Source of the DNA: Selaginella moellendorffii
Taxonomy: Eukaryota; Plantae; Lycopodiophyta
Assembly: GCF_000143415.4 (NCBI RefSeq)
Contig: NW_003314335.1
Span: forward strand, 808,655 to 872,654
Reading direction: 5' to 3'
Length of the DNA: 64,000 nucleotides
Shown: piece by piece, positions 1 to 64,000 of the stretch
How the letters are laid out: every line of letters begins with the position of its first letter
How positions within the stretch are numbered: position 1 is the stretch's first letter
The notes under the pieces: generated by a model
Databases searched by the model: none
What the model saw: only the letters and a program-made list of their open reading frames with translations
Told to the model about the DNA's origin: nothing
Translations under genes and position numbers: made by a program

Positions 1-1673
1 CATCAATTCGGGATACAATCCAATTGAGCTAGAACTTACAGTCTGGCGGCTCGGCTTGGCTGAAAGCTCGGCAACAAAACCCACCCCACACGAATCCTTG
101 TCCAATGCAGGATCGTAAAGTCCAAGAGGACCCTCTGGCACTTGGGACATGGACGACATGGTGACCACGCAGCGGTACATTCTCCGCTCCCCATTCCATC
201 GCTGGAGATGGCTGCTGCCAGTGCCCCATCTATCCAAATTTCTCGAGGGCAAAAAACTAGTGTGAAGAACCTTCAGTCCGGCGGTCGCGCATGACAAGGA
301 CGGCACAGCTGAGCTCAAGCGGCTGGAGCAGATTGACCCCAAAGCGGTAGCTTCCGTTGCTCGAGCGCGGCGGTGCATCCATGCTGCCTGGTTCAAGGAC
401 AATCCCAGGCAAGCCTGCATAGCTGCTCTCGATCTCTACGCTCGCACCAAGAAGCCTCGAATCAAGCCCTCGCGCGAGTGAAATGCGGGCGGCAGCGATC
501 AGGCACACAATTCCTCGAAATCTTGAATCGGACTCGCTCGCAGGGGGGATCCTCTCTCGACAATCACAGAGATCTCTCGGGGGACGCACCGCCAAAGATC
601 GATCGCTCACTGCCTAGAGGCCAAACCCTAGCGCCTGATCGAAGACTAGGAAGCACCACAGCATGGGGAAATATAAATAGCAAAAATATTATTTGTTTTT
701 AAATCTAACATGGTGGGACGTGGCAAGGGCCGGTAGGACGGGTAGCTCCGTCAATGGATTAAACGGCTGGGATTCATCCCACACAGCGCATCGTAAAAGG
801 ATAAGCTCGATCAAAAAATTAAAGTTTGCGAGATTCGACAAATGTGTCCTATCAAGGTGTAAGTTACTCTTGGCCTCTCAACTTTGCCAATAGACAGGCA
901 ACGCTTAAGAGCGGCCAGAGACAAAGGGTGCCTGTGTAGCCAAAAAATCGAGGGCTTATCGCCTGGAGTTCTTCCAACTTAACCATCGATCTTCATAGGC
1001 TCGCTTGGAAAATCTCCAGATTTTAAGCTCCTGACTTGTCTCGCGGAAAAGAATGTCTCCTGTTTCAAGTTCCACCCGGCATCAAATCTCTTACGGACAG
1101 AAAAGAAAAAAAGAATAAAAAGAAAACTAGAAATCGAAAGCTTACAACATACCAGCAAACTGTAGGTGGAGGAGAGATCGCTTTCGCTTAGTTTTTCTTG
1201 CGGAATCTTATAAATGTTGGCGTCTAGTCGCCCCTTAGCAGCAGCCTGGCAACATCCATCAGGCATTAAAGATAGAGAATAAGAACAACCGAAATAAAAA
1301 AGAAAGAAACAATACGAGAAGGAAACGTGCCCGCCACGAAAACAATGCTTTGAACACGACACACGATTCCCGGTTAGATCTTAATACAAAGAAGAAACAA
1401 GCAAACCTCTCGAGCTTCGCAATCTTTCATTATTTTACTCCCAAGAGCCAGTGGTCCTGATGCCATCGCTGGGAAGCGCAAAACCGACCAAAAAAAAATA
1501 CGGAGGGTAGTGTTCCTCGCGTCACAGTTGACCCCACACAAATAAATTCCCAGAGATATATAACTCGTCCATGTGAAAAATTGCGTGAAAAGCCTGCAGA
1601 TACGAGCGATCAGAACGACGGTGACGTCGTCAACTTTTGTCCTAGAGCAAACCTTGTCGCGACAGGTTTGCAG

Positions 1674-3680
1674 TTAAATATATCGCACGAGCTTCCTTAA
1701 CTCGGCGCCGTTTCCGTTGGTCAAGAAGAAGAGCCGGTTGATGGCATCCTCCTGAGGCTCATTGTGCAACAGATTTTGCCTGAGAAACAGCCAACAGTTG
1801 TAAAGATGTCAAGGAAAAGAGGAGACCGCAGCATTACTTGTGATAGTATCGAATTGCGGCGTGAATCTCTTCCTTGTCTGCGCGAGCAACGTCAATTCGA
1901 AACCTCTTCGGAGCTCCGGGAAGTTCCAGGGGAAGCTTGCCGACAGCTGTCGACTGTGAAAAGGCTCCAACAAAGAGTTGACGCGATGTTTCCATCCTCC
2001 GGAAAGCGCTCACCTGTAGTCAGACAGGACCATCAGGTTTGAAAATGAAAGGTGAAGTTAACAAACCATTCCTAGCTCTTTGGCATGGATTTGACGAGTC
2101 TTCTTAAAATCCAGGAATTGGTGATACTCGCTGAACGTAAACCAACTGTTAAACTGCAACAGGGACCCAGAATGGTCAGAAGGAAAACATTGAAACCACG
2201 TATGCAACCTCGTCAACCGCGATCAGCACTGGGAATTCTGTGACGAGATCAAGCTCTTGTCTCAATCTCACAACGATGTTGGAGGCAGCAGCTTGCACGT
2301 CAAGCCCCTTTTCCACAAGATCTTTCACGGTCGAGTTCTCCGGCATAGTAATTTCTTGTGGACCTGGTATACGACCAAGCGCAGCAGCTTCACCCAAAAA
2401 TATAGGATCCGGAACACGACACTTGATCTGTTCCAGCATTTCGCCATGACTATCCAAAAACTCCTACAAAATGAAGCAAATTAGTTACAAGCATAAAAAC
2501 TGCAAGTGAATGCTTACCCGTAAAACCTTCTGAGCTTGTATAGGTGTGTCCCAAAGTCCAGTAAGCTCATTCAAATAATAGTACCCTCCCCTGGTCCATT
2601 CTTGGCCCCTGGGTACGTAAAAAACAAGCCAACCTTGAGCACGAGCCCATTGGACAATCACCGCGAGAGCAAAACTTTTTCCACATCCTACAGGTCCATC
2701 GAGAATGTGGTGCTTGGAGCCCCTCATCCCTGAGAGATGTTACAAAGGTCAGACAAAAAACACAAGAGTGCCTAAACTTACTTTGATCTTTCTTGCTAGA
2801 TATATGAAGCTTCATGCCGTCGTCCTTCTTTGCCTCTTCATCCTCATCTTCCGCATGAGTATCATCTTTGTCTTGGACCTCTTCGCTCGACTTCTCTCCT
2901 TCTTCAGAGGTAACACTTGTGTCGGATTCCTCGCTCTTCACGCTAGCTTTCGGCTTATCCGCTTTCACAAAGACGGCATCCCTGGCGAGATTATAAGGCA
3001 AAACTTCCGGCGAGACGAAAGCAAACTCGCCAGTGGCGGAGTACTGGAGCTTGTTAATGATTTCAAGAACGCATCTTCTAACTCGAACGAACCTGCTTCT
3101 CGACATCTCGAATTCTTTCATAACTCCCTTAGGAAATCCTTCAGTAAAGTACTTCGTCACATCCTCCTCACTGCAAAAGAAAAAAGAGAGAGCGTCTTCA
3201 GTCTCCATTTCTCGAAGAAGAATGAAGAATAGAAACTCACCTTATGTGGAAGTACTTGTTGATATCCTCGGCAGTGATCTCGTGAACCTTCCTTGCTCCA
3301 GTGAAGAGATTGTCCTCGGCAATCTCTCCTGGTTCCTTAATGGTATAATCCTCAATGCCTACAGTCCCTGTGCTACCACCACCCCCTTCCGATGCTCCAG
3401 CGCCTCCTTTCCCAGACCCCTTCCCTCCAGCAGCTCCTTTCTTCCCTCCTTTGGCCGCCTGAGGGCCTTTCTTCGTCTTGGCCTTGGGCGTCACGGCTCC
3501 CTTCTTCGTCGTCGCAAACCCGCGCCTGAAATCCAATCCTCCCAGGCCTACATTGCTCAATCCATGATCCCCGCCGATAATCGCCGCAGCACATTCTCTA
3601 GCATCACATCGACACAGACCTGTGCTTGCGCTCCGCGGCACTGATCGAGCGAGGCGCCATAGCCGCGCCGCGGCGGACAT
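1674..3680 (-). CDS. DAP3: Mitochondrial small-subunit ribosomal protein mS29 / DAP3 (multi-exon)
   Basis: Arg/Ala-rich transit-like N-terminus (MSAAARLWRLARS). P-loop LDGPVGCGKS, WARAQGWLVFYVP, FPVLIAVDE. The last exons splice to ...LFFLTNGNGAELRKLVRYI* (TAA at 1674-1676). Short GT-AG introns. Confidence 0.9.
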
Positions 3681-3708
3681 CGCCAGAGTCTCTCCAAGAG
3701 GAAGAACC

Positions 3709-5931
3709 CTAGCCCAGGGGTTTTAGGGCTCTACTTGGCACGATTCCATCCGTCGAGAGGGAAAGCTTTCTGACCGTCGGATCTCTGTACATGTTGGAGA
3801 GAAGCACGTAGCCCGCCACATTCTTGGCGTCCATATCCACCATTCTCTGCGACGCTCGAGCTCCTCTCTTGGAATCCTTGTGGCTCTTGCACCCGGCTAG
3901 CAGCGCCGTCCAATCCAGCGAATCCGGCACGAATGGCATGGTATGGATGAGCTCCTCCGATTCCTCTAGATGCCCCGATCGCGCGAGAAGATCCACCGCG
4001 CAGCTATACAATTGCTTGGTGGGTTTCACGCCGTGATCCATTTGCATCGATCGGAAGCACGCGAGCCCATCCTTGAACTTGCCACTGTGGCTGCAAGCCG
4101 CGATCGCGCACACGATCGTTGCCTCGTCGGGTGATTCTGCTGCCAAATTCATCGCGCCAAAGAACTCCATTGCGATCTCGAAGCTCGCCTTTTGGGCGAA
4201 TGCCGCAAGCATCGCCGTCCACGACACGCGGTCGCGCTCGTCCATGGATTTGAAGAGATTCGCCGCATCTTCCACGCGCCCTTTCTGGGCATATGCCGAA
4301 AGGATCACCGTCCACGACACATTGCTTCGTTCCTCCATGCTATCGAAGAAACTCTTCGCCTTGTCGAGATTCTCGTTTAGAGCATATGACGCGAGCATTG
4401 CGCCCCACGCCACTGCGTCTCTCTCCTTCATGGCATCGAAAAACTTCTTAGAATCTTCTAGATGCCCGTTCTGGGCATATGCCGCGAGCATCGCGTTCCA
4501 CGACACCCTGTCGCGCTCTTGCATCCGGTCGAAAATGCTCTTGGCGTATTCCAGATGCCCATTCTGGGAATATGCAGAGAGCATCGCGTTCCACGACACA
4601 AGGTCGTGCTCGCGCATAAGATCGAAGAGATTCTTCGCATTTTCCAGGTTCCCACTGCGCGAGTGCGCGCAAAGCATTATGTTCCACGAGATTTGGTCAC
4701 GTTCCTCCATCGCACCAAAGAGGTTCCTCGCTGTCTCAATATGCCCGTTTATGGCATATGCCGAGAGCATTGCGTTCCACGACGCAAGATCCCTCTCTTG
4801 CATCTCATCGAAAACCTGTTTAGATTCCTCAACCAGCCCTTGCTGGGAATATGCCACTAGCATCACAGTCCACGAAATAAAGTCCCACTCTTTCATCCGA
4901 GCAAACAAGCTCCTTGCCTCAGGGATATTCCCGGAAGCGGTATATGCCGAAAGCATCGTGTTCCACGATACCAGGTTACTCTCTCGCATTGCGTAAAAGA
5001 GGGCTTTAGCCTCTTCTATGTGCCCAGTCTGGGCATAGGCACTCAGCATTGTGTTCCACGAAACTAAGCTCCTCTCTGGCATTCGATCAAAGATCTTCTT
5101 GGTGCTCTCCAAATCCCCATTTTGAGCATACGCCGACGCCATTGCTGTGAGCGAGATCATGTTTTTCTCGCGCATCCGAGCAAAGAGCCGCTTGGCCTCG
5201 TTGAATTGCCCGTTCTGCGCATACCCGGCAAGCATTGCATTCCACGAGACAAGATCCCTCTCGGGCATCGTCCGGAAAACAAGCTCGGCCTCCTCGATCA
5301 TCTTGTTGTCGGCATAGGCGACGAGCATCGCCGTCCAGGAGATCATGTCCCTCTCGAGCATGGAATCGAAGAGATTCTTGGCCTCGTCAATGAGACCCTC
5401 CCGGGCCAGGGCCGTGAGCATCGCGGTCTCGGAGAAGATGCTCAATTCAGGCATCTTAGCGAAGAGATTCCTGGCGTCTCCCAGCCGTCCATTGTCCACA
5501 AACGCTGTAAGCATCGCCGTCCATGAGACTCTATCCCTCTCCCGCATGGAATCGAACACGTGCTTGGCCTCGTCCACATGCCCGTGCTGGGCAAGTGCGT
5601 TGATCATGACCGTCCACGTCACCAGGTTGTGCTCGGGCATGGCCGAGTATATACCCCGGGCCTCCTCCAGATGCCCGTTCTGGGCATATGCCGAGAGCAT
5701 CAGTGCCCAGGAAAAGACGTTCTTCTTGGCCGTCCCGTCGAAGACTCTCTTGGCATCTTCCACGCCGCCGCGGGTGCCGTACATCTGGAGGAGGAAATTG
5801 GCCATGTAAACATTGGATTGGACGAGGTGCGCCACACGAGAGTGTACGGCCTTGAGCTGGGCGAGTGTCTTGGTTGCCCTGATCTGCTCGAGCCCGGCAT
5901 TGACCTCTAAGTTGGTCATCTGGAAGGGCAA
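3709..5931 (-). CDS. PLS-class PPR protein with long SS-motif array and E domain (RNA-editing factor-like)
   Basis: Intronless 740-aa ORF with about 19 tandem 31-aa motifs (DLVSWNAMLSAYAQNGHLEEAK.LF..M.ER), then ACSHSG...AVDLLARSG...MPFVPD..W..LL E-domain. No DYW. First ATG is probably near 5919. Confidence 0.93.
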   Translation of the reverse strand: MPFQMTNLEVNAGLEQIRATKTLAQLKAVHSRVAHLVQSNVYMANFLLQMYGTRGGVEDAKRVFDGTAKKNVFSWALMLSAYAQNGHLEEARGIYSAMPEHNLVTWTVMINALAQHGHVDEAKHVFDSMRERDRVSWTAMLTAFVDNGRLGDARNLFAKMPELSIFSETAMLTALAREGLIDEAKNLFDSMLERDMISWTAMLVAYADNKMIEEAELVFRTMPERDLVSWNAMLAGYAQNGQFNEAKRLFARMREKNMISLTAMASAYAQNGDLESTKKIFDRMPERSLVSWNTMLSAYAQTGHIEEAKALFYAMRESNLVSWNTMLSAYTASGNIPEARSLFARMKEWDFISWTVMLVAYSQQGLVEESKQVFDEMQERDLASWNAMLSAYAINGHIETARNLFGAMEERDQISWNIMLCAHSRSGNLENAKNLFDLMREHDLVSWNAMLSAYSQNGHLEYAKSIFDRMQERDRVSWNAMLAAYAQNGHLEDSKKFFDAMKERDAVAWGAMLASYALNENLDKAKSFFDSMEERSNVSWTVILSAYAQKGRVEDAANLFKSMDERDRVSWTAMLAAFAQKASFEIAMEFFGAMNLAAESPDEATIVCAIAACSHSGKFKDGLACFRSMQMDHGVKPTKQLYSCAVDLLARSGHLEESEELIHTMPFVPDSLDWTALLAGCKSHKDSKRGARASQRMVDMDAKNVAGYVLLSNMYRDPTVRKLSLSTDGIVPSRALKPLG

Positions 5932-6558
5932 AAGTAATTAGGGCTATAGATGCCCACGTTGGGCATATGCCAAGGAATTTTTGCTAAAGGGTAAGAGTAA
6001 TTAGGGCTCGAGCATTTTTCAAGGTTGATTAACGTGGCGGCACTGACGTCCGTTGGATTGGATGGTTTGTTGGTAAAATCGGGAAAAAAGAACGAACGAA
6101 ACCCTTGTTTCCTCTCTTACCTAGTGTTGCGCTGTCGACGCATCGCGGCGTGTGGCGCGGAGTGGGGCGCGGGCGGAGGCGAGGCGGCACGATTGAATCG
6201 CCGGGCTGAGATTTCGCAGTGCCGGCAAGGTTTGTGGTCTTCGATCACAGCCGCGGGGCAAAGAATCGCATCGATTTGGCTGACCGCTTGCGAAAATGCC
6301 AGCCAAGAAGAGAGTGTAGCTCGTTCTTGCGGGAGCTCGGTGGCCGGGAGCCCTATCCTGGCGTGGGAATTCAGTCACTCTAGGTAATGTGGGCAATTTC
6401 TTCGTGGATAGGGTGTTTCTTAACGATGCCCTAGGGAGCAGCAATTGGGAAATGCGGTTCTGGGAAGAGAGGCTCGTCCGGGAAGAAGAAGAACAAGGCA
6501 AAGAGAAGAAAGGTGGGACTAAGAACACAGCAAAGCTCTAGTGAATGAGGAGGTGGAT

Positions 6559-8799
6559 ATGAGGGATATGAATGCCACAGTTGAGAGTGAGACGACTACT
6601 ACAGCTTCGGCACAGGGGGAGCCGCCATGGTTACACGTCCGGCGGGAGCCATTCGAGTACGGCATGCTACCACTGCCGAGCTTGATGCACCACGATGGAG
6701 TTGGGTCTCTCCGGGAGCTCCGGGAGAAGCTGCTGGACAAGTCTATCCCGCAAACATCCTGGCAGTCGGGAGGAGCGAATGCTTCCGAGGATTCGTCAGC
6801 GATGGCTCAGCAGCCAAGCAGACGCGTTGGTGTTGCTGCGATTGTCGAGTGCTTGGGACTTTCGGAGGCGCATGCTCTACTGGTGTTGGATACTCTGGCT
6901 TCGGTCTTGCCAGATGGAGACGACTGTGATCAGCTGGCTCGGGCTTATGCAGCGGAGATTGACACAGTCGGAGCACACGTCGACGATCTTCTTCTCTTCC
7001 TATATATTCAGATCTATCGGAGGGTTCCTCCACGCTCTCACAAGGATCCGGCGGCAGTAGCAGACGTTTGGCCTTCTACGTCGCCGTTTGATGGATTCTT
7101 TTCGACACTTTCGCCTTTGCAAGTAAGCAAGCACTCTGGTTTTTATTTCAAGTTCTTGTGTTCTTGTGTTCTTGCTCACGACAGGTTAGGCCTACAAGAA
7201 AATCCGTTCCTTGTCAAGTGGAAGAGGAGGCGCACCAGCTTGCATTCGTCCAGAAGCATCTCTCATCTTTACTGGCTTTGCTGGTCGATCTGGAGGAAGA
7301 CGGTGCAAAGGTAAAATGATCAAGAGCTATTTGTTGGAAGCCATTGATCTGATTCGACATGTTTTTCTTAAGGTTCTGTCAGTTGGAAGCTTCGATCGTC
7401 TCGGAATTATTTTTCGGCCAGTTGACGCGCAATGCAACGCAAGATCGCTCAGCCAGACCGCTCCTTTCTTTGCGGGTTCTGATCCGGATATGCCTGCTGT
7501 TCCGGTGCCTTTGGCTCAAGCACACGACTGGATTTTGGAGCACATTTCGACCCAAGCTCAACGAACAAAATGTTCAGGCAAAGAAAACGGGCCGAATGAA
7601 GAGAACGACATCACTATGATTGATGCTGTCGGGGCACAGGCATGGGTTCCAAATGGTGTGACCAAGAACAGGGAGTGGTGCTTCGAAGGGCTGACATTCG
7701 TTGATGGGGTGACCAAAGTATCCACCATAAAGAGCGAAAGCGATGTCACTGGTGACACGTTGAAGGTTTATACGTCTTACACCAGAGTTTTATCTTGACA
7801 TAGTTCTTTCAGGTATCGAACTGTCACGATGCGGTGGTTTACGTTCTGGCGCCAACTAAGTATGCGTCTGTGTTTGGCTGCTCGGATTCCATTGTCGTCC
7901 TTGGTGCGGTTGGAAAGGTAGCGTGGTATCGACTGTTTCTTGTTACTAATTCTCTGTTTGAATGCAGGCCGTGAGGATAGAGCACTGCGAAAGAGTCCAG
8001 GTGATCGTGCCCTGTGCAAGAATCTGTATAGCGAATTGCCGGGAGTGCGTGTTCTTTCTGGGTGTCAATCAACGTCCACTCATTCTCGGTAATAACTATA
8101 ATCTTCAGGTAAAGGTCATATCATTGTTGGTTTTTTTTTTCTAAAAGCTTCTACCGTATTTACCAGGTCGCTCCGTTCAACACGTTTTATCCAAAACTTG
8201 AAGCACATCTTGCTCAAGTTCGAGTGGATCCGACTGTCAACAGATGGGACAAGATTTTGACATTGGGGGTTATCGATCCACATGACTCCTTACCCCATCC
8301 TGCTGGTGTTGCTGACGCTCAAGCGGAAGGTGCCAGCGTCGTTCCGCCGGATAGATTTACTAATTTCCTGGTAAGATGACGTTCTGGATTCCTTTGGCTA
8401 GCTGCTCACAATACTGATTTTTCAGATTCCAAGATGGAACGGAGGAGAATCCGAACAGAATTTTACGAGGGCGAATCCGTTTTTGTTACCGAAACTTTAT
8501 CTGATGGCGCAGCAGCAGCGGGTGAGTTTTTCTTTTTGCTTGTTTCCTTTTTCCTTTACTGACTTTTTTGAACAGAACAAGGCAATGGAGAACTTGCGCC
8601 ACTTGCTGCAGAATGTTCCCCTGGACGATAATCGTAAGCGGGACCTGTCGAATGCAATTCACGCACACTTCAAGGAATGGTTATACGGTACGGCTTGAAC
8701 TTTTTCTCTTGTGACTTGAATAAGAATGTTGTTTCTGCAGGGTCCGGAAATATTCGTCAGTTATACGACCTTCAGATCGCTGACAAAGGGACGGAGTGA
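6559..8799 (+). CDS. TBCCD1: TBCC domain-containing protein 1 (multi-exon)
   Basis: VRREPFEYGMLPLP N-terminus, ADVWPSTSPFDGF, and a TBCC/CARP beta-helix (VSNCHDAVVYVLAP, AVRIEHCERVQVIVPCARICIANCRECVFFLGVNQRP). Last exon GSGNIRQLYDLQ...TGA at 8797-8799. Confidence 0.9.
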
Positions 8800-9143
8800 T
8801 CTTGTTGTGGCCTGTAAAAGGTCTCTTTTAAAGCGCCATTGACATGAAGGCATCCTTCACACTCAAGGCTCGGACGGCATCCGAATTGTGGAGGAAAAAG
8901 ACACAATGGTTTTGATGATGGAGTCCGAAGCTCCAGAGAGATCGTTGTTGGTCAGGTTAGTCCATTGCGGTTTCCGATCCTGCTCAGCTGCTGATGGTGT
9001 CTCCTTGCAGATGTGCAAGGTAAGCTAGATCTGTGTATCATTTGAATGGCAAAATAATATGAAAATTTGCTTTTCTTTCGCGAGTTTGTGTTCGTTTTTG
9101 TTATTTCAGGTTGTGAACGGGTGGTACGTTCTTTGCCATGCTT

Positions 9144-9554
9144 TTACTTGAACATTCGCTCTTCCGAACTGATGGGAATGTTATTTGCAGACATATCTCG
9201 GCGTTCCATGACACCATCCTGATTGAAAGTCCAGTGCTCGATGCCGTAAGCTCGCCACCACTGACCAGCCACTTCGTCCAGGTATTCGTACTCAAATTCC
9301 ACAGCGATTTTGTTGTCGTTGTGGCAGAAGTAACGCTTGCGAAGTTTGTACCTCTTCTCAACATCCCATTTTTTCTGGAGGAAGCCGATGATTTCCTCAC
9401 GGCCTCGGAGAAACTGGTCCCTGTTGCGCCACACGGAATCAGGGGTGTATGCGAGAGCTACCTTATTGGGGTCTTTGGTGTTCCAGAGATCCTCCGCTCG
9501 CTGGACCTTCGCTTTGGCCGTCGCTTCCGTGAACGGTGGAACCAGAGACGCCAT
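9144..9554 (-). CDS. DUF1348 / SnoaL-NTF2-like fold protein, bacterial/fungal type, intronless
   Basis: 136 aa from ATG 9554: PPFT..TA..KV..AED.WN..DP..VALAYTPDS.WRNR..FL.GREEI..FL..KW, IAVEFEYE, QW.RAYG.E.W.F, typical of DUF1348. Confidence 0.85.
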   Translation of the reverse strand: MASLVPPFTEATAKAKVQRAEDLWNTKDPNKVALAYTPDSVWRNRDQFLRGREEIIGFLQKKWDVEKRYKLRKRYFCHNDNKIAVEFEYEYLDEVAGQWWRAYGIEHWTFNQDGVMERRDMSANNIPISSEERMFK

Positions 9555-9596
9555 ATGGGACTTAGGGGTCCGACTTGGGGGTTCCAACTCTTTAAG

Positions 9597-12395
9597 TCAC
9601 CAGTAGTCTCCACAAGAACAGGTTCCACTCTGGAAGCGATGGAAACGATTAGCGTCCCTCACGGTGATCACCCGACTTCTCAACTTGGATATCAACTTGA
9701 TGGCCGCGTGACAGTCCGAGCAAACTCTGAGGTTCTTCAGAACGAGCAGAGGAATGCCGCTCTTGGTGGAGATGAGTCCGAACGCAACCGCCAATTTCTC
9801 ACTGTGGAGGGCAAGGATCTCCTCCTTGTCTTCGGTTTTGAGATCGTGGACAACGCCGTCAGTGCTTGGAACGAATCCAGCTTGCTTTAGCTCGACGTTC
9901 AAGATGTCGAGTTCTCTGAGAATTTTGTCGGTCTGAGGATGGCTGGAGTCTCCCGCTACGAACTCGTGAACTCTGCCGTGGACCTCGATGACACTCCTTC
10001 CAGGTACCAGCTTCCTTAGACCTCTCTCTTTCATGCTGCTTCTCAGTTCAACTAACTCGTCCTTCTTTCCAGTTGCCGAATACAAACTCGAGAGAAGCGT
10101 GTATGGAGCAGTATTTTGAGGCTCCAGATTGAATGCCTGCTCGGCGGCAGACGCAGCATTCTCCAAACTTCCCTGGACCCGGCAGCCTCCAAGCAACGTT
10201 CTCCAAGCAATTGCATCCGGCGAAAACGGCATGCTGTTCATGAGCTCGTCTGCATCTCCAAGCCTTCCAGATCGAGCCAGCAGGTCCACCATACAGCGAT
10301 AATTCTCAGCAGCTGGAACTAAGTCGAAGTCAGACAGCATCAACTGGAAGTGATCGTAAGCTACTTCAAGCATTCCCGAGTGGCTGCAGGCGATGAGAAC
10401 GGAGATGAAGCTGGCGGAGTCGAGCTCCACTCCTTCACAAGCTGCTGCTCTCAGAAATGCCGCTGCCTCGTCTCCCTGGCCCTGGTGAGCACAGGCTGCG
10501 AGCATCGCATTCCAGGAAACGGAGTTTTTCGTCGTCATGGCTTTGAAGACGGCCTTGGCTTGCTCCAGAGTTCCACACTTACCATACATGCTCACGAGCG
10601 CGGTCTCCACGACAACGTTTGGCAGGCAACACTTTCTTCCAAGAACAGGCTCCACGACTCTCTTGTGGATTCTCTTGCCGAACTCGAGAGCACCACAGCA
10701 GGAACAGGCAGTGATAACGCTCGCAAAGGTGGTGTCGTCCTGCGGCAGTCCCTCCAGGTCCATCTCCCGGAAGACTTGGATGGAATCTTTGCCAAGTCCC
10801 TGCTGTGCGAAGGCCGCAATCATCACGTTCATCGAGACTTGGTCTCGCCTCTCCATCTTCCGGAAGATATCTCTGGCGACTTCGAGGCTCCCGCACTTGG
10901 CATACATGTTGAGCAGCGCGTTTTGGACACCGAGGTCTCTCTCGTACTCGGTGAGAGCGATGAACTTCTCGTGGATCTCCCGGCCCGCTGCCAGAGCTCC
11001 CGACGTGGAACAGGCGCTGAGAATGATCGTGAAAGTCGTCTTATCGGCATCAGAGCTCATACTCCCGAAGAACTCCATCGCCAGCTGCAACTCACCCAGC
11101 TGCGAGCAGCCACCGATCATCGCGTTCCAGGCAACGACGTCGCGGCTTTCCATGCTCTCGAACACTCTCCTCGCTTCGTCCAGCCGGCGGTACCTCGCAT
11201 ACATCTTGATAGCGGCAGTATCCACAAGGACACGCGAGCGTCGAGCATCGTTGTCGATCGAGGGAGACATGAAAGACAACGAGTCCGAGTGGATGATCCT
11301 CCCGTCCTCGAGGCTGCTGCAAGAACTTAAAGCTGCGACGAAAGTTATGTGATCGGGAAGAACACCATCGACAGCCATCAGGCGGAAGAGGTGGATCGCC
11401 TCTCGGTTTTGCTCGCGCTGGACGTAAGCCGTGATCATCGAGTTCCACGACACCAGGCTCTTGCCATCGATCCGGTCGAAGACTCTTCTCGCGGCCAGCA
11501 AAAGTCCGAGCTTGGCGTACGCGTTGAGCAGGCAAGTCGCCACCACGACATCGAACTGGAGTCCCGTCTCCACGATCCTGGCATGGATCTTCTCCAGAGC
11601 GGTGACATCGCTGCAAGCTCCGAGAACTCCAACGAAGGTCGCTCGGCAGGGACGGACGCCATGCTCCGCCATCTTTTCGAAGAGATCGAGAGCTTGGTGG
11701 TGGCTGTGCCCGCTCTGGGCATACGCGGCGATGAGAGCGTTCCAGGAGACGACGTTCTTGGCCGGGATACGATCAAAGACCGACTTTGCAGTGGAGAGAT
11801 CGCCACACTTGGCGTACATGCTGAAGATGGCGGTGTCGAGAATGACCGAGGGGCGGATCCCAGGGCTGGCTTTGATCCTGGCATGGATCTCCCGGCCTCT
11901 CTGGAGATCTCCCAGCGAAGAACAGGCCGAGAGGGCGGTTGCGAAGGTCATGGCCGTGGGAGGAACGTCCATCTTTGCGAAGAGGTGGAGAGCTATGGAG
12001 GGGTGGCCGCGGTGGGCATAGGCCGAGATGATGATGTTCCAGGAGAAGATGTTCTTGTGCTGGATGGTGTCGAAGATGGATCGAGCTTTACAAAGGCTGC
12101 CGTGCTTGGCGAGCATGAGGACGAGGAGATTGTTGAGGTAGGCACTGCTTCCCAGGCCCGCTCGAGTGATCTTTTGGTGGATGATCGAGACTGAGTTGGA
12201 GTCCTTGCAGCTGCGAATCGCGGCGGCGAAGGAGTCGGATTGGATCTCCCTCTCGAGGCTGTCGAGTGGATCGTGCTTCCGGGACGATGAAGAAGAAGAG
12301 CAGGCATTTTTCCTGGTTGTGGCGATGGTGGGCTTCTTCGTCTTCCAGATGGTATGCTTCTTGAGCATCTCCCAGCACCATTCTTTGCGATCCAA
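9597..12395 (-). CDS. PLS-class PPR protein with E/E+ and DYW deaminase domain
   Basis: Intronless 932 aa with P-L-S motifs, PG box (PGRSVIEV), HSEKLA, CSDCH and terminal CSCGDYW. Confidence 0.95.
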   Translation of the reverse strand: MDRKEWCWEMLKKHTIWKTKKPTIATTRKNACSSSSSSRKHDPLDSLEREIQSDSFAAAIRSCKDSNSVSIIHQKITRAGLGSSAYLNNLLVLMLAKHGSLCKARSIFDTIQHKNIFSWNIIISAYAHRGHPSIALHLFAKMDVPPTAMTFATALSACSSLGDLQRGREIHARIKASPGIRPSVILDTAIFSMYAKCGDLSTAKSVFDRIPAKNVVSWNALIAAYAQSGHSHHQALDLFEKMAEHGVRPCRATFVGVLGACSDVTALEKIHARIVETGLQFDVVVATCLLNAYAKLGLLLAARRVFDRIDGKSLVSWNSMITAYVQREQNREAIHLFRLMAVDGVLPDHITFVAALSSCSSLEDGRIIHSDSLSFMSPSIDNDARRSRVLVDTAAIKMYARYRRLDEARRVFESMESRDVVAWNAMIGGCSQLGELQLAMEFFGSMSSDADKTTFTIILSACSTSGALAAGREIHEKFIALTEYERDLGVQNALLNMYAKCGSLEVARDIFRKMERRDQVSMNVMIAAFAQQGLGKDSIQVFREMDLEGLPQDDTTFASVITACSCCGALEFGKRIHKRVVEPVLGRKCCLPNVVVETALVSMYGKCGTLEQAKAVFKAMTTKNSVSWNAMLAACAHQGQGDEAAAFLRAAACEGVELDSASFISVLIACSHSGMLEVAYDHFQLMLSDFDLVPAAENYRCMVDLLARSGRLGDADELMNSMPFSPDAIAWRTLLGGCRVQGSLENAASAAEQAFNLEPQNTAPYTLLSSLYSATGKKDELVELRSSMKERGLRKLVPGRSVIEVHGRVHEFVAGDSSHPQTDKILRELDILNVELKQAGFVPSTDGVVHDLKTEDKEEILALHSEKLAVAFGLISTKSGIPLLVLKNLRVCSDCHAAIKLISKLRSRVITVRDANRFHRFQSGTCSCGDYW

Positions 12396-12418
12396 ACGCT
12401 ATCTTTGATCAAGAAAGC

Positions 12419-12810
12419 AGATGCCCATTCTGTGCTTGTGCTGTGAGTCTGGATTCTTGCTTGTCAGGATCTATTCTGCGATGATCACGCGAAGAAGATC
12501 TAAAGGAAGCGATCTAGCAAGAGTCAAGGAAGAAGAAGACCAAGGAGGAGCATAGAAAGAATGGAAGAAGAGAGCTCTAGATAGAAGAAAAGATCGTAAT
12601 GAACAGATGCCCTCTCTGGGCATTTTCTGTGAGCTGTGATTTCTGCTGTCAGAATCTATTTTGCGACGATCACACGAAGGAAATCTGATGGGAACGATCA
12701 AGAGAACGCCAAAGAGGAAGAAGACCCAGAAGGATCATAGAAAGAATGGAAGAAAAGAGCTCTAGAGTAGAAGAAATATCTAAATTGCTAGATGCCCTAT
12801 CTGGGCATTT
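12419..12810. repeat. Diverged ~186-bp tandem repeat (2 copies plus start of a third) upstream of the DYW-PPR
   Basis: Units begin AGATGCCC at ~12419, ~12605 and ~12790. The first two share ...atctatt.tgcga.gatcac.cgaag... and catagaaagaatggaagaa.agagctctaga. Confidence 0.75.
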
Positions 12811-13418
12811 GGCGATCTAAACCTTCTTCCAAAATGCCCATAGAAGAATCAAACCGAGGAGTGATGACAAACGGCCACGCAGCTAAAATTTCTCCACTCT
12901 TTGCAGAGGTCAGAGCTGCCAGCCACACGAGGAAGAGAACAAAAAAATAGAACTAGATGGAAGAAGAGAGAAGAGCTCTAATAATTAGGGGTTATAGCAG
13001 TGATGGTAGATTTTGAATGGCGAAGAATGGCGCCTTCTCGCCCTCCTCCTCGCGGCCATTGATCGCAGCCTCGTCCTCTTGTGCCCGTGGCGCTCGCTTC
13101 CAACGTCTCTAAGATCGGCGCTGCCGCCGGGATCGATAGCCGCTGGAGTCGCTGCGATCCGGTAAGTTCTTCCCTTCCACGGCCGAAATTTTGGGATTCC
13201 CTGCCCGCATTGGCTTGTTCTTCCTTGATCCAATCTTCCAAGTCGGGGTTTTTGTTTTCTCGGTAGGCTTTCTTTGTCTCATTGGCTTATTCGATCATCC
13301 AAGCGAGGGTTCTAGCACACAGTTCTTTTGATGCTTGCAAAGCCGTGGCTTTTGTTTTCTTCTCTCGATCTTTGAGAGGTTTTTTATCTTTTTCTTTCTT
13401 TGCTTGCGAAGCCCAGCG

Positions 13419-14813
13419 ATGGCGTCCAAGCTTCTCACCGCATGGCGCAAGAGGAAACGCACCAAGAGCACTGATGAGTATGCATGTAAGCGTTTTTTTT
13501 TCTTTGTTCTTTCTTTTTGTTCTTCTCAATGCTTCTCGACGCAGGGCCGCCAAAGTCACTCGAGTTTTGGGAGGACGTTCCTCCTCCTCCACTGTTGAGG
13601 CCCGCGGCCATCCCTGCCGTGGTCTTCACTTTGAGAGAAATGCTCCAAGCCACGAACAACTTTAGCTACGATAACTTCATCGGCGAAGGAGGCTTTGGTC
13701 GTGTCTATCGAGGAGTTTTGAGAACTGGAAAGGTCTGTAAGTTCTTCTAGGTGTCCTTTCTCTCACTCTAGTTTTTTCTTTTCTGTGAAACAGCCCGTGG
13801 CCATCAAGCAGATGGATCCAACTTTAAGCCGAGGCACACAAGGCGAGCGAGAGTTCCGGGTGGAAGTCGACCTTCTAAGTCGGCTCAGCCACCCCAGCCT
13901 TGTGAGGCTGATCGGCTACTGTGCCGATAGAAAGCAGAGAATGCTGGTGTACGAGTTCATGACTCAAGGAAGTCTTCAAGAACACTTGCACGGTATGGTA
14001 GTACAGTTGCCAATAATTTGGTGTTTATAGAGTTTGCCTCTTTCAGGGATTGTGCGGATAAAGATGGACTGGCAAGTCCGTGTTCGTATTGCCCTTGGCT
14101 CAGCTAGAGCTCTAGAATACCTCCACGCTGGACCTGCGACTGGCAATCCCATCATCCATCGGGATTTCAAGTCGAGTAACATACTTCTTGATGAGACCTT
14201 CCAAGCGAAGGTGGGCCTGGTTTCTTCGTCACGCTCACGGCAGTCCTACTTTTCTTTGTGATTCAGGTGTCAGATTTTGGTCTTGCAAAGCTTGTTCCGC
14301 ATGGAAACAAAACGTATGTGAGCACGAGGGTACTGGGAACTTTTGGTTATTTCGATCCACACTACACGGCAGTAAGACTTGGTATTTCAAAGACACTTTC
14401 CAATCCGTGGTCTCGCAGACAGGGAGGCTTACGCTGAAGAGTGATGTCTATGCGTTTGGTGTTGTGCTGCTGGAGCTTCTTACTGGAAGGCGGCCGGTGG
14501 ATTCGGCACACAGCTTTACAAAACAGAACTTAGTTTTTCAGGTAAGTTAAACACAAGCGGCTTCATGTCAGGCTTTTTACCTGCACTGTCACAGGTGCGA
14601 GACAGTTTACGGGACAGCAGGAAGTTAAAGAAGATAATTGACCCCGAAATATCGTTGGAATCGTGCTCGTGGGAATCCATCAAGAGATTCGCGATGCTGG
14701 CCTACTGCTGCGTGCGTGACGACGATACCCGGCGTCCGACGATGGGAGAATGCGTTGCAGAGTTGGAACAGCTCTATCTTCTAATCCTGTTCTACAGGAG
14801 AGCCGCAACGTGA
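13419..14813 (+). CDS. Receptor-like cytoplasmic Ser/Thr kinase (PBL28-like), multi-exon
   Basis: Exon 1 [17 protein letters not shown], then [60 protein letters not shown]. Confidence 0.92.
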
Positions 14814-14998
14814 AACTTCTCAGTCAGGTACCTTGCCATTTTCAAATGGCTCATTCCATTTCTAAGATCTGTATACAGGGACAGGGACATAAAACAAAAC
14901 CAAAAAAGAGAAGAGAAGAACGATAGGAAGCAGCTCTGTACATTCTGCACTGACAATTTCTTCATCTTCACGTCGACACTCGCGAGCATGCGACCGGT

Positions 14999-15941
14999 TC
15001 ATGAGAGAGGTGACCGCTGCGGCTGGCCTTTCCTGCGCCGCTTGGAAGACCGTGGCGACTCGCAGTGCTTCTGCGGCGTCAGCGGCTCCACGGTGTTGTT
15101 GACATCCGCCGCCAGCGACGATATCCCAGAATGCTGCGGGCTGTGGGGGACGAGCACAGAGATCGGGGAAGGCGGAACGTCGGCAAAAGTGGCCTGCTCC
15201 TCATCGCCATCGCTCTCCACGGTGGTGCTCGACTGCTGCCGCGGGCTGTCCATCTTGCGCTTCTTGATCGGCACCTGGGCCTTCTTCCCGGCCTTGGAAA
15301 TCTTCTGCTCGTCCGTGAGACCCTCAACCGCCATGGACTTGACAAGCACAGGCTCGTCCTCGAAGCAGCAAGTCCTCGACGTCCGTGGTGCCGGAGACGA
15401 AGAAGCCGCTACTCCAGCAGGGACAGGGACAGGAGCGGGGGAAGACGAAGCGGCGGTGCCGGGTGCATGCTGCGAGAGCTCGCCGTGAGAAGGAACAGGA
15501 ACATGAAGCGGAAGAGCCAGGGAGACGGAGGGATTGATACGAGCAGCGGCCAACTTACAGCTGATGGAGCAGAAGCAAGTGGGATCCGTGAGCGTCCGGT
15601 TGCAGTTCTGGCACCAGTGCGTGGCGGCCTTGGCGATCCGGTCCTGCGGCCTGCTGAGGAGGAAGACGATCTTGGCGCTGTTGATGGTGTAAGTCTGGAT
15701 GTTGGAGATGTCGGCCAACTTTTGGATGTCGTGGACCCGGACAGCGTCCATGTGTGACGCGCGGCGGACTTGCAAGCTCCGGTGGTTTGCATGCTCGGTC
15801 TGGAGGCCAATGTGGCACATCGGCCCGTCCAGGACGCAGTCGATGCAGAAGTGATTGCGCTCGTTCTTGCTCGACGCGTGCTTGAGGCACTGCGAGAAGT
15901 AGTTCCCGGTGAGGAAATGCGGCAGCCAGCTCGGGCCTTCT

Positions 15942-15976
<35 letters not shown>

Positions 15977-16042
15977 CGGGGAAGAATGAGAAGCCGGCGG
16001 TGAGGCGGAGGAGGAGGAGGATTGCTCGAGGGCGGAAGCCAT
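14999..16042 (-). CDS. PLATZ zinc-dependent transcription factor, intronless
   Basis: C..H...NE.N.FC..C...C..H..H, QVRR, DISNIQTYTINSAKIVFL..RPQ, C..C.R.L....FCS..CK, and C-terminal KRRRKG.P.RSPL. Confidence 0.92.
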
Positions 16043-16718
16043 CGCCAGCAAGAAGAGCAATGCAGGGGTTTTGGAGATGACCCACAAGAACCCAATGCCG
16101 GCCGAGACGATCCAAGCAAGAGCGCAACCAAGAGCGCAAGAGAAAAGAAGAGTCCAAGCTCCAAAGCCCAGCGCTCTCGCTCGAAGAAGAAGAAGAAGAA
16201 GAAGACGAGGAAGAAGGAAGGAAGGAAGGAAGGAAGCGCTCTAAAGCTCAAACCTCGCGGAGTGGAATCGCGCTACTACTACTCGGCGGCGATCAATGCC
16301 TTGCGCTACAAGCCAGGAAGATCGTCATAAACGCGCGAGGCAAGGATTTCTTTTTGTGCTCTCTCCTTTCAGGAAGATCGAGGAGAAAGACATGAAAAAG
16401 AGGAAGAAAGCCTCTCTCTTTCCTTTTTTTTTTTTTCTCTTCTAAGAGGAAATTGAGAGCTCTCTCTCGAAGTTTACCTCTCTAGGCTACAATAGAAACA
16501 ACCAACATGCTTCCAGGGTGAGTGAACGTGTCCTTGGTATGGACATGTGTCTCTCGCTCCACTGGTTTCCCAACTGGGAGAGGCTCTAAGGACAGTGTCC
16601 TTAGCAAAGCCGGGCCTTGCCGCCTTGGACGCGCTGACGTGTCCGCCGCCGCGGCATGCCACGCTGGACGACCGTCCCCCGCGAGAGCTCACACTGCATT
16701 TTAGGGTTCTTGGCGCGC

Positions 16719-18089
16719 ATGGCGGTGGATCCGCCCGGGCGGCGCCGCGGCGAGGCGAATTCCTACGCCGCGATGCTGCGCAAGTGCTCCGCGCTGTCGC
16801 AGGTGAAGTGGGTGCACAGGATCGTGGCGGAGGATGGGTGGGAGGATGATACCTTCGTGGCGAATTTCCTGATCCAGATGTATGGGCGCTGCGGCGGCGC
16901 GCAGGAGGCGGCGAAGGTGTTTGAGAAGCTGCCGCGGCGAAATCAATTCTCCTGGAATATCATGCTAGCGGCATTTGCCCAGAATGGGCATTTGCAGGAG
17001 GCGCGTCAGATCTTTGATCGGTCGCCGCACAGGAATGTGGTGACTTGGAATGCGATGATGGCTGCGTATGCGATGGCTGGGCGGATCCGAGAGGCCGAGA
17101 TCGTCTTCAAGAAGATGCCCCAGCGGGATCTCATCTCGTGGAACTCGATGCTCACTGCATATGCCCAGCACGGGTATTTTGAGGAGGCTTTGCGGCTCTT
17201 TGCGGCGATGGATCTCGAGCCCGACAGCGTGACTTTCCTGTGTGTTCTTGAAGCCTGCGGCGAGATCGGTCAGGAAAGATCCCAGTGCAAGCTTCTTCAT
17301 TCGAGGGTCTCGAATTGCGGGCTGGAGATGGAGCTTAAGATCAGCACCGCGCTGATCGACATGTATGGGAAGTGCTCCAGCCCCGAGGACGCCAGGGACG
17401 TGTTCTGGAGGATCAGCGACACCGCCCAGGACCTCGCGCTCTGGAACGCGATGATCTCGGCTCACGCCAAGAACCGCCAAGTTCGCGAGGCTCTCTATCT
17501 CTTCTCGCTGCTCGATCTCCAAGGAGCGAGGCCAAACGACTCCACGCTGGTAAGCATTCTAGACTCCGCCGCTAGCTCCTCGGATCTAAACCATGCCAGG
17601 TTCGTGCAAGGCGTTGTGGAGGAGGGTGACGAGGCGCTGAGCGTGGACGTGAAGAACGCGATCATCGGCATGTACAAGCGGTGCGGCAGCATCGAGAACG
17701 CGAGGAGGGTGTTCGTCCGGATCGAGAACAAGGACACGGTGTCGTGGAACTCGATCATCGCGGCCTACGCCGACTTGGGCGATTGCAAGGAGGCGATCGA
17801 GCTGTTCGAGCTCATGAGTTTGGAGGGATTTGAGCCGAGCAGGGCGACGTATCTCAGTGTTCTTGGGGCGTGTAGCCACGCGGGGCTGGTCAAGGAAGGG
17901 GTGGAGGTGTTCGCGAGCATGGTGGAGTTTGGCGTGGTGCCGACGAGGGAGCACTTTAGCTGCATGGTGGATTTGTTTGGGAGGGGAGGATGGGTGGCGG
18001 AGGCACACGAGGTGTTTAGCAAAGGTCCCTTGAGGCCCAGCGTTACCGCTTGGAGGGCCTTGTGTGGAGCGTTTGTCCAGCAACATTAA
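16719..18089 (+). CDS. PLS-class PPR protein ending early in the E domain
   Basis: P/L/S motifs, ACSHAG, CMVDLFGRGG. Stops after AWRALCGAF, just before an assembly gap. Confidence 0.85.
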   Translation: MAVDPPGRRRGEANSYAAMLRKCSALSQVKWVHRIVAEDGWEDDTFVANFLIQMYGRCGGAQEAAKVFEKLPRRNQFSWNIMLAAFAQNGHLQEARQIFDRSPHRNVVTWNAMMAAYAMAGRIREAEIVFKKMPQRDLISWNSMLTAYAQHGYFEEALRLFAAMDLEPDSVTFLCVLEACGEIGQERSQCKLLHSRVSNCGLEMELKISTALIDMYGKCSSPEDARDVFWRISDTAQDLALWNAMISAHAKNRQVREALYLFSLLDLQGARPNDSTLVSILDSAASSSDLNHARFVQGVVEEGDEALSVDVKNAIIGMYKRCGSIENARRVFVRIENKDTVSWNSIIAAYADLGDCKEAIELFELMSLEGFEPSRATYLSVLGACSHAGLVKEGVEVFASMVEFGVVPTREHFSCMVDLFGRGGWVAEAHEVFSKGPLRPSVTAWRALCGAFVQQH

Positions 18090-18110
18090 TTTTTTGTTTT
18101 TGTTTTTTTT

Positions 18111-18210
18111 NNNNNNNNNNNNNNNNNNNNNNNNNNNNNNNNNNNNNNNNNNNNNNNNNNNNNNNNNNNNNNNNNNNNNNNNNNNNNNNNNNNNNNNNNN
18201 NNNNNNNNNN
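18111..18210. other. Assembly gap (100 N)
   Basis: Run of N. Confidence 1.
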
Positions 18211-18235
18211 ACACTGTATTCATTTCTTGTGATTC

Positions 18236-18525
18236 AATTGTAAGCTTTGATGACCACCCAGCAAAAGAAAATTGTTTTTTGTGAGACTATAAGAGAGAAA
18301 ATACTAAGTTTTTTTAACATAGCATGCTGTATTATTGATCAAAATTACGAATTAAATACTTGAAGGTATAAAGCTCAATAAATACAACATGAAATACCCA
18401 CCAGCACAATTGTAAGCTTTCATGACCACCCAGCAAAATATCTTCTTTTATAAGACTATAAGAGAGAAAATACTAATGTTTTTCAACATGGTATGCTGTA
18501 TTATTGATCCAAACTGACGAATATT
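18236..18525. repeat. AT-rich ~170-bp tandem duplication
   Basis: caattgtaagcttt.atgaccacccagcaaaa...agactataagagagaaaatactaa...atgctgtattattgatc occurs twice. Confidence 0.8.
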
Positions 18526-19899
18526 TAATATTTCACAATTAGAATTCTAGAATATACTCCAAAATATGCCTGAATATTCTCTGAGCTTACGACAAGAGAT
18601 AAAGTAGTTTTTCCTGTTCTTTTGGTTTCTACACGACTGAATTTGGGCCTCTGGGAGGACCGCGCGATGAGATGGGCTCTTTCTTCTTTTTCTTCGCCAT
18701 GAGCACACTGGTGTTAATCCCTCGCTCTTGCGAAGTAGATTCCACCTTGGAGGATCCACAAGAGAAGAGGTTTCTTACCGCCGATGCCATGAAATTCTCC
18801 TTGACCGCTTGCGAGATGCGGCCCAGCAGCGAAGGTTTCTCCTCCAAATCCTCCTCCTTCGCTGCCATTTTTATCCAATCGCAAATTTCACTCCGCTCAC
18901 ACAAAAGACTCTGCTCGCGAGTCGCGATCCCCTGACTGGCTTTTGACAGTGCTGCCTGGGTATCACGTACGAAAAAGAGAACCTTGGTACGGAAAGAAAC
19001 TCTTCCTCTTTTTCTTCTCCTTGTCTTGTGGATTTCCACCACATCCGCAAATATGACTGTCTGAACCGTCCAGACCCTCTGCAAATGAGCCTCAAGCTCC
19101 TGCAAATTTATACATGAAATGTGGAGACATGGAGGCAGTGACGAGTTGACCGGCACAAGGTATACTTTCGTACAATTCCCAACGCGTAAGTGTCCATCTG
19201 GTTGAGAGATCGGATTCATGACAATAACAAGTTTATCATGGTCTTCCATATTTGATAATCAAATAGTATACAAAATCAATACCACAATTGTTGAGAGATG
19301 GAAGCGTTTAACATTCTTGTCACTGTTTTCGTTGCATGCATGCATCCCGACGTCTCAAGTTTGTGAATCCAACTCTTAGCACAGTACAAGGCCTGTTTGT
19401 TTTTGGGACTCAGCCTTAGATGCCGGTGAGAGCTTAGTCCCTCTGCCATCGACTTCCATTCTCTCAGTTGGCTGTTCCCGGCCCTTTTTTTGCTTGCTGC
19501 TTCTTGCTTCTCCAACCCTAAGTTCTAAGCTCCAGTTAAGGGAAAAGAGAAACAAAAGTGAAAGAATCCCCAAGAGACCGCAACGCAACCTGAAAATCCA
19601 AGAGCGTCGGTGTCTCAAATTGCTATAGTACCTGGGCCTCTTCTTCCATTCGGATATTGCCGCTCAACAAAAAAAACAGGAGTTTTTTTATACCTTTATA
19701 AGATGTTGAAGCTCTAGGAAAGGCTTATTTATGGTCGTATTAAATAATTTAACGAGGAACAATAACTTCCAGTACTCGAGAAAAGAACGATATAAATAAC
19801 ACAAAGAGCGCATTCAACCTCAATACTGTAGGCATGAAGAAGATACCCTTCAAATCGCTCAGCTTCATTCCCAATTAAAAGGATTTCAGGCTTTTTTCT

Positions 19900-20430
19900 A
19901 AATGCAAAATCTATAGAATACACAAATCTATAGTAAGAGCAACTTTGACTTGAGCAAAACTAACAGCATTTGCTAGCGCCTTAAACTCTTCTAAGGTTAG
20001 CTCCTTCCCTTCAACATAAGCTAGCATGTTGCTAGCAAGTCCATGTTAAGTGCAAATCTAGAGCCAAAGCTGTGGTTGTGCCAGATGCGTACCACCACCT
20101 TTCCACTACTCGGCAGTGATCAGCAGAGTCATGCATGTTTCATCCTTCCAATCGTGCAAAATAAACTATATAAAGATCAAATATGAGTGTTTCATATCCC
20201 AAATCACAAGCTCACCTTCATAAAAATAACATCACCCGGTGGAACTTTAGCAAACATATCACTGCTCACATCTCCTGAATCCAAAATAAGTTACATAGAA
20301 GTAATGAATCAAATCAGAGCTTACCCGGGAGAGCTGGAGCTCTAGACATAACATGAGGCAAACTGAAATCAATCCCCTTGATTCCTTGGTGGCAACCGAG
20401 AATAACTCTTAAGTTTCCAATGCCTCCACT
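19900..20430 (-). pseudogene. O-methyltransferase pseudogene (3' half with both introns), paralogous to the gene at 60036-61223
   Basis: The reverse complement matches 60635-61200 (LHDWKDE.C, NHSFGSRFALNMDLL, GKE.TLEEF.ALANA), with deletions and frameshifts. Confidence 0.9.
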
Positions 20431-20842
20431 TGCAAGCAGTGGAGTTATCGTATCATGCACAGCCAGATTGGTGGGGAGGATCATAATTGTTTAGCGTTTA
20501 CATTAACTTTCATGGGTGATATGACGAGTTTTCCGATCTTTGTAACGCGAAATATCCCGGAACGCTTGACCGGCTGCTGTCGGTGGCGCGACCGGCCCAG
20601 CCGGTGGATAAGCGCTGCTACCACCGTTGATGGGGACTCTATGATTCGAATTTGGAGGGCCAGGATTAACCCTGGCGAATGCGCGAGCATTGCCACGCGC
20701 CGCTGTCACCGCCATGTAGCCCCGGCCCGATCGATCTGTTTGCGCTCGCTCAGTCAGTCATGGATCCGTGGCGTGAGTCTCAGGCTCGCGAGGTGGGTGC
20801 TGTCGAGTCCCAGCTTCTCTCGGCGGAGTCCCTCTCGGTGGT

Positions 20843-21031
20843 GCTAGATCCAAGGATCCTGACTAGGTCGCCTTTGATCCAGGGGTAGCAGCAGGATCTA
20901 GATCCAGGTCAATCACAGGATCAGGATCTAGATCCAGGTCAATGAGCAGGATCTAGATGAGGGGTAGCAGCAGGATCTAGATCCAGCAGGATCTTGCTCA
21001 GGGGTAGCAGCAGATCTAGATCCAGGTCAAT
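20843..21031. repeat. Short tandem array built on the palindrome GGATCTAGATCC
   Basis: Perfect copies at 20894-20905, 20924-20935 and 20973-20984, plus imperfect ones, mixed with aggggtagcagc and aggtcaat units. Confidence 0.8.
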
Positions 21032-21989
21032 GTTTGATAGAGTGGAGTTTATCAACAGGGCCAAGGCTCGCTTCCAGCGCGCAGACGAGCTCGAGCCTCC
21101 AATGCAACTTCTCACAAATGGTCGGTGTGACTTTCTTTACGCTTCTCTTTCGCTTTTATCCAAAAGAGAGCTTTCATCTCCTCGTTTTTGCAGACATGGT
21201 GGAAGGTACGTTCTGTCATTGTGCTTGGTGCTTGAACAGGAAAGTTAAACTCTTTGCTTCCTTTTTTTTTTGTTTCCTCTCCTTTCACAAGGAACTGTGC
21301 CACTTCCATCGAGATCGACAAAGTCACCAATTTTCGCGACAGAAGCCCAGGTCTTCTTTCCTGAGGTGTGTGTTTTCTTGCTAGCAATCGCCAGAGTTTA
21401 CCTGTGCATGCTTTTGCAGTCAATGGAGATGGTATGAGCCCCGAGAAGATGCGAAATGGGAGTATCGCTTCAAAGGCGTAAGCGAGAAAACTGGGAACAA
21501 ACTCTCCCAACTCTATCAGCCAGTGTAAGTCTTGTCGTAGTTTTCTTTCTTTTTAGTTAGTTCCAACGATGTTACTTGCAGTTTGAGGAGGAGGAGGAGG
21601 AGTGATGATCCAGCCGCTTTCAAATGTTCCACAAGGTTTGCACCACAGGACACACTCCAGCTTCACTGGGACGTGAGCGGTGCTTTCAGGCCGATCAGGG
21701 ATGGTCTAGAGATTCCCACGGGCTTCTTCCTGACGAGGAGGAGGAGCCCGGATGATCTCGCCCCATGATCCGTGGAGTAGCATCGACTGGCTCTGGCACG
21801 ACCCCAGTATCACCGAGAGTGTGATGACGAGCGTGAAGAGGATGCCGATGGTAAAGGTGGATAAAAATATATAAGCAAGAGACGTTGGAGTATAAAAGGT
21901 AAGGGTTAAATTTCCTTACAGAAAGAAGCAAGCTTTTGTTCCAGGGCATTTTGTTCCAGGAAAGCTCATATATGATTTCATTTCAGCTG

Positions 21990-22745
21990 CAGGTGAAGGA
22001 GTTGGAGGAGTTTGAGGAGCAGCAGAAGCTCCAACTCCAACTCAAGTACCTGAAAAGCCTTGTGGAGGTTTTAGGTGACATGTCTGTGCTATTCTACAAC
22101 GTGAGTTAAGCTCCTCTGAGGAGTTTTGAGCCTAGAAAAGTAGCTATAAGTATCAACTCAAATAATTCAAATAACGAAATATCAAGGCAGGGATTGAGGC
22201 AACATCACAAGGTATCTGGGCGTTAATGAAGCATGAGATGAAGGACAGTGAGAAGATGGCCCAAACGGCTGACAGGATTATCAGCATTCATGAAGAAACC
22301 CAACACAACGTACTATAAAATGTTTTAAACTTTTAATGTTAAAGTGTTATGCAGAAAATCCTTCTGGAGGAGATCCTGGCCCAAATGCAAAGGCAACTAA
22401 AAGACTTGGAGGAGTTAAAGCTGCAAGTGAAAACACATTTAAAGTTCTTTAAAATTTACACTTCTTTATTTGCTTTTTCAGACAGTGGACCCAAGGCATA
22501 CAACCTCTCAGCTGCGTCTAAAGGAAGTCATTGAGAGATTGACTACAACAAATGGAATTCTCAAAAATGTGACGCACTTGAAGCAGCTTCAAGACAAATA
22601 CTACGAAATTACAAGAGAGCTGCGGGGGTTTTATGCGTCTTGTCGTGCTGCTAAGAAAAAACGCACTCTTTGTAAGTATTTTTTAAGTTAATTGAGAGAT
22701 CTCTAACGTTTTTTTTTTTTTTTTCCTTTCAGAGTTAGAATGATA
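21990..22745 (+). pseudogene. Multi-exon coiled-coil gene or gene relic of unknown, probably lineage-specific family
   Basis: Short heptad-rich exons (VKELEEFEEQQKLQLQLKYL, ILLEEILAQMQRQLKDLEELK, VDPRHTTSQLRLKEVIE...RELRGFYASC) with GT-AG flanks. Homologous exon at 63230-63490 (+) and 63800-64000 (-). Confidence 0.5.
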
Positions 22746-22799
22746 TGTATTTCTGTTGTTTAATCTATCTATAACTATGTTTTTTTAAAGAGGCGCACT

Positions 22800-25700
22800 G
22801 GATCTCCAGCCGGGTTTCAGAACAAAAGAAAATTGGCCATCGCCTTAGTTGGCCGCCGAGCTTTCGAAGTTTCATTCTCGGGCAAAGAAACCGACAGAAG
22901 CGACGAGGGGAAGCAGTTCAGCACGCATGCCGTGCTTGAAGTTTCTCTTCAACATCATAGCAAGCTTATAAGATTACATTCGACTGTAAGTTTTCCTCGT
23001 TTTGCTTTATTTCTTTTACTTGTTAAGGTTACTGTCCCGAATCTGCCTCTGTTCCTATGGAAGTTCGTCTGGAAATACCTTTCGGCATTGCTCCGAAGGT
23101 GAGGCCATTATTTTCGTTCTTTGAAACCTGATTGTTTCTTTTTGTTTCCAGACAATGAACCCGATTCTTCCCAGTGAAGTCATCCCGCTCCCTGTTCATC
23201 TGGCAGAAACAGGCCGCATTAGCTGGCGTCCCTCCAATAAAGATTATCTTTGGAGCGAAGCACAACCTTTGTCGAAAGTTGATGTCGACGAACTATCCCT
23301 CGGCGTCACAGCGACCGTTTGTCTGCTATCCATCTCGGCCCAGCCAAGGTCCATTCCGCTGTTGCGTCAGTGTGGAGGAGACGGAAGTGTCGGCTGCAAT
23401 ATATGCTTCAAAGTCTTCGTCAGACAAGCTTCAAGTAACCTCAGAGATGGAAGATGTGGAACGTTTTGCTTCAGGCTCCGCTTGTTATATGAATTGTCTT
23501 CCATGTGCCATGGACGTGATCGTCGAAAGGGGTGCTGGAGTGAATGCTCATACGTCCATCCCGAAGGTATGTTTTGACTTTTACAAGCTTAAATGATATA
23601 ACATTTGCTGGTAAAAACTCCAGGGCGATTCTGGCTTCTTTTACGAGGTGGACGTCGTGCATGACCTGAACAAAAAAAGCTACTATCTTAGCTTCTTACC
23701 TAGAACTGTAAAGTTCGAACGCGCTGCATCTAGAGATAGAGGGGAAAGAACAGAAAGGCCTGTCGACGATGAAATGACCGTCTTTGATCCCGGAAATCCT
23801 TCAGGTGAATTTTATGTTTGTATCCTTTTCTTGGTCTAACTTATTGTATTGGTCAGGTCTTCCCGTTTATGCACGGGTTGATAAGGTGACGGAAGCGGGG
23901 CACGCAGACTCTCTTTGATCGTTCCTTACTGCAGCGGGTTGAACTTATCTTTTCTGGACGGGGATGTGGACGTACATGTCGCCGAAGAGCAGAGCCTGAT
24001 ACATACAGCAACCGGAGGCACAGGCAGCTGCGACGGAAGCTCAGGGTATACAGCCACTTATCGCGACTTCCACTGGCCGAATGCTCTCGTACTTGCCTTC
24101 GTGCAAAACTATTACTCCAGCGACACAAACATCACCAGTAGCCGCTGACAGTCATTGCAATGATTCCGTTCTGCCGCTTGCACGCATATATTCTCCAACT
24201 ACTCGCGAAGTTGGTGAAAGCAAAATGCTGGCCTGGAGTCTACCACACCATTTTGGTCGCAACCATTTCTACTCGAACCACCTGGTGGGAATACTTCTAT
24301 AGACATTCCCAAACCGACTGGTAAAGGGGCATACGTTGTTTCGATCACCTCTATCCCTGCAATGGGAAGCTGTTCAGGGAAAACTAAAACCGTAACTTTC
24401 AGGCCAAGGTAAACCAGGCATAATCTCATTATCACGTCAACTCTAATGTTTTTTCTTTTTCAGATTTGTTCTGGCAAACACATCTCGACAAGATATCTGT
24501 TTTAAGCAGCAAGGCACTGATATTTTTTATCCCCTAGCTGTTGGACAAAACATTAACGTCCACTGGAGTGATACAACCAGGTCATAACATTTTGCAGTGT
24601 AGATGGAAACTTATCATTTTTTTCTTGTGCAGAACTCTCCTGTTGCCTTTGCGGGAGCACGGCTGGGATTGGTCTGGCGGATTTTCACTTGATCGGCTTG
24701 GAGATACCCAAGTTAAAGTTTACAACCATTTGACTGGTGAAAGAGATGCTTCGGGTGGTGGTCAGCGACGCAAATGCTGCGGGTGACAGCATTGGTTCGG
24801 GAAATGACAGGCTCGGGACGTTCTATATCATCGTGACAAATGATGAAACAGGTTCATGCCTTATCGAATCGACAACTTTTCGAAGGAGGTTTTTATGCTG
24901 GCTTCTTTCGTGTTTAGCTGTGTTTACGTTCTCTGTTTTTATATCAGAAGCTGAGATTCTACCACAAGAAGTGCCAGAAAACTGAGAACGTGCTGCAGCC
25001 TTATAGTTCACGTGACTATACTTGGGATGAGCCTTGCCTGCCTCCACATCTTGTCATCGAGGTAAACCTTTCTAGTCTTCACGTTTAGTATCTCTCTCAG
25101 CATTCCCGTTGTAGGTTCCAGACGAAGGAACTCTTGGAACATATCCACTGGACGTTGTCAAGTCTTATCCGTCCATCCAGTTGGACAGGTTTGTAATACA
25201 ATTTAATATCACTGTTTGCGATCAAATGGTTCGTGTGGGATTTTACAAAAACGAGAGGGCCGTTTTGTTGTTACTTTGCATGCAAAGAGTAAGCAATTTT
25301 GTAATATCCATCTATTCATTTGACTTGCATTTATCAGGTCCTTAGCGTTGTCGACTTACTTCTCCATACCGGACTTACGAATGCTAAATCCTCGCATAGT
25401 AGAATCTCTCAGAGATTCCAGAAAGGGTTCTTCGCAAGATTGTTCCTTGAAACTGGCATCTAGTGCAACCACGCTTGTCAGGTACTGCTCTATGTGTATC
25501 GTTGCTGATTATGACTCGAAAATCATTGGCAGGAACTTGCGTTGGCATCAGCAAGAGGCTTTGAGTTGCAGTTTTTCCAAACTCAGCAGAAGATGAAAAT
25601 GTAAATCGGATTGCTCCAAGTCGACAACGAACTCCGCCATGCCATTTATCCCGTCCTACTTTCTACCGCGAAGTCTTCGGGCATCTTGATGAGAGGCATA

Positions 25701-26870
25701 ATAAGCAGTGAATGGAACTCGTCTCGACAGTTAGCACAGGAGAAGAGCGAGAACCCGCACTCTGCTATTGTCTCAAAATGCAGGCATCCAATCGGCGCGG
25801 TTCATTGCTACCAATGCATCTACTTGAGGTATTGAGTTGTGCGATCCTTGTGATATCTCTCACAATGTGTTATCTTACAGCATTGCTCCATTGCGTCTAC
25901 AGTTGGAAGAACGCAACTTAACCTACCTGTTGGGACTTTTCAAAGGTCTTTTTGTTGGAGGGTCTACTACGGGAACCGAGAAATCTATGTCTTTCAAGTT
26001 ACAGCGCTCCGGATGGGGTAGTTCTTCAAACGTTCTGAGCAGCTTGAGATTCGTCGAGACGATGGAACCAAACATGGCCCTATAATTGCGCAGTAGAGCC
26101 TGCGAAAGGTCCGACACAGAAGCTCATCATCTCTGTTAAGCAGAGGAGGAAGGTCTACGTTGAGGCTTTTCATATCGACCCGCTGGAGCTTATTGTGAGG
26201 TAAAAACACTGAGATTCTTTGCAAGTTGAACATTGTTTTTGAAAGTTCCCTTTTCTTATGTGCAGCTTTTCAAGCATTCCCTGGCTTCCGAAGGAGAGCC
26301 GTGGTGTAGCTGCACAGTCCCTGCTTTGGGTGACAGGATCGTTGGTACAGGTATTCTCTTTTGTTTTCGTGCTGTAAAGCAAGCATGTTTAACTCTTACA
26401 ATCCCACAGAGACGTCTGATAGCTTTGGCCGATGTGGAAGGAGCACATTCGTCTTCGTCATTTAACGTTGGCACATCCCATGGCCAATTGGAACTCAATC
26501 CTAGGAATCATACAGCGTCACTATACTCGCCAGCTGCTTCACGAACTCTACAAGGTTTGTGTTCTCTTTTCTTTGTTGCTAGGTTCTGTTTCATATGTTG
26601 CATTCTTCCAGGTTCTTGGCTTGGGTGTTACAGTAGGAACGAGGAGTTTGTTTAGTTTTTGCATTTAGCAAGGCGGCCACGCAAATGAGCAAGGCAGCTC
26701 GCAGGGTTCGTGGTTTTGTCCTTGCTTAACTGTTTCTTACGTTACCGATCATTTGTTACAGGGAATGGTGAGACTACATGAACGAAGGCGAGAACCAGTG
26801 ACCTCGTGACAGCAGCATTGTCAACGATCTCCTGGAGGGATTGACAGGTCTACTCCACTCCTCCGTTGGA
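22800..26870 (+). pseudogene. VPS13: 5'-truncated, frameshifted VPS13 (VPS13X-like) fragment: VAB/SHR-binding, APT1 and C-terminal region
   Basis: GKTKTVTFRPR|FVLAN, GWDWSGGFSLDRLGDTQVK, PYRIDNFS, YTWDEPC, LQVDNELRHAIYPVLLS, LIALADVEGA/RLRHLTLAHPMA.W.SI..II.RHYTRQLLHELYKV. Introns are retained. Several frameshifts (e.g. ~26447) and deletions. Confidence 0.82.
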
Positions 26871-27220
26871 AAAAATCTCGGCAATTTTGAGCGACCATCT
26901 CGTAACAGGAACGGCTTGAAGAAATATCGTGGAGTATGAGAACCTGATTGGTCTTATGGCCCTCTCAAGCTGGATTGCCTGGGGCGTTCCTGGAAAACAA
27001 AAAATCTGCGAATAAATCTCCTCTCCAGGATAAGCTCCATATCCAAAATCTCTCTCGCACAGACTTCTTCTTGTGCTGTTGCTGTTCCGGCCTCGGGCCG
27101 AGAATTCTTCATCGTCCCAAACGAGCCTTTTCCACCCACATGAACTTTCCTTTTTGATTACCTTTTCATGTCTATAAGCTTTTCTGCATCAAGACTAGGG
27201 CTAAAGAAACAATCAAGGGT

Positions 27221-28609
27221 ATGGCGCTTGGGTTATGGTCCTTGCCAGAAGTGGACAAAGCATTACAAGAAATAGTAAGGCCCGATGAGCATCTGTATTC
27301 GGTAAAAGCTGATAGCTGGCTATGGTATTTGCCAGAAGTGGACAAAAAATTACAAGAAATACTAAGAGCCGATGAGCATCTGTATTCGGTAGAGGCTGAT
27401 AGATGGCCATGGTCTTTGCCAGAAGTGGACAAAGAATTACAAGGAATAGTAAGAGCCGATGAGCATCTGTATTCGGTAGGGGCTGATAGATGGCCATGGT
27501 CTTTGCCAGAAGTGGACAAAGAATTCGATGAGCATCCGTATTCGGTAGAGGATCACAAGCTACTTTACAAGCGCGTAGGCGAACTGGCAGCGGTGTTATC
27601 ATTAAAGAGATCGATGGACAAGCAAAGCGCGCTGGTGCGGTCCTTGGAGGCAATGGAGTTTAACAAGACAAGCATAAAGGACTTGTTCTCAGTGGAAAAG
27701 GAGCTGGGTAGGGGAGGCCAAGCAGTAGTCTACCAAATCAAAAGAAAGATTGATGGTCACTTGTTTGCTTGCAAGTCGACTAGAATCACAGACTATGATC
27801 TGAAGGAGCCCATCGACATTGATCTCCCACATGGAGATCCGGAGGAAGCAGAACTGGAGATCAGAGCACTCACAAGACTGTCCAAGAGCAAGGAAAAGAG
27901 TGGTGTGGTTCAACTGGTGGACGTTTTCAAGGACAAAGATTATTATCACTTTGTCATGGAGTTGTGCAGGGGCTCACTGAAAGACGTGTTGAGTGACAAG
28001 AAGAGGCTGAGTGAGCATGAGGCAGCCATAGTGATCAAAAAGGTGGCTAGGACTGTGGGCAAGATACACGACATGGGCATAGCTCACAGGGACATCAAGA
28101 CTGCCAACATCCTCCTAGGGTTTGAGGAGAAGTTGTTTGACGCTATAAAGTTAACTGACTTTGGACTGTCTTGGGTGAGCGAGGGGCCACAATCATTTAA
28201 AATGAGAGGCCAGGTCGGGACGGAGGTGTACAATGCCCCAGAGATGGTGGCTAATAAGGAGTATGACGAGATGGTGGATGCCTGGGGTGTGGGCATTGTC
28301 TTGTATGAGATCTTGTCCGGGGAGTTTATACTCCAGGGCGACTGGACAAACATCAGCGTCGAAGCCAAAGATCTCATTCTCCAGTTGCTCCACTTAGACC
28401 CAAGAAAGAGGCTGCCAGTCCACGAAGTTGAGAAGCATCCATGGGTCGTCAAGCATTCCGCGCTACAGCCAGAACTGTCCAGTTTGGTGCTGGGTAGCAA
28501 AGCCAACTTGGAGACGAAGGAGATGTTTTTGGAGCGGAGCTTGAAGCGAAGGCGAGGTGATCAGGAAGAAGCAGAGGAAAGTCCTGTGGCAAAAAAGGTT
28601 CTTGTTTAA
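27221..28609 (+). CDS. Intronless CAMK/CDPK-related Ser/Thr kinase lacking EF hands, with N-terminal 29-aa repeats
   Basis: ELGRGGQAVV, FACK, HRDIKTANILL, TDFG, VGTEVYNAPE, DAWGVG, W..IS.EAKDLI..LL..DP.KR...HPWV. Basic C-terminus (KRRR...AKKV). Confidence 0.88.
   Translation: MALGLWSLPEVDKALQEIVRPDEHLYSVKADSWLWYLPEVDKKLQEILRADEHLYSVEADRWPWSLPEVDKELQGIVRADEHLYSVGADRWPWSLPEVDKEFDEHPYSVEDHKLLYKRVGELAAVLSLKRSMDKQSALVRSLEAMEFNKTSIKDLFSVEKELGRGGQAVVYQIKRKIDGHLFACKSTRITDYDLKEPIDIDLPHGDPEEAELEIRALTRLSKSKEKSGVVQLVDVFKDKDYYHFVMELCRGSLKDVLSDKKRLSEHEAAIVIKKVARTVGKIHDMGIAHRDIKTANILLGFEEKLFDAIKLTDFGLSWVSEGPQSFKMRGQVGTEVYNAPEMVANKEYDEMVDAWGVGIVLYEILSGEFILQGDWTNISVEAKDLILQLLHLDPRKRLPVHEVEKHPWVVKHSALQPELSSLVLGSKANLETKEMFLERSLKRRRGDQEEAEESPVAKKVLV
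27234..27550 (+). repeat. 87-bp coding tandem repeat, 3 full copies plus 1 internally deleted copy
   Basis: Units start at 27234, 27321, 27408 and 27495, encoding W(S/Y)LPEVDK.LQ.I.R.DEHLYSV.AD.W. Confidence 0.92.
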
Positions 28610-30367
28610 AGACATCTGCAACTTTTAACAAAAAAAATTGGCTCCTTAAGAAAAAAGATTATATAAACTTAGGATTAAATAACTTATTTTTACCCTTAAG
28701 CATTAAAACAATGCTGTTTTCTGCATGCAAGTCTATGTCGCTAGGGATCTTCGTGCTTTGTCTAATGCAACTCAGGTGGCTTTTGAGCTGGCGCCATGGC
28801 CGCGGGCATGCGATGCTAGGTGTGTCTCTTTGTGTTTTGCAAATCACATCTAATCTCAAACAGCACTAGCGCTTACAGGGATCTCACAGTGTTGTGGATG
28901 TTTACAGCTCTGTGTTTTGCTTGCGTTGCTCACGGTGCTTGCGCAGTGCTAACTAAGCTCAGGCAGTATCTCACAGTTCTAGCCATAAGGTTTGTATTTG
29001 CTCTCTGCCGCTGCACACATCGCTTGCGTTTCGGTATGCCTACTTGCTGTTTTTTGTTTGCCACCCATTTCTTGCTTGGCACATTCTTTTGCAAGCTCTT
29101 GGCTTATCTTTTGAGCACGTATGACTGTGGCCAAGGTTTTTACTTGCGCACTAGCATGAGGTTTTTTCTCATGGCTGATGCATCATCGTGTATGTAGGAG
29201 CTTGAGGGTGAAGATTGATTGGTGGTCTTGCATCAGTTAGCATTGACGAGGATTGATCACGGCTGGCAACAAACACAATTTTTTTCTCATGGCCATCTCC
29301 ACTATGGGTGTTGCAGTAAGGTATGTGATTTTTTCATGATCTCTCATGTTGTACAGGTTTCAAAGAGTAAGAGGGTAAAGATCAATTGTAAACACAATTA
29401 TTTCTCCAAACTACATATTATATATAAGTAACAATAGTTTTTTGTTTGAGAGTTGTGAGTTGTAGTGACCATTTTTTTTTTTTTTTGTACATAGCATTGT
29501 CTCTTGTGATTGAAGTGAGCTTTTCTTTTGCACATGGCAATGAGTAACACTGTATGTGAATGATTATATCGAAAGCACACGCTTATGGTTTTTCTTTTCT
29601 TTTGAAACATAGATTTATATGGCTTTATGTTGTGGTGTTTTGAGCAATATATGGATACAAGGCAACAAACTGAGCAATTTGCTAGATTTTTCAAGACGTA
29701 CATAATAATCATGCAAATTATGCCAACACATCTTGGTGAACATCTATTGTTGGTACATCCTTAAGTACATATAAATTATAAGTTTTTCACTATTTACTTT
29801 TGAGTGCAAACCATAAACACACATTAGAGGTACACAATGTTTGGGCCAAACAAACACATTGTCTACATCATTTGTGGCAATATGAGTGAAACATTCTACA
29901 TTTGAATGAATTAATTAATGATTTTTCTTTCATTTTTGTTATAGGAGAAACATCCCCACTATGTTAAGGTAGTTAGAGAGAATTCTCTAATGATAACTTA
30001 TGGGTTGTGTAATGCAAAGAATGCAACTTAGTAGTCAACAATTACATGGATTTTACAATGCAACTCCTCCACTACCAATAGTGTTGTATCCAATTTCTAC
30101 AATATAAATAGAGTCATGTGAGATACCAATATCAATAATTCCGTGTAAATAGAAGCCCCAAAGTTCTATCTTACAATATATTATAAAAAAATAAAGTTCT
30201 ATCAAGACTATAAATTTGATGTAGTGTAAAAAATTATTATCAATACATCAAAATTATATAGGTGACTCCACACTGAAATACACATAGGGAATTAGTTCTA
30301 GTTGCCTCCAAAAAACATGCTTAAGGCAAATATGGCCCAACATAACTCTTATTACATTTTAACTAGC

Positions 30368-31860
30368 TATAGCATATATGGCTTTCACCCTTTACTTTAT
30401 GGTGGTTTACCATAAGAATAATCAATGAGATTAGATGGAATTAACATATAAGGCATAATAGTGAGGGTGTTTGGTAGACACGATAAGTTATTATATAGTG
30501 ATATTGAGGGATTAATCTCAATACACGAGCTAATGCAAGACAGATCAAAAGATAATTAAGAGTCAGGTTGAGTATGCTCAATAAGAAACACATAAGAATT
30601 TCTTACTGACATATACAACCTGACTCTTAGTTATCTTATAAGAGTTTCTACCTTATGTTTATCTGGCTAAGAATAAATGCTAAGCCCAGTTTACTAACAC
30701 TTGAATAAAAGGGATTGAAAAGAGAATTAACAATACCAATCTCTTGCTATTGTAGTAGTAAAAAGAGAATCTCTCTGTCTAATATAAATGCGTTACAACT
30801 AAAATACCTTCCAGTCGTCACTAATAAAGAAATGATTAACATAAGTCATTTTTGTTACTCTAACTGTCACCTAACTTACAAAGATGATATGCCCCTAGCT
30901 GCATGTAACATAAAAAAAGAAGCCAAAGTCCCCAACCCTTCTGAGAAAACAAATCAAATTTGTTAATACGATTTAGATAGATTACTGTAAATAAGTAGTT
31001 AAAATTGTTTACACAATCACACCCTTTTTATGGAATAAAGAACATTAAAAGAGAGGTAGGTGATGCGATCAATAAACAATAACTACCTTATAACTAAAGA
31101 TTTCACTATATACACGAAGTGTCAAATCCAATCTGTTAATGCTAGCCTAAACCCAAAGATTAAAAGATGGAAAATATAAAAGTCAGAGACAATGATATCT
31201 TAGAGACTTAATTATCAGTGAATAAATTTTATCTTAGAATACAAAAGTATTCCAATACAGTGATCATTTGATAAACTTGTATTATAGGAACCACCAAGAT
31301 CATTAAAGGTTAAAGTCATAGGATTAACCAATTAACAAAAGAAAACTAAATAATAAAGCTTAATTATCAAAGACTGTAAATAATATGCTAAATAATTTAT
31401 GAAAGACAGCTCAAAGAATATAAAGTATCATCAATTCACAAGCAAAATGTTCATCAATGTATCACCAAAAGGAAATAACATCCAAATTTATCAGAACTAG
31501 CCGTCAATCAACAAAACAAATAAAAAGAACAACAAATATTTATTTATGCCAACTATCACATTAGTGAAGCTAAACAAATCCCGGTAAATAATACTAAGAA
31601 ACTTAAGTTGCTTAAGCAAGTGTTAGGAATATCCTACTAATATAACATACCCAAAAAACTAATTCAGAGCAAATTATAAAGAACATGTAGTAATGCACTA
31701 AGCCAAAAGCCATTAAAGAGAACAAAATAACCATCATGAAAAATCATCAATCATCCCATTAATAAAGAGATGTATAATCATCATTGAAAAAATAATCGAC
31801 CATATTGAAAAATGACAAATTATTCAACACTAACAATAATCTAGCAAAAACTTTAACAAG
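30368..31860 (-). mobile_element. Old, AT-drifted relic of LTR family A (3' internal region plus deleted LTR), inverted
   Basis: The reverse complement aligns by eye with ~52050-53300 and with LTR segments 53450-53780 and the LTR end. Boundaries are approximate. Confidence 0.7.
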
Positions 31861-34800
31861 GATATGTTGGTTTCGATTGGATCCATAAGCTATTTATAGT
31901 AAGTGTCTAGATGTGCTCAAAAGGCATATCTATAAAATGTAGAGAGTGTTCTAAACCCTATAATGTTGTTCTTATGTCTTGATTCACAATCTTAGCACCA
32001 TTCTATATTTAATAAATTTTCAAGTTTATCCCATAGACTTGGGTGTAAGCCTAAACTCTATACTACTCTAATGGGTAATTTTTTCTTTGCGTTAGGCCAC
32101 CAGTATGTTAAAATTGTGTTAGACTCTATTTGACCCTATTTTATATGCAAGAGTTAAATATGAAGAGTTAGTACTCATAAAGGATATTGAGTGTGTATCT
32201 AGAAAAGAGTGTACCTAGTGAAGACTTTTACTAAAGTTAAAGCACTTCTTTAAAAACATGACAACATAGAGGGTTTATTACACAAATAGTAAATGAAGAA
32301 ACATTGATTATTGAGTTAATGTTGTAAATATGATTGTAGGTATTAGAAATTACTTGTTGGCTAGTTCTTTGAGATATTCTTCTTTTACTACCATAGTGGT
32401 AGGAGATCGGTATTATTAATTCCCTTTTTAATCCCTCCTGTTCAAGTGTTAGTAAATTGGGTTTAACATCTGTACTTAGCCAAATAAATATAAAGTAGGA
32501 ACTCTTATGTGTGTTTTGTTGAGCATACTTGATGTAGCTCATAGTTCTCTTTTGTTTTGTCTTGCACTGACTTAATAAGAACCCTTGCATATTGAAATTA
32601 GTTCCTCAATATTGTTACATGATAATTTATTATGTCCACCAAACACCTCGCCCCCATATATTGGTTTCGTTTAGTCCTATTGACTATTTATGGAAAGTGT
32701 CTAGACATATTTACGGAATGTAGTGATTGTTATGAATGCGATGGTGTTGTTTTTGCTTCCAGATTCGCAATCTAGCACCATTCTATGTTTAGTAAGTTTT
32801 TATGATTATCCTAGATAGTGGGTAAGTTAGGCATGGTTGACCAACCTAAGGCATAGTCTAGTTCTCATTTGCGTGTTTGTCTTTATTTTGTGTTTGGTTT
32901 GGGTTTAAGCCCAAGCTTAATACCATGCTAGTTGATAGAGTATCCATATTCTCACGTTAGGCCATCAATATACTAAAATAGCGTCAAATTCCATTTGGCT
33001 TCATTTTGAATGCTGATCCTGACATTGGGATGCTAAAATCTCTAAAGTTGTTCTAAGTTGCTTTATGCTATTGTCCTTTTGCTCCTTGGGCTATATACTT
33101 AGAAGTTGTTCTATACTCCACTTCTTTTACTTCTTGGCTCTATACTTATGAGTTTGGCTCTGCCCCTTCATTTAGTGGACCAAGGCCTTGAAACTCACTC
33201 TACTCCCCTAAGATATGTAGCACGTGGCATGTGGCATGTAAAGGGTTATGGCTACCTTAGTGGTTTACCATAAGATAACAAAGGGTGAAAACTATATGTG
33301 CTACATTTAGTATCAAAAGATATGTTTCAACGAGTACTATCTAATGAGATTTGGCAATTAATCTTATTGAATACGTGGAGATGAAAATAATGCATATTTG
33401 CGTATTATGACTTCACATTCATTTCTTGGGTATGGATTTTGGTTATATTTTTATACTAAATTGTATGAGCTTTTGCTTGGACCCATAGAATGGATGTGAG
33501 ATGTTTTGTTTGCATGAGTTTGCACTTGGGCTCGTGAGTGAAACACATTAGCAACTTGAGGTTACACTTTAAGTTGGTAGAATTAATATTAACCTATCGT
33601 TGGTTACCATGAGTTGTTCTATGTACTATGGGTAAAAGTAAACCTTCCTTGGGTTTGCTATGAGTGGCAAATAAGCTAGTTCATAGCTATTTAGCACAAC
33701 ATTAGTGGATCCTTCCTAAGTATGATTATAAGTGGATTAGTCAAGACTATAGTCTATTGATTTAAGTAATCATTAATATGCTCTCTCATAAATTTTTCTT
33801 AGATTGAACTGAAGGCAATATAAACGCAAGCTTGAGGTTTAGTCAAGATGAAACTGAAAAAAGAGTCATTAGGGATGAAGGATCAAGAATTTTAATTATC
33901 TACTCTCTCTTGAGAGATGATTTGCAATGAGGTGTTAAATCATTGCTTGTGTTCATGTCATGCAATTAAGAGTCCCTATCTTGATGCATATTAGTTATGT
34001 TGGTCTTATAAGTGGTGAGTTATGGGATGAAAAGTAGTAAAATGCTAAACCATTTTATCTATACTTGCTATTAAGCCTTTGGGTTATAATGCTCAATTGT
34101 TTTTAGGAGAACCTTGCTATTGCTCTTTAAGTAACTTGGTGTTAGATTATTTTTGAGTTTAGTCAAAAAGAAAATAGTATAAGTTTGTCTATGTTGTGAA
34201 TAAAGTTAGTGGTGTTAAGTTTTATAAATCTTTATCAGTGGGGTGTGGCATTTATGTTGCATTTTGTTGAATCAAGTTGACACTTCATACTCACATAAAC
34301 CTTTATATTAATGATATGGGCATTGCTTGTGGTGTTGCTCAATTGTCGCGAATGTGACTTCGGGTATCGAAAGTTATCTGTCGGCTAGTCCTTACGGACA
34401 CTCTTACCTTACTGCCACGATGGCAGGAGGTCGGTATTGCTGGTTCCCTTTATTAGCCCCTCTTGTTCAAGTGTTAGTTTACTGGGCTTAGCATCTGTAC
34501 TTAGCCAGATGGACATAAGATAGGAACTCCTATGTGTTTCTAGTTGAGCATACTCGGCCTGGCTCTTAGTTCTCTTTTGCTCTGTCTTGCACTGGCTTGG
34601 CAAGAACTCTCGTGTATTGAGATTAGTCCCTCAATATCACTGGATGATAGCTTACCGTGTCTGCCAAACACCCTCGCTATCATGCCCTTTGTGTTAGTCT
34701 CATTTCGGTCCCAAATGCTAATTATGGAAAGTATCCAGATTTGCTCATTTGGCATATCTACGGAATGTAGAGGGTGGCCTGAACACAATGGTGTTCGTCC

Positions 34801-37296
34801 CATGTCCAAATTCACAATCTAGGGACATTCCATATTTAGTAAGTTTCGAGCTTGTCCCAGAGACTAACTCTTGATACTAAGGGAGGCTTGGGGTGAAAGC
34901 CCAAAGCGTGTGTTCCTCAAGGGGGGGGGGGGGGTTCCAAATGTATAGTAGGGATAGTGGGTAGGTTGGGCATGGCTGACCAACCTGAGGCATAGTCTAG
35001 CTCCCGCTTGCGTGCCTGTCCTTGTTCTGCGTCCGGCTTGGGTCTAAGCCCAAGTTCCATTCCATGCTAGTTGGTGGAGTACCCATATCCTCACGTTAGG
35101 CCACCGGTATGCCAAAATAGCGCCAGACTCCGTTTGGCTCCGTTTTGTGTGCTGGTCCTGGCATTGGGATGCTAGTTACTCTAGGACTGTTCCAAGTCGC
35201 TCCGGGCTCCTGTCCCTTCGCTCCTTGGGCTTTATGCTAGGGAGTTGCTCCGTGGTTCGGTTCCATCACTCCTTGGCTCCACACTTGGGAGTTTGGCACC
35301 GTTCCTTCGTTCAGTGGCCCAAGGCCCTGAACCTCGGGTTCCTATGGACACGTGGCATGGACACGTGGCATCTGTCACGTGGCACAAAGAGGGTTTAGGT
35401 ACCGCTTCATGGTGTTATCCTATGGTAAATCACCATAGGATAAAGGGTCAAAACCACGTGCACTACATTTGGTATCAGAGAATGAGTCTCAGCGAGTACT
35501 ATTCAATGAGATTGGGCAACTAGTCTCATTGCATACGCAGAGATGAAAACGATGATCCGAGTGGGTACACATTTGGGTGCAAAGGCTTCGCAATTGGTTC
35601 CTTGGGTATGGATATTGTTACCTTATTGTACCTTATGATGTGAGCTTGCGCTTGGGCTCATAGGATGGATTGGAGATGTTCCGTTTGCACGAGTTTGAGT
35701 TTGGGCTCGTGAGTGAGGCACATTAGCAATTCAAGGTTGCACTTTGAGTTAGCAGGATTAATGTTAGCCTATCAGTGGTTCCATGAGTTGTTCCTTGTAC
35801 CATGGGTGAAAAGCAAACTTCCTTGGGTTGCTATGAGTGGCAAATAGGCTGGTCCGTAGCTGTTTAGCACGGTACTAGTGGATCCTTCCTAGGCATGATT
35901 ATAAGTGGATCAATCAAGACTATAGAATTAGTCTATTGGTTCAAGTAGTCATGGCCGTGCTCTCTCATAAACTTTTCTTCGATTGAACTGAAGGCAGTGT
36001 GAAAGTAAGCTTGAGGTTTGGTCAAAGATGAGATCGAAAAGAGAGTCATCGGGGACAAAGGATCAAACACGTAAATCATTTTCTCTTCTCGGAGAGATGA
36101 TTCGCAATGAGGTGCTAACTCATTGCTCGTGTTTGCATCATGCAATCAAGAGTCCCTACCTTGATGCATGTTGGAAATGATAGTCTTACAAATAGTGAGT
36201 TGTGGGATGGATAGTGGTGAAACGCTAAACCATTTTGTCTAAGCTTGCTATTGGAAGACTTGGGTTGCAATACTCAATTCTTTTCCGGGGAACCTTGTGT
36301 AAGCGACTAATTTTTCCATTTTACTTTAGTCACTTAACCACACCTCCGACCACTTGGAGGAGTCTCATTCACCACCTCCACAAGTCCCAGTTAGGACTTG
36401 GGGCTTGCTAGCCCCGAGAATGGCATCCATGCCACTCAACCTTTGCACTTGGTCTAAGTGCTCCACGTGTCCGATCCCATGATCGACACCCCAAGGTACC
36501 ACCGACATATCGGCCCGTTACGCTGAGGCCATGCCTATTCACCTTGGTCACACCGGTAGTCCAACACCACCTACATTGCAATCCTGTCTCTCATAGACTG
36601 GGCCATCCATCGATGAGTGATCATCCCAGATCCACTCCTTAGCATCCTTAGGATGCTCCTAGACTTAGGGAATAACCTTCCCCAATATCTCTTCCCCGGT
36701 CCCACTAAGTCCCTCTCTGTCGATGGCCGTGTTCACCAACACTGCCACTAGATCAAAGCCCGCAGGCCCGAGCTCTAAGTCCAACTGTCCTCTGGGACTT
36801 CCTCATTGGGTGACCGTGTCCTTTGTCACCACACCAGAGGGCCACTCCTCTTCCTTTCCACAGTCTGGGACTTTGGGACAACATTTCGGAACACCGTGGC
36901 CTTACGCAAGCCTCATGGGTACTTTCCCCGCCTTTCGCCTTTAGGTGCTCTAGCCATGGGCCTAGAGCAAGGTTCCGTTGAGCCACGATAGGTATCCAAG
37001 TAGGTAGTGCCACCCACACTTGGACTGGGAGCATCGGCCAGTCGATCTCCCGGGGGAACTAGAGCTGGCTCTTGAACACTTCACCAAGCTACCCCGCTTG
37101 TCGGTCCGTGTTCACTCTAGTCTTGGACTTCCCAGTGGGCAGCTCATCACCCAACACTGGGTCCGGCCTTCCTGGGCCAAACTGGCCTTTCCTGGCCAAA
37201 CTGGCTCCACTGCAGTCCTCCCCCTACTATACTTTTGGAGCTCACCAAACCCCCCAGGGTCTGGGAGACGAACGCTTTGGGCTTTCACCCTCTCAG

Positions 37297-37880
37297 GCTC
37301 GGACTCGGACTCGGACTCGGACTCGGACTCGGACTTGGACTTGGACTCGGACTCGGACTCGGACTCGGCCTCAGTCTCGGCCTCGGCCTCGGTCTCGGTC
37401 TCGGTCTTGGTCCCGATCTCGGTCTTGGTCTCGGTCCCGTCTCGGTCTTGGTCCCGGTCTTGACTTCGAGCTCCATCTCGGGTCCATCTTGGACTCCATC
37501 TTGGACTCCACCTTGGACTCCATCTCGGGTCCTTCTCGGACTCCATCTCGGACTCCATCTCGGGTCCATCTCGGGTCCCATATCGGGTCCATCTCGGGTC
37601 CATCTCGGGTCCATCTCGGACTCCATCTCGGGTCCATCTCGGACTCCATCTCGGACTCCATCTCGGACTCTATCTCGGGTCCATCTCGGGTCCACCTCGG
37701 ACGCCATCTCGGACTCCATCCCGGGTCCACCTCGGACTCCATGTCGGACTCCATCTCGGACTCCATCTCGGACTCTATCTTGGGTCCATCTTGGGTCCAC
37801 CTCGGACTCCACCTCGGACTCCATCTCGGGGTCCTTCTCGGACTCCACCTTGGACCCCAACTCGAGTCCATCTCGGACAC
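37297..37880. repeat. Hexamer/12-mer minisatellite inside the B LTR ((GGACTC)n, CTCGGACTCCAT/CTCGGGTCCAT); second copy 48411-49030
   Basis: Direct reading. Copy number differs between the two LTRs. Source of the many low-complexity ORFs in the track. Confidence 0.9.
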
Positions 37881-39477
37881 TTCCACGTGTCATGTGTTGG
37901 TCCTTTCGGGTCCCTTTTTGGAGCCTCGCTTATTGCTCTCTTTGTGCTTGTTCATCGAGCACTTCGTTGGGAGTTCCACTCCCGCTCTCGACCTTTCAAG
38001 TTAGGGCTTTTAGTCCAAACGTGTTATGCTCGTTTGGTTTTCACTTTGGCCACCACCAAATGGCACCCTTCCGGCTCCACTTTGGGGCCTAGGGATTTTG
38101 TGTCTCACAACTCCACCACCCATAAACGAAGTTTGATGTCCTCATCAAAAGGTAAACCCTTTCATAAAGTAACACCCGCATGTGTTACCATTTCCATCCT
38201 TGGCACCCAGCCAATATCTATCTATGGTTTGACACCAAAGGCTCACCATGCCTTGTCCATCCTCTAAGGAGCATAGCCTCTCCAACTTAGAGGCTCATTT
38301 GACCACTTGTGGTGGTTCTCTCCTTTTATTGGTTTAGTTCTCACTAAACCTGTTAGAGACACCTTCTCTAACTCGATCCCACTACTCGTTCTCAAGTGGT
38401 CTCACTTTCCAGCGCTATAACCCTTGTGCTTTGGAACTTTTAATTCTGACTTCTCGAAGTCAATTTCCTAGGTGTCTCCGACACCTTGCATTGCACATAT
38501 TGTGCAACTCCACTTCCTCATCCTAGGAAGTTCTCCACTTGAGGGCACCATCATCCTTTGTTCGATTTCATGCCATCTTTGGCACTGAGTTCCAGTTATC
38601 ATATTTTGTGCTAGGGCTGTCCACAGCCCTATCTTTTGGCTACTTTGCCGCTCCTTCACTTAGAGCTTTCACTTCGCCAAATTGGAGCACTTAGGAATCC
38701 ATCCTTGGAAGTCCACTTCCTTTCCCACAAGCCGTTAGCATCAAACACATTAGTGTTCCTTGGCTAACTTTGCCATTTGGATCCCTTCCATTAAATTCCA
38801 TGGCCCAAACTTGGCCACTAGTCCTTTGCTCCTATCCTTGATTATTGCACCCAGCAACATAGGATCGCTACCTCCATTTTTGAGGTATCCTTTCGGTTCC
38901 ATAGCAAAGACTCTTCTTTTCCAAGTCTGGAGGTTGTTCACCCCTAGTATGTCTCTTTAGCATCTTCTGCTATGGGCTCTATCCACGGCCCAACTTCGTG
39001 ACCCTCCCATGGGTCTCTTATAGAGACTACCTTCCTCGGACTCACTATGCCATCGCACGGACATAGTTTACTTCCCTTAGGTGCTTGTCCCACTTGGTTA
39101 TCATGACCAAGCCACACCACCTTAAACAGTTCAATTTCAACATTTTGAACCAGGAACTTCATTCCTTAGCCAACCAAGGACCTTGTTCTTATTTGGCCAT
39201 AAGATCACCTAGTGATCTCACTTTGGCACCTTAACAGAGTTGCCAAGAGGTACTTGGTCTTCTAGACCTTCAAGTTGTTGACTATAACCCCGGGGGCATC
39301 CCCCACACTTGGCGGTGCACCCAAGCCAGCCCTTACGGCCAAGGGTTCATAGCAACTAAGATTAGGTGTCCCCATCTCACTCACCACGTCCTTGGTGCCA
39401 CTTGCACCAAAGCGTTCAAGTTAGATATGCCGAGCTTTCACACTAAGCAATCTAACCATGCATCACGACTCCGAGGC

Positions 39478-42400
39478 TGTAAGGAACCAACTCGCCGAGG
39501 TGTCGTAGGCTAAGGGAACCCCGAAAGCATGACCAAAATGACAAGGAGTTCATCGGATGGGACCAAGTCAAAGATCGAGTCCAAGACCGACTCTAGGACC
39601 GAGTTCGAGATAGAGTCCGGAATCGAGTCCAAGACCGACTCGGGGACCGAGTTCGAGTCCGAGTTCGAGACCGAGTTCAAGACGGAGTCCGAGATCCGAA
39701 ATCAGGTCCGAGACCGAGTCCGAAGTCGAGTCCGAGGTCGGGCCCGAGATCGGGTCCGAGATCGAGTCCGCGATCGAGTCCGAGACCGAATCCGAAGTCG
39801 GATCCGAAATCGGATCCGAGATCGAGCCAGAGACTAAGTCCAAATACTAATACGGGTCAAGGGGTGAAAGCCCAAAGCGTGCGTCCCCCAGGGGGGGGGG
39901 GCTGCAGGGGGTTCCAAAAGTATAGTAGGGATAGTGAGGTCCAGGAACCAGTTTAGAAGGGACTCTCCAGTGGGGCTCCCAACCTGACTTGAGGTTGGGA
40001 CTGGGACCGAGGGGCCTTGGGTGGGAGTGAGCATGGACTTGGTTGGTGCCGGAGGGGCCATCCAAGGAAGTGCTCAAGAGCAGCTCCCACTCCCGAAAGG
40101 GAAACCGATTGCGGTGCTCCCGGCTCATGTGGAGTGGTGCCCCACTTGAGTACCATGCGGCTCATTGGTCCTCGCCCTTCCTAGGGGCTTGGGCCTTCCT
40201 TCGGGATGGAAGTGGGGGGTGAGAGGTACCCATACCGGGCCGTTAGGCCACGGTGTTTCGCCCCGGCGTCCCGAAGCAAGTGTTGCACTCAAGACTTGGG
40301 ATTTAGAGGGTCCCATGATCAAGTCTTGTGGTACCAAGGGATGTTAGGAACCTGGAAGCTTGGTGTGCTTGGCTGCTTGTGCTTGCGGGGAGTGTAGCCG
40401 AACCTTAAGTCCAGTCTAACCCGGGGAGGGGGATTGGGAGTGATTTGGGAATCCGTGGAAGGATGGCTAACACTCCGTTGCTCGTGCAGTGAGTAGCTGA
40501 AACCAAGTAGGAGTTGGTACCATAGGCGAGAACCTTGGCAAAGGGACTTAGCAAAAGCCAAGGCAGTGTTGGACGGATAAACGAGGTAAGCTGGCAAATT
40601 GGAAAGGAAAAATTTGTGGCTTACAATTTGGTATCGGAGCTTTGAGTTTTTGGTGATGCCCTTTGGGCTGTGCAATGCGCCGGCAACGTTTTCGGCGTTG
40701 ATGAACCACATCTTTGTACCCTATCTGGATCGCTTCGTGGTCGTCTATATTGACGACATCCTGATCTATAGCGAGACGCTAGAGGAGCATGCCGAACACT
40801 TGGCGAAGGTGTTTGAGAAACTAAGGGAACACAAACTGTATGCTAAAGAGAGCAAATGTGACTTTGCTCAACAAGAGGTAAAGTTTCTCGGGCATGTGGT
40901 GGGCCAGGACGGGCTCAAGGTGGACCCGGAGAAGGTCCAAGCGATCCAGGAATGGGAACGACCATCGAATGTACATGAGTTGAGGGCGTTCCTGGGGCTA
41001 TGCAACTACTATCGAAAGTTTATCAGACACTATTCGAGAGTAGCCCTGCCCTTAACGGACCAAACAGGAAAAGGGAAGATGGTATGGACAGCGGAATGCG
41101 AGGCAGCATTCGTCCACCTCAAAGGGAAGTTGAGGAAGGCTCCGGTGTTAGCCTTACCAGACTTTGGTAAAGACTTTGAGGTAGACACGGATGCTTCGGA
41201 CTTTGCGTTGGGCGCAGTTTTGAAGCAAGACAACCATCCAGTAGCGTTCTTCTCGAAGAAGCTGGACAAGGCTCAACGGAAGTGGCCTGCCCACGAGAAG
41301 GAATTGTTTGCAGTGGTCAAGGCACTCAAGGAGTGGCGACACTACCTTGGGAGACACTTCAAGGTTTACACGGACAATGTGGCAACGAAACACTTCTTGT
41401 CACAGCCCGACCTAAGGGGAAAACAAGGTCGGTGGGCCAATGCTTTGGCCGAGTTTGATTGCGAGATCCTGTACAAGCCTGGGAAGAGCAACATCGTGGC
41501 AGATGCGCTCAGTCGAAAAGCGAGCTTGAAGTTGGCGATATCTAGCGCAACAGCAACCTTTTGGGACGATGTGCGGACCGCATACGAGAGTGATGGTCTA
41601 GCACAAGAAGTGTTGCTGAGGAATCTGGAGGCGCGGGAAGCTCACCAGAGAGGTGAGCTGCCAACGGAAGAGAAAACGGGCTATGCGGAACGCAATGGAC
41701 TCATATATTACAAGCAAATGAGGGTGTATGTTCCAGAAGGGGAACTAAGGAAGGTAGCCTTGGAAGAGTGTCATGACGGACCTCTCGCGGGACACGGCGG
41801 AGTGCCCAAGACGATGGGCTTACTCAAAAGGAAGTATCACTGGCCAGATATGGCTAAGGACGTCCAAGACTATGTAAAGACATGTCCAACATGTCAGCAG
41901 GTCAAAGCCGTGACGAAGGCTAGTGGGGGCTTGTTGCAAAGCATCCCCATTCCAGATCGTCCGTGGAAATGTCTCACGATGGACTTCATCACGGGACTAC
42001 CCCCAAGCGAGGGGTTCGATGCGATATTCGTGGTGGTGGACCGATTTTCAAAGATGGCACATTTCATACCCACCACAACGGATGTGGATGCGGAAGGTGT
42101 GGCGAAGCTGTTCTTCGAACAAGTGGTTCGAGTGCGGGGAAGGCCGGAAGAGATTATCTCAGATCGAGATAAGATCTTCACCAGTAGGTTCTGGAGGACA
42201 CTCCTAGAACAGTATCGCACCAAGTTGAAATTCAGCACGGCCTATCACCCACAGACAGGTAATGGGTATTGAGTCAAGATTGATGGCACTAACACTTCTT
42301 GACAGACGGACAAACGGAAAGGGTGAATAGGCAGCTGGAGGATTATTTGCGATGCTATGTCTCGGGAGACCAGACCGACTGGGTAAGTCATTTGGGACTT

Positions 42401-44711
42401 GCGGAAATGTGTTATAACAACTCACCACATTCGAGCATCGGGGTGAGTCCATGGGAAGTCATCAATGGGCGAGCTATTGAAGGTCCTGTGGAACTCGGCG
42501 TGGCCGAGTATCATGGAGAGTTACCCGCAGTGGAGGCATTCACGGCGGAAAGACTCAACATTTGGAATCTAGTGAGGGATTCCTTGGAACGAGCTCAACA
42601 AAGGCAAACCAAGTACGCGAACCTAAAGCGCCGGGATGTAGAGTTCCAAGCTGGGGAGAAGGTGTGGCTGAACACCAAGAACCTTAGGCTACCAAGTGGG
42701 ATCAGCCGAAAGTTGACCCAAAGGTAAAAATGCATGTATTCCTGTAAATGAATTGATCTTGAGTTCCTTAAGCAGGTTCGCGGGGCCTTACGAGATTGAG
42801 GCACGAATCGGTAAAGTGGCTTACCGACTCCGACTTCCTCGAGAGATGGGGAAGATGCACCCAGTGTTCCATGTGAACTTACTCAAGCCGTACTTTGAGG
42901 ATCCGCTTCGCAAGGACCAAGTAAGACCTTTACCTGAGGTTATCCAAGGGGAAGAGGAATACGAAGTCGAGGCCATCCTCAATGCGCGCAAGAGCAAGCG
43001 ACAAGGACGCGAGGTGAGAGAGTTCCATGTGAAGTGGAAAGGATTTCCACACTGCGAAGCAACATGGGAACCGGAGGAGAACCTAGCGAACGCGCGAGAT
43101 CTAGTGGAGGAATTTCTGCAAGGCAGAACTCTATGTACTTATGCAAAGTTCAATTAAAAATATATCAATTTGCAAAGTTGAGCAAGTGGCATATGTTGGG
43201 ACCCGAAGGCGCGCCGAAGGTGAGCTAATTAGCATGGGTTAGCTAGGTCGACCAGGCGTAAGGAGCTACGCCCGACTCCCTGCGGGGATGTCGAATCCGT
43301 AGACGTATTCTACGGAGGTTGGGTTTGAGTCCCAACCCCCTAGTAAAGCAAGGCTGGGTTCAAGTCCCGACCCCATACTAGGGCGTGGTGAGGGGTGGAG
43401 TATAGGGACACCTATATTCCGTTGTCATGAGCTCTTGGCCGGGGAGGCTAACTTAGGCACACCGCTAAGTGGGGGGATGCCCCCGGAGACATGGTCAACA
43501 AGTCGTAGGATAAAAAAGAGACGTTCGATGTGGGCATCGAACTTCTTCTATGGGTGGTGGAGTTGTAAGGAACCAACTCGCCGAGGTGTCGTAGGCTAAG
43601 GGAACCCCGAAAGCATGACCAAAATGACAAGGAGTTCATCGGATGGGACCAAGTCAAAGATCGAGTCCAAGACCGACTCTAGGACCGAGTTCGAGATAGA
43701 GTCCGGAATCGAGTCCAAGACCGACTCGGGGACCGAGTTCGAGTCCGAGTTCGAGACCGAGTTCGAGACGGAGTCCGAGATCCGAAATCGGGTCCGAGAC
43801 CGAGTCCGAAGTCGAGTCCGAGGTCGGGCCCGAGATCGGGTCCGAGATCGAGTCCGCGATCGAGTCCGAGACCGAATCCGAAGTCGGATCCGAAATCGGA
43901 TCCGAGATCGAGCCAGAGACTAAGTCCAAATACTAATACGGGTCAAGGGGTGAAAGCCCAAAGCGTGCGTCCCCCAGGGGGGGGGGGCTGCAGGGGGTTC
44001 CAAAAGTATAGTAGGGATAGTGAGGTCCAGGAACCAGTTTAGAAGGGACTCTCCAGTGGGGCTCCCAAACTGACTTGAGGTTGGGACTGGGACCGAGGGG
44101 CCTTGGGTGGGAGTGAGCATGGACTTGGTTGGTGCCGGAGGGGCCATCCAAGGAAGTGCTCAAGAGCAGCTCCCACTCCCGAAAGGGAAACCGATTGCGG
44201 TGCTCCCGGCTCATGTGGAGTGGTGCCCCACTTGAGTACCATGCGGCTCATTGGTCCTCGCCCTTCCTAGGGGCTTGGGCCTTCCTTCGGGATGGAAGTG
44301 GGGGGTGAGAGGTACCCATACCGGGCCGTTAGGCCACGGTGTTTCGCCCCGGCGTCCCGAAGCAAGTGTTGCACTCAAGACTTGGGATTTAGAGGGTCCC
44401 ATGATCAAGTCTTGTGGTACCAAGGGATGTTAGGAACCTGGAAGCTTGGTGTGCTTGGCTGCTTGTGCTTGCGGGGAGTGTAGCCGAACCTTAAGTCCAG
44501 TCTAACCCGGGGAGGGGGATTGGGAGTGATTTGGGAATCCGTGGAAGGATGGCTAACACTCCGTTGCTCGTGCAGTGAGTAGCTGAAACCAAGTAGGAGT
44601 TGGTACCATAGGCGAGAACCTTGGCAAAGGGACTTAGCAAAAGCCAAGGCAGTGTTGGACGGATAAACGAGGTAAGCTGGCAAATTGGAAAGGAAAAATT
44701 TGTGGCTTACA
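39478..44711 (+). mobile_element. Element C: very young Ty3/gypsy chromovirus, gag-PR-deleted, inserted in B
   Basis: LTRs 39478-40625 and 43564-44711, 1148 bp each, with only ~3 differences seen by eye. TSD GAGGC (39473-77, 44712-16). PBS TGGTATCGGAGC 40629-40. PPT ATGGGTGGTGGAGT 43550-63. Confidence 0.96.
40641..43157 (+). CDS. pol: Partial pol (RT C-half, RNase H, integrase, chromodomain) in three segments: 40641-42258, 42306-42723, 42776-43157
   Basis: [39 protein letters not shown]...H...[22 protein letters not shown]|DGQTE, R|FAGPY, HPVFHV, chromodomain YEVEAIL...VKWKGF...TWEPEENL. Confidence 0.93.
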
Positions 44712-47700
44712 GAGGCATCCCTCGCTTGGCGGTGTGCCCAAACCAGTCTCCCCACTGAGAGTCCATGACCACCAAAATATAAATGTCCTCATATTCCAAA
44801 CCATCACCATGCCCTAGTGATTTGGGACTCGAACCCAAGCACTAGAGGGTCGGGACTCGAACCCAACCTCCGTATATGCATCTACGGATGGCATCACACC
44901 GGATGCCTGGCGTGACTCCCCACGCCGGTGCACCAACTTATACTTAAAGCGTGCTATAGATCACAGCTTAGGAACCTAGTTCCTCCCCACTGCCAAGTCC
45001 TCTCACTTGACAAGCCTGTGATCATGCATGGACTCCTCCATGCTTGGCCCCATGGCCCACCCTTTTTTTGAAGTTATCACCTTCAACTAGGGTATTTGTT
45101 CCCCTAACTTGCCAATCTCGCTTGGGCAAGTCCTCCGACCACGTAACATGGTTCCTGCACAAGCGTGAAAGCCCTTGATCATCGACTTTCGTTCAAAGCC
45201 CTCTCTTTGAACACTCGGGAACTACTTCCCTAGCCTTGATAGCCTTGCCTCATGGCAAGCTTCAAGACTACGCTTCTGCTGCGCCACTCTGATTTCATGC
45301 GTTCCTTGAACCATTTACGCTTGGCCTTTCTAGGTACTAAGCTACCTAGAATCCTCTTTGGGAACTTTGAAGGAACTCTGTCCCTTAGCTTGCTAAGGCC
45401 TCCCTTTTTTGCAAGCTTTCCAATTACCATATAGTCTAACATGGACAATTCCATATTTTAGACTCTCCATGGCATCACGGTTGCTAGCGGCAACACCCTC
45501 GAGCCCCCACTTGATTCTCCACTCCCAGCTGGCATAACCAACCTTGGTTATGCCCTTCGATTCCTATGGTTCGGTTCTATCCCTTTACTTCTTGCTTTTG
45601 GCTTCACACCTTTCTTTCGGTCATTCTCCTCCAGACTAGGAGGATAGCTTTGCACTTTCTATCATGCCTTAGCAAGTATTCTTAGGGATGAACCTACCCG
45701 ATAACCTAGGGAGTGGTTCCTCAATCTAGGTATGCTCACCATATAATCCCACACACCGGGATTACATTGTTGCTTACGGGCCTTTGCATGCCCATTGCTA
45801 GCCTTGCCAAAATTCCATTTTTGGCTTTGTCCAATTCGAGTAGACAGTCTTCTCCTGTCTCCGCCACCTTGGACGTTTGGATAGCACCTACTATCCATCA
45901 TTCGCTAGGGACTTAGTCCCTTGGGCCTTATCTATTGCCCTCACGACATCAAACACCACCTCCTGGTGTTCTAGAGTGTTCGGGTGTCCCAATGACGGCT
46001 TCCTTGACAATGAGTATTTCCTTTTATGACATTGACTTACTATATCGCAACATAAGCAACTTATCCCCCGTAAGGGTATATCCACTTCCCTATGCCATTA
46101 AGAAGGCTTGGGTAGCTACTTTCTACCCGTTTAACCAATTATTTTGCACCTCTTGCTTAGTTGCCTCGTAGTTGTCAAGTCCTACAACTCATTGCTGGTG
46201 CTTCCACACCTCCATCATTATCTGGGTCACCATACTCCAACTGCATGCTCTGCAACTTAGGCTATGCCATTCCCATTTCTATTAGGATTCCTTTGGCAAG
46301 GGGTTCTCATGAACCCACCAACATAGCCTCAAGGTATCACACATTGGCACATTTGGTGTCTCCACACCATCAGCTCCACGAGCCTACCTCTATGACACTT
46401 CTTCTTTGTGTCTAAGTCTTTGCCAAGACCAATACCACTCTTTCTCATGCCAACCATCGGTTAGCACAGCACCATAGAGGTCACACACAACTTTGTGTCA
46501 AAGTTGTTTTTTTTTTGGGAACACCTTTCCCACGACTTTAGCATGGCACATTTTGTCATCGATGAGATACCCTCTGTTCTCATCCTTGGATCCTATGATC
46601 CCCCCCATCCTTCGTGGGGTACAACACACCTCAATCCAAATGCTTCCATCAGTCCTTTTAGGACCATCCCTTGACTCTACTTGAGTCATCTAGCAGTTTT
46701 GGACTTGGTTAATCCACAGACCTGTAAGGTCCTACTTGTGAGGCACTAGCTCACTGGAATACACTTCTTGCATTCCTGTCCTACTCAAAAGGACTATTTT
46801 CACAAGTGTTACTTTGACACTTGATTTTGTTCTCTGGGGGCAACCTCTGCCCCTTAGGACTACTTGTCCATGTAATGAGAATACCAACTCATCTTTAAGT
46901 ACACCCCCCAACTCCTTGGGTTGTTCCAGCATTTATTAAAGGTAGCCCCGGCTACCATTTCAAGGACTTGAGTCCTCTTCCGTATTTGACCTCCCACGAT
47001 CATTACCTCTAGTCTCACATTCATGAGCACCAACCTCAATTATATGAGGATAATCTTGTGACTCCTTTATTGTTTTGGAGTCTACATCTTTCCCGTGATC
47101 CCAACTATAGTTGTTTATCACAACTACGTTAGCCCGTTTGTTGCGTCAAACGCTCATTTGGATCACATCCTCAGCTCTCTGAGGAGACCTTATACTGTTC
47201 CCAAGATCCCAAAGTCGTTCCATTATTGGCCCTTTTCTATCCACCACATTGTGCCCAAGTTCACGCATGAACTTGAGTGGAGAGCCATGTCCTCTCGACA
47301 TGCTACTCCTCCAGGATAGGCCCACTCCTAGGACCTTCCGATGCCAACATCAATGGTGATATACTTGAGCACCAATAAAAGTCGGACTAAGGAACAGCTC
47401 CGATACCAAATTGTAAGCGACTAATTTTTCCATTTTACTTTAGTCACTTAACCACACCTCCGACCACTTGGAGGAGTCTCATTCACCACCTCCACAAGTC
47501 TCAGTTAGGACTTGGGGCTTGCTAGCCCCGAGAATGGCATCCATGCCACTCAACCTTTGCACTTGGTCTAAGTGCTCCACGTGTCCAATCCCATGATCGA
47601 CACCCCAAGGTACCACCGACATATCGGCCCGTTACGCTGAGGCCATGCCTATTCACCTTGGTCACATCGGTGGTCCAACACCACCTACATTGCAATCTTG

Positions 47701-50700
47701 TCTCTCATAGACTGGGCCATCCATCGATGAGTGATCATCCCAGATCCACTCCTTAGCATCCTTAGGATGCTCCTAGACTTAGGGAATAACCTTCCCCAAT
47801 ATCTCTTCCCCGGTCCCACCAAGTCCCTCTCTGTCGATGGCCGTGTTCACCAACACTGCCACTGGATCAAAGCCCGCAGGCCCGAGCTCTAAGTCCAACT
47901 GTCCTCTGGGACTTCCTCACTGGGTGACCGTGTCCTTTGTCACCACACCAGAGGGCCACTCCTCTTCCTTTCCACAGTCTGGGACTTTGGGACAACATTT
48001 CGGAACACCGTGGCCTTACGCAAGCCTCATGGGTACTTTCCCCGCCTTTCGCCTTTAGGTGCTCTAGCCATGGGCCTAGAGCAAGGTTCCGTTGAGCCAC
48101 GATAGGTATCCAAGTAGGTAGTGCCACCCACACTTGGACTGGGAGCATCGGCCAGTCGATCTCCCGGGGGAACTAGAGCTGGCTCTTGAACACTTCACCA
48201 AGCTACCCCGCTTGTCGGTCCGTGTTCACTCTAGTCTTGGACTTCCCAGTGGGCAGCTCATCACCCAACACTGGGTCCGGCCTTCCTGGGCCAAACTGGC
48301 CTTTCCTGGCCAAACTGGCTCCACTGCAGTCCTCCCCCTACTATACTTTTGGAGCTCACCAAACCCCCCAGGGTCTGGGAGACGAACGCTTTGGGCTTTC
48401 ACCCTCTCAAGCTCGGACTCGGACTCGGACTCGGACTCGGACTCGGACTTGGACTCGGACTCGGACTCGGCCTCAGTCTCGACCTCGGCCTCGGTCTCGG
48501 TCTCGGTCTTGGTCCCGATCTCGGTCTTGGTCTCGGTCCCGTCTTGGTCTTGGTCCCGGTCTTGACTTCGAGCTCCATCTCGGGTCCATCTCAGACTCCA
48601 TCTTGGACTCCATCTCAGGTCCATCTCGGGTCCATCTCGAACTCCATCTTGGACTCCATCTTGGACTCCACCTCGGACTCCATCTCGGGTCCTTCTCAGA
48701 CTCCATCTCGGACTCCATCTCGGGTCCATCTCGGGTCCCATCTCGGGTCCATCTCGGGTCCATCTCGGACTCCATCTCGGGTCCATCTCGGACTCCATCT
48801 CGGACTCCATCTCGGACTCTATCTCGGGTCCATCTCGGGTCCACCTCGGACGCCATCTCGGACTCTATCTCGGGTCCACCTCGGACTCCATCTCGGACTC
48901 CATCTCGGACTCCATCTCGGACTCTATCTCGGGTCCATCTTGGGTCCACCTCGGACTCCACCTCGGACTCCATCTCGGGGTCCTTCTCGGACTCCACCTT
49001 GGACTCCAACTCGAGTCCATCTCGGACACTTCCACGTGTCATGTGTTGGTTCTTTCGGGTCCTTTTTTGGACCCTCACTTATTGCTCTCTTTGTGTTTGT
49101 TCCTCGAGCACTTCGTTGGGAGTTCCACTCCCGCTCTCGACCTTTCAAGTCGGGGCTTTTAGTCCAAACGTGTTACGCTCGTTTGGTTTTCACTTTGGCC
49201 ACCACCACATGGCACCCTTCCGGCTCCACTTTGGGGCCTAGGGATTTTGTGTCTCACACCTTGCTATTGCTTCTTGAGTAGCTTGGTGTTGGATTAGTTT
49301 TGAGTTTGGTCAGAAAGAGAGTGGCATGAACTTGTCCGTATTGTGAACAAAAGTTAGTGGTGTCGGGTGTTGTAAATCTCTATCGGTGGGGTGTGGCATT
49401 TATGTTGCATTTTGTCGAATCAAGTTGACATTTGATATTCACATAAACCTTTGAAGTAATGACATGGGCATTGCTTATAGTGGTGCTTGATTGATGATCA
49501 AGTCATTGTGATACTTATATCATATCCATGTGATAGTGAGCAATGTGTTTACGAAGTTGCTTGGTTAAACGATGGTCAACCCCAAACTGGTTGATGGAGA
49601 AGCTAGTCTACTTGCACGAAGTAGCATTGTAGTAGCTTTGACTGGATTCTCAATGATGGTCCATTATGCTAAGCTTAAGTTGGTACTTTGTTCCTTGAGT
49701 TTGCCCATTAAGGTGTTGGAAAAGGGTTGTAGCATTCATTTGCTATAGCTCGTCAGTTGATCTGTTAGCACTTGGAGTAAATTGTTGGATGGAGAAAATG
49801 TGTAGTTGAGGTATTGACATCACTAGCACTTGTGTTAGTGGAAATGGCATTGTTATTTCAAGTGACGAGGAAGTTTTCCTTAGAGCTTGATTTTCCATAT
49901 CATTTTTTTTGTTAGTGTTTTGGTTTCACATTGGATCTTGAAGGTGATTGAAGAAGAGTGTTAGTGCAATGTGGATATCCGAAGATGTGGTCTTCGTGAT
50001 CAAGCCTTGGGTGTTCACTTTGCACTTTGTGGATGTCGGTGTTGGATGTCGGTTATATGGGCAAAGATGTTCAATACTTAAGCATATTGTTGGATCATGA
50101 GAATTTGTGTTGAGGTGAACTTATGTGAAGTTGTTGGTAGGAGGAAGTTGGTTAAATCTTGAAAGTTTGCAATCCTGGACTGAGAGTCATTCTTTCTCTA
50201 GGATGGAAATTTTCCACAAATTTTCTTAGACTTCTCCAATGGCTGATCTGTTGGTCACTTTGCTGAAAACCATTCCATTTTTGTAAGTCAGTACAAACTA
50301 GTAAAAGGGTTAGAGTTGACTTTGGTTAGCTTAAACCTTAGTAAGTAGTTTGTATGATGCAACCCGAAAGGGGATGCTAACTTTGGGGCTAAGGCAATTG
50401 AGTTGGATAGAGTCTGGAGTTGGTGTAGAAAAGTGGCCGTTACGCTTTTCTAAGAAGGGTGACCCTTATACCTTTCTTTTGTAGCGTTGTGCTTGGTGGC
50501 AGGTTGCACCTTGCATTACGTTAGACTCTATGAGAGTAGTGAGCTCTCACTGATCTTGACTTAGTCTTGGTAGCCCTGTGCCTTGGCTGAGGATGGTGAT
50601 ATCCAACTTAGTTGTTTGAGGTTGAGATGTTGGTACCCGTACTATAGCTTTGTCTATGAGGAGGTTGTGTACCGATATGAGTCCATCTCATGGTCTTCAC

Positions 50701-53700
50701 TTTAGTTTCAACTGAGTGTTGATCGCATAGCTAGCCTCTTCAAGGTATGCTCAAAGCTAGTGGCTAAATGTTTTAGTGAGCTTATTGCGGTTGAGTTGGA
50801 TTCGAGTGGTCATTTAGTTTGTGCTTGTCTATGAACTTTTATCTTGTAGCTGGGATATCACATTCATGTTAGACAAGTATATAACTTGATGACAAGAGTT
50901 GGTATTTGGGTCTTGTGAAGGCAAGTTGAGGAGTGATTGTTAGTTGCTTTGCGACTAGTGATTACTTGTAGACTTCATCAAGGACCGTTGACACTTGCTT
51001 TGCTCGATGATGATTTAGCAGTGATGGGCTTGCTTTACCGGATGGTGTTGCGGAGGATTGTGTCATTAGGTTGGCATGGTTTTTCCATGTTGGCATGTCA
51101 ATTCCTTTGTTGATATCATTTGGTTACGTTTGGTCTATAGTGTTGGATTTCATTGAGTCTTGGATGTGGTGATTCACTCCTTGATGATATGTTATCTGTA
51201 ACTGAGTTTTTGCTGAAGGATTGGTTTCGGATACTAAGTATAGTATCTTCGACTTTGGTTAGCTTGGTTGCTGGAAAGCTCCGAGTGGTGATTCACTCTT
51301 GCTTTTTTCTAGCTTTGTCCTAGTGTTGATGGCATTGAAGTGATGCTTTGTCATTGACATAGTTGATATTGAGACTTGAGTGAAATGAGATGCCTTTCCT
51401 TCGGATTGATATTGAGTTTCATTAGTCTTGATGAAAATAGTGTTGATGATTTGGCTTTAGCTTTGTGTTGTTAACATTCATGCATTTGCTAGTTAGCAAC
51501 TGTGTTGACGTTCAAATGAATTGAGTGGCAAGTTGAGTTAGTTGTGTTCTCGACGAGATTGTTTAGTAAGGGTTGAGCTTTAAGCTTTTCCTTGAAAAGT
51601 GATTTAGTCGTGGACTATACTAACTCTACAAACGGAAGAGTTAGTGATCGATATTGGAAAGTTTGAATCCTTATTGGGTTTGAATTGGAACATATTGATC
51701 ATTGATGATTTCCCTTGTGCTTGTTACGACGTGAGCTACGTCTTGCTATAGATGGATTCATGGAGGATCGATTAGATGATCACTTGTTGAGCATAACTTT
51801 GCTATGCTTGGCTTTTGAATTGATGCAGACATGCTCTTCATTAGTTTTGCATTATGAAGTTTAACTTATGGATGTGTTGAGGAGGATGTTGTGGGTTATA
51901 CCATGATTTCTTCTTTAGCATTGAAGTTAGTTCGTGCGAGACTCGTGATCATTATTAGGCAAGACTTAGTTATAGGCTTCTTCGAGCTTTTGGTTCATTG
52001 AGTTTTGTGCTCATTATTCCATTTGCTACAAGTTGTTGGGGAAGGCATTTTGGCTCCTAGCTTCGATGTTGAAGTTAGTATTTGCATTTAGCAATCATTA
52101 GTAATGATTGACTATCATCTAGGATGATTGATTATTGTTATCAAAGGTTTTGCTTGATTATTGTTAATCTAGAATGATTTGCTATTCTTCGGGATGGTGG
52201 ATTCCTTCTTAGACGATGATTCTGCATATCTCATTTTGATAGGATGATTAATGATCTTTCATGATGGTTAGTTGTTATTTTCGATGGCTTATAGCTTTTC
52301 GCATTACCACATGTTCTTTGTGGTTTGCTTTGGTTTGGTCTCTTGGGTTTGAGACATCAGTAGGATGTTGCTAACACTTGCTTAGGCAACTTGAGTTCCT
52401 TGGTGTTGTTGATTGGGATCTATTCGGATTGGCTAGTGTGATAGTTGGATTGAATGGGTGTTTGTTGGTCTTACAACATTCATTCTGTTCTGTTGATTAT
52501 TGCTTGAGTTAGTTCTGATAGGCTCGGATGTTATTTCCTTCGGGTGATACATTCACGAGCATTGTGCTTGTCAGTCAATGATACTTTGTGTTCTTTGAGT
52601 TATCTCTAGTAAGTTGTTGGCTTACTGTCTGCTATTTTCGGTAGTTAAGTTTCATCATTGAGTTTACTTGATGATATACTTGTTATTGAATTTTGTTGGA
52701 TGGTGAATCCTGTGTTTATCAATTTTGATGATCTTGGTGGTTCCTATAATCAACTACTAGTTTATTAGATGATAACATACTTAGAATACTTTGTGTTCTA
52801 ATATAAGATTTATTCACTGATAATTCCAACTCTAACATATCATTGTCTATGACTTTGATATTGTCCATCTATTGATCTTTGAGTTTGGGCCAATAATGGG
52901 CAGACTGGCTTCGGCACTTTGTGTGCATGGTGAAATCTCTAGTCATGGGGTAGCTACTGTCGACTGGTCACATAACCCGCCTCTCTGTTGATGTTCTTTA
53001 TTCCGTTGAAAGGGCGTGACCGTGTAAACAACTCTAACTGCATGTTTACAGTAGTCTATCTAAACCTTACCGACGGGTTTGGTTTCTTTGCTCAGGAGGG
53101 TTGGGGCCTCTGGCTTTTCTCTCTATGTCCTTGCGGGCAGGAGCATATCACACTTTTGTAGCTGGGTGACACCCAGAGCAGCAAGGGTGGCTAACTCCGT
53201 TGGTCATTTCCTTGTCGGCGACGGCCGGAAGGTGTCTGAGCTGGTAGCGCATCCGCGTTAGACAAAGAGGTTGCCCCTTAACTCATTTAAGTTGGTGCAT
53301 TTCTCACATAGTGTGAGTACCATGAACTTTCCTAGAGTTGTTTCCTTGATGGTATTCTAGACTCGAGTATGCATCGACGAGGACGTCGATCTTCCCAAGG
53401 GGGGGAGAGTGTCGCGAATGTGACTTCGGGTATCGAAAATTACCTGTCGGCTAGTCCTTACGGACACTCTTACCTTACTGCCACGATGGCAGGAGGTCGG
53501 TATTGCTGGTTCCCTTTATTAGCCCCTCTTGTTCAAGTGTTAGTTTACTGGGCTTAGCATCTGTACTTAGCCAGATGGACATAAGGTAGGAACTCCTATG
53601 TGTTTCTAGTTGAGCATACTCGGCCTGGCTCTTAGTTCTCTTTTGCTCTGTCTTGCACTGGCTTGGCAAGAACTCTCGCGTATTGAGATTAGTCCCTCAA

Positions 53701-56221
53701 TATCGCTGGATGATAGCTTACCGTGTTTGCCAAACACCCTCGCTATCATGCCCTTTGTGTTAGTCTCATTTCGGTCCCAAATGCTAATTATGGAAAGTGT
53801 CCAGATTTGCTCATTTGGCATATCTACGGAATGTAGAGGGTGGCCTGAACACAATGGTGTTCGTCCTATGTCCAAATTCACAATCTAGGGACATTCCATA
53901 TTTAATAAGTTTCGAGCTTGTCCCAGAGACTAACTCTTGATACTAAGGGAGGCTTGGGTGAAAGCCCAAAGCGTGTATTCCTCAAGGGGGGGCTGTGGGG
54001 GGTTCCAAATGTATAGTAGGGATAGTGGGTAGGTCGGGCATGGTTGGCCAACCTGAGGCATAGTCTAGCTCCTGTTTGCATGCCTGTCCTTGTTCTGCGT
54101 CCAACTTGGGTCTAAGCCCAAGTTCCATTCCATGCTAGTTGGTGGAGTACCCATATCCTCACGTTAGGCCACCGGTATGCCAAAATAGCGCCAGACTCTA
54201 TTTGGCTCCGTTTTGTGTGCTGGTCCTGGCATTGGGATGCTGGTTACTCTAGGACTGTTCCAAGTTGCTCCGGGCTCCTGTCCCTTCGCTCCTTGGGCTT
54301 TATGCTAGGGAGTTGCTCCGTGGTTCGGTTCCATCACTCCTTGGCTCCACACTTGGGAGTTTGGCACCGTTCCTTCGTTCAGTGGCCCAAGGCCCTGAAC
54401 CTCGGGTTCCTATGGACATGTGGCATGGACACATGGCATGTGACACGTGGCATCTGTCACGTGGCACAAAGAGGGTTTAGGTACCGCTTTGTGGTGTTAT
54501 CCTATGGTAAATCACCATAGGATAAAGGGTCAAAACCACGTGCGCTACATCAATTGACAATTAAATCATTGTGATACTTATATCATATCTATATGACCAT
54601 GAGCAATATGTTTACAAAGTTATTTAGTTAAATAATGATCACTCCCAAAGTGGTTGATAATGAGGGTAGTCTACTTGCAAGAAGTAGTATTATAGTAGCT
54701 TTGACTAGATTCTTGATGGTGATCCATTTTATGCTAAATTGGTACCTTTGTTCCTTAATGGTTTTGGAAGAGTTATAGCATTTATTTGTTAACTTGTTAG
54801 TGAATCTGTTAGCACTTGAAATAAATTGTTAGATGGAAAAGATGTGTAGCTAAAGTGTTGACATTACTAGGACTTGTGTTAGTGAAAGTGAGTGATGGAA
54901 GAGTTTTCCTTAGAGTTTGATCTTCATGTCATTTTTCTCGTTAGTGTTTTAGCATTGTATTGGATTTTGAAAATGATTGAAGAAGAGTGTAAATACAGTA
55001 TGAATATTTGAAAATATGGTTTTCATAATCAAGTTTTAGGGTATTCATTTTACATTTACAGATATCGTTGTTGGATGTTGAAAATATAGAATATTATTCG
55101 ATGCTTAAGTGTATTATTGGGTCATGAGAATTTACATTGAGGTAGACCTATCTGAAGATGTAGTTAAGAAGAAGTTAGTTGAGTCTTGAAATTTTACATT
55201 CTTGGACTGAAAATCATTCTTTTTCTCGAATAAAAAATTTTTCTATGAATTTTCTTAGACTTTTCCAATGGCTAATTTATTAATCATTTTGCCCAAAAAC
55301 CATTCCATTTTTGTAATCTAATACAAGTTAGTGAAAGGGTTAGAATTTATTTTGGTTGGCTTAGGTAGTTTGTATGATGTAAATGAAAGGGATATTGACT
55401 TTTAGGGTTAAAGCAATTGAGTTGAATATAGTCTAAAGATGGTGTAGAAAAGTAATTATTGTATTTTTTTAAAAAGGTGACCCTTATGCCTTTCTTTTAT
55501 AGTGTTATATTTTATGGTAGATTTCACTTTGCATTTCATTAAACTCTATAAAAGTAATAAGATCTTAGTAATTTTGATTTGATCTTGATAGTATTGCACT
55601 TTGGCTGAAGATGGTAATATCCAACTTAGTTGTTTGTGGTTAAGTTGTTAATACTCATATTATAACCTTGTTTATGAGGAGGTTGTGTACCTTATGAGTT
55701 TATCTCATAGTTTTCACTTTAATTATGATTGAGTGTTGATCATACATAGCTAACCTCTTTGGTTATACTTAGAGTTATTAGCTATATGTGTTAGTAAGCT
55801 TATTGTGGTTCGATTGGATTCAAGTGGTCATTTAGTTCATGCTTGTCTATGTTCCTATATCTAATACCTAGAGTGTACCTTTCTATTGGACAAGTATATA
55901 ATATAATAACGCGAGTTCAGTGTTTGGGTTTGTGAAGGCAAGTTGAAGAGTGATTGTTGGTTGCTTTGCAATTAATGATTGCTTATAGACTTCATTGAAA
56001 ACTATTAACACTTTCTTTGTTTAATAATGATTTAGTAGTGATAAATTTGTTTTACCGAATAGTGTTGTAAAGGATTGTATTGTTAAACTTACATGGTTTT
56101 TCTATATTAGCATGTCGATTTTACTTCTATCAATATCATTTGGTTGCATTTAGTCCATAGTGTTGAATTATATTGACTCTTAGATGTGCTGATTCATTCT
56201 TTGATGATGTATTATTTCTAG

Positions 56222-56493
56222 TTGAGTATTGGTCTTAGATACTAAGTAAGGTATCTTTGGCTTTGGTTATTTTGGTTGCTAAAGAGTGTTAAGTGGTGAT
56301 CGGCTCTTGTTTTCTTCTAGTTTTATTCTGGTATTGATGGTATTGAAGTGATGCCCAATTGAGTATTGGTCTTAGATACTAAGTAAGGTATCTTTGGCTT
56401 TGGTTATTTTGGTTGCTAAAGAGTGTTAGGTGGTGATTGGCTCTTGTTTTCTTTTAGTTTTATTCTGGTATTGATGGTATTGAAGTGATGCCC
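56222..56493. repeat. 137-bp tandem duplication within the A1 interior
   Basis: ttgagtattggtcttagatactaag...gaagtgatgccc repeated at 56222 and 56359. Confidence 0.88.
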
Positions 56494-56663
56494 TATCATT
56501 AATATTGTTGACATGGAGATTTGAGTGAGATTCTATAAGATTGATATTGAGTTTCATTAATCTTAATATAGATAGTGTTGATGGTTTAGTCATAGCTTTA
56601 TGTCATTGGTATTCATATATTTGTTAGTTATCAACTATATTGATGTTCAAACGAGTTGAGTAG

Positions 56664-57081
56664 TGTAAGCTCCTGAGTTTTGGACTTAACCCCAAATATC
56701 AACCGATTGGAAAAGGGGGTGCACGGAAGCTGAGAGCCATAGCTCTCCCGAGAGTGGGGCTTGACACCCTACCCCTTGGGTCGAGCCCAGCAGGAGCAAA
56801 CTAGACCAACCAGATGTCAATCAACATGTGGTGTGATTCCCTTATCCAACCAACAGAGTCAGACTTGAGACCCCTCTGATACCAAATGTAAGCTTCTGAG
56901 TTTGGACTTCCCGGGAGGTCACCCATCCCAGTACTATTCAAACCCAAGGACGCTTAACCCCAAATATCCCAAGACCTTTAACCGATTGGAAAAGGGGGGT
57001 GCACTTTTGTTCATGGGCCCTTTTCCTCTATATTTGAACCCCATGGATCATCTCTCGAATCGTTCCCTTTGGTTGCTTACA
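56664..57081 (-). mobile_element. Cassandra-type TRIM with 5S rRNA-derived LTR segment, inserted in A1
   Basis: Intact 195-bp 5' LTR 56887-57081. PBS rc ctctgatacca at 56874-84. Internally deleted 3' LTR from 56664. TSD AGTAG/AATAG. The rc of 56904-56958 is GTTAAGCGT.CTTGGG..TGAATAGTACTGGGATGGGTGACCTCCCGGGAAGTCC, the 5S A-box to C-box region. Confidence 0.88.
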
Positions 57082-59289
57082 AATAGCAAGTTAAGTTAAT
57101 TGTATTCTAACCGAAATTGTTTAATAAGGTTGAGCTTTGGCTTTTTCTTGAAAGTGATTTAATGCTAACTTTACGAAAGGAAGAGTTAATGATTAATATT
57201 AAAGTTGTTTGTTACTTATTAGATTTGCATTGGGGTATATCGATCATTGATGATTTTTTCTTATGTTTGTTATGAAGTGAGTTATGTCTTGCTATAGATA
57301 AATTTATAGAGCATCATTGATAATCACTTGTTGAGTATAGTTTCGTTATACTTCACTTTTGCATTTATGCAAATATGCTCTTCATTAGCTTTTGCATTAT
57401 GAAATTTAACTTATGAATGTGTTAAAAAGGATATTATAAGTTGTATTATGATTTGATCTTTAGCATTAAAGTTAGTTTATGCAAAAATTGTGATCATTAT
57501 TAAGCAATACTTAACTATAGGCTTCTTCAAACTTTTGGTTCTTTGAGTTTCCTGCTCATTATTTCATTTATTAAGAGTTGTTGGGGAAAACATTTTAGCT
57601 TATTAGCTTTGATGTTGAAATTAGCTTTTACATCTAACAATTGCCTATCATCTAGGATAATTGATTATGGGGCCTGATAGCAAAGGTGTCTAATGGACAT
57701 AATAAGCTATTATATAACAATATTGAGGGACTAGATTTAATATCATGGGGGTTTTTGATACTAGCAAGTGCAAGTTTATAATACGAGTTTCTCAAACCAA
57801 GTCAAATATGCTCAGCAAAAAATATATAAAGGTTCCTACTTTATATTTATCCAATCTAAGTACACATACGTTAATTAATTTCTCAACTAGCTCAAATGGA
57901 AACTATAAAAAGAACTAGATAATAATGCAATGTACAGCATTCCACACCTATAGATCCAGTGAGATATCTCATTTAGTAGCCTTCTATCAATTTGGCATTT
58001 ACCTACACAAGAACCTCCTTATTTGTTGATAAACCACTCACTCGTTTAGTGCTTGTTATATTATATATATCAAGCCATTGACAATCAACAACACATAAAA
58101 CAAGCTCCCATATTATAAATTAGTCCCCATTTATGAAAAAGATATTGGAGCATAAAATCATTGCTATGGTCCTCAATTACAAGACTGTGTGCTGCCAATG
58201 CTAATCAAGAGTGCCCACCATAAAAAACATATTGAAAATGAACTAGCACACAATGCCACCTAGAAACCTAAACTGATAATGTGGTGCATTGCACCCATAT
58301 GACATGAATAAGGGTATGCATGACCATGCCAAAAAAAATACATATTTGTAAGTTTTAAAAAGTTTTAGTGTTTACAAAAAAAGTTATATTTCAAATGTAT
58401 TTTTCAAGATTTGACTTTTGATGTGTGGAGCTTGCTTCCTCCTGCGAAACCTACTGTTCACGTTAGGCCTGCTTTTGGAAAAACTAAGTTTGGCATCTCT
58501 GAACCATCACATCACTTTTTCATTGTTATACTCTTGAGTTGTTCATTTACCGAACTCTTCCAAGTTTTCTGTTAACTACAGTCTTTCTCACCTTTACCAA
58601 AGACCATCCCTAATCAACTTAAAAGCAGCACGTGGAATGTTTGAAAGCAGCTGAATCATCTCCTCCTCCTCAAACTGCAAGTATAACTTTAATAAAAAAA
58701 ACCTGCAACAAGACTTACATTGGCCGATTGAGTTGGCTCTATACACTTCATGGTCTGGGAGCCTGGAGGCTCTCCCTGGCAGGGCTCCACAGTCTATACA
58801 CCAATTCATGGAGTGAGATCAAGAGAGTTTGTTCCAGTCTCGCTTATGCCTTTGAAGTGATACTCCCATTACATATCTTCTTGAGGCTCATATCATCTCC
58901 ATTGACTGCAAGAGCATGCACACGTAAATTCTGGGCCGGTCGCTCCACTGACAGCAGCCGGTCAAGCGATTTGTGTTACAAAGATCGGAATATTCATCAT
59001 ATCACTCAGATGTTGAAATAAAAAACGTTGAACAGTCATGCTGGAGTACTCGATCCTAACCCACTCGTTGGTTGCCGGATTCCCCACCGCCAACTCCACC
59101 TCAAGTGCTCGAGAGCTCACAACCGACCATATGAAACCGCTGTCTGGAATCACAATGCCAATGCTCAGCGATCCTTCTCTCAAACAAATCTCTAGCCTTG
59201 TCCAAATTTTCACGCCGAGCACAAGCAGCCAACATCGCATTCCATGAGGAAAGACTCCTCTCGGGCATCTGATCGAACAGTTGCTCTGA

Positions 59290-59890
59290 TTTTAAGAGAT
59301 CGTCATTCTGTACGTCGAGATCACGTCCCTGTGAGGCATCGTGTCGAAAATCTCGGTGGCCTTTTTAATATGCCTACGCTGAAACCATAGTATTCCACGC
59401 AAAGTCGTCCTTTTCCGGCATTTCATTCGCTGGAGGCGGGTTTTTGGAAGAGGCTGAATCTGTGCTTCAGGCAATGCCATACAAAGGCCTTGTTGCCTGT
59501 ACGACTATGATTGCAGCATATGCCCACGACGGAACAGCAGCTCGACCTTTTCAAAATGCCCTTAAGCGGCATATGCTGATAACACAACGGTCCAGGACAC
59601 AGAATCTCTCTGTGGCATGTTTTCCAGCATGTTTTGAGCCTTTCGAAGTTTCCGTTTCTGGGCATATGCAATCAAGACGTTGTTCCACGAGAATAAGTTC
59701 GGAGTGCTAACTGTGTCAAAGATGCGACGGGCTTGCTCAGTTTCTCCACATTTCCCATACATTTCCACCAGCAAGTTATTGAGATATCGGTTCCTACAGT
59801 GCCTCCCAGCGCTGATATGTGCGTGAATTTCTTTCCCTCTGGAAAGGTCTCGGGAAATGGTGCACCACTTGACAATATCCACAGAAGACG
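59290..59890 (-). pseudogene. Broken PPR gene fragment with an internal inverted piece
   Basis: Minus: GKEIHAHI...YLNNLLVEMYGKCG...NLFSWN..LIAYAQ...DSVSWTVVLSAYA* and ATEIFDTMPHRDVIS. Plus (59445-59540): EEAESVLQAMPYKGLVACTTMIAAYAHDG. Confidence 0.78.
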
Positions 59891-60035
59891 AAAATCAACA
59901 TCCATAAGCCTGCTTCATCTGCCAGGAATCGTTTGTATATGCAAGTGGAACCTCTCTATTCAATTGGTGGCGTGTTGCATTATCCAAACTACATGTAATA
60001 TTTAAGAACTCGAGAGACAGAGCTGCCTACACGCG

Positions 60036-61223
60036 ATGGGTTCTTTGGGAAGTATGGTCTTACAGGACGATGATCGTCTCAGAATCATGGAGTTCGGCAC
60101 AATGTGTGGCATTCCATCGGCTCTAAACGCAGTGATCAAGCTGGGAATTCCAGATATCCTTTCAAGTTCCCAAGACGCCCCCCTTTCTTCCGCTGAAATC
60201 ATCGCCCAAATCCCGGCCTGTGGATCATCCGGAAGTGGAGCCAACTTGGACAGGATACTCCGAGTCCTGTCCAGCGTTGGAGTCTTTCAAGAGTCTCTCC
60301 ACGATGGAGGAATCAGGAAGTATGGAGTCACTCCTCTTTGCAGGTACCTCGTCACAAATCCCAGCAATAGTGGATTGCCACTTTCTTCCTGGGTAACTCT
60401 CAACCAAGATGTGGTTTTCATGAAGACTTGGGAGTTTTTGTACCAATCTGTGACTACTGGAGCTGACCCCTTTACTGCTGCGCATGGAAAGCCGGTGTTT
60501 GATCTTACAGCCAATAACCCGCGGTTTCGGGGGATATTCGACTCTGCCATGTCCGATAACTCCAATGCTTACATGCGATTGGTTGTAGAAGCTTACGATG
60601 GTTTCCAGGGGGTAAGAACTCTGGTTGATGTTGGCGGAGGTATTGGAAACAGCTTAAGAGTTATTCTCGGTCGCCACCAAGGAATCAAAGGGATTAATTT
60701 CGATTTGCCTCATGTTATATCTAAAGCTCCAGATTTCCCGGGTACGCTCTGATTTGATTCATTACTTCTATGTAACTTCTTTTGGATTCAGGAGTGGAGC
60801 ATGTGAGCGGTGATATGTTTGATAAAGTTCCACAGGGTGATGTAATTTTTATGAAGGTGAGATTTGTGATTCTTTTGGGATCTGAAACGTTCATTTTTTT
60901 ATCTTGCACAGTGGATTTTGCACGATTGGAAGGATGAAGCATGCATCACTTTACTGAAGAATTGCTATGAATCACTCCCGAGCAGAGGAAAGGTAGTGGT
61001 GGTGGACTCTATATTGCCATCTGGGACAAACCACAGCTTTGGCTCTAGATTTGCACTTAACATGGACTTGCTCATGCTAGCGTATACAGGAGGGAAGGAG
61101 AGAACTTTGGAAGAGTTTGAGGCATTAGCAAATGCTGCTGGTTTTGCAGAAGTCAAGGTGGTTATTACACTAGATTTCTTATCTGTATTAGAAATGCATC
61201 GATATTCTGAGAAACTTATTTAA
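60036..61223 (+). CDS. Class II SAM-dependent O-methyltransferase (COMT-like), 360 aa; exons 60036-60741, 60792-60856, 60912-61223
   Basis: Dimerisation domain LDRILRVL, LVDVGGGIG, GINFDLPHVI, VEHVSGDMF, MK|WILHDW, GGKERT. Canonical introns give an uninterrupted frame. Confidence 0.95.
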
Positions 61224-61511
61224 ATCCCTTGGTCTCGTGTTTCTTTTGCGGTGTTGGTACACCATGTAAATAGTATATAAATAAATGAATGAACTATAGA
61301 TATTAGATGATATTCTTAAAATATTTAAGTAGGCATATAAAAGGTAATGGTTAATTTCCTTATAGAAAGAAGCAAGTTTTTGTTCTAGGGCATTTTGTTC
61401 CAGGAGCAATTGATTTTGGAGGCGAAATCCAAGGTGTGATAGGTGCCTTGAATCATGGAGATCAAGGGCCACATTCAGTGCCAAATTTCAGGAGAAATTC
61501 CTGGATGTAGA

Positions 61512-62006
61512 NNNNNNNNNNNNNNNNNNNNNNNNNNNNNNNNNNNNNNNNNNNNNNNNNNNNNNNNNNNNNNNNNNNNNNNNNNNNNNNNNNNNNNNNN
61601 NNNNNNNNNNNNNNNNNNNNNNNNNNNNNNNNNNNNNNNNNNNNNNNNNNNNNNNNNNNNNNNNNNNNNNNNNNNNNNNNNNNNNNNNNNNNNNNNNNNN
61701 NNNNNNNNNNNNNNNNNNNNNNNNNNNNNNNNNNNNNNNNNNNNNNNNNNNNNNNNNNNNNNNNNNNNNNNNNNNNNNNNNNNNNNNNNNNNNNNNNNNN
61801 NNNNNNNNNNNNNNNNNNNNNNNNNNNNNNNNNNNNNNNNNNNNNNNNNNNNNNNNNNNNNNNNNNNNNNNNNNNNNNNNNNNNNNNNNNNNNNNNNNNN
61901 NNNNNNNNNNNNNNNNNNNNNNNNNNNNNNNNNNNNNNNNNNNNNNNNNNNNNNNNNNNNNNNNNNNNNNNNNNNNNNNNNNNNNNNNNNNNNNNNNNNN
62001 NNNNNN
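61512..62006. other. Assembly gap (N run)
   Basis: Run of N. Confidence 1.
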
Positions 62007-62099
62007 CTCTTCCTAATTCCTTCCATTCTCTTCAAAGTAAATGAATGTAGGTTGACAAGCTTTAGTTAGTTGTGCCATACTTACCATTAAGGAAGAGGT

Positions 62100-63160
62100 C
62101 ATCATGCACAAGGATGTTGGGATTCTCCAAATTTAATCAGGCCAAAGTGATCATCCCCCAGAGGGGGGGAGAGTGGGGGCTGAGGGCATTCCAAAAGTAT
62201 AGTAGGGAGAGTGAGGGTTGGACTTTAGTAAAACAAATTTAATTAGGAAAGGTTAATATAACTTAAGACCCATGTGGTGGGTGATGATATAACCATTAAA
62301 GAGTCCAAGGCTAGAGTAACATAGATGGACAAATAGGGTAGTTTGATGAAGTGTTCAAGAACTAACTTTAATTCCCTCAAAAGATCGTGCTTTCAATCCA
62401 AGTGTGGGTGGCATTACCTACTTGGATATCTAGTGTGACTCATTGAAACTTTGTATAAAGGAAATGACTTGAAAGACGATCCATGGGGTTTAAATATAGA
62501 GGAAAAGGGCCCATGAATAAGAGTGCACCCTATTTTCAATCGATTAAGGGTTTTAAGGTATTTAGGGTTAATTGTCATTAGGGTTGAATAATATTGGGTT
62601 GGATGACCTTTCAGGAAGTTTAAATTTAGGAGTTTACACCTTACTCTAACCATATGGCTAAGGCACCTAGAGGTGAAAAGTGTTCCCCATGTCTTTAGAT
62701 ATCCTAAAGATACTAAGATGTGGTTCTAAGATGACTACTCATGGATAAATGGTTTAGTCTTTGAGAGATATAACTATAGTACAGGTGGTCTTAAACTACC
62801 AATGAGATGAAAGTGAATGGTTATAGCCTTAGTATAACGGGTTAATATATCAATAAGACGAAAGTGAATGGATATGGCTTTAATATAACAGGTTAATATG
62901 TCAATGAGACAAAAGTGAATAGATATGGCCTTAATATAACGGGCTAATATGTTAATGGTACCTTTGGGTGTCTGTCGTAAGATCAGATATGTGAAGCACT
63001 TAGATAAAGTGCAAAGGTTGAATGGTATAAAGGCCATTTTTGAGGCTAGTAAGTTTTTAAGTTGGGAATGGAATTTATAGAGGTTGTAATTAAGACTTCT
63101 TCAAGTGGTTAAAGGTGTGGTTAAGTGACTAAAGTAGAATGGAAAATTTAGTCGCTTACA
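62100..63160 (+). mobile_element. Degenerate LTR related to family B (5' boundary uncertain)
   Basis: Ends aagtgactaaagtagaatggaaaatttagtcgcttaca, matching the B LTR terminus (rc of 36298-36340). Carries the tccaaaagtatagtaggg motif at ~62190. Confidence 0.8.
62452..62638 (+). mobile_element. Degenerate solo Cassandra-type LTR
   Basis: Matches rc of 56887-57081 (gatccatggggtt.aaatatagaggaaaagggcccatgaa...gtttaca). The 5S part is eroded. No clean TSD. Confidence 0.78.
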
Positions 63161-64000
63161 CTTACATATGATTTCAATTGGAGCAACACGAGAATTTAGA
63201 AATATTAAAGTTATAGGTAAAACATTTGTAAAGCTTTTTAAAGGTTAGATTCTTTACTTTTTTTTTCAAATAGTGAACTCACATATAACCTCTCCAACTA
63301 TGCCTGAAGGAAGAATGGGAGACATGTGAAGTGGTTTTGGGATGAATATAATGCACACAAAAGAGCTGCAAGGATTTTACACTTATCATTGCATTGCTAA
63401 AAAATAATGTACGTTAGTCATGTGAGTATTTTCCAAGTTAATTAAGAAATCTCTAATTTTTTTCAGAGCTAAATTGATATGTATTTTGTTTTTATGCTCC
63501 AGTTTTGTATATCAATCTAAATTTTAAAAGAAACAAAAAATACAAGAATATTAGGTAGCTAAATTGTGATCACATCTCCACCGTCCGTCTACATCATCCC
63601 AGCCATCAAAGCTAGGTCCAAACTGCATTGCCTAGGGTTTTCTCCAGGGAGTAGGTTTTCATTTGGGGGTTCTATTACTCACTTGTGGGATGATGGGCAA
63701 GGATCCATTTGAGGGTCATTATCTCTTCCTTGAGATGCACAAGGAAGACTTTGGCATAGGGAGATGTCACAGTACTGTGGTCCAGAGAAGCATATCGCTA
63801 TTAAAGATCTCTCAATTAACTTATATAGATAAAGAGTGTGTTTTTTCTTAGCAGTGTAACAAGAATTATAAAATCCCCACAACTCTCTGAGGATTATGTT
63901 GTATTCATCCTGAAACCATTTCAAGCATCTCACATTAATCACAATGTCATTTATTATAAATAATTGCTCAACCACTTCCTTCAAGCATAGTTGAGAGGTT

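Follow-up and report, generated by a model that had tools for sequence, protein, structure and literature searches.

Two mini-introns in the integrase region of a chromovirus from a Selaginella-like plant are probably spliced and inherited through retrotransposition

Reverse transcription normally removes introns. The closest known case of an LTR retrotransposon that keeps one is Ogre, a Tat-lineage Ty3/gypsy element of pea and Medicago, in which a genomic intron is removed in a subset of the transcripts to allow reading of the downstream part of pol (PMC6317226, PMC4408406, PMC12786077). In the Ty1/copia elements copia, BARE1 and EVADE, the spliced RNA is translated without giving rise to DNA copies while the unspliced RNA serves as template, and distinct RNA pools have been described for BARE (PMC3735527, PMC12786077). 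In retroviruses and pararetroviruses, spliced mRNAs (env; pol of foamy viruses) express a replication protein, with the unspliced RNA being the packaged genome (PMC10309623). Ogre and EVADE are the only plant LTR elements for which a review from 2025 lists functional introns (PMC12786077). In the literature searched, which excluded most subscription journals, we found no report of introns in a chromovirus integrase.

We analyzed a DNA stretch of 64,000 nt (the window) that harbors an LTR retrotransposon, element C, at positions 39478-44711. Its TG..CA LTRs, 5-bp target-site duplication, PBS, RT-RH-IN order and C-terminal integrase chromodomain identify it as a Ty3/gypsy chromovirus (Table 1). 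As noted in the initial annotation, the LTRs are nearly identical, with 3 mismatches in 1148 bp. Together with the target-site duplication, this indicates that an intron-bearing RNA transposed recently. The annotation had also described some 2.4 kb of pol as free of further lesions, which holds for the retained part; a deletion has removed gag, PR and half of RT (the N-terminal one), and element C therefore lacks the gag-PR-RT-RH-IN set of an autonomous element. At the deletion point the PBS is joined to mid-RT, with positions 40630-40640 constituting a microhomology, and DNA and RNA contigs depart from element C 3' of 40640 (full-length leader) and 5' of 40630 (full-length RT). Searching the window by tblastn with the three exon products returned no further copies besides element C.

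Table 1 Features of element C and its flanks (window coordinates)
Feature	Position	Strand	Evidence
Left target-site duplication GAGGC	39473..39477	+	identical 5 bases at 44712-44716
5' LTR, 1148 bp, TG..CA, G11 tract 39891-39901	39478..40625	+	99.7% identity with 43564-44711
PBS-like TGGTATCGGAGC, initiator tRNA-Met type	40629..40640	+	sequence
RT, C-terminal half (exon 1)	about 40632-40898	+	Pfam
Exon 1 as kept in element C, ends HPQT + first base of Asp codon	40641..42258	+	translation, Pfam
RNase H (exon 1)	41085-41456	+	Pfam
Integrase zinc finger (exon 1)	41742-41909	+	Pfam
Integrase core with both Asp (exon 1)	41955-42258	+	Pfam
Intron 1, 47 nt, GT..AG, CTAAC branch motif, flanking GACAG direct repeat	42259..42305	+	sequence, RNA versus DNA
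Exon 2, remaining integrase core from (D)GQTE to KLTQ(R)	42306..42723	+	homologue colinearity, variants
Intron 2, 52 nt, GT..AG, flanking AGGT direct repeat	42724..42775	+	sequence, RNA versus DNA
Exon 3; stop codon 43155-43157	42776..43157	+	translation, Pfam
FAGPY / SH3-like C-terminal integrase module (exon 3)	42777-42893	+	Pfam SH3_Tf2-1, profile 24-64
Chromodomain (exon 3)	42960-43118	+	Pfam Chromo 1.3e-16
3' UTR; purine-rich tract ~43552-43562 adjoins 3' LTR	43158..43563	+	sequence
3' LTR, G11 tract 43977-43987	43564..44711	+	LTR comparison
Right target-site duplication GAGGC	44712..44716	+	sequence

The pol frame is broken twice by short GT..AG inserts, whose positions and lengths agree with those originally assigned (Table 1). 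Exon 1 encodes the Pfam domains RVT_1, RNase H, Integrase_H2C2 and rve and ends in ...TAT CAC CCA CAG ACA G. Intron 1 (GTAATG...CACTAAC...TTGACAG) introduces, when retained, an in-frame TGA at 42270-42272. Its removal yields G/AC GGA CAA ACG GAA, which reads YHPQT-D-GQTE and supplies the Glu of the D,D35E triad (codon 42317-42319), 35 residues past the second catalytic Asp, which lies in SDRD; the intron sits in the catalytic core, four codons 5' of the Glu. Intron 2 (GTAAAA...TTAAGCAG) follows ...ACC CAA AG and, when retained, leads into AGG TAA, a stop at 42725-42727 immediately past KLTQR, while its removal gives KLTQ-R-FAGPY. As exon 3 opens at position 24 of the 64 positions of the Tf2-1 SH3 profile (Pfam), intron 2 splits the SH3/GPY domain. 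The initial annotation had noted in-frame stops in both inserts as well as the two rebuilt motifs, which are colinear with intron-less homologues: in 10 such polyproteins, the matches to exon 1 and exon 2 are separated by exactly one residue, that of the split Asp codon.

Both inserts also carry the signals expected of spliceosomal introns. The splice sites lie in proto-splice contexts (cag/GTAATG...GACAG/a and aag/GTAAAA...AGCAG/g), and a branch-like YURAY motif is found 10-40 nt 5' of the 3' site (CTAAC in intron 1, TTGAT in intron 2). The GC content is 0.40 in intron 1 and 0.33 in intron 2 compared to 0.52 in the flanking exons. A host O-methyltransferase gene in the same window has introns of 50 and 55 nt with a GC content of 0.34-0.35, so that, in line with the initial annotation, the inserts resemble host introns in size and, in addition, in AT-richness.

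DNA copies and RNA were compared using read and contig data from four sets: DNA of organism A (X1), DNA with a second organism label (X4), a probable RNA run whose RNA status is an automated guess (X15), and raw RNA-seq reads (X23). The aligned reads and contigs derive from full-length relatives that are 2.5-3.7% divergent from element C itself. In X1, word depth amounted to 68,319 at 42271 and 85,243 at 42726, which is at least that of the neighboring exons. X4 DNA likewise spans both introns, by a 162-nt contig (42641-42802) and two further contigs at 42271. The joined form of either insert occurred in none of the 44,626 contig pieces of X1 and none of the 689 of X4, a survey on Logan contigs, which lose rare variants, so that a few intron-less copies could escape it. 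In RNA, only spliced forms were seen at the junctions. A single 1083-nt contig of X15 aligned to 41933-42253, 42301-42721 and 42774-43114, skipping exactly 47 and 52 nt with GT..AG boundaries, and one of the five X23 reads omitted the 47 nt of intron 1 with 41 nt on its shorter side. The intron 2 junction is accordingly represented by the X15 contig, and that of intron 1 by this contig and one read. Being present at full depth in DNA under two organism labels and never joined, the inserts are not unique to element C; as had been proposed, they predate its insertion and were inherited through retrotransposition.

The reading frames that depend on splicing have also been maintained. Variants within the family fall on third codon positions in 21 of 24 cases in exon 1 and, among those listed, in 10 of 12 in exon 2; for exons 2 and 3 combined the ratio is 12 of 14 (p = 8e-5). 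Exons 2 and 3, whose frames can be read only after splicing, have therefore evolved under purifying selection in the presence of the introns. Removal of the inserts therefore restores a frame that is both conserved among the 10 homologues and selected, and the inserts are present in DNA and exactly removed in RNA, as seen on few RNA molecules and with the RNA status of X15 guessed. These findings strongly suggest that the inserts are real, family-wide, spliced introns needed for a complete integrase. Most likely, they are U2-type spliceosomal introns that became fixed in a chromovirus family of a Selaginella-like plant, a family with a very high copy number and recent activity.

Other explanations account for the data less well. 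Short direct repeats surround both inserts (GACAG and AGGT), and in Daphnia neo-introns such repeats mark insertions at repaired breaks (PMC4202315). Post-insertion accidents private to element C, for example filler DNA from break repair, are nevertheless refuted as private by the full family depth over both inserts in two DNA data sets, and we give this origin next to no weight. The GACAG repeat would also allow a ribosome to take off and land at matched ACA-G sites when hopping over the 47 nt, and a hop from the ACA at 42255-42257 to that at 42302-42304 would yield the identical peptide. However, the RNA-derived sequence itself lacks the 47 and 52 nt and both inserts bear full intron signals, which makes translational bypass exceedingly improbable; to our knowledge, no ribosomal bypass of this kind occurs in the plant cytosol. 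A further scenario would have the intron-bearing copies as non-autonomous passengers that receive integrase in trans from a few intron-less masters, whose transcripts would then appear as spliced RNA. Element C is indeed non-autonomous, and contigs could miss rare intron-less DNA. Yet intron-less masters would yield intron-less daughters, whereas the joined form is absent from the contig pieces of both DNA sets, and the strong third-position bias in exons 2 and 3 of intron-bearing DNA would not be expected if these copies made no use of their own integrase. We therefore regard passengers as very unlikely.

If the inserts are spliced introns, a complete integrase comprising the D,D35E Glu, the C-terminal SH3/GPY module and the chromodomain would be translatable solely from RNA lacking both. 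As judged from the sequence, this agrees with the earlier proposal that only spliced RNA can give active integrase, as these parts are found solely in the spliced frame. The reverse-transcribed RNA would be the unspliced form, a step drawn from the DNA copies alone, and with such a template both introns would enter each new copy, element C included. As in Ogre, splicing efficiency would then determine the ratio of full integrase to upstream products, and the introns could be preserved because the unspliced template forms a separate RNA pool or because spliced RNA is shut out of particles. That the introns act as a switch dividing genome RNA from mRNA, as originally inferred, is a regulatory role we can put forward only tentatively. 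Unspliced RNA of full-length copies should still encode Gag-PR-RT-RH and, for this reason, may also serve as mRNA. It is rather doubtful that the mini-introns themselves sort the RNA, in that splicing would commit a transcript to integrase translation and bar it from particles, with never-spliced RNA alone being copied; such exclusion might operate through a splicing mark on the spliced RNA or a packaging cue inside an intron.

Alternatively, the introns may be genuine and undergo splicing while serving no regulatory function, being tolerated hitch-hikers that persist only as enough RNA escapes splicing to act as template for reverse transcription. This possibility concerns the role alone and agrees with our preferred explanation on the nature of the inserts. 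Both introns occupy ordinary proto-splice sites (CAG/A and AAG/G) and resemble usual host introns. On the other hand, spliced RNA retains PBS, PPT and LTR ends and should thus be able to serve as template. Under blind packaging, intron-less copies would be expected to accumulate and, complete in a single frame, to spread, and none were seen in the DNA contigs. The absence of such copies argues, if weakly, for some discrimination between RNAs, and we consider mere tolerance possible, though somewhat unlikely.

The preferred reading, spliced introns needed for complete integrase, has its nearest parallel in Ogre, where the intron is likewise kept in genomic copies and splicing is required for the rest of pol. 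The initial annotation's view that Ogre splicing is of a different kind was therefore too strong, as both elements follow one logic; the differences concern position, number and size. Ogre has a single intron, longer and spacer-like, that separates the gag-pro ORF from the RT-RH-INT ORF, whereas element C, a chromovirus of a lycophyte-like host, carries two mini-introns of host size (47 and 52 nt) within folded integrase domains, neither of them between those ORFs. Copia, BARE1 and EVADE resemble element C as single-ORF elements that carry a small intron, but there splicing destroys pol and produces a Gag-only mRNA while the unspliced RNA encodes everything; element C needs splicing for full pol. 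In retroviruses and pararetroviruses, large subgenomic deletions move an ORF from further downstream close to the 5' end, in contrast to the in-frame repair of a domain by removal of mini-introns.

A family with a matching layout has been described. SM1-Galahad of Selaginella moellendorffii (Novikova 2012) is highly repeated and has TG..CA LTRs of >1 kb, a poly-G tract of 11-25 and a tRNA-Met PBS; its ORF1 ends in core Int, and of the two short ORFs that come after it, the last one encodes a chromodomain (PMC3350952). These pieces were treated as separate ORFs and neither introns nor splicing were mentioned, while the sister family SM2-Galahad has a single uninterrupted ORF including Int and chromodomain (PMC3350952). 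With its 1148-bp LTRs, G11 tract, tRNA-Met PBS and the same ORF layout, element C probably belongs to SM1-Galahad, a match made on the verbal description. By that description, the two extra short ORFs fit our exons and had never been read as such before. The protein P0227 has 1577 aa, the length of the published SM2-Galahad polyprotein, but is encoded on an unrelated 110-Mb chromosome, and this agreement was dismissed as coincidence. In protein libraries, exon 1, its last 114 residues and exon 2 had best matches of about 50-60% identity or none, and an exhaustive search of representative proteins likewise returned nothing nearer than about 50-60% identity.

Two mid-integrase introns have thus been kept through many rounds of copying in a very high-copy family. 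The RNA that would make integrase and the RNA that would template DNA differ by 99 nt, which can be scored in any read, offering a natural handle on how LTR retrotransposons split transcripts between translation and replication. Should the introns themselves sort RNA, the family would constitute a natural intron reporter of the RNA packaged by a plant LTR retrotransposon.

The family also provides a datable example of intron gain within a mobile element. No donor sequence similar to intron 1 or intron 2 was found elsewhere in the window. Intron 1 lines up in register with the 47 nt of exon sequence directly 5' of it, both reading GTA...GACAG, and matches it at 20 of 47 positions (p = 0.003), or at 12 of 39 (p = 0.19) when the shared GTA and GACAG ends are excluded; the same comparison gave no signal for intron 2. 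This is a hint, at the level of sequence similarity, that intron 1 could have arisen by tandem duplication, and the repeats flanking the inserts may record the original intron gain in an ancestral copy.

Element C, a Ty3/gypsy chromovirus copy (39478-44711), carries two inserts in its integrase, and their coordinates and motifs, as given in the initial annotation, proved exact when the sequence was re-read. If insert 1 is kept, a TGA stop follows five codons on; its removal restores YHPQT-D-GQTE, as had been claimed, and places the Glu codon at 42317-42319 35 residues past the second Asp. From alignment logic with retroviral integrases, we take this residue to be the catalytic Glu of D,D35E. 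Insert 2, if kept, gives the frame AGG TAA, and its removal yields the predicted KLTQ-R-FAGPY and completes the SH3 profile, which in exon 3 (42776-43157) begins at position 24. In 10 intron-less homologous polyproteins, the split Asp is the sole residue between the exon-1 and exon-2 matches; at the second junction, exactly one residue is likewise found in the best-aligned of the 10. The inserts have GC contents of 0.40 and 0.33, and the exons around them 0.52. The introns of the O-methyltransferase gene in the same window, taken as host yardstick, have GC contents of 0.34 and 0.35, and the noted match to host intron size holds (47 and 52 nt versus 50 and 55 nt).

Features of element C and its surroundings in the window
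Feature	Position (strand)	Length	Description
Element C LTRs	39478-40625 and 43564-44711	1148 bp each	direct repeats; TG start, CA end
PBS/mid-RT joint	40626-40645		PBS joined to mid-RT via 11 common bases
Insert 1	42259-42305	47 nt	preceded by ...CAC CCA CAG ACA G
Insert 2	42724-42775	52 nt	preceded by ...ACC CAA AG
Hairpins, element C 3' untranslated region	43246-43372		tRNA T-arm-like motifs
Older direct repeats	36298-38109 and 47412-49258	~1.8 kb	95% alike, on either side of element C
PPR gene	3709-5931 (-)		long, intron-less
PPR gene	9597-12395 (-)		long, intron-less; E, E+, DYW deaminase domains
PPR gene	16656-18089 (+)		long, intron-less
Protein kinase gene	27221-28609 (+)		single exon
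O-methyltransferase gene	60036-61240 (+)		two mini-introns
Mini-introns of the O-methyltransferase gene	60742-60791, 60857-60911	50 nt, 55 nt	
Assembly gap	61512-62006		3' of the O-methyltransferase gene

As no second copy of element C was found within the window, public runs were used for a family-wide check. X1, a DNA run with the same organism label, yielded 44,626 contig pieces that fell on 40500-43600 at an identity of at least 93%. Word depth within the introns was 68,319 at 42271 and 85,243 at 42726, equal to or above that of adjoining exon places; position 42271 is A in nearly all copies and G in element C. Among the X1 contigs, which rare intron-less DNA could escape, no joint removing insert 1 or 2 occurred. 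Contigs of X4, a DNA run with another organism label, span both introns, and the joined form was likewise absent from them. The inserts, which might have been unique to this copy, are not private to it: both stand at full depth in X1 and are covered in X4.

The joined form appears in RNA. X15, whose RNA status is the tool's guess, has transcriptome-sized contigs, three of them long with a flat depth of 8-9, while DNA runs break the same repeat into ~90-nt pieces. One X15 contig of 1083 nt was placed on 41933-42253, 42301-42721 and 42774-43114, with two GT..AG-bounded skips of 47 and 52 nt; due to the flanking repeats GACAG and AGGT, the placement of the skips is ambiguous by 5 and 4 bases. Only five reads of X23, raw RNA-seq from a different study, match the stretch; one joins across intron 1 (shorter side 41 nt), none covers an intron, and no unspliced RNA was seen. 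At the junctions where split reads had been proposed as a check, removal of intron 1 is thus found in two studies (X15, X23) and that of intron 2 in one (X15). This evidence is thin but direct: it comprises few RNA molecules, but of a joined form not present in DNA.

The intron-bearing copies might be dead passengers, or the splicing incidental to junk. Each family variant listed from the contigs was assigned its codon position within the exon frame. Third positions held 21/24 variants in exon 1 (pol up to 42258), 10/12 in exon 2 (42306-42723) and 2/2 in exon 3 (p = 8e-5 for exons 2 and 3 combined). Thus, as the family spread, purifying selection acted on the splicing-dependent frames just as on the upstream frame, which argues against both explanations.

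Element C has the marks of a genuine LTR retrotransposon insertion: its LTRs show 3 differences, GAGGC is duplicated (5 bp) on both sides, and TGGTATCGGAGC, a PBS of initiator tRNA-Met type, starts three bases 3' of the 5' LTR. The PBS passes directly into a reverse-transcriptase motif (10 residues). Aligned DNA contigs part from the stretch after 40640, where they enter the leader of full-length copies, and RNA and DNA contigs part from it before 40630, entering upstream RT sequence; gag, protease and the N-terminal half of RT are therefore missing from element C, and the joint is confirmed as an internal deletion. The deletion flanks have 11 nt in common, and full-length copies have GGTATCGGAGC, the sequence at the joint, in their RT gene as well. 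Such a deletion would be the expected product of PBS-copy mis-annealing in plus-strand transfer or of a template switch. By Pfam, the first frame retains RVT_1 (C-terminal half), RNase H, H2C2 zinc finger and integrase-core domains, and the last frame encodes the Tf2-1 SH3 module followed by a chromodomain. The hairpins of the 3' untranslated region bear GGTTCAAGTCC / GGTTTGAGTCC motifs.

Element C probably belongs to SM1-Galahad of S. moellendorffii, judged by the description of this chromovirus family (Novikova et al. 2012; PMC3350952). Its copies number in the hundreds; their TG..CA LTRs exceed 1 kb and contain a poly-G stretch of 11-25, the PBS is of tRNA-Met type, and one long ORF to the integrase core is followed by 'two additional short ORFs', the last encoding a group-I chromodomain (PMC3350952). 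Element C has the same three-piece layout and, in each LTR, a G11 tract. Introns or splicing are not mentioned in that study (PMC3350952). The sister family SM2-Galahad has a single uninterrupted ORF with Int and chromodomain (PMC3350952); if it is as described, the introns would be a gain in one lineage. The protein libraries searched contained no close relative.

Both introns sit in proto-splice sites and are flanked by direct repeats of 5 (intron 1) and 4 bp (intron 2), in Daphnia a mark of break-repair intron gains (PMC4202315). In addition, the 47 nt of exon directly upstream align in register with intron 1 (42212-42305 for the two together), GTA...GACAG occurring in both. This register may be a trace of tandem duplication; matches amount to 20/47 overall and 12/39 without the common ends, and the inner similarity is not significant.

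Reverse transcription of intron-bearing RNA has been recent and frequent, RNA without both introns exists, and the Glu, the C-terminal module and the chromodomain can be translated only from the latter. We infer that unspliced RNA is the template and that spliced RNA is not copied, because one-frame intron-less copies should otherwise be common. A precedent for keeping the two apart is BARE, in which two start sites feed separate RNA pools and spliced RNA was never found as DNA (PMC3735527). The amount of complete integrase would then depend on splicing, just as partial splicing sets that of pol in Ogre (PMC6317226, PMC4408406, PMC12786077). With only intron 1 removed, the predicted integrase would end at KLTQR and so lack both GPY module and chromodomain.

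The older repeat pair contains many 12-nt tandem repeats of TCCATCTCGGAC type and lies on either side of element C, which is therefore nested in an older LTR element. Other genes in the window encode three PPR proteins (one with a DYW deaminase domain), PLATZ, an O-methyltransferase and a kinase, from which the host is concluded to be a land plant whose introns are very short. The PPR genes all lie in 15 kb, and the domains of the one at 9597-12395 make it of organelle RNA-editing factor type. The kinase N-terminus comprises ~4 tandem copies of a ~22-residue repeat (LPEVDK.LQEI.RADEHLYSV).
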